DNA of 64,000 nucleotides from Deltaproteobacteria bacterium. Lineage in GTDB: Bacteria > Myxococcota_A > Polyangia > Haliangiales > SHYZ01. The notes beneath the pieces are model-generated. The model saw only the letters and a list, made by a program, of their open reading frames with translations. It was not told the DNA's origin and made no database searches. The stretch lies in assembly GCA_016210055.1 (NCBI GenBank), contig JACQUZ010000088.1, positions 6,446 to 70,445 of the forward strand, given 5' to 3'. Shown here in pieces: positions 1 through 64,000 of this stretch. The translations under genes and the position numbers were made by a program. Within the stretch, counting starts at the first letter, position 1. Every line of letters starts with the position of its first letter.

Positions 1-494
1 ACGCCCTTGCACGAGAGCCCGGAGCCTTCGACGCACACGAGCCCGCCCTGGATATCCCCTCCCTGACCCACGTACGTGGTGGTGCCGTAATAGTCGTCGA
101 CGACGGGGCGCCCGGGGCTACCGCTGTTCGTGTCGTAGTAAGGGAAACAGCCGGGTTGTTCGAAGGAGCGGCGCCAGCAGATCTTGTCTGGCTCCTTCTC
201 GTCGCAAAAAAGCGGAGGAACCAGGTTGGGAGAAAAGAGCTCGACCGGGGTTCCAAGGCTCGTCACGTTCACCGGCACCCTCGGCGCCCCTTTCTCGATC
301 CACCATTCGATGGTCGTCCCGACTTTGACGGTCACGCAGGCGGGCGAGAACTCGAGGGTCTTGGAGATCTTGACGTCGGTGTCGCGGGGCCGGTCACTCG
401 AGAACTGGACCGCAGGATCGTCCCGGTGCGAGCGACCGCAAGATAGAATACCGAGGACGAGGATCGCACCTAGCCGAGTGGTGCTCGTGGTCAT
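1..494 (-). CDS. Cys-rich lipoprotein with cupredoxin/plastocyanin-like N-terminal domain (3' end outside window)
   Basis: Not in the ORF track because it runs off the edge. Hand translation from ATG 494 (ATGA overlap with upstream stop): MTTSTTRLGAILVLGILSC (lipobox)...LEFSPACVTVKVGTTIEWW...SFEQPGCFPYYDT; open to position 1. Confidence 0.7.
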   Translation of the reverse strand, partial: MTTSTTRLGAILVLGILSCGRSHRDDPAVQFSSDRPRDTDVKISKTLEFSPACVTVKVGTTIEWWIEKGAPRVPVNVTSLGTPVELFSPNLVPPLFCDEKEPDKICWRRSFEQPGCFPYYDTNSGSPGRPVVDDYYGTTTYVGQGGDIQGGLVCVEGSGLSCKG

Positions 495-1882
495 GGCTGC
501 AAGTCCGTCATGGTCATCGGGCTCCTTGCGCGTGCTGCGTAGACGGTCGTTTGGCCAAAGTGGTGGAGGGGGACGAGGGAGAGCTCTGGAATATCGAGGT
601 GTGGGACTTCGGACGTCACCACCACGGTCAGGTGATCTCCGAAGTCCCTAGCGATTCGGGCCACATCGGCACCTGATTGGACCCGCCCGACCCGCAAGAG
701 CGGCGCATGCCACGCGGCGATTCGGGGCACGTGGGTACCGAGCAGGAGAACCCTTTCGTGGCCGAGCGAGCGTGCCGTCCAGGTCACGGCCTCCACCTTG
801 TCCGAGGGACGACGGGCGTCGGAGAGGGTTTCTGTGAGTGAGAAGATGAGCGGCAATGCGGCAACAGCGACCACTGGCCGCGAGAACGAGGGCCTCATTC
901 TTGTGAAGCACGTTCCTAGCCCCAGACAAGCCACCAGCGCCAAGGGAGCCGCATGGCGCTCGTGCTCTGCGTTTTGGGCCAGGGCGGCCCAAAGAAGCAG
1001 CGGCAGTGAGGCGAGCGCTGGGATCAGTACCTGGCGGTAGTTCTGACGCTTGCTCAGCGCAGCTATCCCGGCCGCAAGCACGAGCGGAAATACCCCGGCC
1101 AAGGCGTGTCCGAGAACCTTTCCGATCCGCATGACGATCGCAAGCGGCCCGAGATCAAGCGCGACTCCCCCCCAGCTGGTGAAGTGCCCTTCCGTGTGCA
1201 GGGCGTTCAGCGCGAGGAGTTTCGTTGGCCCCACGTAAAGGGCAAAGGGTACGATCCAAGTAGCGATCCCGAGGACCAGCCCTGCGATGGAGCGCCGCCA
1301 CTCGCGACGGCAGCCCGGTTCCATTGTGATGAGCAACGTCCACGCCACGGCGAGCGGGATGTTTGATGGACGCACGCCGAGCGAAACGCCGAGGAGGGCA
1401 CTCGCCGACGGAATTCGCCAAGCGCCCGCACTGCCGGCGCCCAGGACAACCGCGAGCGCGCAACCAGCGAGGGCTAGCGCGAGACCGTCCGAGCCAGGTG
1501 CCCCACCGACCTGGACCAAGAGCGGGTGCGCCGCGATGCCGAGGCCTGACACGATTGCTCCCCAAGACCCGAGGAGAGGCCATAGTGCCCGCATGAGCAT
1601 GGCAATCATGACCGCAGACGCAGTGATTCCTGGCAAGGCCAGGGCCAGCGCCGGGTCATCAGTGAGCCACCCGGTGGCTCGCGCAGCGAGGACGAACAGT
1701 GGATATCCCGGTGGGTGGGGCTGGTGAAGGGAAAGGTCGAACCGCTCCAGCGCGAGCGCGAAGTTCACTTCGTCTGTGCTTGCAAGGGCGCTTGGAACGG
1801 CAGCTGCGCGCAGTGAAGCGCCGAGCGCTGCAATTGCCGCGGGGAACGACCATCTCAAGTGTCTCGAGGGTGGCGAATCCAT
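491..1882 (-). CDS. Polytopic membrane protein, GT-C fold glycosyltransferase-like (PMT/DUF2723-like)
   Basis: Many hydrophobic helices; first-loop acidic motif TDEVNFALAL followed by PHPPGYPLF; LGVRPS. Confidence 0.65.
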   Translation of the reverse strand: MDSPPSRHLRWSFPAAIAALGASLRAAAVPSALASTDEVNFALALERFDLSLHQPHPPGYPLFVLAARATGWLTDDPALALALPGITASAVMIAMLMRALWPLLGSWGAIVSGLGIAAHPLLVQVGGAPGSDGLALALAGCALAVVLGAGSAGAWRIPSASALLGVSLGVRPSNIPLAVAWTLLITMEPGCRREWRRSIAGLVLGIATWIVPFALYVGPTKLLALNALHTEGHFTSWGGVALDLGPLAIVMRIGKVLGHALAGVFPLVLAAGIAALSKRQNYRQVLIPALASLPLLLWAALAQNAEHERHAAPLALVACLGLGTCFTRMRPSFSRPVVAVAALPLIFSLTETLSDARRPSDKVEAVTWTARSLGHERVLLLGTHVPRIAAWHAPLLRVGRVQSGADVARIARDFGDHLTVVVTSEVPHLDIPELSLVPLHHFGQTTVYAARARSPMTMTDLQP

Positions 1883-1894
1883 CAGGCCTGCTCT

Positions 1895-2527
1895 TCACCG
1901 CGCCTGTGTGGCCGAAGCTGGGGGTACGGCATGATTGGCGGGCGTTCCTGTGGCCTTGCCGGCGGTCGCAGGGCTTGCCATGCACTCGTCAAACAACACG
2001 ACTGCGCGCCTAACCCCTATCGCCATTGAGTTGGAGGAAATCGTGGCCCCGCTAATCGCCACCACGTCTTGATTCAGGCGAACCTTGTCGCTGCCGGTCT
2101 TGCCGGTGAACTGCTTTCGAAAGCGGGCATCCCGTATCTCATCTCCGCGTGACTCGCGGTACACCATGATGGCGAGATCCTGGACCTTGCCAGTCCAATC
2201 CAGCTTGACCGCGTACGTGATGGGGAGGTGCTGCCCCAGCTCGTCGTCAACAAAGGCGTATCCATCGACTTGCCCCGCGGTCTTAGCCACGTAGAACGTG
2301 TAGGTCGGCTTGCTGGGCAGGTATCCGAGTCGCTGCTTGATGCGCGCGAGTCGGCGCGGATCGGGCGTAACCTTGACGAACGTAACCTTTTCGCTCTTAG
2401 GGAAGAATTCGGCCAGGACTTGCCGTGGGGTGAAATAGATCTGGTCGGCCCGGGCCCACGGCTGGAACCCTAACAATACGGCCAGGGTGGCGGCCGCAGC
2501 GGCTCCAAAATTGAAAATCAAATTCAT
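1895..2527 (-). CDS. Exported FMN-binding domain protein (flavinylation substrate)
   Basis: Signal peptide ending ARA; flavinylation motif ISGATISS; YRESRGDEI and FRKQFTGK segments typical of the FMN_bind family. Confidence 0.85.
   Translation of the reverse strand: MNLIFNFGAAAAATLAVLLGFQPWARADQIYFTPRQVLAEFFPKSEKVTFVKVTPDPRRLARIKQRLGYLPSKPTYTFYVAKTAGQVDGYAFVDDELGQHLPITYAVKLDWTGKVQDLAIMVYRESRGDEIRDARFRKQFTGKTGSDKVRLNQDVVAISGATISSNSMAIGVRRAVVLFDECMASPATAGKATGTPANHAVPPASATQAR
2511..2527. promoter_or_regulatory. Fur-box-like palindrome overlapping the start codon of the FMN-binding gene
   Basis: TTGAAAATCAAATTCAT, an AT-rich near-palindrome resembling TGAAAATnATTTTCA within GC-rich DNA. Confidence 0.6.
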
Positions 2528-2539
2528 CTTTGCCTTCTA

Positions 2540-2569
2540 CAAATAGCGGCTTTGCAGGCCTCCTGTCAA
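2540..2569 (-). promoter_or_regulatory. sigma70-type promoter of the FMN-binding operon
   Basis: TTGACA-N18-TATTTG on the minus strand, 12 nt before ATG 2527. Confidence 0.5.
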
Positions 2570-2637
2570 GAGGCGTACTCCCGAAACCGCGACTTCCGGT
2601 TCCACCGCGGGGTTCCGCACGATTGGGAAGGGTCCTG

Positions 2638-3231
2638 TCAGCGCCCCGATGCCCGCGCGCGCAGGACGACTTCGGCGTGTAGCCGCTCGAGCGGCTCCGA
2701 GAGGACCTTTCCCTCCAGCAATTCCACGGCATGAGCGATTGCTTCCAAGGTGGACATCTCTTCGGGACGTGATCCCGTGCGCATGCGCATGGTACCCGGG
2801 AGAGGGGGTGGCAAGGAAAGCCTAGGCATCCCCCGCAGGATGGTGATTCGTTGCGTCATGCGCCGTGCCTGTTGCCAGGTGGCATCCAAGACGACTATCT
2901 CAGCAGGCGGATCGACTCGGGGCAACGCGGCGCTACCACCAGGATAGAGGAGCCACGCGTGTCGACCGCTGAGCAGATCCTCGGAAAATCGATGGCCATC
3001 GCGGCCGTAGTCCAGAAGCTCCGAATTCGTGAGGGCGAGGGCAGCGAGCCGCCCCGTGTTGCTCGTTTTCCATGTCTCGGCTGCGTGCCTCACGATGACG
3101 AATCGGGTGCGAGTGGTCACCGCCGGGATCAGGGAGCAGGCGCAAAGGCGCAACTGCAGGAAACAGCGAGCGCATCGTCCGGGCTGAGGCCCTCTCTTTT
3201 CAGGTAAGAGAGCGGGATCGGGCGACATCAC
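2638..3231 (-). CDS. DTW-domain protein (tRNA-uridine aminocarboxypropyltransferase, TapT-like)
   Basis: CxxC...CxC, SNTGRL, LLYPG, LDATWQQA (DxTW), STLEA. Confidence 0.9.
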   Translation of the reverse strand: MMSPDPALLPEKRGPQPGRCARCFLQLRLCACSLIPAVTTRTRFVIVRHAAETWKTSNTGRLAALALTNSELLDYGRDGHRFSEDLLSGRHAWLLYPGGSAALPRVDPPAEIVVLDATWQQARRMTQRITILRGMPRLSLPPPLPGTMRMRTGSRPEEMSTLEAIAHAVELLEGKVLSEPLERLHAEVVLRARASGR

Positions 3232-4247
3232 CAGCGGGAACGGTGATCTTCAGTTACACCGACCAGTCCGTCTACCTTCGCGGAGGTAGTGCCGTCGCCG
3301 CGGATGGTCCCCCAGAAGGTGCCGATGGGCTGCACGTACCTGCTCGACGCCAAGACCAAGTTGACGTCCTGGCGTCTCGCCCCCTCTGGCCGGAATTCCA
3401 GGTCGACCTTGCCGTCGTCGGTACGGATGAGCCACGGGCTGCCCGGCCGCGTGGGATCGTGGCTGATGGTGGCCGCGCCCACAGGAGACAAGTGCCCGCC
3501 AATCCAGACGACGTTCTCCACCGGGCCGTTGAACCCCTCGACGAGGTTGAGTCCAATTCCGGGGGCACTAAGCGAAGCCCACTTCCAAGAGGTCTCCCGT
3601 GCCAGGAGACCCCGGGTGTGGTCGAGCATCGCCGTGTGGCCCGCGAGGTCAATCGTGATCCCGGAGACGCGTATCTCACCGGTCGCCGGCAAGCACACCG
3701 TCTTGTGGGTGCAGTTCGCGGCACCGCCTGGGATTGGAGCCACGGCGCAGAGGGTCGGTGGCGCAGATGCCGCATCGAGCCAAGCGTTCAAGTGTAGCCC
3801 CTGGGCGTGGCCGGAGACGTGCCACGAATCGGAGTGTGACGCTCGCTCGAGGGTGAAGGATGCGCCAGGCATCCTGAACGATGACCGAGCCAAGGCTCCC
3901 GCCCGGTCGGAAACCCGCGAAGCAAGGACCGGCGGGCCCATGAACTGGGCGTCGATCAGGAATCGCTTCTCTTGCCGATCGAACACGTACACGAAGCAGC
4001 TTGCGAGCCAGCCCAAGTCAATGATGGCGAGGGCGGCCAGGTGTCGCTGGCCAGCGATGGACACGAAGTGCCAGCCTTTCTGGTGAAGGGCTGTCCACAA
4101 CTTCCCTTTGGGCGACGGAGCCCGGAGCCCTTGCCAGCTGACGCGGGAAATCTCCCCGGCATAGGCGCCGAAGGCGGGATGGCCCTGGGCATCCAGAAGA
4201 GAGGATGGCGGAGGTGGGAGAGACGATGCGATGGCGATCACGGCCAA
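3228..4247 (-). CDS. DUF2804 family protein
   Basis: LDHTRG..RETSWKWAS, GLNL..G, ENVVW, SRYVQPIGTF.G, GVTEDHRSRW C-terminus; 4-nt overlap with the DTW gene. Confidence 0.8.
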   Translation of the reverse strand: MAVIAIASSLPPPPSSLLDAQGHPAFGAYAGEISRVSWQGLRAPSPKGKLWTALHQKGWHFVSIAGQRHLAALAIIDLGWLASCFVYVFDRQEKRFLIDAQFMGPPVLASRVSDRAGALARSSFRMPGASFTLERASHSDSWHVSGHAQGLHLNAWLDAASAPPTLCAVAPIPGGAANCTHKTVCLPATGEIRVSGITIDLAGHTAMLDHTRGLLARETSWKWASLSAPGIGLNLVEGFNGPVENVVWIGGHLSPVGAATISHDPTRPGSPWLIRTDDGKVDLEFRPEGARRQDVNLVLASSRYVQPIGTFWGTIRGDGTTSAKVDGLVGVTEDHRSRW

Positions 4248-4299
4248 TAGCTAATCCGACCCTGGCATTTCTGGCAAGCACGAGCGTGGCGCGGCTGTC

Positions 4300-5133
4300 T
4301 CACTTGCAGGCGAGCCCTGGCGGTGGCGCTGGAAGCGCTTTCACTTCGGTTGGGGGGGCGACTTGCGCTGCCTCGCTCGCCCGCTCATCCAGCCCAGGAT
4401 GCGTGGCGAGGAAGCTCGCGATTCCTGCGGCATCTCCATGCTTGTCTTTGAGTCGCCGGAAGAACGTGGCCATGCCCCCTGGATGGATCCCTGCCTTGAC
4501 GAGGAGCTCGAGCCCGTGCCGGTCCGCTTCCCGCTCCTGGTCACGATCGTAGGCCAAGCTGGTCAACTCGGCTGAGTAGCTCACCAGGGTATCGAGCTCG
4601 GCCCATCCCAAGACGAGACCCAAGACGACCGATCCTCCGGCCTGCCGGAGGATCCGCGCCGTCCCATGGCGAAGCGTCACGTGGTGGAGCTCGTGGGCGA
4701 GCACCGCCGCGATTTCTTCGCCACTCCCCGCGGCCTTGAGAAGCCCCATGTGCACGGCGACGAAACCGCCAGGGAGCGCGAACGCGTTGATCTCGGGGCG
4801 ATCCACGACGACGAACGTAAACTCGAACTCCCGCACGGGAAGCGCTGCGATGAGGGGCTTGGCGAGCGCCTCCACGTACGCTTTCGCATCCTGGCTTGTG
4901 CAGCGAAGATTGGTCGGGGCGAGGAGGGGAAACGAGGCTTCCCCCAGCTTCCGATCAACGGTGGGCGGGACAAAACGCACCAGCTTTCCAGCGGCTTCCT
5001 TGGCAAGCCAGAGAGCTCCGAGCACGAGGCCAAGGAGGCCACCTAGCAGGATGATGACTTCCATGACGATGCGCTTGCGCGAGTGACCGAATCCTCGTGA
5101 CTCTTCTTGCACGTTCGACTCCGATTGCTTCAT
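4300..5133 (-). CDS. M48 family Zn metallopeptidase
   Basis: INAFALPGG, AVLAHELHH (HExxH), YDRDQEREAD, FLATHP; N-terminal TM. Start moved to ATG 5133 to avoid overlap with the divergent gene. Confidence 0.9.
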   Translation of the reverse strand: MKQSESNVQEESRGFGHSRKRIVMEVIILLGGLLGLVLGALWLAKEAAGKLVRFVPPTVDRKLGEASFPLLAPTNLRCTSQDAKAYVEALAKPLIAALPVREFEFTFVVVDRPEINAFALPGGFVAVHMGLLKAAGSGEEIAAVLAHELHHVTLRHGTARILRQAGGSVVLGLVLGWAELDTLVSYSAELTSLAYDRDQEREADRHGLELLVKAGIHPGGMATFFRRLKDKHGDAAGIASFLATHPGLDERASEAAQVAPPTEVKALPAPPPGLACK

Positions 5134-5163
5134 TGTTTGTGCCACAAGGATGCGGGGTACACC

Positions 5164-5859
5164 ATGAGACATTCGATCGAGCATGGACCGTCGTTCGCCT
5201 GGCTGAGGGTCACCCTCGAGCCAGGGGAGACTGTTTTTGCCGAAGCGGGTTCAATGGTCGCGCGCACGCCCGAGGTGGCGATGACGACACGACTCAACGC
5301 GGGACTCAGGGTAGGCTTTTTTAGCAAGGTGCTGGCGTTCTTTGTTGCGCTCCTGCGCAAGGTTTTCGGCGGCGAGACGATGTTCGTCAATGAGTTCGGA
5401 GGGCCGTCAGGCGGCCAAGTGGTCTTGGCCCCACAGGTCTCTGGGAACGTCGTTCATGAGCAGCTGGAAGCGGGGAAAAAGCTATTCGTCCAGGCTCAGA
5501 GCTACCTGGCCTCGACCGGCGACGTGGAGGCCAAGGTCCGTTGGGGAGGGCTACGGACGCTGTTCGGCGGCGAGGGGCTCTTCCTTCTCGAATGCGCCGG
5601 GTCGGGCGACCTGTTCATCACCGCGTACGGTGGAATCCACCCGATTTCCGTCGACGGAAGCTTCGTGGTGGACTCGGGGCACGTGGTGGCATTCGACGGG
5701 ACCCTCGACTTCCGGGTCCGAAGCGCTGGCGGGCTCAAGTCCTTCTTCTTTTCGGGAGAGGGGCTTGTCTGCGAGTTCAAGGGGCACGGCCGGGTTTTTG
5801 TCCAGTCAAGGAACATCAAAGCGCTGGTCGGCTGGATTTCACCACTCCTTAGGAGCTAG
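5164..5859 (+). CDS. TIGR00266/AIM24 family protein (copy 1)
   Basis: AEAGSMV, GGETMFVN, GGEGLF, AYGGI, VDSGHVVAF, SGEGLV, QSRN. Confidence 0.9.
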   Translation: MRHSIEHGPSFAWLRVTLEPGETVFAEAGSMVARTPEVAMTTRLNAGLRVGFFSKVLAFFVALLRKVFGGETMFVNEFGGPSGGQVVLAPQVSGNVVHEQLEAGKKLFVQAQSYLASTGDVEAKVRWGGLRTLFGGEGLFLLECAGSGDLFITAYGGIHPISVDGSFVVDSGHVVAFDGTLDFRVRSAGGLKSFFFSGEGLVCEFKGHGRVFVQSRNIKALVGWISPLLRS

Positions 5860-5861
5860 GA

Positions 5862-6554
5862 ATGCGCTTTGACATTCACTATCGACCCGCTCATGCACTG
5901 GCGATCGCGAAGCTCGCTGCCGGCGAGCACGTGCGTGCCGAGTCTGGCGCCATGGTCAGCATGAGCTCGAACATCGAGGTACAGACAGATGGCCCCATGG
6001 GACGTGCGGGCGGCGGCCTTTGGAAGAAACTCAAGCGTGCGGTGCTTTCGGGCGAGACCTTCTTCACCAACCATTACTTAGCCCGCGGGGGACCTGGCGA
6101 GGTGACGCTCGCTCCGAGTCTTTGCGGAGACATGGTCGTGCACGAGCTTTCTCGTGGCGAGGACCTTCTCATTCAGGGGTCGAGCTACATGGCCGCGCCC
6201 GACACCGTAGACATCGACACGCAATTCCAGGGGTTCCGAGGCTTGTTCAGCGGGGAAAACCTGTTCTTCTTGCGCGCGACCGGGCAGGGCCCGGTGCTCA
6301 TGAACGCCTTTGGTGCCATAGAAACCGTCGACCTCTCGGGTGAGCTTATCGTCGACACGGGTCACCTGGTGGCGCTCACCTCTGGCCTGCATTATGAGAT
6401 TGGAACGGCCACGAGTGGCTGGATTGCAAGCTTTCTCTCGGGAGAGGGGCTGGTGCTTCGGGTGCGCGGGCAGGGGCGCTTGTACCTGCAGACCCGGAAT
6501 CCGACGGAGTATGGCCGCCACGTCGGCCGCCTCTTGCCGCCAAGGGAGCAATAA
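5862..6554 (+). CDS. TIGR00266/AIM24 family protein (copy 2)
   Basis: AESGAMV, SGETFF.N, VDTGHLVA, SGEGLV, LQTRN. Confidence 0.9.
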   Translation: MRFDIHYRPAHALAIAKLAAGEHVRAESGAMVSMSSNIEVQTDGPMGRAGGGLWKKLKRAVLSGETFFTNHYLARGGPGEVTLAPSLCGDMVVHELSRGEDLLIQGSSYMAAPDTVDIDTQFQGFRGLFSGENLFFLRATGQGPVLMNAFGAIETVDLSGELIVDTGHLVALTSGLHYEIGTATSGWIASFLSGEGLVLRVRGQGRLYLQTRNPTEYGRHVGRLLPPREQ

Positions 6555-7246
6555 TGAAACACCAAGTATTGGACTCGCCCGATTTCGGGCTGCTCAAGAC
6601 TACCTTTGAGGCGCCGGGCGAGCGCCTGGTCTCCGAGGCTGGCGCGATGGTCGCCATGAGCTCGGGACTGAAGATGGACACGAACATGCGAGGGGGGCTT
6701 CTCGCCGCCGCAAAGCGGAAGCTGCTCGGAGGCGAAAGCATGTTCCAGAACACGTATGTCGCGACGGCGGCAGGGCAGGAAGTTTGGCTCGCGCCGGCGC
6801 CCGAAGGGGACATCCGCCACCGGCGGCTAGGCGTGGGCGAAACCCTGTTCTTGCAGAGCGGGGCGTATGTCGCCCACTTTGGCGACAAGCTGCAACTCGA
6901 CACCAAGTGGGGAGGCGTTCGATCGTTTTTCGGTGGGATCGGTTTTTTCCTCCTGCGCGTGGTCGGACCGGGGGATCTCTTCTTCTATAGCTATGGAGCC
7001 ATCCACGAGGTCGACGTGGGAGGGGGCGGCTACGCGTGCGATACGGGCCACGTGGTCGCGTTTACCGACGGACTCGAGTACGAGATACACAAGTTCGGCG
7101 GTTTCAAGGGACTCTTCTTCAGCGGAGAGGGGTTGATCTGCCGGTTCCGCGGAGAAGGGAAGCTGTTCCTTCAGACCCGCAACGCACCTAGCCTGGCTGC
7201 CTTCTTGGAGCCGTTTCGCCCAGTGAAGACGTCGTCGAGCGATTAG
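6554..7246 (+). CDS. TIGR00266/AIM24 family protein (copy 3)
   Basis: SEAGAMV, GGESMFQN, SYGAI, DTGHVVAF, SGEGLI, LQTRN; TAATG coupling. Confidence 0.9.
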   Translation: MKHQVLDSPDFGLLKTTFEAPGERLVSEAGAMVAMSSGLKMDTNMRGGLLAAAKRKLLGGESMFQNTYVATAAGQEVWLAPAPEGDIRHRRLGVGETLFLQSGAYVAHFGDKLQLDTKWGGVRSFFGGIGFFLLRVVGPGDLFFYSYGAIHEVDVGGGGYACDTGHVVAFTDGLEYEIHKFGGFKGLFFSGEGLICRFRGEGKLFLQTRNAPSLAAFLEPFRPVKTSSSD

Positions 7247-8831
7247 ACACGGACCCAAGGAATAGGGTCATCCCGAAAAGCGTGCTGGCACACATGACAA
7301 CGAGTAGGACCACGCCTATTCCCCAGAGGCGTGGGTAATCTCCGATCCACAAGAGGCCCCACCAGTCTAGGCGTGCCCTCGCATAGGGCTCTTCAATATC
7401 CAGCTCAAGCGTCGTGTACCGGCGCCAAGGCGCATCCTTTTCCGCCTCCTTCCAGTCGTGGCCGAAGGGTACGTGACGGAGAAGCCATGCGTGCCCTTCA
7501 ATAGGGGAGAATGCGGGAAGCCATTGGTGCCCGTGCATGTCCTCAAAGCACGAATCGCAGTGGCCGCGGTCCCGCTCGGGAACGGCTGCGCCCGCGCGGT
7601 TGGGTTGTCCGAGCCATTCGGTTCGTGCCTTCATTGCAATGCGGATGTAATGGTCCCAATAAAAAGCATTGCCGAGGGCTTGAACGAGTAGACCGGCGGC
7701 AGCTAGTGCGCCGAGAGCCAACCAAGCCACGCGCCGTGCGTTCCGCTGCTCTGCGAGCGATTCCAACCAGGGCGCGATGGGCACGAGCAGGACCGGAACC
7801 ACCGCGGTGAGGTAGCGAGGTCCATAGCAGTAGTCACCGCTCCAGCTTAGGAATCGAGAGTAGAAGAGGACCACCGGTAGTACGGTCAAGGTGAGACAAG
7901 CCGCTACGAGCGGGCGTTTTCTGATGAGCGTAGGGAGCGCGAAGATCCCGAGAACAAGTGGCGGGCTGTAGAGAAACAAGCTTTTTCCGGGCGAGAACAG
8001 GAGCCCCCACAGCCCAGCCCACGTGCGCTCGTCCATCTGCCTGAGAGTGTCCTCATATCCCGAGCTAAACGGTGAGCCCCAGCGAGCATGGTTGTACAGC
8101 GCAGCCAGGAGGAGGAGTGGGAGGAACGTCACCATGGCGGCCGCCGAAACCCGAAGAAGTGCCTCGCGACGCCGCCACAGCGCGACCATGAGGAAGACGC
8201 CGCCACCTGCGAGAGAGAGCGCATAAATGAGCTTGGCGTGGAGGAGCGCACCTCCCCACGCCCCGAGTGCTAGCGCTCGCCTTCGATCCGGCCCTTCGGT
8301 GACGCGTTGCAGCTCGGCAATGAAGCCGGTAAAGCAGGCAGCTTGAAGGATTTCGGAGAATGGGTAACGGGCGTAGACGAAAATCGCGGTGGAGAATCCC
8401 AAAACGAGGGCAGAGATCATCGCCACTCGAACCGACGCTCCGAGACGGCGGCACATGCCGAAAAAAAGGACACAGGTTAGGCCGCCGAGTAGGGCCGAGG
8501 CGATGTGGCTCGTCAGGATCAAGGTGAATTCCTTGGCGGCCGGAGCGAGGGCGCTCACCCCATTGCGAAGGAGGATCCCCGGAATGCTCACCAGCGACGG
8601 TCCAAGGCTGTACTGCGAGTAGATCTTGCCATCCGCGCCCTTGTGGCTCATGGGCGGCCACTCGGTAGAGATGTCGATGGCCCCACGGGTTACCATGCGC
8701 TCTGCCACCTCATACATGAGGCGGGCGTCACCCCAGGGGCGCTCGCGGCTACCAAAGAGGAAGTACACCGAGACCGTGAGCACGAAGATGGCGAGACCTG
8801 GCTTGCGTGTCGCGCCCATGAGTGGAGTCAT
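7188..8831 (-). CDS. Polytopic membrane protein, GT-C fold glycosyltransferase-like
   Basis: About 12 TM helices; WGDARLMY loop, YSQYSLGPSL, FSEIL, YNHARWGSPFSSGY, GLLFSPGKSLFLYSP, YGPRYL. Confidence 0.75.
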   Translation of the reverse strand: MTPLMGATRKPGLAIFVLTVSVYFLFGSRERPWGDARLMYEVAERMVTRGAIDISTEWPPMSHKGADGKIYSQYSLGPSLVSIPGILLRNGVSALAPAAKEFTLILTSHIASALLGGLTCVLFFGMCRRLGASVRVAMISALVLGFSTAIFVYARYPFSEILQAACFTGFIAELQRVTEGPDRRRALALGAWGGALLHAKLIYALSLAGGGVFLMVALWRRREALLRVSAAAMVTFLPLLLLAALYNHARWGSPFSSGYEDTLRQMDERTWAGLWGLLFSPGKSLFLYSPPLVLGIFALPTLIRKRPLVAACLTLTVLPVVLFYSRFLSWSGDYCYGPRYLTAVVPVLLVPIAPWLESLAEQRNARRVAWLALGALAAAGLLVQALGNAFYWDHYIRIAMKARTEWLGQPNRAGAAVPERDRGHCDSCFEDMHGHQWLPAFSPIEGHAWLLRHVPFGHDWKEAEKDAPWRRYTTLELDIEEPYARARLDWWGLLWIGDYPRLWGIGVVLLVVMCASTLFGMTLFLGSVSNRSTTSSLGETAPRRQPG

Positions 8832-8883
8832 CGGGGGAAGATTGCCCGTGGAGGGCGCTCGAGCGCAACAGATCGACTACGTT

Positions 8884-9482
8884 CTACCGGAAATGGCACG
8901 TGGGCCGAATGACCTGCATGCACGTGTCGGCCCCTGCAACTGTGTTGGTCGTGACACGCACGGTTCCGGCCGGGGAGCCAAGGCACAGGGGGCTTTCGTA
9001 GGTGCATCGCTCCGCGGCCCGCATGCAGTCGGGATCCATGTCGCATGCCCAGCCCGTTCCGCCTTGTCCAGAATTGCAAATGCCACACTGATCGGTCGTG
9101 CCCACGCGGTCCACGACCATCCTGTCGTAATACGGCTCCATGGGCTCGCGACAGTCGAGGGAAACAGTGCGCGAGCATTCCCCGTCGCTGCGCAGGCCGC
9201 TTGACGGAAGAAGGGACAGGGAATAGCTCGCCGCGCATTGGAATTGCTCCGGCTCGCACGCGGGCGTCCAAGTGGCCGCGTAGCGGATTCGTCGCTTCTT
9301 GAGCTCCAAAGCGGTGCCAACGGCTAGGTTCGTGTCTCAGCTTCGAGGCCAAGTGGTGACTGGATGGGCTGCGGGAAGTCTGGAGCACCACAGGCATCTG
9401 ACCAGTAGTTCCTCGCGTGGGCGGCGGCCGCCACTCCCATTAGTCCTATGGACGCCGCTACACTAATCAATCGTCGAATCAT
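8884..9482 (-). pseudogene. Probable frameshifted gene for a secreted Cys-rich protein
   Basis: AAAGGAGG RBS plus ATG 9482 gives signal peptide MIRRLISVAASIGLMGVAAAAHA, then TAG at 9324-9326. The Cys-rich frame ending at 8884 opens just after 9337, so one missing base near 9327-9336 would join them. Confidence 0.55.
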
Positions 9483-9529
9483 TGCCAGTACCTCCTTTAA
9501 TTGCTCGGGCGCAAGTCGATAAGGGCGCG

Positions 9530-10148
9530 CTAGGGGTGAGACGCAACCTTTGGAGCTTCGCTCACGCGTTGAATGGCGAGGATGTCCTCGTCGCCAGGAC
9601 GGAGAACGGCGCGGAGGTGCCTGCGTGCCGCAGCTTCGTCCGGGGACTTCGCAAGGTACGCCAATGCAGCCTGGGAACGGATGGCGTAGCTTGGGTGCGC
9701 CTTGGCGATCTCGAGCAGCATGTCGAGTGCTCCCGTGCTGCTCATGCCTGCGAGCCCCTCGATCCCCCGAATCGCGGCAAGCCTGGTGGTGTCCTCCATG
9801 ACGAGAGGCGAGTTCTCGTCATGGGAGTTCCCTCGCTCGATTGTCACGGGGGCGGGATCGTCCCAGATCGCGGATCGGAATAGGCTCAGCGCTGTTGGGT
9901 GCTCGAGCTCTGATGCCACGTGCAGGACGACCCAGCGGGCCTTAAAGAAATGGGGGGGGAGCTCGGCAAGGTCCTCTTCGAGGATCTTGACCGCGTCTTC
10001 GGCGACTTGCCTAAGTGCATGTAGGGTGGCTTGGTATCGTTCGCCTTTCCGGGCTTCGCGCCGTTGGTAAGAGGAAAAGAAGGCAAGTCCCCGATCCAAG
10101 GGCAATGATGGCCACGAGAGTCCAGCGGGCAAGTCGCGCTCTATCCAT
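9530..10148 (-). pseudogene. Probable frameshifted gene for a membrane-anchored HEAT-repeat-like protein
   Basis: GGAGG RBS plus ATG 10148 gives MDRARLARWTLVAIIALGSGTCLLFLL..., stopping at 10011-10013. The helical HEAT-like body (RYQATLHALRQ...TRLAAIRGIEGL...IRSQAALAY) is in a different frame ending at 9530. Confidence 0.55.
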
Positions 10149-10176
10149 GAAAGTCCTCCCCAATGGAGGTACCTAT

Positions 10177-10192
10177 TACGAAAGGCGTGCCA
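10177..10192 (-). promoter_or_regulatory. sigma54-like -24/-12 element upstream of ATG 10148
   Basis: TGGCACG-CCTT-TCGTA: perfect -24 half, imperfect -12. Confidence 0.35.
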
Positions 10193-10416
10193 CCAAGGCC
10201 GCGATCGGATAACCGCGCCTTTTTGACGGGATAGGTCTCGGGAGGAAGGGCAGGTGTGGCTTATGGGGCAACGGATTGGGGCTGCAATGTGGACTCCCAG
10301 GCCACGCCACAGGTACCGAATGATGGGCACCTGCTTCTGGTCTCGCGGGGTCCAATTGGCAATTGTGCGCAGTAGGTATTGCGCGCGTTGATCAAGGTGA
10401 GGGTGTTCTGGATATT

Positions 10417-10447
10417 GTTGACCAAAGAGCCAATTCAACCATAAAAT
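10417..10447 (+). promoter_or_regulatory. sigma70-type promoter of the methyltransferase-kinase operon, overlapped by an inverted repeat
   Basis: TTGACC-N18-TAAAAT; GTTGA-N13-TCAAC palindrome across the -35 and spacer. Confidence 0.55.
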
Positions 10448-10532
10448 GCCGGCCGGCTTAGTTCTGGACAAGACTGCGTGCGGTGTCCGTGCCCTGGGAG
10501 ACATGAGGGCATGATCAGAAACGGGACGGACG

Positions 10533-11996
10533 ATGACGTTACCTGCCGAGCAACGAAATCGTTTTGATCGCAGGCTCCGGGAGAGGCGTCTCCGCGTGGT
10601 TGACCTTAGAGTGGGACCCATCTGCGCCCACGCAAGCCACGCTGCCTTGGGCACCGTGGTAGCGTCGGTCGAGGATCTATCCCTACATGGACTTGCGCTC
10701 GTTATCGATGGCCAGGCTGGCGGATCCGAGCTGGTCCATGCAGGCGATCGACTGGATAGGCTGACGTTGTCCAGCGCTGACGGGCTCGTCTACGAGGGAG
10801 CCGCGGTCGTGCGGCACGTCGGCGAGCGGACCGGCGCCCTGATAGCGGGACTCGAGCTCGAAGGCCCGGGGATTGACCTGGCTGCATTGCACCGTCGTGG
10901 TGCCCGGTCGAGCTTCTCAGAAAGGTGGGAAGAAACCCACCACGCGGCCCAGCACGCCCGGGTACGTCCTGACTTCAAGCGTTGGGTCGCGGAGCTTCGC
11001 ACGTACCTGGAGGTCACAAGAGATTTCCTGTGTGCCGAGGAGAATTCCATCCGGGCCGAGGATAGCCTGACACGCGACGAAGCGCTCGCTGAGTACCTCC
11101 ACGCGGCAGCCCCCGCCTTTGTTGCGAGGATGAACCACGCCAGTGAGTCGCTCGCACGGCTTGTGGGCGGTTTTGGTGAGGATGAGCATGCCGAGCATCG
11201 GGCGTATTGCCGTGCCCACTTGGCCCCTCTCCTAGCGAGCTCTCCATTCATGCGCCGCGCCTATGAGAAGCCGCTTGGCTATGCCGGCGACTTCGAAATG
11301 ATGAACATGCTTTACCGGGAGCATGCCGAGGGGGAAGGCATGTTCGGCAAGCTTCTCAACCTGTACGCCACTCAAGAGATCGCCGCCCGCGCGAACATCA
11401 ATCGGATTTCGTACTTGGTCGAAAAGATACGTGCGGCGATTCGGGCCACGAGGGGGCGGCGCCTGCGTGTCGCGAGCATCGGCTGCGGACCGGCGCGCGA
11501 AATCATGTCCTTGCTGGAGGAGCAGCCAGTTCTTGGTGGGGCGCTCGATGTCATGCTCCTCGATCAGGAGGAACGGACAATTGCCCACTGCGAGCGCACG
11601 TTGGTCCCTCTGGCAAAACGCACGGGTGCCCGCATTCAGTTGATTCGCGAGTCGATCCGACGGCTCCTCACCGGCCATCGACTGTCGAGCGCGCTGGGCG
11701 AGCAAGACCTCATCTACAGCGCGGGGTTATTTGATTATCTCAATGAAAGAAGCTTCCGGAGCTTGCTCTCTTCCCTGCATGGCGCCCTAGTCAAGGGTGG
11801 GCTCCTCGTCGTCGGCAACGTGGCGGCGCACAACCCCTCGCGCCACGCCATGGAGTATTTCAGCGATTGGTTCCTGATCCACCGATCAGAAGCCGAGCTC
11901 AGGGAAATGACGAGCCACTTGTTGCCGACACCCGCGGGCTACCGCGTCGAGGCCGAGCCGCTCGGGGTCAATCTCTTCCTCGTCGTCCACAGGTAA
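10533..11996 (+). CDS. PhcB-like class I SAM-dependent methyltransferase with N-terminal PilZ-like domain (putative signal synthase)
   Basis: RLRER and DLSLHG (RxxxR, DxSxxG); RAYEKPLGYAGDFEMMNMLY; SAM motif I VASIGCGPARE; DLIYSAGLFDYL; LVVGN; DWFLIHRS. Confidence 0.75.
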   Translation: MTLPAEQRNRFDRRLRERRLRVVDLRVGPICAHASHAALGTVVASVEDLSLHGLALVIDGQAGGSELVHAGDRLDRLTLSSADGLVYEGAAVVRHVGERTGALIAGLELEGPGIDLAALHRRGARSSFSERWEETHHAAQHARVRPDFKRWVAELRTYLEVTRDFLCAEENSIRAEDSLTRDEALAEYLHAAAPAFVARMNHASESLARLVGGFGEDEHAEHRAYCRAHLAPLLASSPFMRRAYEKPLGYAGDFEMMNMLYREHAEGEGMFGKLLNLYATQEIAARANINRISYLVEKIRAAIRATRGRRLRVASIGCGPAREIMSLLEEQPVLGGALDVMLLDQEERTIAHCERTLVPLAKRTGARIQLIRESIRRLLTGHRLSSALGEQDLIYSAGLFDYLNERSFRSLLSSLHGALVKGGLLVVGNVAAHNPSRHAMEYFSDWFLIHRSEAELREMTSHLLPTPAGYRVEAEPLGVNLFLVVHR

Positions 11997-12002
11997 CTTG
12001 CG

Positions 12003-14552
12003 ATGAGCGCTGGTGAATCGTTCGAAGCCAGCATCTCGCAGCGCAACGTGCGCGGGGCGAGGCTCGGCTGCATGCTGGTGGCGATCCTCATGCCGGTGGG
12101 GACCCTGCTCGATCTTGTCACGCAGCGTGACAAGCTTGGGGAGTTCCTGCTGCTTCGGCTTTGTGCTTCGGCTTTTGCGCTTGTCGTGCTCCTTACGACC
12201 CGCGCTCCCTGGGCGCGGAAGCACGCTTTTCTCCTGGGCGCTGCGCCGGCAATATTCTGCGCGGCTATCATCGAAGTCATGGTGGAGGCCCTCGGCGGTT
12301 ACTCGTCGCCGTACTACGCCGGCCTCAACCTGTGCATCCTCGGCGTGGGGTTGGTATTCACCTGGCGCCTCTACCAGGCGGCGCTCGTGTGCGTCCTCAT
12401 TATTGCGATGTGGCTTATCCCGCCACTCATGGGCGGGAAGCCCATCGACTTGGGGCCTTTTTTTAATAACCTCTATTTCCTCATCCTCACCTCGGTGATT
12501 GCGGTGGCGTCCAACGAGAGCCGTTACACCGCCGCACGGCGAGAGCACGATGCGCGCATGCAGCTCGCCCACACGACGGGAGAGCTTTGTGCGGCCCTCG
12601 ACCGCCTTCAGGAGCTGGACCGCGTAAAGAGCCAGTTCTTCGCGAGCATCTCCCATGAGCTCAGGACGCCTTTGACGCTCATCTTGGCTCCCGTCGAGGA
12701 GCTCATCGCGCGCACCGAGACTGGGGCAGTGCGGGACACGCTCCTCATGATACGGCGCAACGCCGAGAGGCTGCTGCGGCTGATTGACGATCTCCTCGAT
12801 CTTGCCCGCCTCGAGGCGGGGGGCCTCCGCCTGCAAGTCGGGCCCGTGGATCTGCGGGCGCTGGCCGCTCAAGTCGTGGAGGCGTGCAGGCCGACCGCAG
12901 AGGCCAAGCGAATCGAGCTCGGATTTCATGTCGAGCCAGGGGTGGAGGGAATTCACGGCGATCCACACCGCCTGGAGATGGTCCTCACGAACTTGATCGG
13001 AAACGCGCTGAAGTTCACGCCGCAAGGAGGGCGCATCCGAGTGACCGTGTGCCCGACAAGAGGTGGAGCGAGCGTGCTCGTGTCGGACAACGGTCCAGGA
13101 ATTGCCGAGGCCGACCTCCCGTTCATCTTCGATAGGTTCTACCAGGCGGATGGCGGCGGCGATCGCGCGCAGGGAGGCGTCGGCATCGGGTTGGCGCTGG
13201 CCAAGGAGCTCACGGAGCTGCACGAAGGCACCCTCTCGGTCGAAAGCGAGCTAGGCGTTGCTACGACCTTCACCCTCTGGCTTCCCAAGGGGCGCGATCA
13301 CTTCCGCCCCGAAGTGATCGAGCGCCGGCGAGGCGTCGTCGAAGGGCACCTCGGATGGCGATCGAGCGACTCCAAGCCTCACGCTCGAGGGGAGCCGACA
13401 CCCCTTAGAGTCTCCACCGAGACGCTCGAGCTGCCCGACGATGGGCCACTCCTCCTCGACGGCTCTCGCCGTCCGCGGATAGTCGTCGCCGAGGACCAGG
13501 ACGACCTGCGTGCGTTTGTTCGCGACGTGTTGTCGGAGGAGTTCGACGTGCTGTGCGCCGCTGACGGTGAGGAGGCGCTTGTCCTCGTCAAGCGGGAAGT
13601 TCCCGACCTAGTTCTCTCGGACGTCATGATGCCCGGCAAGACGGGCACCGAGCTCTGTCGTGAAATCAAGAACGACGAGGCGCTCAAGAACACGCCCGTC
13701 ATTCTCCTCACCGCTCGGGTGGGCTCCGACGCGGCGCTCGAGGGGTATGCGATTGGCGCCGACGACTACGTGATCAAGCCATTCCATGCGCGCGTGCTGG
13801 TGGCACGGATCAGGGCTCAGCTCCGCTTGCGGGCCCTCGGGCTCAAGCTCGCCGCTAGGGAGAAGCTGGCCGCCGTCGGGACCTTGGCCGCGGGAGTCGC
13901 CCATGAGGTGCGCAATCCGGTAAACGCCATCATCAACGCAGCGCAGGTGCTCCGAGACCAGGCACTCTCAACGCCAGCGACCAAGCGCCTGCTCGAGGTC
14001 ATCATGGACGCGGGCGAGCGAATCTCGTCCATCACGTCGGCCCTCACGGAACACGCACGCCCCGCCGAAGCAGGAAAGACGTCAATATGTGATGTCCGCG
14101 CGGGACTCGACGCGACCTTGCGCCTCTTGGAGTTTCGCATGTCGGGGGTGGAGGTCGAGAAACGGTATGAGTCAGATCGCATGGTCGTCGCGCCTCCAGG
14201 TGAGCTCAACCAGGTGTTCCTGAACCTCCTGGACAACGCGCTGCGCGCCAACGCCAGGCATATCCGAGTCCAGGTGGCCGACCAAGCCGATCGAGTCGTC
14301 GTGCGCATAGGCGACGATGGGCCTGGAGTGCCGCAAGGGGTCGTAGAGCGAATCTTCGATCCCTTCTTCACCACCCGAGCACCAGGGGAGGGTACTGGGC
14401 TCGGTCTGTTCCTGTCACAACGAATCGTGAAGAAACATGGCGGCGACCTCCGACTCGAGCGGTCCAAGGGGACGGGCGCAGTGTTCGCCGTTGAATTGCC
14501 AGCCGAGGTGGGAACATGGCTTCGATCCTGTACGTCGACGACGACACATTGA
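12003..14552 (+). CDS. Membrane hybrid histidine kinase (TM sensor-HisKA-HATPase-REC-HisKA-HATPase), PhcS-like sensor
   Basis: About 6 TM helices including GGYSSPYYAGLNL; SHELRTP, NLIGNALKF, GVGIGL; receiver EDQDD/LSDVMMP/KPF; second AHEVRNP, NLLDNA, GTGLGL. Confidence 0.92.
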   Translation: MSAGESFEASISQRNVRGARLGCMLVAILMPVGTLLDLVTQRDKLGEFLLLRLCASAFALVVLLTTRAPWARKHAFLLGAAPAIFCAAIIEVMVEALGGYSSPYYAGLNLCILGVGLVFTWRLYQAALVCVLIIAMWLIPPLMGGKPIDLGPFFNNLYFLILTSVIAVASNESRYTAARREHDARMQLAHTTGELCAALDRLQELDRVKSQFFASISHELRTPLTLILAPVEELIARTETGAVRDTLLMIRRNAERLLRLIDDLLDLARLEAGGLRLQVGPVDLRALAAQVVEACRPTAEAKRIELGFHVEPGVEGIHGDPHRLEMVLTNLIGNALKFTPQGGRIRVTVCPTRGGASVLVSDNGPGIAEADLPFIFDRFYQADGGGDRAQGGVGIGLALAKELTELHEGTLSVESELGVATTFTLWLPKGRDHFRPEVIERRRGVVEGHLGWRSSDSKPHARGEPTPLRVSTETLELPDDGPLLLDGSRRPRIVVAEDQDDLRAFVRDVLSEEFDVLCAADGEEALVLVKREVPDLVLSDVMMPGKTGTELCREIKNDEALKNTPVILLTARVGSDAALEGYAIGADDYVIKPFHARVLVARIRAQLRLRALGLKLAAREKLAAVGTLAAGVAHEVRNPVNAIINAAQVLRDQALSTPATKRLLEVIMDAGERISSITSALTEHARPAEAGKTSICDVRAGLDATLRLLEFRMSGVEVEKRYESDRMVVAPPGELNQVFLNLLDNALRANARHIRVQVADQADRVVVRIGDDGPGVPQGVVERIFDPFFTTRAPGEGTGLGLFLSQRIVKKHGGDLRLERSKGTGAVFAVELPAEVGTWLRSCTSTTTH

Positions 14553-15649
14553 ACCTGACGGTGTTTGAAGCCGCCTGCGCCGGGGACTTCTCGATCCTCA
14601 CGGCCACCAACGCCGACGTGGCCCTGGGGATGATGCGGAGGCACGAAGTGGGCGTCCTGCTCACGGATCAGCGCATGCCTGGGATGTCTGGGATCGAGCT
14701 GGCAGAGCTGGTCAAGAACGAGTTTCCGGATACGATCCGAATGCTCGTCACGGCATACTCGGATCTCAACGCCACGGTCGATGCCATAAACCGGGGACAG
14801 GTCCTTAGGTACCTCCGCAAGCCCTGGGATCCGAGAGAGCTCAAGAACTCGCTCCACGAAGCGCTCGGCGTTTATGAGATGAACCGTCGGATTCGGGAGC
14901 TCGAGCGTCGGCTCGTGGAGACCGAGCGCGTCTATGCCCTCGGCATCGTCGCGGCCGGCATCGCCCACGAAATCCGCAATCCGATGAACTGGATCGTGAA
15001 CAACCTGGCCATGGCCCAGGACAACTTGCGCGAAATAGGCGAGCTCATCCCAGCCGAGGATCCACGCGGCCAGGCTGTGTACGCACGCCTTCGCGACCTC
15101 GAGGAGGAGGTCTCGGACGCATTGCAAGGGGCGGCACGGATCACTGACATCGCCAAGGGGATCGAGTTGTCGACCCGAACCCGACAGGAAGATGACGCCG
15201 TCGACCTCGCCGAGGTCTTGAGCCTCACGTTGAAGAGCGTTCTCGGTGAGCTGCGGCAAAGATCACAGCTCCGCCTCGACACGCGGCCGGTACCCAAGAT
15301 TCGCGGGTCCCGAACCAAGCTCGGACAGGTCATCTTGAACTTGGTCGTCAACGCCATCCAGGCGCTACCCAGGCGTCCCCAGGCTGAGAACCTGATTGGT
15401 ATCAAGCTGGCTCCCGAAGGATCGCGGGTGCGCCTCGAGGTGGAGGACAACGGGACTGGCATCTCGGTCGAGCACCTGGATCGAATTTTTGATCCCTTTT
15501 TCACCACCAAGGCCGACAGCGGTACCGGGTTGGGATTAGCGATTTCCAAGAAGATCGTGGAGGAGATGGGCGGAGAGATCCAAGTCCAGAGCGAGCCTGG
15601 CCGTGGGACGCGATTCCAGATCACGTGGCCCGCGCTGGCGTCCTCTTGA
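14516..15649 (+). CDS. Receiver-histidine kinase hybrid (REC-HisKA-HATPase), PhcR-like architecture
   Basis: YVDDD, LTDQRMPGMSG, KPWD; AHEIRNP, NLVVNAIQA, DPFFTTK, GTGLGL; overlaps the upstream kinase by 37 nt. Confidence 0.92.
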   Translation: MASILYVDDDTLNLTVFEAACAGDFSILTATNADVALGMMRRHEVGVLLTDQRMPGMSGIELAELVKNEFPDTIRMLVTAYSDLNATVDAINRGQVLRYLRKPWDPRELKNSLHEALGVYEMNRRIRELERRLVETERVYALGIVAAGIAHEIRNPMNWIVNNLAMAQDNLREIGELIPAEDPRGQAVYARLRDLEEEVSDALQGAARITDIAKGIELSTRTRQEDDAVDLAEVLSLTLKSVLGELRQRSQLRLDTRPVPKIRGSRTKLGQVILNLVVNAIQALPRRPQAENLIGIKLAPEGSRVRLEVEDNGTGISVEHLDRIFDPFFTTKADSGTGLGLAISKKIVEEMGGEIQVQSEPGRGTRFQITWPALASS

Positions 15650-15695
15650 TCAATTCGCCGGATGGTCCCGGCGCACCGCATGCTAGAGTGCCGCC

Positions 15696-16814
15696 GTGTC
15701 GCCCGCCGATGAGCTTGCTCTCTTGCTCCGCCCCGCTGGTGGCGGGCTCTACCTGGTGTCTACTGGCCGCGCGGAGCAAGTGGCGCTTCAGCGCCGCCTG
15801 TACGGCGCACGCGACGAGGCCGAGGTGCAGGACAGGTTCCTCCGCGCTCTTTCGCAAGTGGCCTCGGCGCGCGCGGTGATCCTCGGAATCCCCTCGGACG
15901 TGGGCGCCGGCTACCAACGCGGCGCGAACCTTGGGCCGCAGGCAATCCGCGCCCGCCTGCTCGACGACGAGCCAGGGTTCTTCTCGCGCCTCGCCTCCGA
16001 AGGCGTGGTGGACATCGGCGACGTTTTTGTCGTGCCTCAGCTCCTCCACGACGACATGCTGAGCGAGGAGCAGAAACGGGCGACGCGACGCGCCTTGTAT
16101 CCCGTGCTGGCGGCCCATGAGGCAAAAGGCTTCCCCGTGTCTCCCCTGTCCATTGCAGAACGGGCGCTCGACCTGGTGTTCCAGCTCAACCCGAGCGTGG
16201 CGCCCCTGATCATCGGAGGGGACCACTCGACGGCGTGGCCCGTGGTCGCGGCCATGGCTCGCGTGCGTCGTGAGACCTGGGGGATCGTTCAGATCGACGC
16301 GCACACGGATCTCCTGCCTGAGCGGCTCGGGGTCCGCTATTGCTTTGCGACGTGGTCGTACCATGCCAATGAGCTCCTCGGGCGAAGAGGGCGGCTCGTG
16401 CAGGTTGGGACGCGTGCCTCGCGGCACGACCGAAGCCATTGGGAGAACGAGCTAGGCGTGCGCCAGTTCTGGGCACGGGAGTGCAACCGAGACCCGTCGG
16501 GCACGCTGGATGCCATCCTCGAGCACCTGCATGGCGTTGGGGTGAAAGGGGTCTACTTCTCGAACGACATCGATGGCACCGACGAAGCGCATGCGGACGC
16601 GACAGGTACCCCAGAGCCAGGTGGCTTGTCTCCTTCGCTCGTCACGGAGCTCATTCGTAGACTTGGTCGAGAGATAGGTCTCATTGGCGGCGATCTCATG
16701 GAGGTAGCCCCCGCCCTTCGCCCTAGGCCAGACAGCTCCTCCCGCACCCTCGCGGTGGCCGGGACCTACTTCCGGGAGACCCTGGCGGCACTTCTCGGAA
16801 CCCCAAAACCATAG
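15696..16814 (+). CDS. Arginase/agmatinase (ureohydrolase) family protein
   Basis: GANLGPQAIR, GGDHS, DAHTD, SNDIDGTD, ATGTPEPGGL, DLMEVAP. Confidence 0.9.
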   Translation: MSPADELALLLRPAGGGLYLVSTGRAEQVALQRRLYGARDEAEVQDRFLRALSQVASARAVILGIPSDVGAGYQRGANLGPQAIRARLLDDEPGFFSRLASEGVVDIGDVFVVPQLLHDDMLSEEQKRATRRALYPVLAAHEAKGFPVSPLSIAERALDLVFQLNPSVAPLIIGGDHSTAWPVVAAMARVRRETWGIVQIDAHTDLLPERLGVRYCFATWSYHANELLGRRGRLVQVGTRASRHDRSHWENELGVRQFWARECNRDPSGTLDAILEHLHGVGVKGVYFSNDIDGTDEAHADATGTPEPGGLSPSLVTELIRRLGREIGLIGGDLMEVAPALRPRPDSSSRTLAVAGTYFRETLAALLGTPKP

Positions 16815-16837
16815 CTTGACTTGATGAAGGAGCACCC

Positions 16838-17365
16838 ATGACGGCCCCTGTTGGCGCTGACATCGAAGCCCTCTGCCACAAGTGCGGCGATTCCTGGCAT
16901 GTCGTTGTGGCCAAGGTCGGCGACCGCATCGCCAAGGTCCAATGCAAGCAGTGCGGTGGCCAGCACCGGTTCCGCTCTGTCGGTCCCCCGGTGGAAAAGA
17001 CCGCGCGCCCCCCGAAGACCGCGCGCCCTCCGGTGGAAAAGACCGCGCGCACTGTGAGGGCACGACCGGCTGGTGAAGGGCAGCGCCCTTCAAGAGAACG
17101 CCCGACGCCCGCAGCTCCCCAGCCATCCGTCGCGGCGAATGTCTCCCGGCCAATACGGCCCTACCGGCCTGCCGAGAGCTATGAGGTTGGAGATAGGATT
17201 TCACACCCGTCTTTTGGTGCGGGCGTCGTCGAAGCCTTTCCCGGTCCCGGGAAGATGCAGGTCTGGTTCGCGTCGGGACGCAAGATCTTGGCGCTTACCA
17301 AGGCGCCTTCCACGCTCCTTCCACCGCCGCCACGGACCGGCGAGGAGGAAGGAGAGCAGGGATAA
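16838..17365 (+). CDS. Zn-ribbon protein with C-terminal Tudor-like (UvrD/PcrA-CTD-like) domain
   Basis: AAGGAG RBS; CHKC...CKQC; Pro/Arg-rich linker; YEVGDRISHPSFGAGVV. Confidence 0.7.
   Translation: MTAPVGADIEALCHKCGDSWHVVVAKVGDRIAKVQCKQCGGQHRFRSVGPPVEKTARPPKTARPPVEKTARTVRARPAGEGQRPSRERPTPAAPQPSVAANVSRPIRPYRPAESYEVGDRISHPSFGAGVVEAFPGPGKMQVWFASGRKILALTKAPSTLLPPPPRTGEEEGEQG
16988..17050 (+). repeat. In-frame tandem repeat encoding PVEKTAR-PPKTAR-PPVEKTAR
   Basis: ccggtggaaaagaccgcgcgc at 16988 and 17030, flanking a partial copy aagaccgcgcgc. Confidence 0.85.
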
Positions 17366-17376
17366 GGAAACACCAG

Positions 17377-18651
17377 CTACTCTGCTTTCGTCCCCCCACG
17401 GTATTGCTCCCGCAGGAGATCCTGCCTGTTTCCCATGGGCTGCGGTGCTCCTCCGATCCATGCCTTTTCGGCACGGGTGGAGAGCTCGAATGGATCACCT
17501 GACCAGAGCACCAGGTCTGCCGCCGCCCCTTCCTTCAAGACGCCGCGCCCCTTGAGCCCGAAAAGCGCAGCGGGAACCGACGTCACTGCGGCCAGCGCAT
17601 CGTCCCACGACAGGCCCTGGGCTACCGCGTTCCCTGCCGCCTGGCGTAGGGTCCGGACCATCATCGCCTCTTCCATGGTCGATAGGGCGACCGCGACCCC
17701 AGCTTGGACCAAGATCGCCGCCGCGTCGTCGCGCACGTGCACGCGGTCGAACGAGCTCGGGAGGTTTTCCATGGGGTTCAAGATCACCGGCACCTTGGCC
17801 CGGGCAAGATGAGTCGCAACCATCCAGGCTTCGGTCCCTCCAGCAATGATGACGCGCACGTTCAATTCGGTAGCGAGCTTCACCGCGGCCATGATGTCAG
17901 CGGCCCGGTCCACGCGCACGACCAGCGGTAGCTTTCCCTGGACGACCTGAGCAAGCGCTTCAAGGTCGAGACGACTGGCAGCGAGCCTTCGCATTTGATT
18001 CCGTTCGAAGGCATCCCGCCTTCGCGAGTACTGTGCGGCGTCGTCCAGGAGCTCACGGAGCCGCTCCAGGGCCTTACCGCGCGAACCCGATGCGCTGGCA
18101 AGTGCTTCTTCCCCAAGAGCCACGTGCATGGCAACCGGGTCCAAAACGGTGACTTCCTTTAGCGTTCGATCGTGGCCAAGCGTGACCCACGCTGACATCC
18201 CAGATACCAGTCCTCCGCGGGGGACCGTGATCACTTGGGTGACACCTCCCGCCCGGGCCACGGGTATCGCTATCGACGCGGGGTTGTAACCGTCCGTGAC
18301 TCGGTACGCGGCATGCACTGCGCTTTCGCCGCCCGGAAATGCCCCTTCGTTGGTGGACTTGACGAGCCCCACTTCGACGAGCCCAAGCACGGTGAACGAG
18401 TCTACGAGCCCGGCTGTGACCACCTTCCCCGTTCCATCGATTCGTCGGGTGCCCGCTGGGACCTGGACGCTGTTCCCCACGGCGGCGATTACGCCGTCCT
18501 TGATGAGGACGGTGGCACGCTCGAGTTTTTTTCCTCGCTCCACGTGCACGGTGGCGTTTTCTATGGCGACTGCCTCCGTCGCAGCGTGAGCTGCGTGAAC
18601 CGCTCCGGACATGGCGAGTGCAAGGATAATGAGCGACTGGAATGGCTTCAT
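17377..18651 (-). CDS. Secreted amidohydrolase-family protein, probably non-catalytic partner
   Basis: Signal peptide from MKPFQ; IDGTGKVVTAGLVDSFT (HxH absent); GAAADLVLWSGDPFE; ATGA overlap. Confidence 0.85.
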   Translation of the reverse strand: MKPFQSLIILALAMSGAVHAAHAATEAVAIENATVHVERGKKLERATVLIKDGVIAAVGNSVQVPAGTRRIDGTGKVVTAGLVDSFTVLGLVEVGLVKSTNEGAFPGGESAVHAAYRVTDGYNPASIAIPVARAGGVTQVITVPRGGLVSGMSAWVTLGHDRTLKEVTVLDPVAMHVALGEEALASASGSRGKALERLRELLDDAAQYSRRRDAFERNQMRRLAASRLDLEALAQVVQGKLPLVVRVDRAADIMAAVKLATELNVRVIIAGGTEAWMVATHLARAKVPVILNPMENLPSSFDRVHVRDDAAAILVQAGVAVALSTMEEAMMVRTLRQAAGNAVAQGLSWDDALAAVTSVPAALFGLKGRGVLKEGAAADLVLWSGDPFELSTRAEKAWIGGAPQPMGNRQDLLREQYRGGTKAE

Positions 18652-20183
18652 GGGGCAGCTCCTTCTCGCGCTGAGTTGCCGATCTCGAAGTCCGTGGGAC
18701 GGCGCCCCACCCGGCGGTCGAATACCTTGCGTCCGCGCACAAGGACAAGATCCGGGCGTGAGTAGACGGAAAACGGATGGCCGCTCCAAAGGACGACGTC
18801 AGCGCGCTTGCCCACCTCGAGCGTACCCGTGACCTTCTCGATCCCAAGGACCCACGCGGGGTTCGCGGTAATCCAGCGGAGCGCCTCGTCTTCACTGATC
18901 GGAATCCCAGCCGCACGCCCTGCATTCATTGCCTTTGCAGCTTCCTGGTTCAGGCGCTGAATACCCAGCGACGAATCAGAATGAATAACCGCGCGGCCTC
19001 CGGCTTGGGAGAAGAGCGCGGCGTTCTCGGGGATTCCATCGAGCGCCTCCATCTTGAAGCCCCACCAGTCGGCCCAGGTCGAGACCGCGATCCCGTGGCT
19101 CACCAGCACGTCCCGGATCTTGTACGCGTCGAGGGCGTGGTGAAACGAGCGGATGCCAAACCCGAGCTCATCCGCTAGGGCCACGAGCTGGAGCATGTCA
19201 CTCGCGCGATAGCAGTGGAGCTGCACGAGGGTATTCCCCTCGAGGACATCCGCAAGTACCTCGAGCCGCTCGTCACGCGGCGGCGGGCTAGGCGCAGGTA
19301 CTGGCTTTACACGATCGGGCTTTCCCGCGGCCTTGGCCTGGTCGTCCAGCTCTGCGGCTCGCGCCCGTTTCCTTTCCCACAGGGCCCGTTCACGCTTGTA
19401 CGTCGAGAGCTTTGCTCGATGCTCGGCCGCTTCGAAAAAGATCGCGCGCAACGTGGCAAGTTCGCCCATCCGTGTCTTTGGCCCCCCTTTTTCCCCATGA
19501 AGGCGCTTCGGGTTCTCTCCGCAGGCCATCTTGAGGGTAGGGGGTGCATCTGGAAAGCGAACGTCTCCCGCCCCACGTCCCAGGCGCATTTCCACGGTGA
19601 GGCCAAGCCCGCCGATGAGGTTCGCCGATCCCGGAAGGATTTGGGCCACCGTCACTCCGCCCGCGCTCGCACGGGTAATCGCCGGATCTTGGGGCCAGTA
19701 CGCGGACACCACGGAGGCGCTGGGCGTCACGACCTCGGACATCTCATTCCCATCGCTGTTCGCGTCTACCCACGGGGCGGGGTACACGCCAACATGCGAA
19801 TGGGTATCGATGATCCCGGGCGTGACGAATTTCCCCTGGGCATTGATTTCCTCGGCACCGGGTGGGGCAGGGGTAGAGTTGTCGCCCACGGCTGCAATCA
19901 CATCGCTCTTGAGCACGATGGTGCCGTCCTCGATCCGGCGACCAGTCGCGGTGAGGATTGTCGCGTGGCGAAGAACCAACGCGGGGTGGGCGGGTTCTTG
20001 CGTGGCCAACTGGGGGGAAGGGCGTGGCTTGGGGAACGCTGGCTCGGGGTCATGCCAGTCCTCTTCCTTGATATCTAGCTCGATGCTCTCGTTCTTGTCC
20101 GGCGTGGTCGGTGCTGGCGGAGCTTTTTGGCAGCTCACGAGCCCACCCGCGAGCAGAAGGGGGAGAACGCCCGGTGTGCGCAT
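18648..20183 (-). CDS. Amidohydrolase-family lipoprotein
   Basis: Lipobox LVSC; TPGIIDTHSH, LKMACGENPK, HCY, FHH, IHSD, GKRADVVLW. Confidence 0.9.
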   Translation of the reverse strand: MRTPGVLPLLLAGGLVSCQKAPPAPTTPDKNESIELDIKEEDWHDPEPAFPKPRPSPQLATQEPAHPALVLRHATILTATGRRIEDGTIVLKSDVIAAVGDNSTPAPPGAEEINAQGKFVTPGIIDTHSHVGVYPAPWVDANSDGNEMSEVVTPSASVVSAYWPQDPAITRASAGGVTVAQILPGSANLIGGLGLTVEMRLGRGAGDVRFPDAPPTLKMACGENPKRLHGEKGGPKTRMGELATLRAIFFEAAEHRAKLSTYKRERALWERKRARAAELDDQAKAAGKPDRVKPVPAPSPPPRDERLEVLADVLEGNTLVQLHCYRASDMLQLVALADELGFGIRSFHHALDAYKIRDVLVSHGIAVSTWADWWGFKMEALDGIPENAALFSQAGGRAVIHSDSSLGIQRLNQEAAKAMNAGRAAGIPISEDEALRWITANPAWVLGIEKVTGTLEVGKRADVVLWSGHPFSVYSRPDLVLVRGRKVFDRRVGRRPTDFEIGNSAREGAAP

Positions 20184-20381
20184 GGCGCCGCGTTTTAGCA
20201 AATATGTGGTGCGCTTGCTACAAGCGCCGGCCGACCCGTCTGGAATGCTTGGGGTATGGAAAAATGCGCTGTGACAGGAATGCACTGTTCAGCGGGGTGG
20301 GATGACCCGGCCGGCGACCCGAGTAGCCATGGAGAGTACGTCATTTCAGCGTGTTAGGTCGCAGCCGCGTTGGTCTGAAGG

Positions 20382-20759
20382 TTGCTACTCCGGAGTGATG
20401 TGTCGGTTACTAGCGTAGATGAAGCGACTCAGACGGACTGGGTGACCGGGTTGGCGCAAGCCACATTGGTTCTCAACCTCCTGGACGGCGTATTCACCCT
20501 TCTCGTGGTCTTGTCTGGGCTAGCGGTAGAGGCGAACCCATTGATGGGACGACTCTTGGACCTCGGCCCGGTCCAGTTCATGGTAGGCAAGACGGCCCTC
20601 GTATCCATGGGAGTCTGGCTGCTGTGGCGGATGCGTTCCAATCGCCTCGCCGTAGCAGGTCTCATGGCCACCATGGTGGTTTACGCCCTCCTCGTCCTTT
20701 ACCATATCCAAGCGACGACCTTTGGGACCGACACCCTTTGGTCCGTGCTCCTCCCGTGA
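20382..20759 (+). CDS. Small membrane protein, DUF5658-like
   Basis: LNLLDGVFT, EANPLM, F..GK, 3 TM helices; start uncertain. Confidence 0.75.
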   Translation: MLLRSDVSVTSVDEATQTDWVTGLAQATLVLNLLDGVFTLLVVLSGLAVEANPLMGRLLDLGPVQFMVGKTALVSMGVWLLWRMRSNRLAVAGLMATMVVYALLVLYHIQATTFGTDTLWSVLLP

Positions 20760-20824
20760 ACCAACCCCATACCTTCTCCTGGATTAGGTAGACCTGCCTC
20801 CATAGGTTGGCGATACTAGGGCGG

Positions 20825-23800
20825 ATGCGCGCAGGTGATGTGGTCGCCGAGCGCTTCGAGCTCGAGAGCCTCGCGGCGACGGGGGGCATGGGAGTGGTCT
20901 GGAAGGCTAGGGACCGCCATGCAGGTGCGCCCGTAGCCCTAAAGATCCTCCAAACCCAGAGCTCGGGCCGGGCTGACCGCTTCCAGCGTGAGGCGCGGGT
21001 GCTGGCCGAGCTGTCACACCCAGGAATCGTGCGGTATATCGCCCACGGAACCACGATGCCAGGCGAGCAGTACCTGGCCATGGAGTGGCTCGAAGGCGAG
21101 GATTTATCCGAGCACTTGGCCCGTGAGCAGCTCTCGGTCGCCGACTCCATTGTCCTCGCAGGACGAGTTGCCGAGGCCTTGGCAATTGCCCACTCGCACG
21201 GAATCGTCCATCGGGACATCAAGCCGAGCAACCTGTTCCTCCCCGATGCGGATATCCAACGCGTCAAGATCCTCGATTTCGGCGTGGCGCGGTTTACCCG
21301 AGCCCTCGATTCCGCCACGCGAACCGGGAATCGCGTAGGCACGCCAAGGTACATGGCGCCCGAGCAGGTGCGCGGCGCCAAGGACCTCGACGCGCGCGCG
21401 GACGTTTTCGCCCTCGCCTGCGTCCTTTACGCGTGCTTGGTCGGTCGCCCTGCGTTTGTGGGCGAGGACGAAATGGCGGTGCTCGCCAAGATTCTCCTCG
21501 AGGAACCGCCGCGGGTGTCGGAGCTTCGCACCGGCATCCCCCGCGAGCTCGAGGCCCTCCTCGTGCGCATGCTGTCAAAGGATCGCAAGGGACGGCCGAA
21601 GGACGGCGCGGCAGTGGCGGCAGAGCTGGCCCTGATCAGCGCAGTGTCTGTCGGCGACTTGTCGCCAGCTCGTTCTCGAAGCGAAGCTCTTACAGAGGGG
21701 GAGCAGCGACTCCTGAGCGTCATCCTGGTAGGGAGGCAAGACCGTTCGCCAGAGAATCCCGCACTCTCGATCTCGGTCCCCGAGTGGGGTGAAATGGCCC
21801 AGAGGACCCGTGAGCTCACCGCAGCAGCGCACCGCCACGGCGCTCGCCTCGAGGAGCTGGCCGACGGATCTGTGGTCGTGACCGTGGCTGGGCGGGGCAT
21901 GGCAACGGACCAGGCGGCCCAAGCTTCTCGCTGCGCGCTGGCCATGCGGGCGATCGCTCCGCACAGCCCCATGGCGCTCGCAACTGGCCGGGGCGTCGTC
22001 TTGGGTCGGCTCCCCGTCGGGGAAGTCCTGGACCGTGCGGCGCGAATCATGCGCGCCTGGATGCGGCGTGAGAGGAGCGGCCCTGCCGCAACGGGTGGGG
22101 TGGCGGCAAGCGCGGCCATTCCGATTGACGAGGTGACCGCCGGGCTCTTGGACACCCGCTTTGACGTGGGCGGGGACGACGATGGGCTACTGCTCAGGGC
22201 GGAGCGAGACATCGCGGAGTTCCACAGGACGCTCCTAGGTCGTCCGAGCGCCTGCGTTGGGCGGGAGAGGGACCTCGGTATCCTCGTCGGGATTTTTGAT
22301 GAATGCGTCTCCGAGCCGGTGGCGCGGGCGGTTCTCATCACGGCGCCTGCAGGCGTTGGGAAGTCCCGCCTGCGCTACGAGTTCTTGCGCAAGATTCGGC
22401 AGCGCGGGGAATCCGTCGAAATCCTCATCGGCCGGGGCGACCCCATGCGTGCGGGCTCCCCCTTCGGCATGATTGCACCTGCCCTCCGCCGGACGGCGGG
22501 CGTCTTGGACGGTGAGCCCTTGGACGTGCGGCGCCGCAAGCTGGCGGCCCGGGCCGCACGGCATGTACCCGTGTCTGAGCGTCCACGGGTCGCCGAGTTC
22601 CTAGGCGAGCTGGTCGGGATTCCCTTTCCCGACGAGGACAGCGTCCAGCTCCGCTCGGCGCGAAAGGACGCCATGCTCATGGGCGACCAAATGCGCCGCG
22701 CGTGGGAGGATTGGCTGGCGGCCGAGTGCGACGCGCAGCCCGTCCTGGTTGTTCTTGAGGACCTACACTGGGGCGATGTACCGACGGTGAAATTCATCGA
22801 CTCGGCCTTGCGCAACCTGGAGGACTGTCGTCTCATGGTCCTCGCCCTGTCGCGGCCCGAGGTGCACGACCTCTTCCCGAAGCTTTGGGCAGGCCGACCG
22901 GTGACCGACATCCAGCTCGGCCAGCTCACGCGCAAGGCCTCGGAGAAGCTCATTCGCGAGGCGCTGGGCAAGCGCGCCACGCCCGAGGTGATCGGCGGCA
23001 TCGTCGAGCGGGCCCAGGGGAACGCCTTTTTCCTGGAGGAGCTCACCCGATCCGTGGCAGAAAGCGGCGAGACCGCGTTGCCAGGCACCGTGCTCGCCAT
23101 GCTGCAGGCGCGCCTCGAATCTCTGCCCGCCGAAGCGCGGCGCGTCTTACGTGCTGGGAGCGTTTTCGGCCAGGTGTTTTGGCATGCGGGCGTCGTGGCG
23201 CTTCTCGGTGGGGAAGGGGCAGCTGCCCAAGCCGACGAGTGGTTGCAGGAGCTCGTGGAGCGCGAGGTGATCACCCGGCGAACGGAAGGGCGCTTCCCAG
23301 GGCAGGTGGAGCACGTGTTTCGGCACGCCCTCCTTAGGGACGCGTCATATGCCATGCTCACGGATCGAGATCTTGCGCTGGGGCACAGGCTCGCCGGCAA
23401 GTGGCTCGAGCAAGTGGGGGAGAGCGACGCCATGCTCTTGGCCGAGCACTTCGAGAGGGGCCAGGAGCCGACGAGGGCGATCGCGTTCTTCCGCCGTGCC
23501 GCGGAGCAGGCACTCGAGGGGCACGACATCAAGCAGGTCATTATCCGTGCGGAGCGGGGCCTCTCGCTTGGCGCTACGGGCGACGGGCTAGGGGCGCTCA
23601 AGCACCTCCAAGCCATGGCGCATGAGTGGTGCGGCGACAACGCCGAGGCCGAGACCTGCGGTCTCGAGGCCATGAAGTGGCTCCGAAGGGGCAGCCCACT
23701 ATGGTACGACGCTGCGGCCGAGGTGGCCATGGTCAGCGGTCGCCTCGGCAACTACAAGAGGCTCTTGGCACTTTCACACGCACTCCTCGAGATGGGGAAC

Positions 23801-24757
23801 GGCAGCGAAGCCACCGGTTCCAGCGTCATCGCCCTGTGCGTCACGGCGTCAGAGCTCGTGCAGGCAGGGCAGCGAGAGCTGGCTGACGCGCTTCTGGCTA
23901 GGGCTAGGGAGACAGGCGCCGAAATCTCGCAGCGAGAGCCGGCGGCCAGAGGCTGGCTGCACCGGGTCCAGTCCACGCGCGCCCTCATCCTTGGCGATCC
24001 GGCGGCCTGCTTGCACCACGCCGAGCTATCTGCCCAGTCGTTTGCCGAGGCTGGCGACTTGCGGAACGCATGGTGTACCGGCCAGGTCAATGCGGGCCTC
24101 GCATGCTTGGAGATCGGCGATTACGCCCAGGCAGAGCGTGCCTTGAGGGATGCCCTGGCTACTGCCGAGCGACTCGGCGTGCAGCAGACTGCCTCGGTCG
24201 CCAAGCAATACCTCGGGCTTGCCTTGGCACGCATGGGCTCCCTCGAGCAGGCGCGCCTGGTCGAGACGTCTGCGCTCGAGGAATTCACGGCATACGGCGA
24301 TCAGCGATGCGCCGGAATGGCGCGGATCTACCTGGCCCAGATCCTGGAGTGGTGGGGGGATCTCGGTGAGGCCGAACGCGAGGCGCGTGGGGCGTGCGAG
24401 CTCCTTAGGCCCGCACCGCGCACCCAAGCCCATGCGCTCGCGGTCTTGTCGCACGTTCTTCTTGCGGGCGGGCGGACAAATGAGGCCCGGGCCACGTCGG
24501 CACAGGCCTTGGCCATGTTGGAGGCGCTGGGTGGAATCGACGAAGGGGAGGTCCTCTTGCGCCTGGTCGATGCCCAGGCTCGACGCCAGGCGGGCGACAA
24601 GAGCTCCGCACGGGCGGCCATCCTCGAAGCACGCGACAAGCTCCTTGCCCGAGCCGAAAAAATCGGCGATACCGCATCTCGTCAGAGCTTCCTGGAGCGA
24701 GTCCCAGAAAATGCGCTCACCCTTGAGCTGGCCCGGGACTGGTTCGAAGAAAATTGA
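20825..24757 (+). CDS. Ser/Thr kinase - degenerate cyclase-like domain - AAA/STAND ATPase - TPR protein
   Basis: GGMGVVW, VALK, HRDIKPSN, DFG, GTPRYMAPE; CVGRERD, APAGVGKS (Walker A), LEDLHWGD, GNAFFLEEL; helical repeats. Confidence 0.92.
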   Translation: MRAGDVVAERFELESLAATGGMGVVWKARDRHAGAPVALKILQTQSSGRADRFQREARVLAELSHPGIVRYIAHGTTMPGEQYLAMEWLEGEDLSEHLAREQLSVADSIVLAGRVAEALAIAHSHGIVHRDIKPSNLFLPDADIQRVKILDFGVARFTRALDSATRTGNRVGTPRYMAPEQVRGAKDLDARADVFALACVLYACLVGRPAFVGEDEMAVLAKILLEEPPRVSELRTGIPRELEALLVRMLSKDRKGRPKDGAAVAAELALISAVSVGDLSPARSRSEALTEGEQRLLSVILVGRQDRSPENPALSISVPEWGEMAQRTRELTAAAHRHGARLEELADGSVVVTVAGRGMATDQAAQASRCALAMRAIAPHSPMALATGRGVVLGRLPVGEVLDRAARIMRAWMRRERSGPAATGGVAASAAIPIDEVTAGLLDTRFDVGGDDDGLLLRAERDIAEFHRTLLGRPSACVGRERDLGILVGIFDECVSEPVARAVLITAPAGVGKSRLRYEFLRKIRQRGESVEILIGRGDPMRAGSPFGMIAPALRRTAGVLDGEPLDVRRRKLAARAARHVPVSERPRVAEFLGELVGIPFPDEDSVQLRSARKDAMLMGDQMRRAWEDWLAAECDAQPVLVVLEDLHWGDVPTVKFIDSALRNLEDCRLMVLALSRPEVHDLFPKLWAGRPVTDIQLGQLTRKASEKLIREALGKRATPEVIGGIVERAQGNAFFLEELTRSVAESGETALPGTVLAMLQARLESLPAEARRVLRAGSVFGQVFWHAGVVALLGGEGAAAQADEWLQELVEREVITRRTEGRFPGQVEHVFRHALLRDASYAMLTDRDLALGHRLAGKWLEQVGESDAMLLAEHFERGQEPTRAIAFFRRAAEQALEGHDIKQVIIRAERGLSLGATGDGLGALKHLQAMAHEWCGDNAEAETCGLEAMKWLRRGSPLWYDAAAEVAMVSGRLGNYKRLLALSHALLEMGNGSEATGSSVIALCVTASELVQAGQRELADALLARARETGAEISQREPAARGWLHRVQSTRALILGDPAACLHHAELSAQSFAEAGDLRNAWCTGQVNAGLACLEIGDYAQAERALRDALATAERLGVQQTASVAKQYLGLALARMGSLEQARLVETSALEEFTAYGDQRCAGMARIYLAQILEWWGDLGEAEREARGACELLRPAPRTQAHALAVLSHVLLAGGRTNEARATSAQALAMLEALGGIDEGEVLLRLVDAQARRQAGDKSSARAAILEARDKLLARAEKIGDTASRQSFLERVPENALTLELARDWFEEN

Positions 24758-24765
24758 GACCACAA

Positions 24766-25566
24766 ATGCCCCACGTTCCCAAAATGTCGACAAGGCGCAA
24801 GCTCGCGATCGCCACCTGGAACGCCCCGCGTGAGGGGAGCATCTTTGGCAGGCTGACGGTCAACGCCACGGCGCTCCTCGCGTACCTGGAAGGACTTCGT
24901 CACGCGAGCGGAGAAAAGGTGACCATCACCCATCTCGTTGGAAAGGCAATTGCGGAGGCCCTCAGGCACGCGCCATCGCTGAACGGTCGGATCTCGCTCG
25001 GCCGCTTTGTGCCCCACGAGACCATAGACATCGCCTTCCTGGTGGCCATGGAAGAAGGCGCCGACTTGGCAAAGGCCAAGGTGGCGTCGGTAGACAAGAA
25101 ATCGGTGGTGGACATTGCGCGAGAGCTGCGGGCCATGGCCGAGCGCCTGCGCAGGCGTCGAGATCAAGACTTCGAAAAAAGCACGAACGTGCTGCGGTGG
25201 CTTCCGACCTGGATCATCAAGCCGCTCACCCGTGTCTTCGGTTGGTTATCGGGCGCCCTCGGTATTTCCGCTCGCATGCTTGGACTCGAGCGATTCCCAT
25301 TCGGCTCGTGCATCGTCACGAACGTGGGCATGTTTGGGATCGACGAAGGGTTCGCCCCGCTCGTCCCGTTCGCCCACGTCCCCATGGTCGTGCTCGTCGG
25401 TGCGGTGAGCGAGAAGCCTGCCGTGGTGGACGGCCACGTCGTTGCGCAGCCCCAGCTGACGCTCACTGCGACCATCGACCATAGGTACATCGAGGGGTAC
25501 CACCTGGCGACCGTGGCCCGGGTCGTCAAGGATCACCTGGAAAACCCCGACAAGTTCGCTTCCTGA
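24766..25566 (+). CDS. Stand-alone 2-oxoacid dehydrogenase E2-type acyltransferase catalytic domain
   Basis: FGSCIVTNVG, VGAVSEKPAV, TIDHRYIEG; no lipoyl domain. Confidence 0.85.
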   Translation: MPHVPKMSTRRKLAIATWNAPREGSIFGRLTVNATALLAYLEGLRHASGEKVTITHLVGKAIAEALRHAPSLNGRISLGRFVPHETIDIAFLVAMEEGADLAKAKVASVDKKSVVDIARELRAMAERLRRRRDQDFEKSTNVLRWLPTWIIKPLTRVFGWLSGALGISARMLGLERFPFGSCIVTNVGMFGIDEGFAPLVPFAHVPMVVLVGAVSEKPAVVDGHVVAQPQLTLTATIDHRYIEGYHLATVARVVKDHLENPDKFAS

Positions 25567-25578
25567 GGGGGAATCAAA

Positions 25579-26355
25579 GTGCGCATCGCCCTTGTTCGTG
25601 GCATTCCCGATAGCTTTTCGGAGAGCTTGAAGCTCGAAGTGCCTAAGACCCCCATCCACGTGGGGCGAGCCAAGGAGCAGCACGGCAGGTACGTCGCCGA
25701 GCTCATGCGCCTCGTGGACCGCGTCATCGAGATCCCTGCCGACCCACGCTTCCCCGACTGCTGTTTCGTCGAGGACACGGCCGTTGTCGCTGGCGACAGG
25801 GCCGTAATCACCCGTCCCGGCGCGCCTTCACGCAATGGCGAACAGGAGCAGGTCGGTGTGGTGCTCGGCAGTCTAGGGCTCGCGACAACCGCGATGACCC
25901 CGCCCGCCACTCTCGACGGAGGGGACGTGCTCCGGGTGGGAAATCATGTCTTCGTCGGTCGTTCGAGCCGGACGAACGAAGCGGGCATCGAGCAACTCGC
26001 CAGGGTATTTTGCGACTACCAAGTCCATGCGGTTCCCGTCGATTACGGGCTCCACCTGAAGTCCATGCTGAGCCTGGTCGGGGAGTGGAACGTCGCGGTG
26101 GCGCGCTGCCCGGCTGGCGAGCGCGCGGCGCACGTGATCAAAGACAAGGTCCCCGACATGCGATTCACGTGGTTGCCTGATCTGCATGCCGCGAATTGCT
26201 TGCTCATCGGCGAAAACCTGATCCACCTCGCCGGGTATCCCGCGAGCCGCGGCGTGCTCGAAGGCACGGGCAAGACTCTCCTCGGACTCGACATGGGAGA
26301 GCTCGAGAAGGCCGACGGCGGGCTGACGTGCTTGTCGATCGTGGTTGAGCGCTAG
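25579..26355 (+). CDS. Dimethylarginine dimethylaminohydrolase (amidinotransferase family)
   Basis: FPDCCFVEDTAV, TRPGAPSRNGE, LDGGDVL, LHLKS, DGGLTCLS. Confidence 0.92.
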   Translation: MRIALVRGIPDSFSESLKLEVPKTPIHVGRAKEQHGRYVAELMRLVDRVIEIPADPRFPDCCFVEDTAVVAGDRAVITRPGAPSRNGEQEQVGVVLGSLGLATTAMTPPATLDGGDVLRVGNHVFVGRSSRTNEAGIEQLARVFCDYQVHAVPVDYGLHLKSMLSLVGEWNVAVARCPAGERAAHVIKDKVPDMRFTWLPDLHAANCLLIGENLIHLAGYPASRGVLEGTGKTLLGLDMGELEKADGGLTCLSIVVER

Positions 26356-26361
26356 CGAATC

Positions 26362-26760
26362 CTATCCCGCATCCGGGCAGTGCGGCGGTGCGCCGTCGCG
26401 GTTGCCTGGCTGCACATCGTGGCAGGGACCGGGAGGAGCGCCTGCGGCATCCGAGTGATCCACGGGTCCATCCATGTCCGCGTCGCCGCCCGCTGCGTCT
26501 TCGGAGCCCGCGTCGATGCTACCGTCGCCGTCGCTGCCATCGTCCACTCCGCCATCGTCGGATGGCATGGCATCTGGACGAGGCGAGGCGTCGGGCGTCC
26601 AAGGGGCACCGTCCGAGCTCGTGCTCGCGTCCCTGCTACCGGGATCATGGCCTGCGTCAGGCCCTTGCCAGGGCGGCATGTGCTGGTCGCAGCCCGGGCA
26701 ACCTCCAAGGAGGAACCCGAGCACCAGGGCCAAGAATCCGTTGATTTTCCAGGACATCAT
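26362..26760 (-). CDS. Low-complexity Asp/Gly/Pro-rich lipoprotein
   Basis: GGAG RBS; lipobox LLGGC; repeated PDA/DAG/DGG motifs. Confidence 0.65.
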   Translation of the reverse strand: MMSWKINGFLALVLGFLLGGCPGCDQHMPPWQGPDAGHDPGSRDASTSSDGAPWTPDASPRPDAMPSDDGGVDDGSDGDGSIDAGSEDAAGGDADMDGPVDHSDAAGAPPGPCHDVQPGNRDGAPPHCPDAG

Positions 26761-26775
26761 GGTTTCTCCACTCGC

Positions 26776-29700
26776 TTACTCGATGTCATGCTCTGCCAGC
26801 CTGCGGTAAAACGTTCGCCGAGGAATGCCGAGCGCCTGGCATGCTCGCGACTTGTTCCACCCGTGCTTCTCAAGCGCCTCCACTATCTGTTGCTTCTCCC
26901 TTTCCAGGCGTTCCATCTTGGCCGAGACCGGAAGACCGGCTGCCTGAGCGCCTCGTGGCACGCCCCTCTCATCGTCGAACAGCAGCGAGAAATCCCCCAC
27001 ATCGAGGACCTCTGCATCAGCCATGACGCAGGCGTTCATCAACGCGTGCTCGAGCTGCCTCACGTTCCCCGGCCACGGGTACTCGCGCAGGCGCCGCATG
27101 GCCCGCCGGGTAATGCCCTTCTTCGACGTGCTCGTGCGCGCCGCGATCAGTGCCAGGAAGTGGTCCACGAGGAGCACCATGTCGTCTGCTCTCTCCTTGA
27201 GAGCCGGGAGGTAGATCGGGACGACATTCAGGCGGTAGAAGAGGTCCGCGCGGAATTTCCCAGCTGCCATGAGCTCGTCCAACGGGCGATTCGTCGCGCA
27301 GATGAGCCGCGCACAGGCGCGCACGTCCTCGGTGCTCCCGACCGGTCGGATCGTCTTCTCCTGGACCGCGCGGAGGATGGCCACCTGCATGCGCGGCGGC
27401 GTGTCTCCGACCTCGTCGAGGAACAGCGTCCCGCGATTCGCCACCTGGAACAACCCGCGGCGATTCCTGTCTGCACCGGTGAAAGCGCCGCGCACGTGCC
27501 CAAAAAGCTCGCTCTCGAGAAGAGACTCGGGAAGCGCGCCGCAGTTCACGCTCACCATGGGCTCCTTGGCTCGGGGGCCGTGCTGATGAATCGCGCGGGC
27601 GACCAGCTCCTTGCCCGTGCCGCTATCGCCGAGGATGAGCACGGGCGCATCGATCTTGGCGGTGCGTTCGATGAGCTGAAAGACCGACTCCATGGCCGGG
27701 GAACGGCCCACGATCCCAAATTGCCCCGTAGTCACCTGCAGCCGGCGGCGCGCCTGCTCCAAGTTGCTGCGGGTGATGGCCAGCTCTTCGGTGCGTTCCT
27801 CCAGGAGTTGCGTGCGCTCGGCAAGAAGTCCCTGGATCTCCCGGCTGGCGCGCGCCAGTTCCTCGGCGCGGCGCGCGTTTTCCTCGAGCAGGCGCGCGTT
27901 GCAAAGGAGGATTGCGACCTGGTCACCAAAGGCCAGGAGGAGCCGCAGGTCTGACTGGGTGAACCGCCCAGGTTGGAATCGACTTTCCATGTACAGCACG
28001 CCCGCAGGTCGCCCGACGACGTGAACGGGAATGCAGAGAATCGCCTCCAACTTCAGCGCGTGCACGGATCCGATTTCGGCGAGCTGAGGGTCTTGCCAAG
28101 CGCTCTGGCTGACGACGGGCTCGCCGGTCTTGAATACCTTTTCGGCGATGGACCTCGAGTAGGAAAGACTGCTGCCCGAGGCCGCCCTGGTCGAGGAGAG
28201 CTCTTCCATGGGCAGGTTGCGGGCGACCACCACGTCGAGCCGGTGCGCGTGAACGGCACCTTCCTCCCCGTGCGGCGCCAAGAGGAGGAACCCGCGCTCG
28301 GCGCCAGTGAGCTCCACGGCCGTGTCCATGGTGAGCTCGAGCAGGCGCGCCATGTCCCGCTCGCTGCTCATGCGCCGGTATATCTCGAGCAGTCGATACA
28401 GTCTTTCGGCATCAGGGGGGGCGCTCGCGGATGCGAGGGTGCGTAGTCCTCGCGGGGACCTGACCGAGCTGCGAAGGCTCCTGCGCCGGGGGTCTTGCCA
28501 GAACGAGGCTTGGTGTTGGGACGGGAGACCGCTTGCCATGGACTCGAGAATCGAGCAGGCCTGTGTCCGGTGCTCCTCGGCAGCGTGAGTACTCCCGAGG
28601 AGCGCGTGGACCGTCGATGCGGTGGCGTGGAGAGACCATGACGCGTGCCGCGCCCCCTCGAGACGCACGGCAGAGAGGGCGCCTTCTAGCTCGGAGAGCT
28701 GCTCCAGCGCCGACGACGTATTCCCCATGCGGGCGAGCAGCTCGGCGCGCAGCGCCAGGCGGCGCCCCCGGGACCCGGGGTCGGGGTCTTGCTGGAGCGC
28801 CTCGGCTTGAGAGAGCGCGTGGTCGCAAGCGGATGGCTCGGAATCGTCCCAGTGGCCGCCCCGGCGGCGCTTTTCCAGGTGGAGCTCCGCCAAGTCGAGC
28901 CAGGTCTCTGCGGCGTTCAAGCGGTCGCCAATCTTGACGAACAAGTCGCGAGCTGCCGAAAGATCACGTGCCGCGGCCGCCAGGTCGCCGCTCCGTGCCG
29001 ACAGAACCCCGAGGAGCGCGACGGCGCTCGCCTCGTAGAGGGGCAGGCGCAGTCGCCCGGCTGCGATGAGCACGGCACGAAGCTCCACGCGGGCCTGCTC
29101 CCATGCACCGATTTCGAGGAGAACGTGCGCCAGGTTCCGCCGGGCCCAGGTACCCGGCGCGAGGGCCCCCGCCGCATCGAGGAGCGACACCGCTGCAACC
29201 AGGTGTTCCAGGCACTTCCCATGATCCCCAGAATAGAAAAGGAGCGCCGCAAGGTTCATGCGCAGGGTCCCGATGCGGACCACGTCCCGCGCCTCCTCGG
29301 CCGCATGGAGCGCTGTGCGGTATTGCTCTTGCGCCCTCGCGTAGGCTCCCCTTCGCCAGGACAGGTTGGCCGCGTGGTTCCACAACGTGGCCGAGAGCTG
29401 CACGTTTCCCTGTGACCTGGCCCCCGTGGCGGCTTCCTCCAGCTCGAGCACCGCCGTGGGATCGTCCTCGAGCGTACCCCTGGCAAGCGCCCGTGCACAG
29501 GCGAGGTCAGGAGGAGGTGGCGTGTTCCCGAGATCAGCGACGGCGCGGTCGGCCACGTGCAGCGCGCGCGCAGCCTGACCGCGCTTGATGAGCACGTGGG
29601 TCAGCTCGCGCACCGCGGTAGAAGTGGCCTCGGACACGGGCCGACTCTCAGCGACCGCCGAGAGCAGGTCGCAGGCTCCGTCGAAGTCGCCTGCCTCGCT

Positions 29701-31920
29701 GCGTGCCCTGCCCAAGGTTAGGCGGGCCTGCGTGAGCTTCTCGCTCGCGATCTCCGGAGCCTCGAACAGGGGCGCGAGAGAGGCGGACGCGCGTGTCGCG
29801 TCACCCAGGAGGCGGGCTTGCTCCCCAATCTTCAGGCGGCAATCAATGGCGAGCGCCTCGTCGCAGAGGGGGAGAATGGCCTCGAAAAGCTCGAGCGCCG
29901 CGCTGTGATCTTGAGCCTCTGCGAGCCTGTCGGCAACCGCCATGGCCCTCGTGGTCCCTCGCTCGCGGTCCTGCGAAAGGACGTCATGGCGGGCGAGCAC
30001 CTCATCGCTCGCCCCCTCTGCCTCGAGCGCCCGTGCGCACTCCGCGTGCAATTCCCGCCTGGCATGAGGCGAGAGCCGGTCGTACACAACCCGGGCGGTG
30101 GCACGTCTTGCCACATGGAGGGCGAGCGAAGGGTCGTGCACGACGAGCCCCCGTTCCATGAGCGAGCATGCGCTTTTCATGAGCCCGCCAGGGTGCCCAC
30201 CGCCGAGGTGGCGAAGTATCTTTTCAGATCCCGGCCCTCCAAGGACCGCAAGGACAGACAAGAGCCGCGCTTCGTCTTCTGAGCACTCGAGGAGCTCTTG
30301 CTCGACGATCTCTTCGAGCCGAGAAGGCAGTCCGATCGTCTCGAGCGTCCCGTGCGGAAGCTCCCGCTCGCAGAGCTTCTTGAGGGTCTCGACGAGGTAA
30401 AGAGGGTTACCACCGGTGTGCTCGAGCAGCTTCTCTGCCAGGCGGTCGTCGCGAAGACCCAGAGCACTCTCGACGAGGGCTTGAACTTCGGTAAGGTCCA
30501 GAGGGCCAAGCACCACGCGCGGGATCTCCCCCATGGGGAGGAGGCCACTATCCGTGGCGACGGGCGCGTCGTGAGGGGAGGGCCGCCTCGCACACGCCAT
30601 GAAAAGTCGAGCATCCTTGGGCAGCGCGTGGGCCAGGTACCGAAGAAGCGCGCGTGACGTGGCGCTCGCGTGGTCCACGTCATCGGCCACGATGACCAAG
30701 GGAAACTCTCGAGTCACCTCTTCGAGGAACTGGGTGATCGCCGCAAAGTGCCCGAGCTGGGTCGGTGTCGAATCCGCGTCGGGCAGGGCACGGCCGCACA
30801 GCGCTGAGATCTGCGCCAGGGCGGCGCCCATGGCTCCCAGCGCCGTTCCCTGCGCGGAGGAATCGGCCCGGACCACCTCTGCGCCGGCGAGCTCGGCGCG
30901 GAACGTCAGCTCCAAGAGGGTGGTGCTTTTCCCAGTCCCAATGTCCCCAACGATTTCGACCAGGGGTGGGCCGTCATGACCGGCGAGTCGACGCTCGCAC
31001 ATGCGCTCGAGGATGCCCACTTGCGGACGGGCGCCAGGCAGCACGAGGACCGCGGATCGGCGGCGAGGTGGTGGACGCTTCGTCGCCGCAAGCTCGTCCG
31101 CACAGCACTCCAGGGCGGCGGCGGCCTCGGCGGCGGTGGGGAAACGCTCGTCAGGGTCGATCGCGACGAGCCGCAGGAAGGCCCGTGCCAGGGATTCTCG
31201 GACGCTTGGGATACGCTCGGCGAGCCCATGACGAGATGACGCCTGATGCCACGCGACGATGTCACCGCCCCGGGCCGAGCCCCACGGGAATCCTCCCGTG
31301 GCGAGCTCGAACAGCGTGATTCCAAGCGCGTAAAGGTCGGAGCGCCGATCCACTGGGCGTGCCGCGAGGATTTCGGGTGCAAGGTACGCGAGGGTTCCCG
31401 CGGCGATTCGGGCGTGCTCGACCGTGACGAGGCCGAAGTCGATAAGCTTGACCGAGCCAGACGCTTCGACGATGCAGTTCGCCGGCTTGAAGTCGCCATG
31501 CCGAAGTCCGGCCCGATGCAGCACGTCTAGCCCGCGAGCTGCGTCAGCGAGAAGGCGGCAGACGGTCGGCAGCTTGGGCTCGTAACCGAGATCGAAGGTG
31601 GCCTGCTTGAGATCCACGCCTTCCACCAAGTCGCGGGTGAGGAAGTAGCCCCCGTCGGTGAACAGCGAGCTTCCTGGCGGGATGCGGCCAAAATCGTACA
31701 CGCGGCAAAGCACTGGGTCGCGCAGGACCGCGAGAACCCGGAACTCCTCGCGCAAGCAGGCCAAGAGGCCGTCTTCTCCGCCCTTTGCAGGAAGGGCTTT
31801 CAGGGCCATCCGCACCCCGCCGTTGCCAGCCAGGAGGTCGAGGACCTCAAAGACACTCGCAGACGCACCTGTGCCGAGAGGCCGGACGAATTGATATCGG
31901 TTGCGAAGGAGAGTGCTCAC
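26776..31920 (-). CDS. Ser/Thr kinase - AAA/STAND - TPR - GAF - sigma54 activator - Fis HTH (1714 aa)
   Basis: HGDFKPAN, DFG, GTLAYLAPE; GDIGTGKS, GGNPLYL; GAF (AERGFLLL...CIPV); GDSGTGKE, ESELFGHVRGAFTGA, FLDEVG, WPGNVRQL; LGIPRRTFYRRL. Confidence 0.93.
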   Translation of the reverse strand: MSTLLRNRYQFVRPLGTGASASVFEVLDLLAGNGGVRMALKALPAKGGEDGLLACLREEFRVLAVLRDPVLCRVYDFGRIPPGSSLFTDGGYFLTRDLVEGVDLKQATFDLGYEPKLPTVCRLLADAARGLDVLHRAGLRHGDFKPANCIVEASGSVKLIDFGLVTVEHARIAAGTLAYLAPEILAARPVDRRSDLYALGITLFELATGGFPWGSARGGDIVAWHQASSRHGLAERIPSVRESLARAFLRLVAIDPDERFPTAAEAAAALECCADELAATKRPPPRRRSAVLVLPGARPQVGILERMCERRLAGHDGPPLVEIVGDIGTGKSTTLLELTFRAELAGAEVVRADSSAQGTALGAMGAALAQISALCGRALPDADSTPTQLGHFAAITQFLEEVTREFPLVIVADDVDHASATSRALLRYLAHALPKDARLFMACARRPSPHDAPVATDSGLLPMGEIPRVVLGPLDLTEVQALVESALGLRDDRLAEKLLEHTGGNPLYLVETLKKLCERELPHGTLETIGLPSRLEEIVEQELLECSEDEARLLSVLAVLGGPGSEKILRHLGGGHPGGLMKSACSLMERGLVVHDPSLALHVARRATARVVYDRLSPHARRELHAECARALEAEGASDEVLARHDVLSQDRERGTTRAMAVADRLAEAQDHSAALELFEAILPLCDEALAIDCRLKIGEQARLLGDATRASASLAPLFEAPEIASEKLTQARLTLGRARSEAGDFDGACDLLSAVAESRPVSEATSTAVRELTHVLIKRGQAARALHVADRAVADLGNTPPPPDLACARALARGTLEDDPTAVLELEEAATGARSQGNVQLSATLWNHAANLSWRRGAYARAQEQYRTALHAAEEARDVVRIGTLRMNLAALLFYSGDHGKCLEHLVAAVSLLDAAGALAPGTWARRNLAHVLLEIGAWEQARVELRAVLIAAGRLRLPLYEASAVALLGVLSARSGDLAAAARDLSAARDLFVKIGDRLNAAETWLDLAELHLEKRRRGGHWDDSEPSACDHALSQAEALQQDPDPGSRGRRLALRAELLARMGNTSSALEQLSELEGALSAVRLEGARHASWSLHATASTVHALLGSTHAAEEHRTQACSILESMASGLPSQHQASFWQDPRRRSLRSSVRSPRGLRTLASASAPPDAERLYRLLEIYRRMSSERDMARLLELTMDTAVELTGAERGFLLLAPHGEEGAVHAHRLDVVVARNLPMEELSSTRAASGSSLSYSRSIAEKVFKTGEPVVSQSAWQDPQLAEIGSVHALKLEAILCIPVHVVGRPAGVLYMESRFQPGRFTQSDLRLLLAFGDQVAILLCNARLLEENARRAEELARASREIQGLLAERTQLLEERTEELAITRSNLEQARRRLQVTTGQFGIVGRSPAMESVFQLIERTAKIDAPVLILGDSGTGKELVARAIHQHGPRAKEPMVSVNCGALPESLLESELFGHVRGAFTGADRNRRGLFQVANRGTLFLDEVGDTPPRMQVAILRAVQEKTIRPVGSTEDVRACARLICATNRPLDELMAAGKFRADLFYRLNVVPIYLPALKERADDMVLLVDHFLALIAARTSTSKKGITRRAMRRLREYPWPGNVRQLEHALMNACVMADAEVLDVGDFSLLFDDERGVPRGAQAAGLPVSAKMERLEREKQQIVEALEKHGWNKSRACQALGIPRRTFYRRLAEHDIE

Positions 31921-32001
31921 TTAGGCACAGATTGGCACGCCTGTGGCCATGTAGGGAAGGGGCAAGGGACCGCTTGTATTTTAGGCAATCCACCCGGGCT
32001 G

Positions 32002-33192
32002 TTAGCGCACCAGGCGAAGCACGGTAAGGGAAGCCGAAAGGACGATAACCAGTGCCAGGGCGATGCCGAGCCACGCCTCCCACCCGAGGCGCCCATGCGC
32101 TCTCCGCGAGAGGATGGACTCCGTGGCGTGGTCGGCTTGGACCGGGGCATCTCCTGCGTGGCGCCCCACCAGCTCTACCGTAGGGAGAAGCGCAAGGTCT
32201 TGCGCAGGCTTCGGTCCTTGCAACGGAGCCGTGTCCGCGCTCCTGCATGTTCCGCGTGCAGGTGGTACCCAGCGCTGAACGAGCGCCGCCAGCTCCTCGC
32301 GCGAGAAGTGGGGAGCCGTGTTGCCCAAGTACGTCGAGAGCGCAAGAACCATGGCTCGAGCGGTCGGGTACCTCTCGTCACGCCGAAACGAGAGGGCGCG
32401 CATGGCGATCGCTTCCAGCTCACGCGGCGCCGAGGGATTCAAGACCGAAGGGGGAAGGGCCTTCGCCCCCTGGAGACGGGCCATGACCGCCGGTTCGGAT
32501 TGGTCTGGAAATGGCACCTGGCCAGCGAGGAGCTCATAGAGGATCGCCCCTAGGGCGAACACGTCGGCCCGCGCGTCCACGGGCTCACCCGCGAGCTGCT
32601 CGGGTGCCATGTAGACGAGCTTTCCGAGCACCATCCCGCTCGCCGTGCGGACCTCGCGTCCACGGGCTAGAGCAATGCCGAAATCCGTGATCTTCACTTC
32701 TCCGGCGCGCGACAAGAGGACGTTCTGCGGGGACATGTCGCGGTGGACGATGCCGAGCCACTCCCCCCGGCGCCCCCGCGCTTCGTGCGCGTGCGCCAGG
32801 CCCCGGGCTGCTTCTGCTAGCACGAAGGCGCAGGCAGCGGCGGGGAGCCGCATGGAGGCCGAAGCCATGCGGTTGGAGAGGGCGCCCAAGTCCAGTCCGT
32901 CGACGTGCTCCATTGCCAAGTAGGGGCGCCCATCCATTTCGCCAAGCTCGAAAACCTGGGCAATACATGCGTGCGACAGCATGCTCGTCACGCGCGCCTC
33001 CTCCTTGAACCTCCTTACGAGCTCCGCGCTTTCGCCCAGGGCAGGGAGCATGCGTTTTAGCGCGACCGGCTTGGCAAACCCCGCGTTTCCGCAAAGAACC
33101 GCTCGATGCACCTCGGCCATTCCGCCAGAGCCGATTCGCTCCATGAGCAAGAACTTCCCGTGCCGGGAAGGGGTTGGCATTGAAGAATCCAC
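32002..33192 (-). CDS. Membrane-anchored Ser/Thr protein kinase
   Basis: IGSGGMAEV, VALK, HRDMSPQN, DFGIA, GKLVYMAPE; C-terminal TM helix. Confidence 0.93.
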   Translation of the reverse strand: MDSSMPTPSRHGKFLLMERIGSGGMAEVHRAVLCGNAGFAKPVALKRMLPALGESAELVRRFKEEARVTSMLSHACIAQVFELGEMDGRPYLAMEHVDGLDLGALSNRMASASMRLPAAACAFVLAEAARGLAHAHEARGRRGEWLGIVHRDMSPQNVLLSRAGEVKITDFGIALARGREVRTASGMVLGKLVYMAPEQLAGEPVDARADVFALGAILYELLAGQVPFPDQSEPAVMARLQGAKALPPSVLNPSAPRELEAIAMRALSFRRDERYPTARAMVLALSTYLGNTAPHFSREELAALVQRWVPPARGTCRSADTAPLQGPKPAQDLALLPTVELVGRHAGDAPVQADHATESILSRRAHGRLGWEAWLGIALALVIVLSASLTVLRLVR

Positions 33193-33279
33193 GGCAATGG
33201 CTTTATAGCGTACCCGTGGGGGGATGTTCGCTCGTTATATGTATTGACGCCTGACAGTGGTCCCGAATACGTTTCCCGG

Positions 33280-36200
33280 GTGCGGCGCTCGTGGCTTTTC
33301 CTGACGTTCGTGGTGCTATGTGCTGGTTGCCAGAAGAAGCTTGATACGGAGCGGAAGCCGGTCGACACGGGGACCCTCGGCGAAACCGTGTACACGCTCA
33401 CGTGCAAGCGCATCGCGTACAAGGAGGATCTCGTCGACGGCGACGGGGTGGTCGACGTGGCGGGTGACAAGTACCGGGACGCCTGCCGCCATGGCACCGA
33501 GCTTCCGACGGATAGTTATTCGTCGATACGCGCGCTCCATGCCAGCCGCAAGGGTCTAATCGACGCCATTGACGCAATCTTTCCGTCCGCATTTCTGCCC
33601 GAATTGCAGGCGTACCTGTCTTCCAACGAGTTCCTGCGTCTCTATGACAACGGGACCGTCGAGAAATCGACGGGCAAGCTGGTCGAGCTGTTCGAGCTCC
33701 TCGCGTCTGACCCCGACTTTGCGCCGGCGTTGGCGCGTCTCGAGGGTAGGCTTGGTTACCGGCCCTTGGCCGCGGCCATGGGGGTCGTGCGGGCGGTCGC
33801 CAAGTACGATGGGCTCGAGCACCTCCTAAAAGTGCTCGTGGATGCCATTAGCGAGGGAGGGTCGGCAAGGAAGGAATTCCAAGGCCTGGCACGCGCCCTT
33901 GCCCGCGGGCTTCAGAACGCCGAGAAGACCGAAAACCCCGCTTCTTCCGACCGTTCCCTCCGCTTGGCGTTGGGCCTTCTCTTGGACGAGTCGGCGTTCC
34001 TAGGGACTGGGCGGCCGCATCCCCTGGTGCAAAGAGACGTCCGGGGACTTGCACTGGTGGCCCAGGATCCGTCGACGAGCCAGCTCCCGGAGCCGTTTGC
34101 AGACATGGATGGCGACAGTTTTGCCGACGCCGATTCCATGGGGCGGTTCATAGACGAGAGTGGCCAGAAGGTCACCGCGCCCTCACCATTTCCCACGCCC
34201 GAGATCACAGACAACGCGCCCGCCCGCGACGACATGGGGCGAGCGCTCGTCGCGCCAGCAGGGCCCGCAATGTATCGCTACCGCGACCTCGATCGGTCGC
34301 TCCTCGGGGCCCTCCTACGGGAGGCCCCGAAGATCCTCGATCCGCAGCGCGGGACGGGCTTGAATCTCCTGCGTGGCGCCTCGGCGCTCGTCGGGCCAAG
34401 GCTCCTCGTGCGACGAGGCTATGCGAGCGGGGGCGAGCTCGAGTACCGCGGGTATGACACAGCCTCATCGCCGCTCCTCGACATCATCCATGGCGCCCTG
34501 TCCATGGTCGCCTACCGTGATATCGACGACACGCTCGCGCTGGTGCGCAAGCTCTTGGTCGAGCACGAGTCGCAGGCATCCAGGTTGTTCGAGGCCGCCA
34601 TGGCGGTCGCTGATCTTGGCGATTTCTACCCTTCCGCCCGCCTGGAGCCGAAAACCGAGCTTTTCGACGATCTCGCGGGCGTGGTCAATGAGATCCTGGC
34701 TGTGCCCGGGCTGGCCGAAGATCTCATGCGTGCTCTCGAGCTTCCCCAGGTACAGGAGCTCGCAAAGCGATTCCGGGACTTCATGCTGTACAAGGATCAG
34801 ATCAACGTCGACTCGTCCGGTTCGCCATACCCGCTCACGGGGAGCCTAAAGACGAAAGTCGATAGGAGCCAGCAGGACTCTGGCTACAACCGTTCCCTGA
34901 TGCAGCGGCTCCTGCACCTGATTTATGACTCGGATGGGCTGGAGGTGTGCAGCAAGGCAGGAGCGGTGATTAAGGATCCGATTACTAATTGGATAACGCT
35001 CGCCACGTACGACAAGCGCTGCGACCTCATGAAAATTCCCAACCTCGCTGTCTTCTACCTGCAGTCCATCGTCTACCTCAAGGACCAGAACGGCAACGTG
35101 GTTCACGACAAGAAAGGCCGCCCGGTTCCAAAGGCTGACCTGAAGCTCAACCTGAAGCCACTTGGTATCGCCGCAAGGCTCGTCACCGACGACCTCCTCG
35201 AGGACGAATCGGGAATCGACGGATTCCGCCACCACCCCACGCCCCACGCACTGAACCGCGTCCTCCTAGTAGACCCATCGCCCGAGTTCATCGCGAACAC
35301 GATGGATCCGATCGTCTGCAAGGATGGCGACACATTCATCGCCGCGCACAACGGCACGTTGCCCGTCTGGGAGCTGAACGGGTTCTACGACCAGATCCGG
35401 CCCATTGCGCAGGCGTTCGCGGATCACGAGGCCGAATACCTTTTCATTAAGGTGCTTTCCGTCTTGCACACCCACTATCCGTCGACAAAGTCGCTCCAGC
35501 ATCAGCCCACCGGGCACGGCGCGGCCAAGCGATCGAACCTCCAGTCCTACGAGCCCATGCTCGCGGAGATCATCGACAAGCAGGATCTTTGGAACGCAAT
35601 CACCGAAGGCTCCCGCGTCATCAACCAGATTTCAATCGGGTCCAAGAAGGCTCCCCAAGTCCTAATAGCTGCGGCGCGCTACCTCTTTTCCGCCCAAGAC
35701 GGGCTCGCGAACCGTCGGGGCGAGACCGCGACCAAGACAGAAGGGGGTACGCCCGTGCCCAAGCTGTCGCCTTGGCACCTCCTCGCCGATGCCTACAAGG
35801 CCAAGCGCGCTCGCCTGGTCGAGGCCGGGCCCGAGGGAGAAGCCTGGGAGGGGTCGACCTCCGAGCTCGTAGACCTCCTCATGAGGGGCATCAAGACTGG
35901 CTCGGAATGGCGGTTCAAGAACCCACGCTTCCGAGGAATTGCCGTGCGCCTGGTCGATTTCCTCACGGCCCGGATCGCGGCCCACCGCGAGAAGGGCGAC
36001 TTGACCTCCTGGTCTCGCGAGGTCCTTCCCAGCGACGCCGAGGAAATCCTGTCGGGCCCGGTGTTCGCTGGGGCGGCGGACTTCGTGCTGTCCCTGCAGG
36101 CGATCCCCGAGGCGCGGGCAGCACTCGAGGATCTCGGTGCGTACCTCACCGACGAAGCAGAGCAAGACCCCTCGTTCCAGGCTTCCCTCACGGCGGCCGC

Positions 36201-36585
36201 GGACATTGCCCAGTTGTTCCTCGACGATCCTGACGTGATTCCAATCGCTCGTGTCGCTGGAAAGGTGCTCGATCCAGAATTCGGACTCGTCGACGAGACG
36301 CTCAAGTTCCTCCAGGGTGCCCGTCACGCCGATCCGACGGGCACGCTGGTCAAGATCATTCGCCAGGCCCTCGACGAGCGAGTCCCAGGCCGCACGTCCA
36401 TTGGGGAGATCATCGACGACATCTGCGAGGTCAATCGCCAGGCTCCTTGGCGCGACCTTGGCGCTCCCATGACGGAGGGGGATTTCCGCGCGGTTTTCTC
36501 TGCGCTGGCGGATTTCTTGGGCGAGGAGAAGCGCGGCCTCATGAAGTTCATCCGCATCGTGAAAGAACGAAACGTCGATGAGTAG
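33280..36585 (+). CDS. Very large hypothetical lipoprotein (~1100 aa)
   Basis: Lipobox LCAGC after GTG 33280, which follows TTGACG-N18-TACGTT; DGDGVVD and DMDGDSFAD Ca-binding-like motifs; largely helical; strong coding-type codon bias. Confidence 0.8.
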   Translation: MRRSWLFLTFVVLCAGCQKKLDTERKPVDTGTLGETVYTLTCKRIAYKEDLVDGDGVVDVAGDKYRDACRHGTELPTDSYSSIRALHASRKGLIDAIDAIFPSAFLPELQAYLSSNEFLRLYDNGTVEKSTGKLVELFELLASDPDFAPALARLEGRLGYRPLAAAMGVVRAVAKYDGLEHLLKVLVDAISEGGSARKEFQGLARALARGLQNAEKTENPASSDRSLRLALGLLLDESAFLGTGRPHPLVQRDVRGLALVAQDPSTSQLPEPFADMDGDSFADADSMGRFIDESGQKVTAPSPFPTPEITDNAPARDDMGRALVAPAGPAMYRYRDLDRSLLGALLREAPKILDPQRGTGLNLLRGASALVGPRLLVRRGYASGGELEYRGYDTASSPLLDIIHGALSMVAYRDIDDTLALVRKLLVEHESQASRLFEAAMAVADLGDFYPSARLEPKTELFDDLAGVVNEILAVPGLAEDLMRALELPQVQELAKRFRDFMLYKDQINVDSSGSPYPLTGSLKTKVDRSQQDSGYNRSLMQRLLHLIYDSDGLEVCSKAGAVIKDPITNWITLATYDKRCDLMKIPNLAVFYLQSIVYLKDQNGNVVHDKKGRPVPKADLKLNLKPLGIAARLVTDDLLEDESGIDGFRHHPTPHALNRVLLVDPSPEFIANTMDPIVCKDGDTFIAAHNGTLPVWELNGFYDQIRPIAQAFADHEAEYLFIKVLSVLHTHYPSTKSLQHQPTGHGAAKRSNLQSYEPMLAEIIDKQDLWNAITEGSRVINQISIGSKKAPQVLIAAARYLFSAQDGLANRRGETATKTEGGTPVPKLSPWHLLADAYKAKRARLVEAGPEGEAWEGSTSELVDLLMRGIKTGSEWRFKNPRFRGIAVRLVDFLTARIAAHREKGDLTSWSREVLPSDAEEILSGPVFAGAADFVLSLQAIPEARAALEDLGAYLTDEAEQDPSFQASLTAAADIAQLFLDDPDVIPIARVAGKVLDPEFGLVDETLKFLQGARHADPTGTLVKIIRQALDERVPGRTSIGEIIDDICEVNRQAPWRDLGAPMTEGDFRAVFSALADFLGEEKRGLMKFIRIVKERNVDE

Positions 36586-37984
36586 TGGCCAAAGGTTCCT
36601 CGTAGCTGCCCTCTTGGCTTGCTTGACTAGCTCCTCCGCCTCGGCCGGCGGCCTGTTCTTGCCCTCCCGGGGCGTGCGCGCTTCTGGACGCGCTGGAGCG
36701 TTCGTCGCTGGCGCTGATGACCCCTCGGCACTCTGGTACAACCCGGCAGGGCTTGGTGAATACGCCAGGACCCACGGAGAACGAAGGGAGCTCCTGGTCG
36801 ATGCGGCGTTCATCGGTCACGACGTGACCTACACGCGCATCGATTCCGGCGGAAAGGCTCGTGACCCCGTTGAGAACGAGGGTCAACTCCTCCCCATTCC
36901 CACCGTCGGCGCAGGGTTCACGCTCGCCCCGCGTCTCGCGCTTGGCGTTGGGATCTTTGCCCCATACGCCGCGCTCGACGGCTACCCCGAGAAGGGACCC
37001 CAACGGTATTCGCTGATCACCCTCCACAACAGCATGATTGTGATCGGCGAGGTGGCTCTGGCCTACAAGGTAAACGACCTGATCACCTTGGGCGCTGGCC
37101 TGCAAAACCTTTTTTTCTCCTTCAACTCCCGGATCGTGTTCTCCGGCTGCCCTGCCGAGCTGGTGTGCGCGCCCGAAGATCCCGAGTTCGACTCACTCGG
37201 CGAGATCAGGCAGCTCGATCTCCTGAATCCTTCGGGAGTGCTCGGTGTGCAGCTGCGACCACTTCGGGGCTTGCGCTTGGGGATGGCCCTTCAGCTCCCT
37301 TTCCGCAGCTCCTCGGAAGGGACCGTCAGCGTGCGCTTGCCCGTATCCGGCTACTTCAAGGGCGCGCACGTCGAGGGGGAACGGGCGGACATCCGCATGA
37401 CCTTCCCCCTGATGCTTCGGCTGGGCGTCGAGTTCTCGCCTTCTCGACGCTTTCGCGCCGAGACCGGGGTGGACTTCGAGAAGTGGTCGCAGCACGACGA
37501 GATCGTCATCGAGCCGAAGGACATGCGCATCGAGGACGTGGCGGTGGTCGGCATCTACGAAATAGGTCCGCTGCGGATTCCCAGGAAGTTCGAGGATACC
37601 CTGGCGGTACGACTCGGGATCGAGGCAGAGCCCCTCGCTGGCAAGCCCTTTGTGCTCCGCGGCGGCTACGTGTGGGAGACGTCGGCGGTTCCCGATGAGT
37701 ACCTGTCGGTCATGCTCGTCGACGGCCAGAAGCACGTGCTCACTGCCGGAATGTCCTACAGATTTAATAGGTTGCGAGTAGACGGCGTCGTTGGATACGT
37801 CTTGGTCGGCAAGCGCGAGGTTCCCCGAGCAACAAGCTGTGCCCCCATGCTGAACCCGATTCGCACCGGGGAGACCCAGGAGGAATGCACGCATGACGAG
37901 GATCCCGCCAACGTGCATGTAGGGGACGGGACGTACGTCTCTTCCTACAAGCTCGTCGGGCTTGGCGTTGCGCTAGATTTTTGA
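36578..37984 (+). CDS. FadL/OmpP1 family outer-membrane transporter
   Basis: AGGLFLP..GVRASGRAGAFVAGADDPSALWYNPAGL; beta-strand pattern; terminal Phe; 8-nt overlap with the lipoprotein gene. Confidence 0.9.
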   Translation: MSSGQRFLVAALLACLTSSSASAGGLFLPSRGVRASGRAGAFVAGADDPSALWYNPAGLGEYARTHGERRELLVDAAFIGHDVTYTRIDSGGKARDPVENEGQLLPIPTVGAGFTLAPRLALGVGIFAPYAALDGYPEKGPQRYSLITLHNSMIVIGEVALAYKVNDLITLGAGLQNLFFSFNSRIVFSGCPAELVCAPEDPEFDSLGEIRQLDLLNPSGVLGVQLRPLRGLRLGMALQLPFRSSSEGTVSVRLPVSGYFKGAHVEGERADIRMTFPLMLRLGVEFSPSRRFRAETGVDFEKWSQHDEIVIEPKDMRIEDVAVVGIYEIGPLRIPRKFEDTLAVRLGIEAEPLAGKPFVLRGGYVWETSAVPDEYLSVMLVDGQKHVLTAGMSYRFNRLRVDGVVGYVLVGKREVPRATSCAPMLNPIRTGETQEECTHDEDPANVHVGDGTYVSSYKLVGLGVALDF

Positions 37985-38015
37985 CCTAGAGGAGCGCTAG
38001 GATCCTTGAGTATTC

Positions 38016-38942
38016 ATGCCGGACTCCCAGGGTACCCGCGCCCGCTTGTTGCTTGTGGACGACGACCACGCGACCCTCGAGCAGCTCTCGCGCATGGTTT
38101 CTGAAATCGGCTACCAGCCGATGACCGCGACGACTTGGTCGGACGCGTTGCGCTTGTTCCGCGAGGGGAAACCCGACCTGGTGCTCCTCGACGTGATGAT
38201 GCCGACGATAGACGGGTACAAGCTGGCACGCATCATCAAGTCGGACTCCGCGATGTTCGTTCCCATTATTCTCGTCACCGCGTTGGAGGACATCGAGTCC
38301 AAGCGAAGGGGCATGGCTTCAGGGGCCGATGATTTCTTGACCAAGCCCGTGACCTCGCTGGAGCTGCAGATCCGGCTCTCGTCCATGCTCCGGATCAAGG
38401 AGCTCACGGATCAGCTCCAACAGGCGAACGCCAAGCTGAACCAGCTGGCGGTCACGGACCCCCTCACGGGGCTTCACAACCGTCGATCTCTCTATGCGCA
38501 GCTCGAGCGCGAGTTCGGTCGGGCCCAGCGGTATGGCCGCCCGCTCACGTGCACCATGATCGACATCGACTTTTTCAAGCAGGTTAATGATCGATATGGT
38601 CACCAAGTGGGAGATCGCGTGTTGCGAATGGTGGGCGATGTCCTTAGGGCCACCATCCGCGCGACCGACGTCGCCGGCCGCTTTGGTGGGGAGGAATTCA
38701 TGATCCTGGCGCCGGAGACCGGGCGGGACACCGCCACCACGCTGGGAGAGCGTATTCGCGCCACCGTGCAGGGGTGCAGCGAGGCTGCGGGCGACGGGAT
38801 CCCACTCGTCACGGTCTCCGTTGGGATCGCCACCACCGAGTCCCTCGACGGATGCGGGTATGATGACCTCGTCCACCTGGCGGATGATGCCCTGTACCGT
38901 GCCAAGCGAGACGGCCGCAATCGGGTGGTCATCGCGGACTAG
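38016..38942 (+). CDS. Response-regulator diguanylate cyclase (REC-GGDEF)
   Basis: LVDDD, LLDVMMP; TDPLTGLHNRR, DIDFFKQVND, I-site RATD, RFGGEEF. Confidence 0.95.
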   Translation: MPDSQGTRARLLLVDDDHATLEQLSRMVSEIGYQPMTATTWSDALRLFREGKPDLVLLDVMMPTIDGYKLARIIKSDSAMFVPIILVTALEDIESKRRGMASGADDFLTKPVTSLELQIRLSSMLRIKELTDQLQQANAKLNQLAVTDPLTGLHNRRSLYAQLEREFGRAQRYGRPLTCTMIDIDFFKQVNDRYGHQVGDRVLRMVGDVLRATIRATDVAGRFGGEEFMILAPETGRDTATTLGERIRATVQGCSEAAGDGIPLVTVSVGIATTESLDGCGYDDLVHLADDALYRAKRDGRNRVVIAD

Positions 38943-38983
38943 GGAACTGGATCGAGGAGGGCAATGCGGAGCTCGGGTCTAGC

Positions 38984-40408
38984 TCACTTGGAGAGCGCTC
39001 GGGATTTCGCCTTGCTTCCCTTGATGATGTCCTTTCCGGCCGCCGAGCTCGGGGCGCTCGCGGATACCCCTACCTTCATGCCGTCCAATTCATCGTAAAG
39101 GGGCTGCGCGGCCGCGGCGGGGAGTGCCATTCGAATCGCCTCCTGCTCGACCTTCTGCCGCTGCTCCTTCAGCATTTTCACGGCGCCTGCCGAGTCGCCG
39201 CGGTCGTAGGCCTCTGCCGCCTTGCGCATCACCTCGGCGCTCTCGACTTGCGCGACCTTGGTGGCGACGTCCTTGTTCACCGAAGCAGTTACAGCAAGGG
39301 CGTCCCGCGACACCTCGACGCCGAGGGCCAGGGTGGACTGCTTGCGCGCGCCGCCCTTGGCGTCGTTGTAGACGAGCCGGGCACTCAGAACGCCCGTCCT
39401 CCCCGCCTGCTTCTGGTGCAGGCGAACACGAGCGACGACCTTGCGCCGGTCCCCGCCAAACAAGTCGGCCAGTGGGATCACCACTTCATTTCCCTCACGC
39501 CGTATTTCGTAACCCGGCACCGCTGAGATCTCGATGCCCTGGCACGCGGGCGAAAGCCGCAGCTCGGCATTGGTGGCGACGGTCGCTTGCATGGCCGCGA
39601 GCTCGCCAGCAAACACCCGTTCAAGAGCCGCCGCGTCGCGCACGTAGTAATACTGCCCACGTCCGTTTTCAGCCAGTGCCTCCATGAGATCCTCGTTGTA
39701 GTCGAGGCCGAGTCCGACCGTCGTGATGCGGATCCCCTTGTGGGCCGCTTGAGACGCGACCTTCGAGAGAGTCGGGAGGTCGGTGATCCCCACGTTGGCT
39801 CGGCCATCCGACAGAAGGATGACCCGATTGATGCGACCCGAGGACAGGTCCCGGGCTACCTCGTCGCGCCCGAGGGCGAGACCTCCGTGGAGGTTCGTCC
39901 CGCCTGCGTCTTGGATGCCGTCGATTGCCGCGCCGAGGCGCTGCTTTCCCTGCTCGTCCATGGGCGTCAAAGGTGCCAGGACTTGCGCCGTGTCGTCGTA
40001 CTGGACGAGTGCGGCGCGATCCATGGGAGCAAGTCTGGCCAGAATGCCTTGTGCTGCGGAACGGGCATGCTGGATCTTTTCGCCGGCCATGGAGCCCGAC
40101 CGGTCGACCACGATCGCCAAGTTGAGCGGAGGCCGATGTGTCGTGGTGGCAGGTCGCGCATCCAAGGTGATCGCCACGTGGAGATCTCTGGACCCGTCGG
40201 CGAGGACCTTCTCTCCTGAAAGGGCCGCCGAGAACGTGCCGTGGCCATATTCGACCTGCTTTTGAGAGGGGGCGGCGGCATCGCCGCAGGTCTCGACCGC
40301 AACCTGAAGGGGTGCCCTTGCCTGGGCGGATGCATGTCCGTGGGGGAATGAGGTGGCAGCGGCCAGCGTGCCGGCGGTGCAAATCAGCGAAGCAGATCTC
40401 TTGTTCAT
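38984..40408 (-). CDS. Exported VWA domain protein (YfbK-like)
   Basis: GGAGG RBS before MNKRS; PLNLAIVVDRSGSM (MIDAS), GGTN, LLSDGRANVG. Confidence 0.9.
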   Translation of the reverse strand: MNKRSASLICTAGTLAAATSFPHGHASAQARAPLQVAVETCGDAAAPSQKQVEYGHGTFSAALSGEKVLADGSRDLHVAITLDARPATTTHRPPLNLAIVVDRSGSMAGEKIQHARSAAQGILARLAPMDRAALVQYDDTAQVLAPLTPMDEQGKQRLGAAIDGIQDAGGTNLHGGLALGRDEVARDLSSGRINRVILLSDGRANVGITDLPTLSKVASQAAHKGIRITTVGLGLDYNEDLMEALAENGRGQYYYVRDAAALERVFAGELAAMQATVATNAELRLSPACQGIEISAVPGYEIRREGNEVVIPLADLFGGDRRKVVARVRLHQKQAGRTGVLSARLVYNDAKGGARKQSTLALGVEVSRDALAVTASVNKDVATKVAQVESAEVMRKAAEAYDRGDSAGAVKMLKEQRQKVEQEAIRMALPAAAAQPLYDELDGMKVGVSASAPSSAAGKDIIKGSKAKSRALSK

Positions 40409-40497
40409 GGCGACCTCCGTCCGTTCTGCTGTTAGAAACGGCGGGGCCGACGAAACGATCTGGCGGGCGAATAACGACGGCCCAGAGGCGTGCGGTG

Positions 40498-41346
40498 TTA
40501 CACGTGGATGGCCGGCATGCCGATGGGCTGGATGGATGTAGTCAGATCGCGGGCGATGGCGACGATGGAGGCCTCTGGGACCTCTTCCCACCCCTCGGGC
40601 CCGAGCTTCTTCGGCTCACCCACCACCAGAACCGATCGCAGGTGCTCGTGCGGAAATCGCCGGCGGTCTGTGCCTCCCTCGGCCTTCTGCTCGCGGCAGA
40701 CGGGGCAGTCGGCGATACCCTGGATCTTGCGGAGCCACATCGGACGACCACGGCGCAGCGCGACCATGATCCGTCCGTTGCACGCAATCATGCTGGCCTG
40801 GATCGGCTTCCCCCCTGCCGATCCGACAAGACGATCGAGCATGAGCGTGGTCGCCGAGAGCGCGCTTGCAGTGTCGGCGGTGCTGATGGTCGTATCATCG
40901 AGCTTCCCAGCGTCGTGCAGGAACGCTAGGAACAGGTGGAATACGTGCTCGGAGTCAGTCTGCCCCCGCACGTTGCGTCGCAGGAAGTCGGGGATGTGCT
41001 CGAGGAGGCCGGCTTGGATCGCGTCGAAATGCTCGACGGAGCCGGAGTGAGCAAACACCCACGAACGGAAACGATAGGGCTGGGTGTTCTCGAGCTTGGC
41101 CTTGGCGCCGTTTTCTCGGACGTGACCGACCACGTAGTCGGTACGCAGGTCCTTTACCGCAGCAAAGAAGTCGAGGGTGCCGGTGACGGGCTTGGGGTGT
41201 CGTTGAAGTAGAACCTCACCCCCCTGGAAAAACGCAAGCCCCCACCCTAGAGGGGCGCCCTCGGTGACGAGCGATTCACGCGCCCCGTAGAGCGTGCATC
41301 GCAATCGCTCAGGATCACTACACATGCATCCAAACAAGCGGCTCAT
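40498..41346 (-). CDS. Class II glutamine amidotransferase-like (Ntn hydrolase) protein with Cys-to-Ser N-terminus
   Basis: MSRLFG, GWGLAF, GHVR, ENTQPYR, WVFAHSG, GQTDSEH. Confidence 0.85.
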   Translation of the reverse strand: MSRLFGCMCSDPERLRCTLYGARESLVTEGAPLGWGLAFFQGGEVLLQRHPKPVTGTLDFFAAVKDLRTDYVVGHVRENGAKAKLENTQPYRFRSWVFAHSGSVEHFDAIQAGLLEHIPDFLRRNVRGQTDSEHVFHLFLAFLHDAGKLDDTTISTADTASALSATTLMLDRLVGSAGGKPIQASMIACNGRIMVALRRGRPMWLRKIQGIADCPVCREQKAEGGTDRRRFPHEHLRSVLVVGEPKKLGPEGWEEVPEASIVAIARDLTTSIQPIGMPAIHV

Positions 41347-41533
41347 CCCCGCACGTCCTTTTCTCGCCGGCGCATCGCGTGGCGCTCAGCAAGCCCATCG
41401 CGGTAGTGAATTTGGATCAAGGAGCGGGCGGCCTGAGATCGTCGATCATTCGACCTTCGCTCCGCCGCCACCGTATCAAGAAATATAGCTGACGCGAACC
41501 GGGTCTGCAACGTGACGGCCATCACGCTGCGAG

Positions 41534-42397
41534 CTAACGCGCCGGAAAGCGCGGAGAAAGCCAATTTTCGAGATCACTTAGAGCACGTTCCCTTTCGACC
41601 TCATGAAACACCTCGTGAAAGAAACCCTTGTAAAGATGGAGCGATTTCTCCCCGCCCGCACGCTCATAGGCTTGGAGGGTGACCTTCGCGTCGACGATTC
41701 GATCGTCCTCGGCGACGAGCCAAAGCGTCGGAATTGTCATCCGGTGGACATTTTCAAGGACGAACTCCTGCGCCAGGCGGGCCTCCGTGTACCAGCGGGC
41801 ATTCACGACGCGGTGGCAAAGTGGGTCGATGTCGCGGAGTTCCAGGTTCGCGGGATCGTGGCTCAGGTCCGCGACGCGGAGCGGCGTCTCCATGGAGAAC
41901 CTGGGCGCCACGCGCGACATGGCCTGCGCAAGAGCGAGCGTGGCGAGACTCACCTTCACGTTGGGGGCGAGGTAGGGGGATGAAAGCACGACTGCGCTGA
42001 GTCCGTGGCTCGCCCACTGGGGATCGCAAAGGGCTCGGAGCGCAATGAGCCCCCCGTTGCTGTGGGCGCATAGGATCTGCGGGATGTCCCCCGTTTTCCC
42101 TCGTGCCACGTGGAGCGCGCGGTCGAAGTCATGCAGGAACTCCTCGAACGAATCGCAGGCCCCCCTTTGCCCAGCGGCAAGCCCATGCCCTCGGTAGTCA
42201 AAAAGCATCACGGCAAAGCCTCGGCTCGCGAGGAACCGGGCGACTTCAAGATACCTCCGCGAGTGATCGTCATAACCATGAGTCATGATCACGCACGCGC
42301 GCGGCGGGTGGGTTTCGGGGAACAGCCACTCGCAATACAGGGGAACCTGATCCGACGACTGGAAGAAACCGGATGTTCGGCCCGCTTGCATGAGCAT
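41534..42397 (-). CDS. Alpha/beta hydrolase (lysophospholipase/monoacylglycerol lipase-like)
   Basis: HGYDDHSRRY, DYRGHG, AHSNGG, DRIVD, HEVFHE. Confidence 0.9.
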   Translation of the reverse strand: MLMQAGRTSGFFQSSDQVPLYCEWLFPETHPPRACVIMTHGYDDHSRRYLEVARFLASRGFAVMLFDYRGHGLAAGQRGACDSFEEFLHDFDRALHVARGKTGDIPQILCAHSNGGLIALRALCDPQWASHGLSAVVLSSPYLAPNVKVSLATLALAQAMSRVAPRFSMETPLRVADLSHDPANLELRDIDPLCHRVVNARWYTEARLAQEFVLENVHRMTIPTLWLVAEDDRIVDAKVTLQAYERAGGEKSLHLYKGFFHEVFHEVERERALSDLENWLSPRFPAR

Positions 42398-42455
42398 GCG
42401 ACTTTATAGCATGGTGCGTCGAAAGCGCGAGATGGGAGCGCTCCAAGGAGGAACC

Positions 42456-43091
42456 ATGGCTTCACCAAGCGTGCGGATAACGGCAGCGCTGGGGCTCGCG
42501 GCAGCCTGTTGTTGCTTGTCCCTGCGAGCAGAGGCCCGCCAGGTCTACCTGAACGGCGTGAAGCTCGAGGCGAGCGTGGTCTTAACGAACCAGCGTTTTG
42601 ACGGCTGCGAGGTGAAGTTCGACGAACAGGGGGACGTGTGGATCAGCGTGAAGGGGATCAAGGTCGCGCTCGCACCCGTGCAATCCGGCAAGGTCGCCGT
42701 CGCTTCCAGCGCGTCCGCACCACCTTCGGCCAAGCTATTGAAGCGGTACTGGCTCGTTGCTCCCCAGGCAAAGCGTGGGCTCGTTCAGTACGACGTGTCG
42801 GTGGTTATCAACGGCACGCTTGTGAAGAAGCTACGTTCCGACGACGATAGGGCAATTGTCGACGTCACGAGGTACGTCCGGCCGGGACAAAACGAGGTGC
42901 GCATCGTCGCCACCAAGAGGCTCGGTGACAAGCGGATCTCGTCCTCGCCCGTCGACGTGACGGAGGTGGTCCTCGGCGAAGGAGCTGCCCAGGACGGGAC
43001 CGTCACAATCGACAAGCCCCTTGTCACCTACAGGCGGAATGCATCAGAAACGAGGGATTTCTCCGATACCTATTCGTTTTTGGGACAGTGA
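42456..43091 (+). CDS. Hypothetical secreted beta-rich protein
   Basis: AAGGAGG RBS; signal peptide ending AEA; VYLNGV, INGTLV...DVTRYVRPGQN. Confidence 0.7.
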   Translation: MASPSVRITAALGLAAACCCLSLRAEARQVYLNGVKLEASVVLTNQRFDGCEVKFDEQGDVWISVKGIKVALAPVQSGKVAVASSASAPPSAKLLKRYWLVAPQAKRGLVQYDVSVVINGTLVKKLRSDDDRAIVDVTRYVRPGQNEVRIVATKRLGDKRISSSPVDVTEVVLGEGAAQDGTVTIDKPLVTYRRNASETRDFSDTYSFLGQ

Positions 43092-43153
43092 TGCATGTCG
43101 TGCGTCCAACCCGTTGACACCTCACGGCCTTCTTGTTAGCGTCCCGAACTGCA

Positions 43154-44029
43154 GTGCGGTATAAGTGGGCAAATTTCTTGATGTTCTTGGCGTTGGCTTG
43201 CGTGGGAGGCTGGGGACTTCCTGCCTGCGGCGGCACCGCCCGCGAGGTGCAGAAGTCAAAGAAGCGCGTTGACCTCGCCAAGGATCTCCTGAGCCACGAG
43301 CAGGACGCCGCGGCCGAAACCGAGCTCAAGAAGGCCATTGCGTACGACCCTCGGAACGAAGAGGCCATCAATCTCCTAGGCCTCGTTTACGTGTTCCGAG
43401 CGCATCGGAACGTCTTGCTCGTCGAGTACGAGGACTGCCTTCAAGGGAGCGTGGCTGATGGGCTGCGCACCGAGGCCGAGGAGCAGATGCGCACGGCCGA
43501 GCGCTACTTTTCCGAGGCCACGAAGCTCGCGCCCGACTTCGGCGAGGCGTGGCAGAACCGGGCGGCGGTCGCCGTGTTCTTCCACGACTGGGACAAAGCT
43601 ATTGCGCACGCAAAGCGAGCCCTCGGACAGCTTGCTCGGTTGAACAGGGAGTCCATGGCCCGCGCCAACCTAGGGTGGGCATACTTCCACAAGCAGGAAC
43701 ACGCGCGTGCGGCCGCGGAGCTCTTGCAGGCGACCCAGCGAGATCCTGGGTTTTGCCTCGGCAACTATCGCATGGCCGCGCTCCACTTCGAGCTGAAGGA
43801 GCTTGACCAGGCCGCGTCGCGCGTGGCACCCCTCATCGACGATCCCAAGAAGTGTCCCGTCCAAGAGGCCCGGTACTTGGCGGGGCAAGTATACATTCGT
43901 CTCCACGACTCTGCCGCCGCAGAACGGGCGTTAAGGAGCTGCGTGGAGATGGCGCCCAAGTCCTGCCAAGCGAAGCGATGCGCCAGGACGCTGCAGGAGA
44001 TCGCTGGGCAGGCGGGGAGGCTCGAATGA
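43154..44029 (+). CDS. tgl: TPR lipoprotein, Tgl/PilF-type type IV pilus pilotin
   Basis: Lipobox LPAC, TPR repeats (NLLGLVY, ANLGWAY), several Cys; followed by a RodZ-like HTH gene as in the usual pilotin-rodZ synteny; TTGACA-N17-TAGCGT upstream. Confidence 0.7.
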   Translation: MRYKWANFLMFLALACVGGWGLPACGGTAREVQKSKKRVDLAKDLLSHEQDAAAETELKKAIAYDPRNEEAINLLGLVYVFRAHRNVLLVEYEDCLQGSVADGLRTEAEEQMRTAERYFSEATKLAPDFGEAWQNRAAVAVFFHDWDKAIAHAKRALGQLARLNRESMARANLGWAYFHKQEHARAAAELLQATQRDPGFCLGNYRMAALHFELKELDQAASRVAPLIDDPKKCPVQEARYLAGQVYIRLHDSAAAERALRSCVEMAPKSCQAKRCARTLQEIAGQAGRLE

Positions 44030-44613
44030 ACTCGTACGTGGATTTTGGAAGCCGCCTAAGACAAGAGAGAGAAGCACGCTCGCTCAGCCTCACAGAGCTG
44101 GCGCGCATCACCAAGATACCCGAGCGCTCGCTCAAGCGCCTGGAAGATGGGGCCTTCGACATGCTTCCGGGCGATGTCTTCGTGCGCGGTTTCTTGCGCT
44201 CCTATGCCCGCTGCGTGGGCCTGGACCCGGAAGAACTCGTGCGGAAGTTCTGCGAGCTCGTAAGCAGGCGAGACAAGCCCAAGCGAGAGCAAGTGCTGAG
44301 TGCGAGCATCCAGGAGGAACTCGAGATTGCGCCGTCGCCATCACCTGGTGATTCGCCGACACAGCAGATCAATCTCATCGCCAAGACGCTCGCAGGTGCC
44401 GGGGGAGGGACCAAGCGGGTTTCGCTGACCATGGCGGTGATCATTCTTGTGATCGTCGCGACCTTGACGCTTTCTCTACTTCTTCGGCGCCCGAACCACG
44501 TGGGTGAGGGCGTCTTACAGAGCGGCGCGCGGTCGGACGTTACAGATAACGGGGCGGCGTTCCCGCGCTGCGTCGCGACAACCTCGTCGCATGACGAGAG
44601 CTTGCAAGGCTAG
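44026..44613 (+). CDS. RodZ-like helix-turn-helix membrane protein
   Basis: FGSRLRQEREAR.LSL..LA..TKI, LPGDVFVRGFLRSYA..VGLD, single TM; ATGA overlap. Confidence 0.88.
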   Translation: MNSYVDFGSRLRQEREARSLSLTELARITKIPERSLKRLEDGAFDMLPGDVFVRGFLRSYARCVGLDPEELVRKFCELVSRRDKPKREQVLSASIQEELEIAPSPSPGDSPTQQINLIAKTLAGAGGGTKRVSLTMAVIILVIVATLTLSLLLRRPNHVGEGVLQSGARSDVTDNGAAFPRCVATTSSHDESLQG

Positions 44614-44635
44614 CAGGTCAACATCGGAGGTCCTC

Positions 44636-45589
44636 ATGCTCAGGCGCTCCATCCTCCTTCTGGTGCTCACGATAGTCTTGGCTTGTCAGGGGCCGCCGAC
44701 CACTTGGGCCGAGTACAGCGGACGCGGGCCAGATGGCTCCGCTCCGGGGCCACGAGTCGACGCTGGCAAGGCAGACGCGGGTGAGACGGTTCGTCCCTCG
44801 GTGCGGCCAGGATTGGTGTTGGACGACATCCACGTCGCGAGCATGTCGGAGGAGTTCCAGGTCCTCGGCCTCCTCGGCGAGTACCTGAACGAGCCACTGG
44901 CGCAGGGAATCAAGGACGGCTCGTACTTGGTCGCGTTGGATTTTCAGGGGATGGAGGATCCCTCTGGGCAGTCGGACGATGAGCGCATGTCCGTCGGCGT
45001 GTACCGCGTCGACGACTCGGACTCGAACCGAGGGGATAACTTCGATGCCGAAAGCCCAGAGACGTTCAAGCAGCGGTCGGCAGATCGCTTTCGTGACGCC
45101 CAGGTTCATGGTGGGGAGCTCGAGGCGGAAGGGCTCGATACTTTTGCCCTCCCTGGCTTCCGCGGGGTATCGGTCCCATTGAACAAGGTGAGCCTTTCTG
45201 GAACCCTCGTCCCGACGTCGTCTAGTGATGGCGTGCTCATGCTCCAGGACGGGCGGCTCACGGGCGGCATCCCGATCCGGCTCATTGCACTCGCCGGGCA
45301 GTTCATGGGTGATCAGGTGGAACTGCCGTTTCCATGCCGCGGCAAGACGGTGCTCGACAAGATCCTGCTCGGGTGTGGGCTGGGCTTTAGCTTCGCTCAG
45401 ATCGTCGACATCGACGGCGACGGCGAAGAGCAGTTCTTCGACGAAGATGGGGACGGAGCGATCGACGTCTGCGTGGACGGGGACGGGACGAGGATCAGGG
45501 GGACTCGTTGCGTGACTGACGAGCGCATCAAGGATGGGATCGAGATCACGATGGTGGTACACGGCGTTCGCGCGTACCTTGCACCCTAG
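44636..45589 (+). CDS. Hypothetical lipoprotein with DxDxDG motifs
   Basis: GGAGG RBS; lipobox VLAC; DIDGDG, DEDGDG, VDGDG. Confidence 0.75.
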   Translation: MLRRSILLLVLTIVLACQGPPTTWAEYSGRGPDGSAPGPRVDAGKADAGETVRPSVRPGLVLDDIHVASMSEEFQVLGLLGEYLNEPLAQGIKDGSYLVALDFQGMEDPSGQSDDERMSVGVYRVDDSDSNRGDNFDAESPETFKQRSADRFRDAQVHGGELEAEGLDTFALPGFRGVSVPLNKVSLSGTLVPTSSSDGVLMLQDGRLTGGIPIRLIALAGQFMGDQVELPFPCRGKTVLDKILLGCGLGFSFAQIVDIDGDGEEQFFDEDGDGAIDVCVDGDGTRIRGTRCVTDERIKDGIEITMVVHGVRAYLAP

Positions 45590-45620
45590 CGTTCCCGCGC
45601 CACTTCATCTGGGGTGGCCA

Positions 45621-46094
45621 ATGCGCATTCGCAAGATCCTTTGCCCGGTAGATTTCTCCGAGCCGGCGAGAGACGCTCTGCTGTTTGCGGCTGATCTGGC
45701 CCAGCAGTACGACGCGGAGCTGACGCTCCTCCACGTGTACCAGATCCCAGGGTACGCGTTTCCCGAAGGGATCGTCCTGGCCGGCCCCGAGGTGATGGCG
45801 GAGCTCATGGTGCGAATCGACAAGGTGCTTGGGGAATGGAAGAGCGATGCCGAGGGGCACGGCGCCATGCGCGTGAGTACCCTGTCGGTCCAGGGCGCTC
45901 CGTGGAACGAGATCGTGCGGACCGCAAGGGAGCAAGGGTACGACCTGGTGGTGATCGGCACCCATGGGAGGACGGGGCTCAAGCACGTCATCCTGGGCTC
46001 GGTCGCAGAGAAGGTCGTGCGGCGAGCCCCGTGTCCCGTGTTGACCGTGCGCCTGGCCTCCCACCTGGAAGCGCATGACAACGCAGGGCTTTGA
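45621..46094 (+). CDS. Universal stress protein
   Basis: ILCPVDFS, DLVVIGTHGRTGLKHVILGSVAEKVVRRAPCPVLTV. Confidence 0.95.
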   Translation: MRIRKILCPVDFSEPARDALLFAADLAQQYDAELTLLHVYQIPGYAFPEGIVLAGPEVMAELMVRIDKVLGEWKSDAEGHGAMRVSTLSVQGAPWNEIVRTAREQGYDLVVIGTHGRTGLKHVILGSVAEKVVRRAPCPVLTVRLASHLEAHDNAGL

Positions 46095-46155
46095 CGCGGC
46101 GAGCTGGCGTGTGTAAGGGCTTGCACGCGCAAGTCCTGCGCCTAGCTATTGGCGC

Positions 46156-47481
46156 ATGCGCCCGCGACCATCCGTCACCTACTTGCCACACCGGGGGCCT
46201 TCCCCGCACGTGCTGTCCATCGTCCTCGCCGGCGGGGAGGGGCGACGCCTGTACCCTCTCACGGCCGAGCGTGCCAAGCCCGCCGTCCCGATTGGTGGGC
46301 GTTACCGGCTCGTCGACTTCGCGCTTTCAAACCTCGTCAACAGCGGCTTCCTGAAGATCAAGGTCCTCACCCAGTACAAGTCCGATTCGCTGAACACGCA
46401 TATCGCCCGGGGCTGGCGCCTCCCGGCCATGCTGGATTTCTATGTCGAGGCCGTGCCGGCCCAGCAGCGTATCGGCAAGCAATGGTTCCAGGGTTCTGCC
46501 GACGCCATGCTCCAGTCACTGCACGTCATCACCGACGAGGATCCCGACTACGTGACGATCTTTGGAGGAGACCACATGTACAAGATGGACGTGCGGCAAC
46601 TCCTCGATTCACACCTGGAACGGGAGGCTGATGTCACGGTGGCGGCGGTCCGGATCCCGGTCCATGAGGCGTCGGCTTTCGGCGTGCTGGCCATCGATGA
46701 TCAGAATCGCATTGTGGACTTCGACGAGAAGCCCTCACGACCCAAGGAAATGCCCGGAAGGCCTGGTTGGTGCTTGGCCTCGATGGGGAACTACGTGTTT
46801 AGCAGCAACATCCTCATCGAGGAGCTCCTGCGAGATCACGAACGGGCCGACACGCAACATGATTTCGGCCGCGACATCCTGCCCAACATGGTGGGGAAGC
46901 GAAAGGTCTTTGCCTATGACTTCGCCCAGAACGAGATCCCGGCGCAGCCGGAGCACGAGCGCGGGTACTGGCGGGACGTTGGTACGATCCTCTCGTACTG
47001 GCAGGCCAACATGGACTTGCTTGCGGTTTCGCCCACGTTCGACCTCTACAACCCGCGCTGGCCAATCCGCACCTTCACGAGGCCGCTTCCGCCGGCAAAG
47101 TTCGTGTTCGCCGACGAGGAGCATGCACGCATGGGGATAGCCACCGACTCCCTGGTGTGCGAGGGCTGCATCATCTCCGGCGGGCGCATCGACCGAACGA
47201 TCCTAGGTGCCGCAGCGAGGATCAACAGCTTCGCGCACGTGGAGGAGTCGATCTTGTTCGACGGGGTTGAGGTGGGTCGTCACGCGCGCCTCCGCCGGGT
47301 CATCGTGGACAAGAACGTCGCCATTCCGCCGCACGCAGAAATCGGTTTCGATCCCGAGCGGGACTCGCGTCTCTATCACGTCCAGGACGGTATCGTCGTC
47401 ATTCCCAAGGATTCGGTGATTCCGTCTCGCACCCCGGTGTATTTCACTGCTCCGTCGCAACCAGACCGGGAGCGCGCTTGA
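46156..47481 (+). CDS. glgC: Glucose-1-phosphate adenylyltransferase
   Basis: LAGGEGRRLYPLT..RAKPAVPIGG, WFQGSADA, GDHMYKMD, ASMGNYVF, HDFG, YWRDVGT. Confidence 0.97.
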   Translation: MRPRPSVTYLPHRGPSPHVLSIVLAGGEGRRLYPLTAERAKPAVPIGGRYRLVDFALSNLVNSGFLKIKVLTQYKSDSLNTHIARGWRLPAMLDFYVEAVPAQQRIGKQWFQGSADAMLQSLHVITDEDPDYVTIFGGDHMYKMDVRQLLDSHLEREADVTVAAVRIPVHEASAFGVLAIDDQNRIVDFDEKPSRPKEMPGRPGWCLASMGNYVFSSNILIEELLRDHERADTQHDFGRDILPNMVGKRKVFAYDFAQNEIPAQPEHERGYWRDVGTILSYWQANMDLLAVSPTFDLYNPRWPIRTFTRPLPPAKFVFADEEHARMGIATDSLVCEGCIISGGRIDRTILGAAARINSFAHVEESILFDGVEVGRHARLRRVIVDKNVAIPPHAEIGFDPERDSRLYHVQDGIVVIPKDSVIPSRTPVYFTAPSQPDRERA

Positions 47482-47484
47482 CGC

Positions 47485-49959
47485 ATGTCCGAGCGGTACA
47501 TCGTCATCCACGGGCACTTCTACCAGCCGCCCCGTGAGAACCCTTGGATCGAGGAGACCGAGCTCCAGGACTCGGCGGCGCCGTATCACGACTGGAACGA
47601 GCGGATCATCGCGGAGTGCTACGGCCCCAATTCGGCCGCGCGAATCGTGGGAGCGTCGGGTGGCGTCATCGGCATCCTCAACAACTATGCGAAGATCTCG
47701 TTCAACGTAGGACCCACGCTCCTCGCCTGGCTGGAACGCTGGGCGCCGAGCACGTATCAGAAGATCCTCGAGGCGGACCGGGCCAGCATGAAGGAGCGAG
47801 GGGGACACGGCAATGCCATTGCCCAAGCCTATAACCACGTAATCCTCCCCTTGGCAACCAAGCGGGATGCGGTGACTGAGATTCGCTGGGGTATCGCCGA
47901 TTTCAAGCGTCGCTTCGGTCGAATGCCCCAGGGAATGTGGCTCCCCGAGTGTGCGGTCGATGAGGGTACCTTGTGTCTCCTGTGCGACGAGGGGATTGCC
48001 TTCACCGTCTTGGGTCCCAAGCAGGCCAGGCGGTTCCGATCCATGTCCTCGTCGGATTGGCACCACGGCATCGACCCGCGGCGGGCGTACCTCTGCGAGC
48101 TTCCGGGCGGCCGATCGATCGTCCTGTTCTTCTACGACGCGGGCGTCGCGCACGACATCGCGTTCGGACAGGCCCTGGCCGATCGCGACGCGCTCGTAGG
48201 GCGGCTCTTGTCGGCCTTTGGCGACGCCGGGACGAGCCCAGGCGCGGGACCTTGGCTGGTAAATGTGGCCACCGACGGTGAGACATTCGGTCACCACCGT
48301 CCGTTCGGCGACATGGTGCTCGCAGCCGCCATCGAGCGCCTGGAACGAGAGCATCACGCAACGCTCACCAACTACGCTCAGTTCCTGGCACTCAATCCAC
48401 CGACCCACGCCGTCGATCTCGTCACTCCTTCGTCCTGGTCGTGCGCGCATGGTCTGGGACGGTGGCGCGACGACTGCGGATGCGTCACCAACGCGCGACT
48501 TGGATGGCATCAGAGGTGGCGACGTCCGCTCCGTGACGCCCTCGATGACCTGAGCGAACGGCTCGCAGAGCTCTTCGCTCGGTGCGCGGCGCCGCTCCTC
48601 GCGAGCCCCTGGGAGGCGCGTGATGCATACATCCGGGTGATCTTGGATCGCTCCCCCGGGGCCGTGGACTCATTCCTCGACGAGCACTCGACCAGGCCGC
48701 TCCTCGAGCACGAGCGAGTGATCGTGCTCAAGCTCCTCGAGATGCAGCGGCATGCGCTGCTCATGTACACTTCGTGCGGCTGGTTCTTCGGGGAGCTCTC
48801 GGGACCAGAAGGCGTCCAAAACCTGAAGTACGCAGCGCGTGCCATCCAGCTTGCCAGGGAGATCGATGGGACGAACCTCGAGGCTTCCTTTCGAGCCGCC
48901 CTCGCCAGGGCACCCTCGAACATCTTAGATGGGCAACGTCCGATGGATGGGCGGCGAGTGCTCGACCAGTGGGTCAGGCCTTCGGTCGTGAACCTGGGAC
49001 GGGTGGTAGCGCACTACGCCATTTCGTCGCTGTTCGAGCACTACCCGCGGCGCGGCCGGATTTTCTGCTACCTCTATGAAGCGGACGACTGGGCGCGCAA
49101 GTCCCGTGGGCCCACCACGCTGGCGATCGGTCGCGTGCGCCTGTCGTCGGAGATCACCCGCGAGGCCACCCATGCCTCGTTTGCCGCGCTCCATTTCGGC
49201 GGCCACGACGTGCGCTGTGCCATCATGAGTCTCTCCGACCTGCCGATCTACGAGGACTTGAAATCCGATCTCCTCGCCCTATTCGAGCGGCGATCGATTG
49301 GAGACGTGGTGCGCGCGATTGACAGGCACTTCGCCGGACGCGACTACGCGCTGTCGGACCTGTTCCTCGACGAGCGACGCAAGATCTTGCGGGTGCTCGT
49401 CGCTGACATCTTGGCCCGACATCATTCACAGCTGTTCGAGGCGTTTGAAGAAAACCGACCTCTCCTCCGCTTCCTCGTCGAAGCCGATACACCGGTGCCG
49501 GGGCCTCTGCGGGCGGCAGCCGACTACGCCCTGTCCATGCGCCAAGTCGAGCTCTTGGCCGAGGCCCGGCTTGGCTCGTCTCGCTTCGAAGCCGCGCGGT
49601 CCGAGCTGGTTCACCTCAAAGAGGAGGCGCGCGCCCTCGGCGTTTCCCTTGACCTCACAGAGGCAAAACGAATTCTCGAGGCCCGCATCCTCGACGAGGC
49701 CAGGTCCCTTTCGACCTCGCCCCGGCGCGAAACTGCGAGGGCCTTGCATTCGTATCTCGAGATGGCAGAGGAGCTGGGACTTGCCCCGAACCTCTGGGAA
49801 GTCCAAAACCACTATTGGACCCTTGCCCTAGACGGATCGCGGCAGCCCGACCTTGACGTGGATCTGCTCTTTCGCCTCGGGTGCAAGCTTGGTTTCGACG
49901 AAGAAGGGCTCGAGCATGCCTTGAGCGTCCCAGGGAAGCTTGTGCCAGGCGTGGCGTAG
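47485..49959 (+). CDS. Glycoside hydrolase family 57 protein with DUF3536 domain
   Basis: HGHFYQPPRENPW, YNHVILPL, GMWLPE, ATDGETFGHH, SSWSCAHG, LMYTSCGWFF. Confidence 0.92.
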   Translation: MSERYIVIHGHFYQPPRENPWIEETELQDSAAPYHDWNERIIAECYGPNSAARIVGASGGVIGILNNYAKISFNVGPTLLAWLERWAPSTYQKILEADRASMKERGGHGNAIAQAYNHVILPLATKRDAVTEIRWGIADFKRRFGRMPQGMWLPECAVDEGTLCLLCDEGIAFTVLGPKQARRFRSMSSSDWHHGIDPRRAYLCELPGGRSIVLFFYDAGVAHDIAFGQALADRDALVGRLLSAFGDAGTSPGAGPWLVNVATDGETFGHHRPFGDMVLAAAIERLEREHHATLTNYAQFLALNPPTHAVDLVTPSSWSCAHGLGRWRDDCGCVTNARLGWHQRWRRPLRDALDDLSERLAELFARCAAPLLASPWEARDAYIRVILDRSPGAVDSFLDEHSTRPLLEHERVIVLKLLEMQRHALLMYTSCGWFFGELSGPEGVQNLKYAARAIQLAREIDGTNLEASFRAALARAPSNILDGQRPMDGRRVLDQWVRPSVVNLGRVVAHYAISSLFEHYPRRGRIFCYLYEADDWARKSRGPTTLAIGRVRLSSEITREATHASFAALHFGGHDVRCAIMSLSDLPIYEDLKSDLLALFERRSIGDVVRAIDRHFAGRDYALSDLFLDERRKILRVLVADILARHHSQLFEAFEENRPLLRFLVEADTPVPGPLRAAADYALSMRQVELLAEARLGSSRFEAARSELVHLKEEARALGVSLDLTEAKRILEARILDEARSLSTSPRRETARALHSYLEMAEELGLAPNLWEVQNHYWTLALDGSRQPDLDVDLLFRLGCKLGFDEEGLEHALSVPGKLVPGVA

Positions 49960-49975
49960 CCAGCGAGAGGGTGTG

Positions 49976-50641
49976 ATGCCGGAACCGTTCCTTTTTCGAA
50001 AAGTGCTCTACCTCGTTGAAGCGTCGGGAAAGCGCGCGCGCAACCTCGACGAGCTCCTCCGGTTGGTAACCGTGATTGACCCGTCGTCCGTGGGTTTCCA
50101 CATGCACCGCGAGTTCATCACGTACAAGTTCGCTCACGCCGAGTATCCCAACGACTTCGCGTACTGGGCCGCGCGAGTCCTCGGCGATGAAATCCTCGGG
50201 GAGCGGCTGGCCTACCTACGCGTGTTCAAGTATCCAACCCTGGCGGAGCTCTCGAGGGAGATCGCGGCGATCATCGCGCAGCACCTCATGGCGTATCCCG
50301 AGACAACCGCCGAGCGGGCTCCGAGAGGGAGGGAGTTCAACTTTTGCATGGCCCGGAAGTTCGTCATGGAGACCGGGCGGTCCGCCCGGAACCTCCCTGA
50401 GTTCACAGGTGCGATCGCCGAAATCGAAGCCTCGTCGCTCTACTACCACTTGTTCGAGACCCGATTTGGCGGCGGCGAGCCTGGGCGGCGCAATGACTTC
50501 GCGACGTGGGCGCTTCTCAGCCTAAAGCATCCGGCGCTCGCCGACAGGCTGGACAGCATCGATCCGTACATGTTCAGCATCGAGCAGGCTCGTAGAGTGC
50601 TCCTGCGCATCTTGTCCGAGGCCCAGGCGGAGGGAGCGTGA
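49976..50641 (+). CDS. DUF5752 family protein (two internal repeats)
   Basis: Repeats ARNLDEL..SSVGFH..PNDFAYW and ARNLPEF..SSLYYH..RNDFATW; lies directly before treT-like gene. Confidence 0.85.
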   Translation: MPEPFLFRKVLYLVEASGKRARNLDELLRLVTVIDPSSVGFHMHREFITYKFAHAEYPNDFAYWAARVLGDEILGERLAYLRVFKYPTLAELSREIAAIIAQHLMAYPETTAERAPRGREFNFCMARKFVMETGRSARNLPEFTGAIAEIEASSLYYHLFETRFGGGEPGRRNDFATWALLSLKHPALADRLDSIDPYMFSIEQARRVLLRILSEAQAEGA

Positions 50642-51885
50642 TGATGCAAGGGGAAAAGCTGGGGTTGGACTCATACCGGCAAGTGGTCGGCGACAGGGTC
50701 GTTGGGGAGCTGTACAGGCTGGCCGATCGGCTACGCGGATCGTCGGTGCAGCACGTGAACTCAACGCGCGCTGGCGGTGGGGTCGCCGAGATCTTGGAGC
50801 GCCTGACGCCCCTGACCAATGAGCTCGAGATTCGCGCCCACTGGGATGTGATCGAGGGGGAAGATGAATTTTGGCGCGTGACCAAGATGTTCCACAACGC
50901 GATCCAAGGGGACGAGGTCGACTTCACGAGCGCCGACTTCGACACCTACATCAAGTGGAATCGCCTGAACTCCCAGAAGATCGACCTCTTTGGGGACTGC
51001 GTGTTCATCCATGATCCGCAGCCCGCCGCCCTCATCGAGCGTCGGAAGCCAGGAACCAGGCAGCGATTCGTCTGGCGGTGCCATATCGACGCGTCCACGC
51101 CCATGCCGCGGGCTTGGCGGTTTCTCGAGCAGTTCGTCCGACGCTTCGACGCGTCCATCTTCAGCGCGCCGCAGTTCGCCCAGAGCCAGCTGCGAATCCC
51201 GCAGTTCCTGATCGCGCCCTCGATTGATCCCCTGTCGCCCAAGAACCGCCCGCTTTCCGCCGACCAGGTTGAGAGCGTGCTCGAGCGTTTTCACGTGGAT
51301 CGGAGGCGCCCGATCCTCCTGCAGGTCTCTAGGTTCGACCGGTTCAAGGACCCGATCGGTGTGATTCGTGCCTACCGCATGGTCAAGGAGACGAACGACT
51401 GCCAGCTTGTCCTTGCCGGCGGGAGTGCCACCGACGATCCCGACGGGGCAGCCGTCCTGGTCGAGGTTCAGGAGGAGGCGGTCGGAGACCCAGACATCCA
51501 CGTGCTGGTTCTGCCACCGGACGCGCATTTCGAGATAAACGCCCTCCAGAGGGGCGCGTCCATCGTGCTCCAGAAGTCGCTCCGGGAGGGGTTTGGCCTG
51601 ACGGTGAGTGAGGCGCTCTGGAAGGGGAAACCGGTGGTCGGTGGGGCTACGGGTGGAATTCCGCTCCAGATCCTCGACGGAGTGAACGGATACTTGGTGT
51701 ACTCACCAGAGGGCGCTGCGTTCCGCATCCGCTACTTGCTCAACCATCCTGAAGTCGCCTCGGAGATGGGGAGAAGGGGCGTGGAGATGGTCCGCCAGAA
51801 TTTCCTCCTGACACGCAACCTTCGGGAGTACCTGATGGTCATTCACGCCGCGCAAGAACCTAGGAGGGGGATCATCGAGCTCTGA
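50638..51885 (+). CDS. treT: TreT-type glycosyl-transferring trehalose synthase (GT4)
   Basis: HVNSTRAGGGVAEIL, TKMFHNAIQG, IHDPQP, WRCHID, PSIDPLSPKN, QVSRFDRFKDP, QKSLREGFGLTVSEALWK. Confidence 0.85.
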   Translation: MMMQGEKLGLDSYRQVVGDRVVGELYRLADRLRGSSVQHVNSTRAGGGVAEILERLTPLTNELEIRAHWDVIEGEDEFWRVTKMFHNAIQGDEVDFTSADFDTYIKWNRLNSQKIDLFGDCVFIHDPQPAALIERRKPGTRQRFVWRCHIDASTPMPRAWRFLEQFVRRFDASIFSAPQFAQSQLRIPQFLIAPSIDPLSPKNRPLSADQVESVLERFHVDRRRPILLQVSRFDRFKDPIGVIRAYRMVKETNDCQLVLAGGSATDDPDGAAVLVEVQEEAVGDPDIHVLVLPPDAHFEINALQRGASIVLQKSLREGFGLTVSEALWKGKPVVGGATGGIPLQILDGVNGYLVYSPEGAAFRIRYLLNHPEVASEMGRRGVEMVRQNFLLTRNLREYLMVIHAAQEPRRGIIEL

Positions 51886-51890
51886 GCAAC

Positions 51891-51916
51891 CTCACCTGGC
51901 TTGTGAGCCAGGTGAG
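51891..51916. terminator. Hairpin between convergent genes (possible bidirectional terminator)
   Basis: CTCACCTGGCT-TGTG-AGCCAGGTGAG, perfect 11-bp stem 5 nt after the treT stop; no U-tract. Confidence 0.55.
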
Positions 51917-51968
51917 AGTGTCTACGTACCGCTCGTGGATAGTTGAAGGCCCGAGGAGGCTCTGGAGG

Positions 51969-52223
51969 TCACGACTCGGCATACGTGCGGATTTGCTCGC
52001 GCACGCTCTCCTCGTTGATTCCCGTTCGGATATACTCCTGAAGGCAGTCGGCCAGCGTGATCATCATGTCCGAGACGCCGCGATCTTCGACCAGCTTTGC
52101 CAGAAGGGCCCGCGCCTCTCGGCTCTCGTCGTCTCGAAGGAATTCTCGTACCAGGTCGAGCGTCATGTCCCCTTTGAAGTCGAGAATTAGGTTGTCGATC
52201 AGGTATGCGATGAGTCGCTTCAC
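51969..52223 (-). CDS. Small hypothetical helical protein (84 aa)
   Basis: GGAGG RBS plus GTG; protein-like composition; fills the gap between neighbours. Confidence 0.75.
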   Translation of the reverse strand: MKRLIAYLIDNLILDFKGDMTLDLVREFLRDDESREARALLAKLVEDRGVSDMMITLADCLQEYIRTGINEESVREQIRTYAES

Positions 52224-52375
52224 CGTTGTCCTCCGGAGTGCTCCTCAGCAGGCGAGCGCATGTACTTGATAAACAAAGAACGGATGCCCCGCTTTTACAC
52301 TGGATTTCCTTGCAAATCAACCTTTTTGCCGCGCTCGAGCAGGCGGCGGAAAAGGTTTCTCAAGGAGGTTTTCCC

Positions 52376-52921
52376 ATCGTTTTAGGACTTCCTTTCGACT
52401 TCGCGTTAGGTCTCTTCTTTGCCGCCTGTGCCAAGGAGCGGGTGAGGCGCGACGGGGTGTTTTCGAAAACCCCTCTGGCACTCGTGTGCGCGCACGCTAC
52501 CCTGGCACTCTTGCCACGTGCGCTCTACTTGTGCCTGGCCCATCCGGCATGGAGCGTGCTCTACCTGTGGGACCCATCTAGGTTGCCCCCGCTCGTCATG
52601 GTCCCTTTGGTGCTCCTGGATGCCGCCCTTCTTCTCGCGGGATATCTTCAAGGGGCGCGGCTCATTCGGAACGGGAAAACCAGCTGGGCGTGGGGCATCG
52701 TTGCGGGCGTCGCGTTTTTCCTCGCCTTGCTCGGGTATTTTCTTCGACACCGGATCGTTCACTACGGGAGCCACGCACAGTTCCATTCAGGGCACGCCCT
52801 TCCTTTGGGCGACGTGAAGCTCGGGTACGTGCTCGTGGCCATCGCTGTCGGAGTGGTGGTTCACGTGGGTGTCGTCGGCTGGGAGCTCCAAAGAGACGCC
52901 AAGAGGGTGGCCGAGGTTTAG
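52376..52921 (+). CDS. Hypothetical membrane protein (~5 TM)
   Basis: Hydrophobic helices, HPAWSVLY; best RBS (AAGGAGG) precedes an in-frame ATC, so the start is uncertain. Confidence 0.7.
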   Translation: MVLGLPFDFALGLFFAACAKERVRRDGVFSKTPLALVCAHATLALLPRALYLCLAHPAWSVLYLWDPSRLPPLVMVPLVLLDAALLLAGYLQGARLIRNGKTSWAWGIVAGVAFFLALLGYFLRHRIVHYGSHAQFHSGHALPLGDVKLGYVLVAIAVGVVVHVGVVGWELQRDAKRVAEV

Positions 52922-52991
52922 CGGATCTCGGGACCTCACTTCTTTGGCCGTATTGACGCGGGGTAATGCGCTTTGCTAGCTTGCGGCATTC

Positions 52992-53429
52992 ATGGATCGG
53001 ACGGTCCCCATGCGAGGGAGCGGTTCCTGTTCCCGATTGTCATCGGCAGCCATAGTCCTGGCCAGCCTGATTGCGGCGGGTGGCTGCGGCCCCGTCGAGT
53101 ACTTGCATCAGGTGACGCGCCGGGCGCAGACGGCCGTGTCGGCGGCCAAGTCGGCAGGAGCAGACCGCCACGCACCGTACGAGTACACGGCAGCGGCGGA
53201 ATACCTCCACAAGGCGCGTGAAGAGGCTGGATACGCCGACTACCAAAGCGCGATCCGATTCGGCCGCAAGGCGGAAGTGCTCGCGCTAAGAGCCGCGAAG
53301 ATCGCCCTGGCAACCGCCGGGAGACAGCCACTGGAAGCAGGGGAGTCCCCAATCGATCCGAGCGAATCACCCGCAACGCCGACGAGTGATGACGGTCCCT
53401 CTGCGGACGGTGAGGGTAGGGACGAATGA
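52992..53429 (+). CDS. DUF4398 lipoprotein
   Basis: AGGC lipobox; APYEYTAAAEYLHKAREE; TTGACG-N18-TAGCTT upstream. Confidence 0.85.
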   Translation: MDRTVPMRGSGSCSRLSSAAIVLASLIAAGGCGPVEYLHQVTRRAQTAVSAAKSAGADRHAPYEYTAAAEYLHKAREEAGYADYQSAIRFGRKAEVLALRAAKIALATAGRQPLEAGESPIDPSESPATPTSDDGPSADGEGRDE

Positions 53430-54532
53430 TTCTGCGGCTGGCGTCCCTTCTCTCGTGCTGTCTCGTCGCGGGAATTCTTCCCGGGTGCGCGGGTGGGGAG
53501 CTCGAGGGTCGGGCCTCGGCCATCAGGCGGGTCATCAAGAACGCGCGTGACAACGGTGCCTACAAGTGCGCGCCCAGAGAGCTTGCCCTCGCTGTTTCGC
53601 ACGCCGACTTCGCCGAGCAGGAGCTCTCGGATGGGGACTACTACCGAGCCCGACAGGAGCTCGCCATCGCCGACGAGAACGCCCGCCTCGCGGTCGACAA
53701 GTCGCCCCGCGAGAAGTGCAACCCCAAGCTCGCCATCGCCGACCCGCCAAAGGAGGTCGTGATCAAGCGGCTCGATTCCGACGGCGATGGCCTGCATGAC
53801 GACGAGGACGGTTGCCCGAACGAGCCCGAAGACAAGGACAACTTCCAGGACGACGACGGGTGTCCCGAGCCGGACAACGACGTGGACGGCATCGTCGATG
53901 CCTCGGACACGTGTCCACTCGTCCCAGAAGACAAGGACGACTTCCAGGATGAGGACGGCTGCCCGGAGGACGACAACGATTCGGATGGGCTTGCTGACGC
54001 GATTGACCAGTGCCCGAACGAGGCCGAGGACAAGGACGGCTTCCAAGACGACGACGGTTGTCCCGACGCCGACAACGATGGCGACAAGGTCGTCGATTTT
54101 CCGACGCCGAGCGACAAGTGCCCGGATCAGTACGCCGAGACCCCAGATGGCTGTCCGCAGAAATACCAGCTCATCGTCATCACCCCGCAGAAGATCGAGC
54201 TGAAGCAGACCATCTACTTCGATTTCCGCAAGGCCACGATCAAGCCCATCAGCTATCCGTTGCTCAACGAAGTCGCGGCGGCCCTCAAGGACCATGCAAC
54301 AATTCGAGTCCGCATCGAGGGGCACACGGACAGTCGCGGCTCGCGCAAGTTCAACATGAAGCTTAGCCAAGCGCGTGCCGAGGCGGTAAGGGCCTACCTC
54401 GGAGCGCATGGAATCCAGGGCGACCGCATGAACCCAGTGGGATTCGGGCCCACCATTCCGATCGCCGATAACCGGACCCAGGCCGGGCGAGATCAGAACC
54501 GCCGGGTCGAGTTCGTCATCACTAGCCAGTGA
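53426..54532 (+). CDS. OmpA-family lipoprotein with DUF4398-like N-terminus and thrombospondin type-3 repeats
   Basis: LPGC lipobox; CAPRELA; repeats CP.EPEDKD.FQD.DGCP; IEGHTDSRG, LSQARA, NRRVEF. Confidence 0.93.
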   Translation: MILRLASLLSCCLVAGILPGCAGGELEGRASAIRRVIKNARDNGAYKCAPRELALAVSHADFAEQELSDGDYYRARQELAIADENARLAVDKSPREKCNPKLAIADPPKEVVIKRLDSDGDGLHDDEDGCPNEPEDKDNFQDDDGCPEPDNDVDGIVDASDTCPLVPEDKDDFQDEDGCPEDDNDSDGLADAIDQCPNEAEDKDGFQDDDGCPDADNDGDKVVDFPTPSDKCPDQYAETPDGCPQKYQLIVITPQKIELKQTIYFDFRKATIKPISYPLLNEVAAALKDHATIRVRIEGHTDSRGSRKFNMKLSQARAEAVRAYLGAHGIQGDRMNPVGFGPTIPIADNRTQAGRDQNRRVEFVITSQ

Positions 54533-54539
54533 CGCCGAG

Positions 54540-56003
54540 GTGAGCATGAAGTGTCAAAAGATTTTGCTTCTTCCCCTCGTGGCCGTCCTCTTCGCCTGGA
54601 AGGTGCCAGCGGTGCACGCGCAGGATGCCAAGGCGGTCAAGAAGGTAGAGGACAAGAACCGAGCCGCGATGGAGGACTACGATCTCCTCGAGTTCGAGAA
54701 CGCCAAGAAGCAGCTCAATGAGGCGCTGGTCCTCATCAAAAAGGACAAGCTGGACAAGCATCCTGTCGCGGCTCGCACCCACCTCAACCTGGGGATCGTC
54801 CTCGGGGGCGGGCTTGGGGACGCCGATACGGCGCTGCTCGAGCTCATCAGCGCCCTCGAGATCGACCAATACCTCAAGCTGCCGGACTCCTATCGAACGC
54901 CCGAGCTTTCCAAGTTGTTTGAACAGGCCAAGTCCACGGTCTCCTCTACTTCCGGAGGAACGGGAAGCCATGGGCCGGAGGCAGGGGGCGACGAGGAGGT
55001 GACCGGGCTCAAGCATGTGCTCATCGACGAGGCCAAGGGCGGAGCGTCGGTTCGCGTGACCGCCAAGGTGGGGGCCGACGTGAAGGCAAGCAAGGTACTT
55101 CTGTTCTACCGGCGGCAGGGGGCCGAGGAGTTCACCCCGGTGGTCATGAAGAACAAGGGTGGCGTCAATTACGAGGGTGATATCCCTGCCGGTGCGACTT
55201 CTGGGGAATCGGTTCACTACTACATCGAGGCCAGGAATAGCGCAGGGAAGGTGGCGGCGACGAACGGCAATGCGGGATCACCAAACATCATCACGCTCGT
55301 GCACGAGAAGCCGAGCGGCGGTGGTTCGAGCTCTGGTGACGACGGTGGAGAGGACGAAGAGAACCCGCTTGGTCACCAAGGAGGCCCTAGCGGTGGCGGC
55401 AGCGATGACGACGGCGAGGAGACCACTATCAGTCGCAGGGTGGAGCGATCGGCGACGAGGCTGTTCTTCAGCGTCACGGGGGGGACGTCGGGCGCGTACG
55501 TGAGGGGCCAGACGGAGCAGAGGCACCGTGGAGTCAAGTGCTGTTACGCATGGGAACCCGCTCATTTTGGAGCCGAGCTCGGGTTCTGGATTACCAAGTC
55601 ACTCGCTCTTTCTGGGATCGTTAGGATGGGGGTGCCTTATGGCGCCAATATCGATGGTCATGCCCCGAGTGCGCCCGCCGGGTTCCTGCGCATGAGCTAT
55701 GCGCCTGGTGCCGGCTACTCGGGCTTGCTGCTCCACGGTGACGTGGGCTTTGGCACCATTCGGCAGATCATTCCGTTGGATAGACAGGACAAGAGCGACC
55801 CAGAAGAGGTGGACATTCACACGACGGGTCCACTCTTCGTTGGGGGGGGGCTCGGCTACGTCCTCTCCATGGGTGGACCCCTGCGCCTCGTAATCGACGG
55901 CTCGATTCAGGTTGGCATCCCCGTAGTCGACAGCCTTGGCCGAGCGGTACCGCAGTTTGGTTTGAACAACGATCTTAGCGTGGGTCTTGCGCTCGCGTTC
56001 TAA
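54540..56003 (+). CDS. Exported TPR + Ig-like + putative beta-barrel protein
   Basis: Signal peptide; TPR-like helices; VHYYIEA beta domain; Gly/Asp linker; amphipathic strands ending in Phe. Confidence 0.7.
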   Translation: MSMKCQKILLLPLVAVLFAWKVPAVHAQDAKAVKKVEDKNRAAMEDYDLLEFENAKKQLNEALVLIKKDKLDKHPVAARTHLNLGIVLGGGLGDADTALLELISALEIDQYLKLPDSYRTPELSKLFEQAKSTVSSTSGGTGSHGPEAGGDEEVTGLKHVLIDEAKGGASVRVTAKVGADVKASKVLLFYRRQGAEEFTPVVMKNKGGVNYEGDIPAGATSGESVHYYIEARNSAGKVAATNGNAGSPNIITLVHEKPSGGGSSSGDDGGEDEENPLGHQGGPSGGGSDDDGEETTISRRVERSATRLFFSVTGGTSGAYVRGQTEQRHRGVKCCYAWEPAHFGAELGFWITKSLALSGIVRMGVPYGANIDGHAPSAPAGFLRMSYAPGAGYSGLLLHGDVGFGTIRQIIPLDRQDKSDPEEVDIHTTGPLFVGGGLGYVLSMGGPLRLVIDGSIQVGIPVVDSLGRAVPQFGLNNDLSVGLALAF

Positions 56004-56292
56004 GAGCGGATCGCAGAACCTCGCCCGTCGCCCTTGGTACCTATACATCGTCCGCTGCCGCGACGGCACCCTGTACACTGGCATCACTCTCGACGTAACG
56101 CGGCGGGTGGCAGACCATGACGCCGGCCGGGCTGCGCGCTACACGCGAGGGCGTGGGCCCGTGATACTCGTCCACGTCGAAGTGCTGGCGAGTAGGGGGG
56201 ACGCCCTACGCCGCGAGGCCGCAGTCAAGCGTCTCTCTGCACGCGCCAAGCGATCCATTCTTTCGGCAAGGCGCACCCTGGTTAGCTCTTGA
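55987..56292 (+). CDS. GIY-YIG nuclease family protein (UPF0213-like)
   Basis: WYLYIVRCRDGTLYTGIT.DV.RR...H, ARYTRGRGPV, ALRREAAVK; start codon uncertain. Confidence 0.88.
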   Translation: MRSRSKSGSQNLARRPWYLYIVRCRDGTLYTGITLDVTRRVADHDAGRAARYTRGRGPVILVHVEVLASRGDALRREAAVKRLSARAKRSILSARRTLVSS

Positions 56293-56722
56293 GCTTGCCA
56301 AGCGCACGGGCCAAGACCTCTCGCTCAGACTCGAAGGTCAGGCGGCGGACGGCTTCCTCGGCGGAAAACCAGCGGGCCTCGTCTACCTCCGCGTCGTGGT
56401 CCTTGGTGTCGCCCTCCACATAGCGCAGGAGGAAGAAGTGCACGCTCTTGCGAACCCGCCGGCGGCTCGGCCCAGACCCAGCAAAGAACCAAAACACGAT
56501 TTCGCTCAAATCGGCTTCGGGAGCGCCCGTGCAACCGGTCTCCTCGCGGGTCTCGCGAAGCGCCGCATCGGAGTCGGACTCGCCCTGGTTGATGTGGCCC
56601 TTGGGTAGCTGCCAGCGGGTTCCGCCCCGGGTCGCAATGAGGCAGATCTCCACTTCGTTCTTCGTGGTGCCCGCTGCTCGCCAGAGCACCCCACCGGCCG
56701 TTCGCTCGGCTTGGGTAGACAC
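56282..56722 (-). CDS. NUDIX hydrolase (Ap4A hydrolase-like)
   Basis: AGGVL, WQLPKGH...GESDSDAALRETREETG; GGAGG before GTG 56722. Confidence 0.92.
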   Translation of the reverse strand: MSTQAERTAGGVLWRAAGTTKNEVEICLIATRGGTRWQLPKGHINQGESDSDAALRETREETGCTGAPEADLSEIVFWFFAGSGPSRRRVRKSVHFFLLRYVEGDTKDHDAEVDEARWFSAEEAVRRLTFESEREVLARALGKLKS

Positions 56723-56765
56723 GCGCACCACCTCCAGAGCATACCAAAGGAGACGTGGCGTGGGA

Positions 56766-58148
56766 TCAGACCACGTTCCCAAAAAGGGTGGCGGAGGTGG
56801 CACGCTCAATCTGGACGTTGACAAGATCACCGGGAGCATGCGTGCCGCGCGACACGATGACCGCCTTGAAGGTATCCGTGCGCCCCACGAGCTCGCCGTC
56901 GCTGCGCCTGGAAACCGCGTGGAGGAGAACCGGTTCGGTCCTTCCTACATGGCTCTCCATGACCTCGGCAGAGATGGACTCCTGGAGTTGAATCACCTCG
57001 GTGAGGCGGCGTTTCTTGACTTCGTCCGCGACGTCGTCGGCAATCCTCTTGGCTGCCATCGTCCCCGGGCGCTCGCTATAGGCAAAGGTGAACGCGCCGT
57101 CGAAGCGCAAGGCGCGCATGACCGAGATCGTTTGCGCGTGGTCTTCTTCGGTTTCTCCGCAGAAACCCACGAGGATGTCGGTCGTAATCGCGACTCGGGG
57201 CACCGCACGCCTGAGCTCTCGCGAGATGCGCTCGAAGTCGGCGTACGTGTACCCGCGCTTCATGCGCGCGAGAACCCGATCGGATCCGGACTGGAGCGGC
57301 AAGTGCACGTGCTTGCAGATCTTTGGCTCTTCCGCAATGGCCGCGATCACATCGTCGGTGAAATCGACGGGGTAGGGGGAGGTGAAGCGAACCCGCTCGA
57401 TCCCGGGCACCTGCGCCACGGCGCGCAGGAGATCGGAGAAACGCGCCTCCTCGAAACGATACGAGTTTACGGTTTGCCCGAGCAGGGCCACTTCCCTGTA
57501 GCCAGCCGCGGCGAGGGCGCGCGCTTGGCGGAGGATCTCGCGGGGGGGCGTGCCCCGTTCTCGCCCACGGGTAAAAGGGACGATGCAGAACGTGCAGAAC
57601 TTGTCGCACCCCCGCTGAATGGTGATGAACCCCGACACGCCGTCTCCGCCGGCTGCGGGGTTCATGCCCTCGTACGTCTCGCGCTTGTCGAGGCGCACGT
57701 CGACCAACGGATCTCGATCTCCGCCTTCTTCCCGCGCCTGCTCAACCAGGTGGGCGAGGCGACGGTAGCTGTCGGGTCCGGCAATTACATCCACGTAGGG
57801 AGCACGCTCGAGGAGCTTCTCTTTCAAGTGCTCCGCCATGCAGCCCGTAATGCCGATGACCACCCCTTGGCGCCGTTTCTTGTGCACGCGAAGCTCTTGG
57901 GCGCGAGCCAGTACCCGCTCTTCCGCCTTTTCTCGAATCGCGCAGGTGTTCAGGAGGATCACGTCAGCTAGCGCAGCATCCTCGGTGCGCTCGTGCCCCT
58001 CTTGGGCAAACATGCCGGTGATGAGGTCGGTGTCGGCGACGTTCATCTGACAGCCGTAGGTCTCGATGTAGACGCGCGCTCGCACCGGGGCAGGGGTGTC
58101 TGGGCTCGTTTTCGTCGGCAGGCGCAGGGGCACGAAGGAATCGGGCAT
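56766..58148 (-). CDS. miaB: tRNA-2-methylthio-N6-dimethylallyladenosine synthase MiaB
   Basis: ETYGCQMN, NTCAIREKAE, GCMAE, GCDKFCTFCIVP, RFTSPYP, HLPLQSGS, TRAM domain. Confidence 0.96.
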   Translation of the reverse strand: MPDSFVPLRLPTKTSPDTPAPVRARVYIETYGCQMNVADTDLITGMFAQEGHERTEDAALADVILLNTCAIREKAEERVLARAQELRVHKKRRQGVVIGITGCMAEHLKEKLLERAPYVDVIAGPDSYRRLAHLVEQAREEGGDRDPLVDVRLDKRETYEGMNPAAGGDGVSGFITIQRGCDKFCTFCIVPFTRGRERGTPPREILRQARALAAAGYREVALLGQTVNSYRFEEARFSDLLRAVAQVPGIERVRFTSPYPVDFTDDVIAAIAEEPKICKHVHLPLQSGSDRVLARMKRGYTYADFERISRELRRAVPRVAITTDILVGFCGETEEDHAQTISVMRALRFDGAFTFAYSERPGTMAAKRIADDVADEVKKRRLTEVIQLQESISAEVMESHVGRTEPVLLHAVSRRSDGELVGRTDTFKAVIVSRGTHAPGDLVNVQIERATSATLFGNVV

Positions 58149-58182
58149 CACGCCGACAAGTATCATCGGTGAAAGCGCGCAG

Positions 58183-58512
58183 TCAACGCGGGTCGGAACC
58201 TCCGCCCCCGCCCATCGGCCAGCCTGGCAGCTCATGGCTGAGGATGTCGAAGCACAACGCGACGCACTCGTCGCAGATGTGTACAGCCGGACCGGAGAGG
58301 AGCTTCCTTATGGCCGATGCCCCCTTCCCGCACCAGCTGCAGGACGGACCGTCGCCAGCGCCCTCCGGTGGCGTGCGAACGGGCGTTTCGACGACCACTC
58401 CACCCACGGTGAGGAGCGTGCGCGTTGGCGCCTCGAACTCGCTGGTGGTGTCTGGAGTAGGGACTTCTTCCACGCTGCGCCCGCACGCGGGGCAAAAATG
58501 CGATGCCGTCAT
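58183..58512 (-). CDS. Small protein with ClpX C4-type zinc finger
   Basis: ATGA overlap with pilS; FCPACG; CSWCGK...[17 protein letters not shown]. Confidence 0.8.
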
Positions 58513-60302
58513 GATCGGGTGCTCTCCGAGATGGGCAAGCGTATCAGAAAACGGGTACCGCCTTTGGCTGGGGATTCGACGCTTATCGTCCCGCCGTGCT
58601 CGGTGACGATCCGATTCACGGTAGCGAGGCCAAGGCCGGTGCCACGTGGCTTGGTCGTGAAGAAGGGGTCGAAAATCCGCTCGTGGTCCTCCGGCGCGAT
58701 GCCCAGACCCATGTCGGCGACTGAGAACTCTGCCCACGACACGCCGTTCTCCTGGACGATTCCCGCCGCCACGACGATTTCGCCTCCTTGTGGCATGGCT
58801 TCGACGGCATTGCGGAGCAAGTTCCACGCGACCTGTCGAACCTGATCAGGATCGGCGACTACCTTGACCTCATCACCGCCCAGCGCCAATGAGTCGACCG
58901 ATGGCTGGGCGGGTGAGTCTGACCGACGAGGCAACTCCTCCAAGCGAATCCGGAGGTGCTTGGTCGCCCGGTCCTGAGAGAACACCCGCACCGTCTCGGC
59001 GAGGAGCTGCCCCAAGTCCATGGGGACCGGCGCGAGCTCTCGGGGTCGAGCGTAGTCGAGGAGGTCCGTGATCAGGCCGTTTAGGCGATCCACTTCCCGG
59101 AGCACGATGTTCATGAGGGCCCGGCTTTCGTCGTCGACCTGCGGCGCGCTCTTCAGGAGCTCAATCGACCCAGAGATCGATGCCAAGGGGTTGCGGATTT
59201 CGTGGGCCACACCTGCGGCGAGGTGCCCCACGACGGCCAGCCGCTGGGCGCGCAGGACCTGCGCTTCCATTCGACGGAGCTCGGTGAGGTCCTGGAAATT
59301 GACGATCCGCCCGACCGGCTCGTCCAGATGGTCCGTAAGCGGCGAAACGGAGACTCCGAGCGTCAACTCCGCGCCGTCACGCCGGGAAACCTGGACCTGT
59401 GCGCGCCGGATCGCTTCCTTGGGAGAGATGTTTTCGAGGAGTGGATTGATCTCGGGCAAGATCTCACCCACCGGGCGGCCGAGCACCTTGTCACGGCGTA
59501 GGCCGAGGATCTCCTCGGCCGCCTCGTTCAGCGTGAGGATCAGTCGGTCGTGGTCAATGGTGACCAATCCACTGGATAGGCAGCGGATGATGTCCTGGTT
59601 GAGCACCGCGAGGTCCGCGGCATGGGCTTCTTGCGTCTCCAGGCGTTCACCTGTGCGGGCGAGCTGCTCGCCGAGGAGCGACGCGAGCACCGTGATGGCC
59701 GCAAAGGCCCCCGTGTTGAGGACCGCTTGGCGCGCAAATGCCCAGGACGGGAGGTCCCACGGCACCATCTTCTGCCCCATGGGGGTCGGCAGCCAGCGCA
59801 TCCAGCCTGCAAGCGAGACGGCGAGGAACAACATGATGCTCGCCACGCCTGCGATGGAGGCTCCCTGCCGATATCGCACGAGTGCCGCCCCGACGATGGA
59901 AAGCGGGTAGAAGAACGCGTATCCGCTCTGGACTCCGCCCGAGAAGTGGACGAGCGCCGTGGTCACGACCAGGTCAATGGCAATCTGTCCGTCGGCGAAT
60001 CGCCTCGGATTCTCAATTCGCGGCAAGAGGGCCGCGTAAACCAGGGTCAAGAAGTAGGTCGCCGCGACGATGGCGAAGAGCGCGATGGCACTCGGGAGCG
60101 CCAGCTCTTCCGGGGAAGCCAGGTGGAGGGCCACCGTCGTCCCCAGAACTAAGGTGATGAGCACTACCCGAAACAGCATGAGGTGGACGACACGTCGCCG
60201 GAGCTCCGTCTCGCTCGGTGCCGAGGAGCTGGTGAGGGTGCGGTCCGCGCTGCCCGCTGGCGCGGCGCCCGGTCCGGGGCTCTGGGATCCGCTTCGTCTC
60301 AC
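58509..60302 (-). CDS. pilS: PilS-type sensor histidine kinase
   Basis: LMLFRVV..T N-terminus, multiple [35 protein letters not shown]; follows pilC. Confidence 0.88.
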
Positions 60303-61513
60303 TCGGCCTTGATGTTACCGGCCAGCTCGAAGATCGGGAGGTACATGGCGATGATCAGGCCGCCGACGATACCACCGAGGAAGACCATCATGATGGGCTC
60401 GAGGAGCGACGTCAGCGCTTCCACGGCGACATCGACTTCGTCTTCGTAGAAGTCCGCGATTTTTTGCAGCATGGTGTCCATGGCGCCGGTTTGCTCGCCT
60501 ACGCCGATCATTTGCACGACCATGGGCGGAAACACCTTGGTCTCTGCGAGTGGTCCGGCGAGATCCTTCCCCTCGCTGATTTTCTCGCGGGCGTACATGA
60601 TCGCCTTCTTGACGACCACGTTTCCCGCGGTCTTGGCGACAATCTCGAGGGCGTCCAGGATGGGGACGCCCGACGAGAGCAGGGTCCCCATGGTACGCGT
60701 GAATCGCGCCACCACGACCTTGCGGAGCACCGTGCCGATGATGGGCACCTTGAGGATGAAGCTGTCGAAGGTCTCTCGCCCCTTCTCGGTCTTCAGCGCG
60801 GCAGGCAAGCCGAAGCCAATCGTCGCTGCACTGATTATCCAGACGTACCAGAGGCGCTTGAAGCTCTCCGATAGGTTGATGACGAATTGCGTGGGCGCGG
60901 GTAAGGCGCCTCCCTTGAACTCCTTGAACATGTTTTGGAAAACAGGGATGACCTTGGTGAGGATGACCACCACGACGATGATCGCGATGCCCAGCACGGC
61001 GATCGGGTACGTCATGGCGCCCTTCACCTGCTGCTTGAGCTTCGCCGCCTTCTCGATGTAGGTGCCGAGTCGCCCGAGGATGGTGTCCAAGATACCGCCG
61101 ACCTCGCCGGCGGCGATGAGGTTGCAATACAGGTCGTCGAAGGCCTTTGGGTGCTTCTTGAGCGAGTCGGAGAAGGTGGCGCCCCCTTCCACGCTCGTCT
61201 TGACGTCGCCCAGGATCTTGCCGAATTTCTTGTTCTCGGTTTGGTTCGACAAGATGTCGAGGCACTGCACCAGGGGCAGGCCCGCGTCGATCATGGTCGC
61301 AAACTGGCGCGTGAAGATGACCAGGTCCTTTTCCTTGACCCCCCCGCTGCCCGGGAGCTTGGCCAAGAGGCCTTTCCCCTGCAGCTTGACCTTCGTCGGC
61401 GCGATCTGGTCCGCCTTGAGGCGAGCCAGGGCCATGGCCTCGCTGTCGGCCTCGATGGTCCCCTTCTTGACGTCCCCAGAGCGGGTGCGTCCTTCCCAGG
61501 CAAAAACGGGCAA
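60299..61513 (-). CDS. pilC: Type IV pilus platform protein PilC
   Basis: FTRQFATMIDAGLPLVQCL, AGEVGGILD, FPPMVVQMI.VGE.TG, LLEP, AMYLPIF. Confidence 0.96.
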   Translation of the reverse strand: MPVFAWEGRTRSGDVKKGTIEADSEAMALARLKADQIAPTKVKLQGKGLLAKLPGSGGVKEKDLVIFTRQFATMIDAGLPLVQCLDILSNQTENKKFGKILGDVKTSVEGGATFSDSLKKHPKAFDDLYCNLIAAGEVGGILDTILGRLGTYIEKAAKLKQQVKGAMTYPIAVLGIAIIVVVVILTKVIPVFQNMFKEFKGGALPAPTQFVINLSESFKRLWYVWIISAATIGFGLPAALKTEKGRETFDSFILKVPIIGTVLRKVVVARFTRTMGTLLSSGVPILDALEIVAKTAGNVVVKKAIMYAREKISEGKDLAGPLAETKVFPPMVVQMIGVGEQTGAMDTMLQKIADFYEDEVDVAVEALTSLLEPIMMVFLGGIVGGLIIAMYLPIFELAGNIKAE

Positions 61514-61518
61514 GGCGA

Positions 61519-62652
61519 CTAGCCTCCCTTGGCCACGGGCGGCCTACCGCCCGGCGCGGCACCGCCAGGACCGGGGCCTCCGGCCTGCGCCTGCGCGATC
61601 ATGGTCTTTAGCTCCTCGGCATCTGAGCTGCGGCCAATGGCCTCCTCGAGGGTAATGAGTCGCTTGAGATACAGGGAGCAGAGCGACTGATTGAAGGTCT
61701 GCATGCCGTACTTTGATTGGCCGATCTGCATCTGCGAGTAGATCTGATGGAGCTTATCCTCGCGGATGAGATTGCGGATGGCCGGATTCGGAACCATGAT
61801 TTCGCAGGCCATGACCCGTCCAGAGCCAGTTGCCCGCGGAAGCAGCGACTGGCTGATGACCCCCTCGAGCACAAATGAGAGCTGCGCTCGAACCTGCGCC
61901 TGCTGGTAAGGGGGGAACACGTCGATAATGCGGTTGATCGTTTGGACGGCGCTGTTGGTGTGCAGCGTGGCGAACGCGAGGTGGCCCGTCTCGGAAATGG
62001 TGAGCGCGGCCTCGATTGTCTCAAGGTCCCTCATTTCCCCGATGAGTACGACGTCGGGATCCTGCCGCAGGATGTACTTGAGGGCGCGCTTGAAGGACTG
62101 CGTGTCGGCCCCGACTTCGCGCTGGTTGACCACGCAGCCCTTGTGGGGGTGGAGGAACTCGATCGGATCTTCGATGGTGACGATGTGGTCGTGGGTCTCG
62201 GTGTTGATCTTGTCGATCATGGAGGCCAGCGTCGTCGACTTGCCGGATCCCGTGGGGCCCGTGACCAAGACTAGGCCGCGGGGCTTGTTGCAGAGCTCGT
62301 CGATAATCGGCGGCAGTCCCAGCTCGTGGAGTGGGACGATCTTGAAGGGGATGATCCGGAAGGCTCCAGCCACGGCCCCGCGCTGCATGAAGACGTTGGC
62401 TCGGAAGCGGGCCAGGTTCTTCACGCCGAACGACAGATCGAGCTCCTGATCTTCCTCGAAGCGCATCTTCTGTGCGTCGGTGAGGATCGAGTAGCAGAGC
62501 TGCTTCGTGTCGACGGGTGTGAGTGGCTCGGTCCGAAGTGGGACCAGCGCGCCATCGATACGGAGCTGTGGCGGCGTACCCGTGGTGACGTGGAGGTCGG
62601 ACGCCCCCTTGTCGAGCATTGTCTTGAGGAGCTGATGAAGGTTGGGCGGCAC
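61519..62652 (-). CDS. pilT: Type IV pilus retraction ATPase PilT
   Basis: ASDLH, GPTGSGKSTT, TIEDPIE, LRQDPD, GEMRD, TLHT, AIRNLIRE. Confidence 0.97.
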   Translation of the reverse strand: MPPNLHQLLKTMLDKGASDLHVTTGTPPQLRIDGALVPLRTEPLTPVDTKQLCYSILTDAQKMRFEEDQELDLSFGVKNLARFRANVFMQRGAVAGAFRIIPFKIVPLHELGLPPIIDELCNKPRGLVLVTGPTGSGKSTTLASMIDKINTETHDHIVTIEDPIEFLHPHKGCVVNQREVGADTQSFKRALKYILRQDPDVVLIGEMRDLETIEAALTISETGHLAFATLHTNSAVQTINRIIDVFPPYQQAQVRAQLSFVLEGVISQSLLPRATGSGRVMACEIMVPNPAIRNLIREDKLHQIYSQMQIGQSKYGMQTFNQSLCSLYLKRLITLEEAIGRSSDAEELKTMIAQAQAGGPGPGGAAPGGRPPVAKGG

Positions 62653-62654
62653 GG

Positions 62655-64000
62655 CTAGTCTCCTACGGTGACGCGGAGGATCTCCTCCGGAGTCGTCACC
62701 CCCTCGATGATCTTGTTGATTCCCGACAGCCGCAGCGAGTTGATGCCGTTGCGGATCATCTCTGCCTTGATTTCAGCAGCCGAAGCCCCCTGGAGGACCA
62801 ACTCCTTGAGCGGTTCGATAAAGGGCATGACCTCGTAGAGCGCGATGCGCCCCTTGTACCCAGTCCCGTTACACGTCTTGCAGCCCTTGCCCTTGTAGAG
62901 CTGGGCGCGCCCAGCGTCTTCGGGCTTCATCCCCAGGTCGATGAGCGCCTGCTCGCTTTTTTCCGCTGGCTCCTTGCACTCGGCACAGGTTTTTCGGGCA
63001 AGACGCTGGGCCAGCACGAGATTGACCGAAGCCGTGACGAGGAACGGCTCAATGCCCATGTTGAGCATTCTCGACACCGTGGACGGTGCGTCATTGGTAT
63101 GGAGCGTGGACAAGACGAGGTGGCCGGTCAACGCGGCCTTCACCGCGATTTCTGCGGTCTCGAAGTCGCGGACCTCGCCCACCATGATGATGTTGGGGTC
63201 CTGCCGCAGAAACGAGCGCAGGGCGGCGGCGAAGTTGAGCCCGATGGATTCCTGCACGTTGACCTGGTTGATGCCCGCCAGGTTGAACTCCACTGGGTCT
63301 TCTGCCGTCGAAATGTTGCGCGAGGGCTTGTTCAGCTCGGCGAGCGCCGAGTAGAGCGTGGTGGTCTTGCCTGACCCAGTAGGTCCGGTCACCAGCACCA
63401 TCCCGTAGGGGAGAGAAATGGCTTTCTTGAAGTCACCCAGCGGCTTCTCCTCGAAGCCGAGCTTGGTCATGTCCAGCTGCAGGTTTGACTTGTCCAGGAG
63501 ACGGAGGCAGATCTTCTCACCAAAGAGGGTCGGGAGGACGGAGACACGGAAGTCCATCTCCTTGTCCTTGCCGATCTTGAGCTTGATGCGCCCGTCCTGC
63601 GGGAGCCTGCGCTCGGAGATGTCCAGGTTGGACATGATCTTGAGACGAGACGTAATGGCGTTCTTGAGCTTGAGGGGCGGCCGCATCTCCTCCTGGAGAA
63701 TGCCGTCCACTCGGTAGCGCACCCGGAACTCCTTCTCATAGGGCTCAATATGAATGTCGGACGCCTTCTTCTTGATCGCCGACAGGAGGATCATGTTGCA
63801 GAGCTTGACGATCGGCGCTTCGCCAGACTGCTTCTCAAGGTCAACGACATTGACGTCGTCTCCCGCATCCGCCGAGAAGTCAACGTCTTCGGTCTCGAAC
63901 TCCCCGACGAGATCCGTGAGGTCGGGCGCCTTTTCGTAATAGCGGCCGATGGCCTCTTCAATCGCCTGCTCGGAGGAGACGACCGGCTCAATGTTGTATT
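62655..64000 (-). CDS. pilB: Type IV pilus assembly ATPase PilB (5' end outside window)
   Basis: ASDIHIEP, ERRLPQDG, GPTGSGKTT, FLRQDP, Zn motifs CAEC/CKTC; frame open to the window edge. Confidence 0.96.
   Translation of the reverse strand, partial: YNIEPVVSSEQAIEEAIGRYYEKAPDLTDLVGEFETEDVDFSADAGDDVNVVDLEKQSGEAPIVKLCNMILLSAIKKKASDIHIEPYEKEFRVRYRVDGILQEEMRPPLKLKNAITSRLKIMSNLDISERRLPQDGRIKLKIGKDKEMDFRVSVLPTLFGEKICLRLLDKSNLQLDMTKLGFEEKPLGDFKKAISLPYGMVLVTGPTGSGKTTTLYSALAELNKPSRNISTAEDPVEFNLAGINQVNVQESIGLNFAAALRSFLRQDPNIIMVGEVRDFETAEIAVKAALTGHLVLSTLHTNDAPSTVSRMLNMGIEPFLVTASVNLVLAQRLARKTCAECKEPAEKSEQALIDLGMKPEDAGRAQLYKGKGCKTCNGTGYKGRIALYEVMPFIEPLKELVLQGASAAEIKAEMIRNGINSLRLSGINKIIEGVTTPEEILRVTVGD

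Follow-up and report, generated by a model that had tools for sequence, protein, structure and literature searches.

Genes for a candidate Phc-type signal synthase and its receptor in the Myxococcota, with a predicted PilZ domain on the synthase

Three adjacent genes in the window, i.e., the whole stretch of 64,000 nucleotides that was analyzed, probably constitute a Phc-type module, in which a signal synthase and its receptor would be followed by a downstream relay, and in which a PilZ domain would provide the synthase with a c-di-GMP input. As far as the literature was accessible, Phc signaling is ascribed there to the Ralstonia solanacearum complex and Cupriavidus. In the present case, alignment demonstrates the three core parts of the system in another phylum. 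Two changes that would be mechanistically meaningful accompany them, namely a c-di-GMP-receptor-type domain on the synthase and, after the sensor, a kinase relay in three tiers. With both changes, the module offers a concrete candidate, open to testing, for a lipid signal that diffuses among myxobacteria and for direct coupling of c-di-GMP to the synthesis of a signal between cells.

The three genes are co-directional on the forward strand and all start with ATG. The first (10533..11996) encodes a methyltransferase of 487 aa, labeled P0001, the second (12003..14552) a hybrid kinase of 849 aa, P0002, and the third (14516..15649) a REC-kinase of 377 aa, P0003. A gap of 6 nt (11997-12002) lies between the first two genes and an overlap of 37 nt (14516-14552) between the last two; the tight coupling described in an earlier note is thus borne out by the ORF coordinates, and the motifs quoted there, KPLGYAGDF, GCGPARE, YSAGLFDYL, DWFLIHR, and GGYSSPYYAGLNL, are all present in the translations. 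The same note placed the genes behind one promoter. A single sigma-70-like match (TTGACC-18-TAAAAT, 10418..10447, + strand) is indeed found where it was placed, within the 383-nt region 5' of the first gene, but one site against 1.2 expected in shuffled sequences is not above chance. No terminator-like site was found 3' of 15649, and the gene next after the operon is of the arginase family.

As its alignments show, the first gene encodes a SAM-dependent methyltransferase of the PhcB family that falls outside the Burkholderiales PhcB clade. For comparison, PhcB-, PhcS-, and PhcR-like genes were taken from Ralstonia, Cupriavidus, and Paraburkholderia species other than R. solanacearum. By BLASTP, the enzyme is 34% identical over aa 222-482 (E 8e-42) to the Burkholderiaceae PhcB-like protein of locus L049, 30% identical over aa 67-482 (E 8e-45) to that of Paraburkholderia graminis, and 30% identical over aa 127-482 (E 2e-45) to that of Ralstonia chuxiongensis, where the alignment begins at aa 127. 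A search with P0001 finds a single match, the phcB-like gene, in both of two Burkholderiaceae genomes, while the reverse search with a Burkholderiaceae phcB-like product returns a single match in the source genome, P0001; the homology to PhcB, previously put forward from motif resemblance, is upheld by both directions of search. Many close homologues have also been given the KEGG PhcB name by JGI. The class I SAM-dependent catalytic domain (aa 238-487; 11244..11996, + strand) carries the family-invariant residues K246, P247, G252, D253, R291, G319, E323, D344, G423, N429, and W446. It is preceded by a helical bundle (aa 116-234; 10878..11234, + strand) that alignment indicates is common to PhcB-like proteins, with helices at 116-143, 146-172, 178-211, and 216-234 in an AF2 model (pLDDT 93.6).

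The N-terminus of the enzyme (aa 1-115; 10533..10877, + strand) is predicted to adopt the PilZ fold, a beta-barrel domain of the c-di-GMP-receptor type. In a Foldseek search with the domain model (pLDDT 85), ranks 1-30 among the matches listed are PilZ domains (E 8.4e-7 to 5.6e-4), with structures of BcsA, YcgR, PP4397, PlzA, MotI, VCA0042, MrkH, and Alg44 among the top ones. The Pfam PilZ model (PF07238) gives the enzyme 18.7 bits, below the cut-off of 22.5, and gives 25.7 to P0086, the orthologue from Vulgatibacter incomptus; among 12 more distant homologues in the phylum, four score above the cut-off and five more have an E-value below 0.01. The canonical c-di-GMP motifs of PilZ domains are an RxxxR arm and [D/N]xSxxG. 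P0001 displays an Arg-rich arm (R13-R19), in which R14-L-R-E-R18 fits the former, and DLSLHG at aa 48-53, in which D48-L-S-L-H-G53 fits the latter. R16, R19, S50, and G53 are invariant in nine orthologues, R18 of RxxxR is kept in only six of the nine, the conserved arginines being spaced R-x-R-x-x-R, and [DN]xSxxG is kept in 117 of 118 close homologues. With regard to the PilZ receptors YcgR, BcsA, Alg44, PlzA, and MrkH, the enzyme shares the predicted beta-barrel, the Arg-rich N-terminal arm, and DxSxxG, but its copy is fused to a PhcB-type methyltransferase, scores below the Pfam cut-off, and has an arginine spacing that is not uniformly RxxxR. The N-domain profile has no match in the PhcB N-terminus (hhalign 4.4%). 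GGDEF matches number 18 in the source genome.

Profile comparison shows that the product of the second gene begins with a membrane domain that is a homologue of the PhcS sensor. This domain (aa 1-190; 12003..12572, + strand), which carries the GGYSSPYYAGLNL motif, shows five hydropathy peaks in the first ~170 residues, one of which could accommodate two helices by its width, giving an expected total of about 6 TM helices; no peak is found past residue 260 of the 849, and nearly the entire domain lies within the membrane, its loops being short. A profile of 18 sensor sequences matches that of 11 PhcS N-termini over 172 columns (hhalign probability 99.35%, E 5.3e-21), and BLASTP against the R. 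chuxiongensis PhcS-like protein gives 29% identity (E 4e-13). On 11,170 ORF pieces covering 1.25 Mb, the sensor HMM matched only P0002 and, at 79 of 80 Burkholderiales loci, the ORF that immediately follows the gene for the PhcB-like protein, with no off-target match even at E 10. The homology to the PhcS membrane domain claimed beforehand holds. A distant relationship to MASE8 (PF20968) is possible, the sensor scoring 19.3 bits (E 0.0013), below the cut-off of 26.2. The earlier description of the protein as a sensor kinase with ~6 TM is correct for the membrane part but omits its hybrid architecture, in which two kinase cores flank an internal receiver in the Pfam order HisKA-HATPase-REC-HisKA-HATPase. 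The first core (12573..13307, + strand) has its HisKA with H218 and its HATPase with DNGPGI; the receiver (13479..13814, + strand; D540) corresponds to Pfam Response_reg at aa 493-604 with 86 bits; and the second core (13833..14552, + strand; H634 in AHEVRNP) is the one most like PhcS, with 36% identity to a PhcS-like core over aa 615-833 (E 2e-34).

The third gene (+ strand) encodes a histidine kinase under receiver control that belongs to the PhcR/LvrB type, with REC (D51), HisKA (H151), and HATPase domains and without a DNA-binding domain. P0003 aligns with PhcR-like proteins over the full length of both, each of 377 aa, with 27-28% identity (E 1e-35 to 2e-35), and it matches the solved structure of LvrB (8vc9) with an E-value of 2.3e-24. 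Among the 37 and 32 kinase matches to P0003 in two Burkholderiaceae genomes, the phcR-like gene is the top and the sole full-length one, in agreement with the kinship to PhcR that had been suggested.

Taken as a Phc-type module, these parts would function as follows. The enzyme would methyl-esterify a fatty-acid-like carboxylate, yielding a hydrophobic signal to be sensed by the neighboring kinase through its 6-TM domain. Kinase core 1 may then phosphorylate the internal receiver and so switch on kinase core 2, which would phosphorylate the receiver of the third protein, whose kinase would in turn phosphorylate a response regulator from another locus. Through the PilZ domain, production of the signal would become c-di-GMP-dependent, an input missing from Burkholderiales PhcB. 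The same parts could be read as a private, cell-autonomous transducer rather than as quorum sensing: c-di-GMP would switch on the methyltransferase, whose hydrophobic product, staying in the producer's own membrane, would be perceived by the 6-TM kinase, and the level of the second messenger would be converted into a phosphorelay without any counting of cells. The PilZ domain, with which the pathway would begin from an intracellular input, and the membrane-embedded, short-looped sensor, which suits a membrane-dissolved ligand, both fit such a scheme, as does a sequence that reveals nothing of export or diffusion. Nevertheless, we regard it as rather unlikely, since in Ralstonia the products of the homologous synthase/sensor pair act as extracellular signals according to the accessible part of one source (PMC7694676), and the methyl esters of short-chain hydroxy fatty acids are called diffusible or volatile in the available portion of another (10.1101/2025.10.01.679752).

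Regarding the substrate, the Phc-type reading has to accommodate the position of the enzyme in the tree, where its clade is well supported (SH-aLRT 96), separate from Burkholderiales PhcB, and holds PKS-fused methyltransferases. Outside its orthologues, the enzyme is most closely related to C-terminal domains of fully reducing PKSs that stand behind the ACP, the megasynthase order being KS-AT-DH-cMT-ER-KR-ACP-MT. Two such domains from highly reducing type I PKSs, P0156 and P0162, share 44-45% identity with the enzyme over its aa 197-486 and belong to its clade, and are thus closer to it than Burkholderiales PhcB (30-34%), although they are fused after the ACP in a megasynthase and have no PilZ domain. 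Considering this sister clade with PKS-fused domains, something other than 3-OH C14/C16 acids may serve as the substrate; PhcB itself is reported, in the part of the source at hand, to methylate free 3-OH fatty acids (10.1101/2025.10.01.679752, citing Ujita 2019). A substrate that is not a lipid at all, e.g., the adjacent kinase methylated by a CheR-like adaptation enzyme whose similarity to PhcB reflects a shared fold only, seems improbable. A weak Pfam match to PF01739 (22.6 bits against a cut-off of 27) and a family-profile match to PDB CheR 5ftw (E 1.4e-5) would speak for it, but the CheR scores are sub-threshold and limited to the SAM-binding core, whereas the similarity to PhcB-like proteins extends over the helical bundle and all of the catalytic domain with the E-values given above. 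The fold neighbors of the enzyme, moreover, are small-molecule and natural-product methyltransferases, and the placement of its close relatives after the ACP of reducing PKSs points the same way.

Across the phylum, the three genes remain associated. The enzyme family has matches in 85 of the 401 genomes sampled from the phylum versus 22 of 401 sampled Pseudomonadota. A hybrid kinase is encoded directly 3' of the enzyme gene in 19 of the 20 loci examined in the phylum, so the linkage between methyltransferase and kinase that had been expected is conserved; the sensor domain is detected in 18 of the 20 and a separate REC-kinase is adjacent in 17. The exception, locus L115, has an orthologous enzyme gene with no kinase in the 4.9 kb downstream. 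In Pseudomonadota, the sensor domain is found within 1.5 kb of the enzyme gene in 16 of 22 loci. Two-component genes are abundant in the genome (58 receiver-domain matches to one query), but the notion that chance or shared regulation alone, with no synthase-receptor relationship, made neighbors of these genes is hardly credible and already disfavored by the order of sensor after enzyme in both the phylum and Burkholderiales, by the proximity in Pseudomonadota, by the single copy of both enzyme and sensor domain in the source genome, and by the flanks, none of six flanking window genes being conserved across the 20 loci. An HTH-REC regulator is found upstream in four of eight orthologous loci; no close counterpart of it was found in the source genome. 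The orthologue P0086 is carried by a cultured relative, Vulgatibacter incomptus, which makes bench tests independent of the uncultured source.

On a wider scale, we tentatively suggest that PilZ-PhcB-like enzymes and PhcS-type sensors could represent a widespread, undescribed family of lipid methyl-ester signaling systems gated by c-di-GMP, providing a diffusible cell-to-cell signal in Myxococcota (a fifth of the sampled genomes), of which Phc of Ralstonia and Cupriavidus would be a pared-down member, stripped of the c-di-GMP motifs and of the inner HK-REC block.

In the Phc system, the methyltransferase PhcB makes 3-OH PAME or 3-OH MAME, PhcS is the sensor kinase, PhcR the receiver-kinase, and PhcQ a response regulator, with output via the LysR regulator PhcA. 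The module has in common with it the order of synthase, membrane sensor kinase, and receiver-kinase, homologous catalytic and helical parts of the enzyme, a homologous 6-TM sensor with the SPYYxGLNL motif, a second kinase core that is the most PhcS-like, and a third protein of 377 aa with a REC-HisKA-HATPase architecture. The earlier proposal of a phcBSR-type operon thus stands by alignment for all three parts, with no sequence-level finding refuting it, but several differences went beyond it. While the enzyme has a predicted PilZ fold, an Arg arm, and DxSxxG and belongs to a sister clade, Burkholderiales PhcB has no arm and carries NLQRKS instead. An additional HisKA-HATPase-REC block stands between the sensor and the PhcS-like core of P0002, unlike in PhcS-like proteins, which have a single HisKA-HATPase core in about 442-453 aa. 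In addition, no PhcQ-type gene lies beside the operon, nor is there a further receiver-domain match in window positions 7000-20000.

The relay part resembles LvrA/LvrB, the virulence phosphorelay of pathogenic Leptospira, in which HK-REC-HK and REC-HK proteins are also encoded in one operon. Residues 191-833 of P0002 align with positions 184-817 of the 819 in the NCBIfam LvrA model. The scores against the two Lvr families (NF047465, NF047466) are far under the cut-offs (298 against 1200 and 97 against 500). The word methyltransferase is absent from the main text of the two Lvr papers. LvrA is reported to be cytoplasmic and without transmembrane regions in the accessible part of the source (PMC5863495), in contrast to the about 6 TM helices of P0002. 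Phosphotransfer from LvrA to LvrB has been published (PMC5863495, PMC13269768, both as far as available), as has Rec-controlled activation of LvrB, PhcR being named as a member of the same class in the available part of the latter source (PMC13269768).

The three genes form a compact, co-directional operon on the forward strand, in which an ORF of 487 aa encoding a methyltransferase (P0001; 10533-11996) is followed after a 6-nt gap by an ORF of 849 aa encoding a hybrid kinase (P0002; 12003-14552), and the latter overlaps by 37 nt an ORF of 377 aa encoding a REC-kinase (P0003; 14516-15649). The earlier note had proposed, from the sequence alone, a Ralstonia-type phcBSR quorum-sensing operon of three tightly coupled genes; the ORF listing reproduces its gap and overlap, and all the motifs that it quoted are present in the translations. 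The one promoter that it placed before them is weak: the single promoter-like site (10418-10447) is at chance level (one in 7.5 kb) and is given no weight because shuffled sequence averages 1.2 such sites. In Pfam, P0002 reads HisKA-HATPase-REC-HisKA-HATPase and P0003 reads REC-HisKA-HATPase. The phospho-acceptors (H218, D540, and H634 in P0002; D51 and H151 in P0003) as well as the ATP-lid motifs of both proteins are intact.

Around the operon, an arginase-family gene (15696-16814, +) begins 47 nt past its end on the same strand; none of 20 related loci has such a gene next to the module. Upstream, a long ORF on the opposite strand (9530-10654, -) carries HEAT repeats in its C-terminal part (27.9 bits), while an ATG at 10148, in another frame, has GGAGG ahead of it and a stretch resembling a signal peptide behind it; this may reflect a frameshift, an assembly error, or two separate genes. 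Further away, three ORFs in tandem (5107-7246, +), each about 230-250 aa long, have the appearance of paralogues, and the second of them (5862-6554) encodes a full-length AIM24-family protein (206.8 bits). A 1316-aa protein (20807-24757, +) combines a Ser/Thr protein kinase domain, an AAA_16 ATPase, and a long C-terminal region.

P0001 meets class I methyltransferase models of Pfam only below threshold and matches no NCBIfam family. A word-indexed search returned 493 homologues, the best of which (59-60% identical) come from Myxococcota assemblies, and many carry the KEGG PhcB name in their JGI labels; the PhcB assignment was already indicated by automated JGI/KEGG names. A literature search, with most subscription journals outside its reach, found no paper linking PhcB with myxobacteria. 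The enzyme family is large, since an exhaustive search at E ≤ 0.001 gave 4,446 representatives of clusters, of which 707 reach E ≤ 1e-30. By tblastn against plasmids, a cluster was found in Paraburkholderia graminis in which a methyltransferase gene is followed by those of a kinase and two receivers; its enzyme served as bait in the genome collection, where the best 80 of 329 relatives were kept, from Paraburkholderia, Cupriavidus, Ralstonia, and Oxalobacteraceae. No R. solanacearum title is among these best 80 of 329, and the Phc comparators are other Ralstonia, Cupriavidus, and Paraburkholderia loci. The Burkholderiales loci encode co-directional proteins of 463-470, 442-453, 368-377, and 333-335 aa, an order that agrees with the phcBSRQ order as published (PMC7694676). 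The likeness to PhcB put forward in the earlier note is borne out by alignment: P0001 is 30% identical to the P. graminis protein (aa 67-482, E 8e-45), 34% to that of the Burkholderiaceae locus L049 (aa 222-482, E 8e-42), and 30% to that of Ralstonia chuxiongensis, locus L074 (aa 127-482, E 2e-45). KPLGYAGD, GCGPA-EI, AGLFDYL, and W-LI-R are common to P0001 and the PhcB-like proteins, and in whole-genome searches in both directions P0001 and the PhcB-like protein are each other's only match. L049 is titled Ralstonia pickettii RAL3, yet it shares its genus with Cupriavidus necator EM36 (PhcB-like proteins 98% identical) and its genome is given as 10.1 Mb, so that the species name of record may not fit; because it groups with C. 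necator, it was taken as Cupriavidus-like and L074 was added as the Ralstonia comparator.

The N-terminus of P0001 is, according to structural modeling, a PilZ domain. Modeled at full length from a 65-sequence alignment (pLDDT 93.6), P0001 has a beta-barrel at 31-110, helices forming a bundle at 116-234, and a Rossmann domain. With the N-domain modeled alone (pLDDT 85), the top Foldseek matches are PilZ proteins, namely BcsA, YcgR, PP4397, PlzA, MotI, VCA0042, MrkH, and Alg44 (E from 8e-7 to 1e-4); a sequence search of the N-domain profile against solved structures gave nothing significant. An Arg-rich arm (R13, R14, R16, R18, R19) precedes the motif DLSLHG, and R16, R19, S50, and G53 are invariant across nine orthologues. 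Among 118 full-length close homologues, [DN]xSxxG is kept in 117, and RxxxR followed by [DN]xSxxG in 91. The Pfam PilZ model gives P0001 18.7 bits, below the cut-off of 22.5, and one orthologue exceeds it (25.7); PilZ is also found at E < 0.01 in nine of 12 distant enzymes of the phylum. The Burkholderiales PhcB-like proteins, in contrast, start later, lack the Arg arm, and have NLQRKS at the position of DLSLHG. Pfam PilZ was not found in them, and no claim is made that PhcB retains the barrel, since hhalign of the P0001 N-domain profile against the Burkholderiales PhcB N-terminus is not significant (4.4%). No mention of a PilZ domain in PhcB was found among the titles and abstract openings listed by the literature search.

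The 18 GGDEF matches of the window genome indicate that c-di-GMP is in use there. A GGDEF match comes directly after a receiver match in a 310-aa open frame at about 38016-38924 (+; G000:C66:44461-45369), which probably encodes a REC-GGDEF diguanylate cyclase; the gene of the PilZ-bearing enzyme is about 22 kb away. PhcB is reported to methylate free 3-hydroxy fatty acids into the Phc signals (10.1101/2025.10.01.679752, citing Ujita 2019), which are described as being sensed by PhcS (PMC7694676). What is observed are the homologies and the order of the domains, catalytic and phospho-acceptor residues that are intact, and a linkage that is conserved; the following scheme is proposed. Binding of c-di-GMP by the PilZ domain would tune the making of a fatty-acid-like methyl ester by P0001, and the 6-TM domain of P0002 would sense this product. 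A relay may then run from the first kinase of P0002 to its internal receiver, to its second kinase, and to the receiver of P0003, whose kinase would act on a final regulator encoded elsewhere. The same parts could also work cell-autonomously, converting c-di-GMP into a phosphorelay signal.

As regards the chemistry that methyl-ester signaling would require, relatives located immediately C-terminal to the ACP in fully reducing PKSs are 44-45% identical to P0001 aa 197-486, a position that hints at carboxyl-ester chemistry. The only matches that would point to a role as a CheR-like protein methyltransferase are sub-threshold and confined to the SAM-binding core; the similarity to PhcB over the full length counts against such a role, as does the PKS context. 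The family profile, searched against solved structures by sequence, finds only weak matches to CheR and phosphoethanolamine methyltransferase. Foldseek matches of the whole model are to generic small-molecule methyltransferases (best 3ocj, E 2.8e-11), and the substrate can therefore not be inferred from the fold. Other fusions can be found among cluster representatives of the family: P0142 (985 aa) has the full-length enzyme behind an N-terminal PKS dehydratase domain, P0170 (796 aa) has it together with an additional strong PilZ domain (82.7 bits), and P0134 (623 aa), possibly a merged gene call, has cNMP-binding and Crp-type HTH domains ahead of it.

A quick maximum-likelihood tree computed from 61 catalytic domains places P0001 in a clade (SH-aLRT 96) whose other members are three PKS-fused domains, two further representatives, and eight orthologues of the phylum, whereas Burkholderiales PhcB forms a clade (96) apart. 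A more distant second subfamily of the phylum and the short Pseudomonadota forms are separate again. The Pseudomonadota locus L151 gave no catalytic domain for the tree, and the PKS-fused representative P0196 is absent from it. Since the tree is midpoint-rooted, no direction of change is claimed.

The hybrid kinase had been described as a sensor kinase with about six TM helices. Its membrane domain stands, hydropathy placing about six helices in the first ~170 residues and none elsewhere; the two kinase cores and the internal receiver found by Pfam, which the note did not mention, make it a hybrid. The first 190 residues align with PhcS-like N-termini, including GGYSSPYYAGLNL against EGVQSPYYVGLNL. 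A profile of 18 such domains of the phylum matches one of 11 PhcS-like N-termini over 172 columns (probability 99.35%, E 5.3e-21). As a control, the phylum profile was run on 11,170 ORF pieces (1.25 Mb) from the window, from eight unrelated loci of the window genome, and from 80 Burkholderiales loci together with their 7-kb flanks. Even at E 10, its matches were confined to P0002 and, in 79 of the 80 loci, to the ORF next downstream of the PhcB-like gene; in the remaining locus, the sequence stops at the enzyme gene. With no off-target match, the proposed PhcS resemblance of the membrane domain is upheld. The resemblance to Pfam MASE8 is weak (19.3 bits, cut-off 26.2), and the window genome has one copy of the PhcS-type sensor domain.

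In a sample of 401 genomes from the phylum, the enzyme family was found in 85 (E ≤ 1e-20), nine members, including that of the window, being 45-100% identical and the rest 27-39%. Twenty loci were examined, comprising all eight close ones and 12 of 76 distant ones chosen by eye from the better-scoring matches. The hybrid kinase directly follows the enzyme gene in 19, which confirms the linkage for which a synteny survey had been suggested, and in the exception, L115, the enzyme gene stands by itself and no kinase is encoded in the 4.9 kb downstream of it. Eighteen loci give a sensor-domain match, that of L130 falling below threshold, and 18 show the order HK, REC, HK. In 17, a REC-kinase with a gene of its own is adjacent; this gene is mostly downstream in the close loci and mostly upstream in the distant ones. 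Six flanking genes of the window were compared with the 20 loci, and none reappeared there. Adjacency of the module genes by chance is excluded by these conservation data. In a Pseudomonadota sample of the same size (401 genomes), members of the family occur in 22 genomes (six full-length, 16 with the catalytic domain only), and in 16 of the 22 loci an ORF matching the sensor-domain profile lies within 1.5 kb. The short forms of about 300-350 aa (L150-L161) have the catalytic domain only and form their own clade; in ten of these loci (L152-L161), the PhcS-type membrane-domain matches within 1.5 kb are weak (17.5-25.3 bits), and in the cases checked these ORFs are on the opposite strand.

Regarding output, a gene of about 190 aa coding for an HTH_17/MerR-type domain and a receiver lies just upstream of the enzyme gene in four of eight orthologous loci (L112:2366-2947, L113:2133-2948, L114:2384-2962, L116:2403-2960) and is a candidate output regulator in those four genomes. 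The window has none, and the query used found no close counterpart in its genome.

P0003 aligns end to end with PhcR-like proteins (27%, 3-372 against 10-366, E 2e-35; 28%, E 1e-35 in a second comparison), and in two Burkholderiaceae genomes, which give 37 and 32 kinase matches, the phcR-like gene is its best and sole full-length match, in keeping with the PhcR-type receiver-kinase first proposed. Unlike in the Ralstonia Phc system, a PhcQ-type receiver is absent after the operon, where the next gene is of the arginase family. P0002 differs from PhcS in that an additional HisKA-HATPase-REC block separates its sensor domain from the second kinase core, which is the core most like that of PhcS (36%, E 2e-34). 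Its layout equals that of LvrA from the Leptospira phosphorelay (NCBIfam alignment 191-833 against 184-817 of 819), a protein reported to be cytoplasmic (PMC5863495). LvrB is reported to be phosphorylated by LvrA, phosphorylation of its receiver freeing the catalytic domains (PMC5863495, PMC13269768). P0003 matches solved LvrB (E 2.3e-24), and PhcR is named in the same class as LvrB (PMC13269768).

Follow-up and report, generated by a model that had tools for sequence, protein, structure and literature searches.

Is the output of a cell-to-cell signal synthase set directly by an intracellular second messenger? The question is raised by a gene at positions 10533-11996 (+ strand) of a 64,000-nucleotide stretch of DNA from a deltaproteobacterium (the window). 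Its open reading frame, BLASTP and the names of its homologs identify the 487-aa product as a methyltransferase of the PhcB family, consisting of a PilZ-like domain, a helical linker and a class I SAM methyltransferase. PilZ domains are the usual receptors for c-di-GMP, and an earlier note on this DNA had described the first ~115 aa as a PilZ domain that was fused to a putative signal synthase and carried both c-di-GMP-binding motifs.

Profiles and an AlphaFold2 (AF2) model place the PilZ-family domain at residues about 13-122 (10569-10898, +), where an arginine loop and a short helix precede a predicted six-strand barrel and the start of a C-terminal helix. The long helical linker or bundle that follows (residues 116-234; 10878-11234, +) is common to PhcB, as judged from the AF2 model and from profile alignment to the Burkholderiales PhcB family. 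The PhcB-type methyltransferase domain (11244-11993, +), recognized from weak Pfam methyltransferase matches, structure searches and invariant columns, contains a KPLGYAGD motif (residues 246-253), the SAM-binding loop SIGCGP (residues 315-320) and an AGLFDY motif. The ATG at 10533 is supported as the start codon because the invariant R16 and R19 lie upstream of the other possible start, a GTG. This GTG is codon 27, and P0002 (461 aa), the gene as called in the database, begins there and omits the entire arginine loop (10533-10613). One Vulgatibacter record is likewise shortened (465 aa, compared to 489 aa in RefSeq); automatic gene calls can conceal the arginine-loop motif. No NCBIfam model was found for the whole 487-aa protein, and an RNA family search of 9400-10700 detected no RNA families, including c-di-GMP riboswitches.

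We assign residues 13-122 to the PilZ family on four lines of evidence: hhalign, a profile search of the PDB, Pfam and Atlas. Alignment by hhalign of a profile of 104 family N-domains to a profile of 30 of the 32 PilZ matches in the source genome gave a probability of 95 (E 2e-8). When the family profile was compared to PDB sequences, the six best matches were to YcgR, 8U0I (a PilZ protein) and BcsA, and each was weak (E 0.03-0.2); PDB searches with the single sequence yielded no PilZ match. The query scored 19 bits (E 0.0018) with the Pfam PilZ model (PF07238), below the cut-off of 22.5 bits. PF07238 matched all 31 N-domains examined (query and 30 related loci) at E<=0.1, with a best E of 2e-8, and the ortholog from the cultured Vulgatibacter incomptus, WP_050727339, which RefSeq names PilZ domain-containing protein, was above the cut-off at 26.1 bits. 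An Atlas search returned PilZ clusters in 26 of 30 matches, with scores of 0.92-0.93 and shared-feature counts below its benchmark of 170. The full-length AF2 model (mean pLDDT 91.9; 72 in the arginine loop) is consistent with this assignment, as it contains, at high confidence, six strands across residues 31-109 followed by a long helix from residue 116. Thus, the region is beta-rich and of the PilZ family, as the earlier note had proposed. Among the matches listed, fold searches with the full-length model returned methyltransferases only, the barrel being overshadowed by the catalytic domain. The source genome is PilZ-rich, with 32 matches over the Pfam cut-off (including G000, C54:58416-59030 and C137:44790-45098).

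The description of the enzyme as a methyltransferase was also supported. Starting from a Paraburkholderia plasmid locus consisting of a methyltransferase, a kinase and two regulators, we reached a Burkholderiales family and, through it, two R. pseudosolanacearum proteins named PhcB. BLASTP of the query against Ralstonia pseudosolanacearum PhcB revealed 32% identity over 368 positions (E 1e-46), and the profiles of the query family and of Burkholderiales PhcB align from residue 34 through to the end. Homology is full-length and includes the KPLGYAGD and SAM-binding motifs. Many homologs bear JGI's PhcB-type name (3-hydroxypalmitic acid methyl ester synthase), and structure searches with the full-length model led to class I methyltransferases, the best being 3OCJ (Z 20.8, rmsd 2.9, 249 aligned). 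These comparisons indicate that the 487-aa protein is a PhcB-family member and not a close ortholog, as on the methyltransferase tree it lies in a separate clade from the Burkholderiales PhcB-like proteins. In our phylum sample, homologs were present in 79 of 301 genomes (source genome counted); the named close loci are mostly from Myxococcota.

In the Ralstonia solanacearum complex and Cupriavidus, PhcB is encoded with its partners (phcBSRQ) and makes methyl 3-hydroxymyristate or 3-hydroxypalmitate. The protein described here shares with PhcB the N-terminal barrel, the helical linker and the methyltransferase, and its gene lies, as in that system, directly upstream of a PhcS-type membrane sensor kinase. 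The two systems differ in that the kinase of this locus is of hybrid type, containing also REC and a second kinase domain. This PhcS-like hybrid kinase (12003-14552, +), which starts 6 bases past the methyltransferase stop codon, was defined by Pfam and by a membrane-region match and consists of a membrane region, HisKA-HATPase, REC and the second kinase. Over its membrane region, this protein matches the kinase from the Paraburkholderia phc operon, and it is likely the receptor. In 42 loci with the N-domain, a related membrane kinase was downstream in 33, the kinase was missing in 6, the locus was cut off in 2 and the remaining locus encoded a kinase without the membrane match. The sensor gene is overlapped by a gene for a REC-histidine kinase protein (14516-15649, +), also found downstream in several related loci, that is likely a relay partner.

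Several other features of these loci were recorded. MASE8 was matched weakly by the membrane region of the hybrid kinase. The best NCBIfam match of this kinase is Leptospira LvrA, and LvrB is matched by most of the REC-histidine kinase; both scores are far below cut-off. An agmatinase/arginase-family gene (15696-16814, same strand) follows the operon and was not found beside the related loci examined. Acidobacteriota loci (L008-L011 and L026) have a Ser/Thr kinase gene downstream, not a PhcS-like kinase (listed for L008 and L011).

The two motifs on which the c-di-GMP proposal was built are present: RLRER corresponds to R14-R18 (10572-10586) and DLSLHG to D48-G53 (10674-10691, +), with 29 residues between them. 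By itself this pair is only moderately rare, as it occurred in 68 of 8452 120-aa windows of the source genome's long ORFs and in 211 of 10,000 shuffles of residues 1-120, and the case therefore rests on homologs. D/N48, S50 and G53 were kept in 119 of 119 close homologs. All 108 close homologs covering the loop have both R16 and R19, compared to 94 of 106 with R14 and 99 of 108 with R18. A chance motif pair, which has a frequency of 0.8-2% by chance alone, is excluded by this conservation.

We also assembled a diverse set from 50%-identity representatives, loci and five PhcB-like proteins (157 aligned, minus 11 with an unalignable or different N-domain and 13 near-duplicates, leaving 133). Both R16+R19 and the second motif were found in 94 members, RxxR only in 4, the second motif only in 6, all of them shortened at the N-terminus, and neither in 29. 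R16+R19 occurred in 98 of the 133, compared to 11 with R14+R18 and 26 with any RxxxR near the arginine loop, while the second motif was present in 100 (S, A or T accepted at the serine position). The out-of-register R14/R18 pair, carried by the query and 83 of 103 close homologs, is limited to the shallow clade of the query protein. In a second clade, the arginine loop reads FFRPxRY; a conserved YEELEGxxGREVFF that stands just ahead of RxxR in this clade (L031-L050) may add to the ligand site.

The register of the loop agrees with this pattern of conservation. The canonical PilZ pattern, as given in the sections we consulted of Galperin and Chou (10.1101/814665), is RxxxR-h-x-h. In the profile alignment to canonical PilZ, R19 falls on the second arginine, with R19-L20-R21-V22 in register, and L15 on the first, such that the query lacks an in-register RxxxR while its DLSLHG conforms to [D/N]hSxxG. 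All 103 close homologs compared are hydrophobic at the position of the canonical first arginine, and RxxxR-h is found in 24 of the 30 other PilZ domains of the source genome. Conservation and register together rule out a canonical RxxxR at R14/R18 as the family motif. Thus, DLSLHG was correctly recognized and is conserved, but RxxxR was misread: within R14-L15-R16-E17-R18-R19 (10572-10589, +), homolog conservation and profile register identify R16/R19 as the conserved pair, and on this basis the family carries a conserved h-R-x-x-R-h variant of PilZ. We also considered R94/H95 as a third ligand motif and rejected it, as R94 is present in 117 of 119 close homologs but only 48 of 157 diverse homologs and is not family-wide.

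The domain could not be regarded as a special fusion to this synthase, since it is old in the PhcB family and the barrel is present even in Ralstonia PhcB. The RxxR-type N-domain profile scored 20.6 bits with the first 100 residues of Ralstonia PhcB, compared to a maximum of 8.7 in 1000 shuffles, and the N-domain profiles of the RxxR-type and Ralstonia/Burkholderiales clades matched with a probability of 98. Compared directly to canonical PilZ, the Ralstonia/Burkholderiales N-domain gave a profile probability of 1.3 and no direct match; its tie to PilZ is through the RxxR-type profile. The predicted model of a Janthinobacterium PhcB-like protein contains the same six strands. Ralstonia PhcB starts downstream of the arginine loop, and TLQRRA stands where DLSLHG would be, such that it has neither motif; a Cupriavidus PhcB homolog lacks the motifs as well. 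From these alignments, we interpret the N-terminal region of PhcB as a PilZ-derived barrel without the binding motifs. Because the barrel occurs in Ralstonia PhcB and throughout most of the tree, a recent lineage-specific fusion is ruled out.

A FastTree tree was built from 169 methyltransferase cores. The 29 N-domains devoid of both motifs all group in a single 34-row clade (support 99), to which the Burkholderiales proteins belong. In the remaining large clades, RxxR and the second motif are retained, and both last over branches of more than one change per site. It is likely that both motifs were lost together in the PhcB clade, although the direction is read from a midpoint root and the single event amounts to one observation.

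Architectures elsewhere in the family bear on what the barrel does. Several reducing type I polyketide synthases also end in a PhcB-type methyltransferase domain, which comes immediately after the ACP (P0324 and P0335, both Pfam-checked, P0349, P0356, P0341 and the Enterobacter plasmid hit H4). These fusions suggest that the chain is released as a methyl ester and that the substrate of the family is bound to an ACP. In such relatives, the ACP stands directly ahead of the linker, and actinobacterial loci encode PhcB-family relatives that lack the barrel. In longer relatives (about 600-800 aa), the RxxR-type domain is preceded by an additional, canonical PilZ domain that Pfam detects (P0350, P0351, P0374, P0375, P0381, P0404 and P0415). 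Since the barrel may be absent, or have an ACP or extra PilZ domain in front, it is dispensable for the build of the enzyme, which fits a regulatory role, and we regard a regulatory barrel as most likely. Two further arrangements were seen: cNMP-binding and Crp HTH domains stand at the head of P0338, and P0426 has a canonical PilZ domain in place of the RxxR-type.

Our preferred model, to which we give somewhat less than an even chance, is that the PilZ-family domain binds c-di-GMP through the shifted RxxR and [D/N]hSxxG, tuning the synthesis of a likely fatty-acid methyl-ester signal that the adjacent kinase is predicted to read. In this model, the enzyme would methylate an acyl carboxyl group, as PhcB does. 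c-di-GMP would bind between R16/R19 (with R14/R18 helping in this protein) and D48/S50/G53, ordering the loop, and the change would reach the catalytic domain by way of the long helix that starts at residue 116, with an effect of either sign. The product would then diffuse out and act on the kinase encoded at 12003-14552. We favor c-di-GMP binding because, across long branches, the second motif's ligand-contacting positions are retained along with the arginines. In the parts of Galperin and Chou (10.1101/814665) that treat this motif, D/N and S are tied to ligand contact and only h to the fold; retention of D/N and S therefore points to a ligand. Counting against this explanation are the kinase missing from 6 of the 42 loci, the sub-threshold Pfam score of the query and the fact that co-loss is a single event. 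In the literature consulted, moreover, a product or a signaling role is described for Burkholderiales only.

A mutation in PhcB also argues for regulation through the barrel. As described in the available portion of Tang et al. (PMC6989110), the R22C change in PhcB falls outside the methyltransferase domain and leaves less signal in supernatants without being a null. R22 is invariant in 74 Burkholderiales sequences and aligns to V43 of the 487-aa protein, on the strand leading into D48. As this change falls within the barrel and lowers signal output, we count it for a regulatory reading of the c-di-GMP type. The same result can be turned the other way, however, as PhcB keeps a barrel that still matters without either motif. 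On such grounds, the domain could be a PilZ-fold docking module that has lost c-di-GMP binding, with the loop contacting an acidic partner (the ACP or a receiver domain of the operon) or forming internal salt bridges. The non-canonical register of RxxR agrees with docking, as does the ACP that directly precedes the linker in the polyketide synthase fusions. Moreover, PhcQ is needed for signal production and a possible contact with PhcB has been suggested, according to the same portion of that study (Tang et al., PMC6989110). Nonetheless, D/N48, S50 and G53 are kept with the arginines over deep branches and lost with them, and a pure docking surface leaves the hold on guanine-contacting positions unexplained. 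We consider docking without c-di-GMP unlikely, though the strongest of the rivals.

Known proteins offer partial precedents for the proposed c-di-GMP control of the synthase. The domain resembles canonical PilZ domains (PF07238; YcgR, BcsA and MapZ) in its predicted six-strand barrel and C-terminal helix, in [D/N]hSxxG and in having the second arginine followed by h-x-h. It differs from them in the first arginine, which is displaced by one (RxxR) and replaced at its canonical place by a hydrophobic residue, in the short helix inserted ahead of the first strand and in the query's score below the Pfam cut-off. In M. xanthus PixB (PilZ-PilZ-acetyltransferase) and in P. aeruginosa MapZ acting on CheR, PilZ is likewise coupled to a group-transfer enzyme, and MapZ is described, in the excerpts consulted, as contacting its methyltransferase through its C-terminal helix. 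These cases differ in that the enzymes and substrates are unrelated and no diffusible signal is made; MapZ is also a separate protein. According to the relevant passages of one M. xanthus study (PMC8316039), PixB binds c-di-GMP, which we count as a myxobacterial precedent for a c-di-GMP-binding protein that joins PilZ to an enzyme. In the same passages (PMC8316039), the PilZ protein PlpA fails to bind c-di-GMP despite having the conserved binding residues, and this, together with the out-of-register first arginine, we count against binding here.

PixA bears on a further alternative, in which c-di-GMP is bound without gating catalysis, affecting instead location, stability or oligomer state, or in which the methyltransferase is not a signal synthase. 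PixA binds c-di-GMP, and its function under the tested conditions does not need binding, as described in those passages (PMC8316039). A non-signal product would also accord with the identity to PhcB of only 32% and with the loci that lack a kinase. However, 33 of 42 loci have a related membrane kinase downstream, and PhcB shares the family motifs. We regard this alternative as improbable.

For c-di-GMP to act on the synthase, the cell must make it. The window encodes a REC-GGEEF diguanylate cyclase (38016-38942, +) that is intact, as had been reported, with a Pfam GGDEF score of 160 bits, REC, the GGEEF sequence and the guanine-specifying Asp. As judged from its position and sequence, it is unlinked to the operon and demonstrates only the capacity to make c-di-GMP. 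GG[D/E]EF is present in 11 of the 17 GGDEF-type matches of the source genome, including this gene. It is quite improbable that another nucleotide, such as 3',3'-cGAMP or a guanine nucleotide, is bound and that the arginine shift reflects the change of ligand: the shift is strictly conserved in many clades without decay, as expected of a selected alternative geometry, but the Asp-to-Ser change in GGDEF that is linked to altered substrate choice in the portion consulted of PMC12943098 was found in none of the 9 parsed of 17 GGDEF matches (8 Asp, 1 Gly).

Literature searches, which covered titles and the starts of abstracts and were thin for subscription papers and much PhcB enzymology, returned no PilZ domain on PhcB, no RxxR PilZ subtype and no demonstration of binding by an RxxR PilZ domain. 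In the parts consulted of a Ralstonia paper that mentions both PhcB and PilZ, pilZ figures solely as a pilus gene (PMC10576176). The PilZ and PhcB parts are thus known singly; their combination is uncharacterized, and the shift in the motif represents a genuine departure.

A broader proposal, more doubtful than our model for this protein, is that a cyclic dinucleotide gated the ancestral PhcB-type synthases through a distinct RxxR subtype of PilZ domain, which is found in hundreds of sequence clusters in several phyla, and that Ralstonia and the Burkholderiales lost the site and kept the barrel as a handle. If so, the R22C phenotype would be explained, the undescribed N-terminus of PhcB would gain a fold and a history, and the synthesis of a cell-to-cell signal would be under direct allosteric control by a second messenger. 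If both binding and gating hold for the 487-aa protein, a shared signal would be switched at the enzyme itself by the cell's internal c-di-GMP level. The RxxR subtype would also widen the rule for predicting c-di-GMP receptors, since scans for RxxxR would discard most of the family. Independently of the ligand, a structural frame for regulation is obtained for the N-terminus of PhcB, which the available portion of Tang et al. (PMC6989110) places outside known domains, and an unstudied Phc-like signal is pointed to in a quarter of the phylum genomes sampled.
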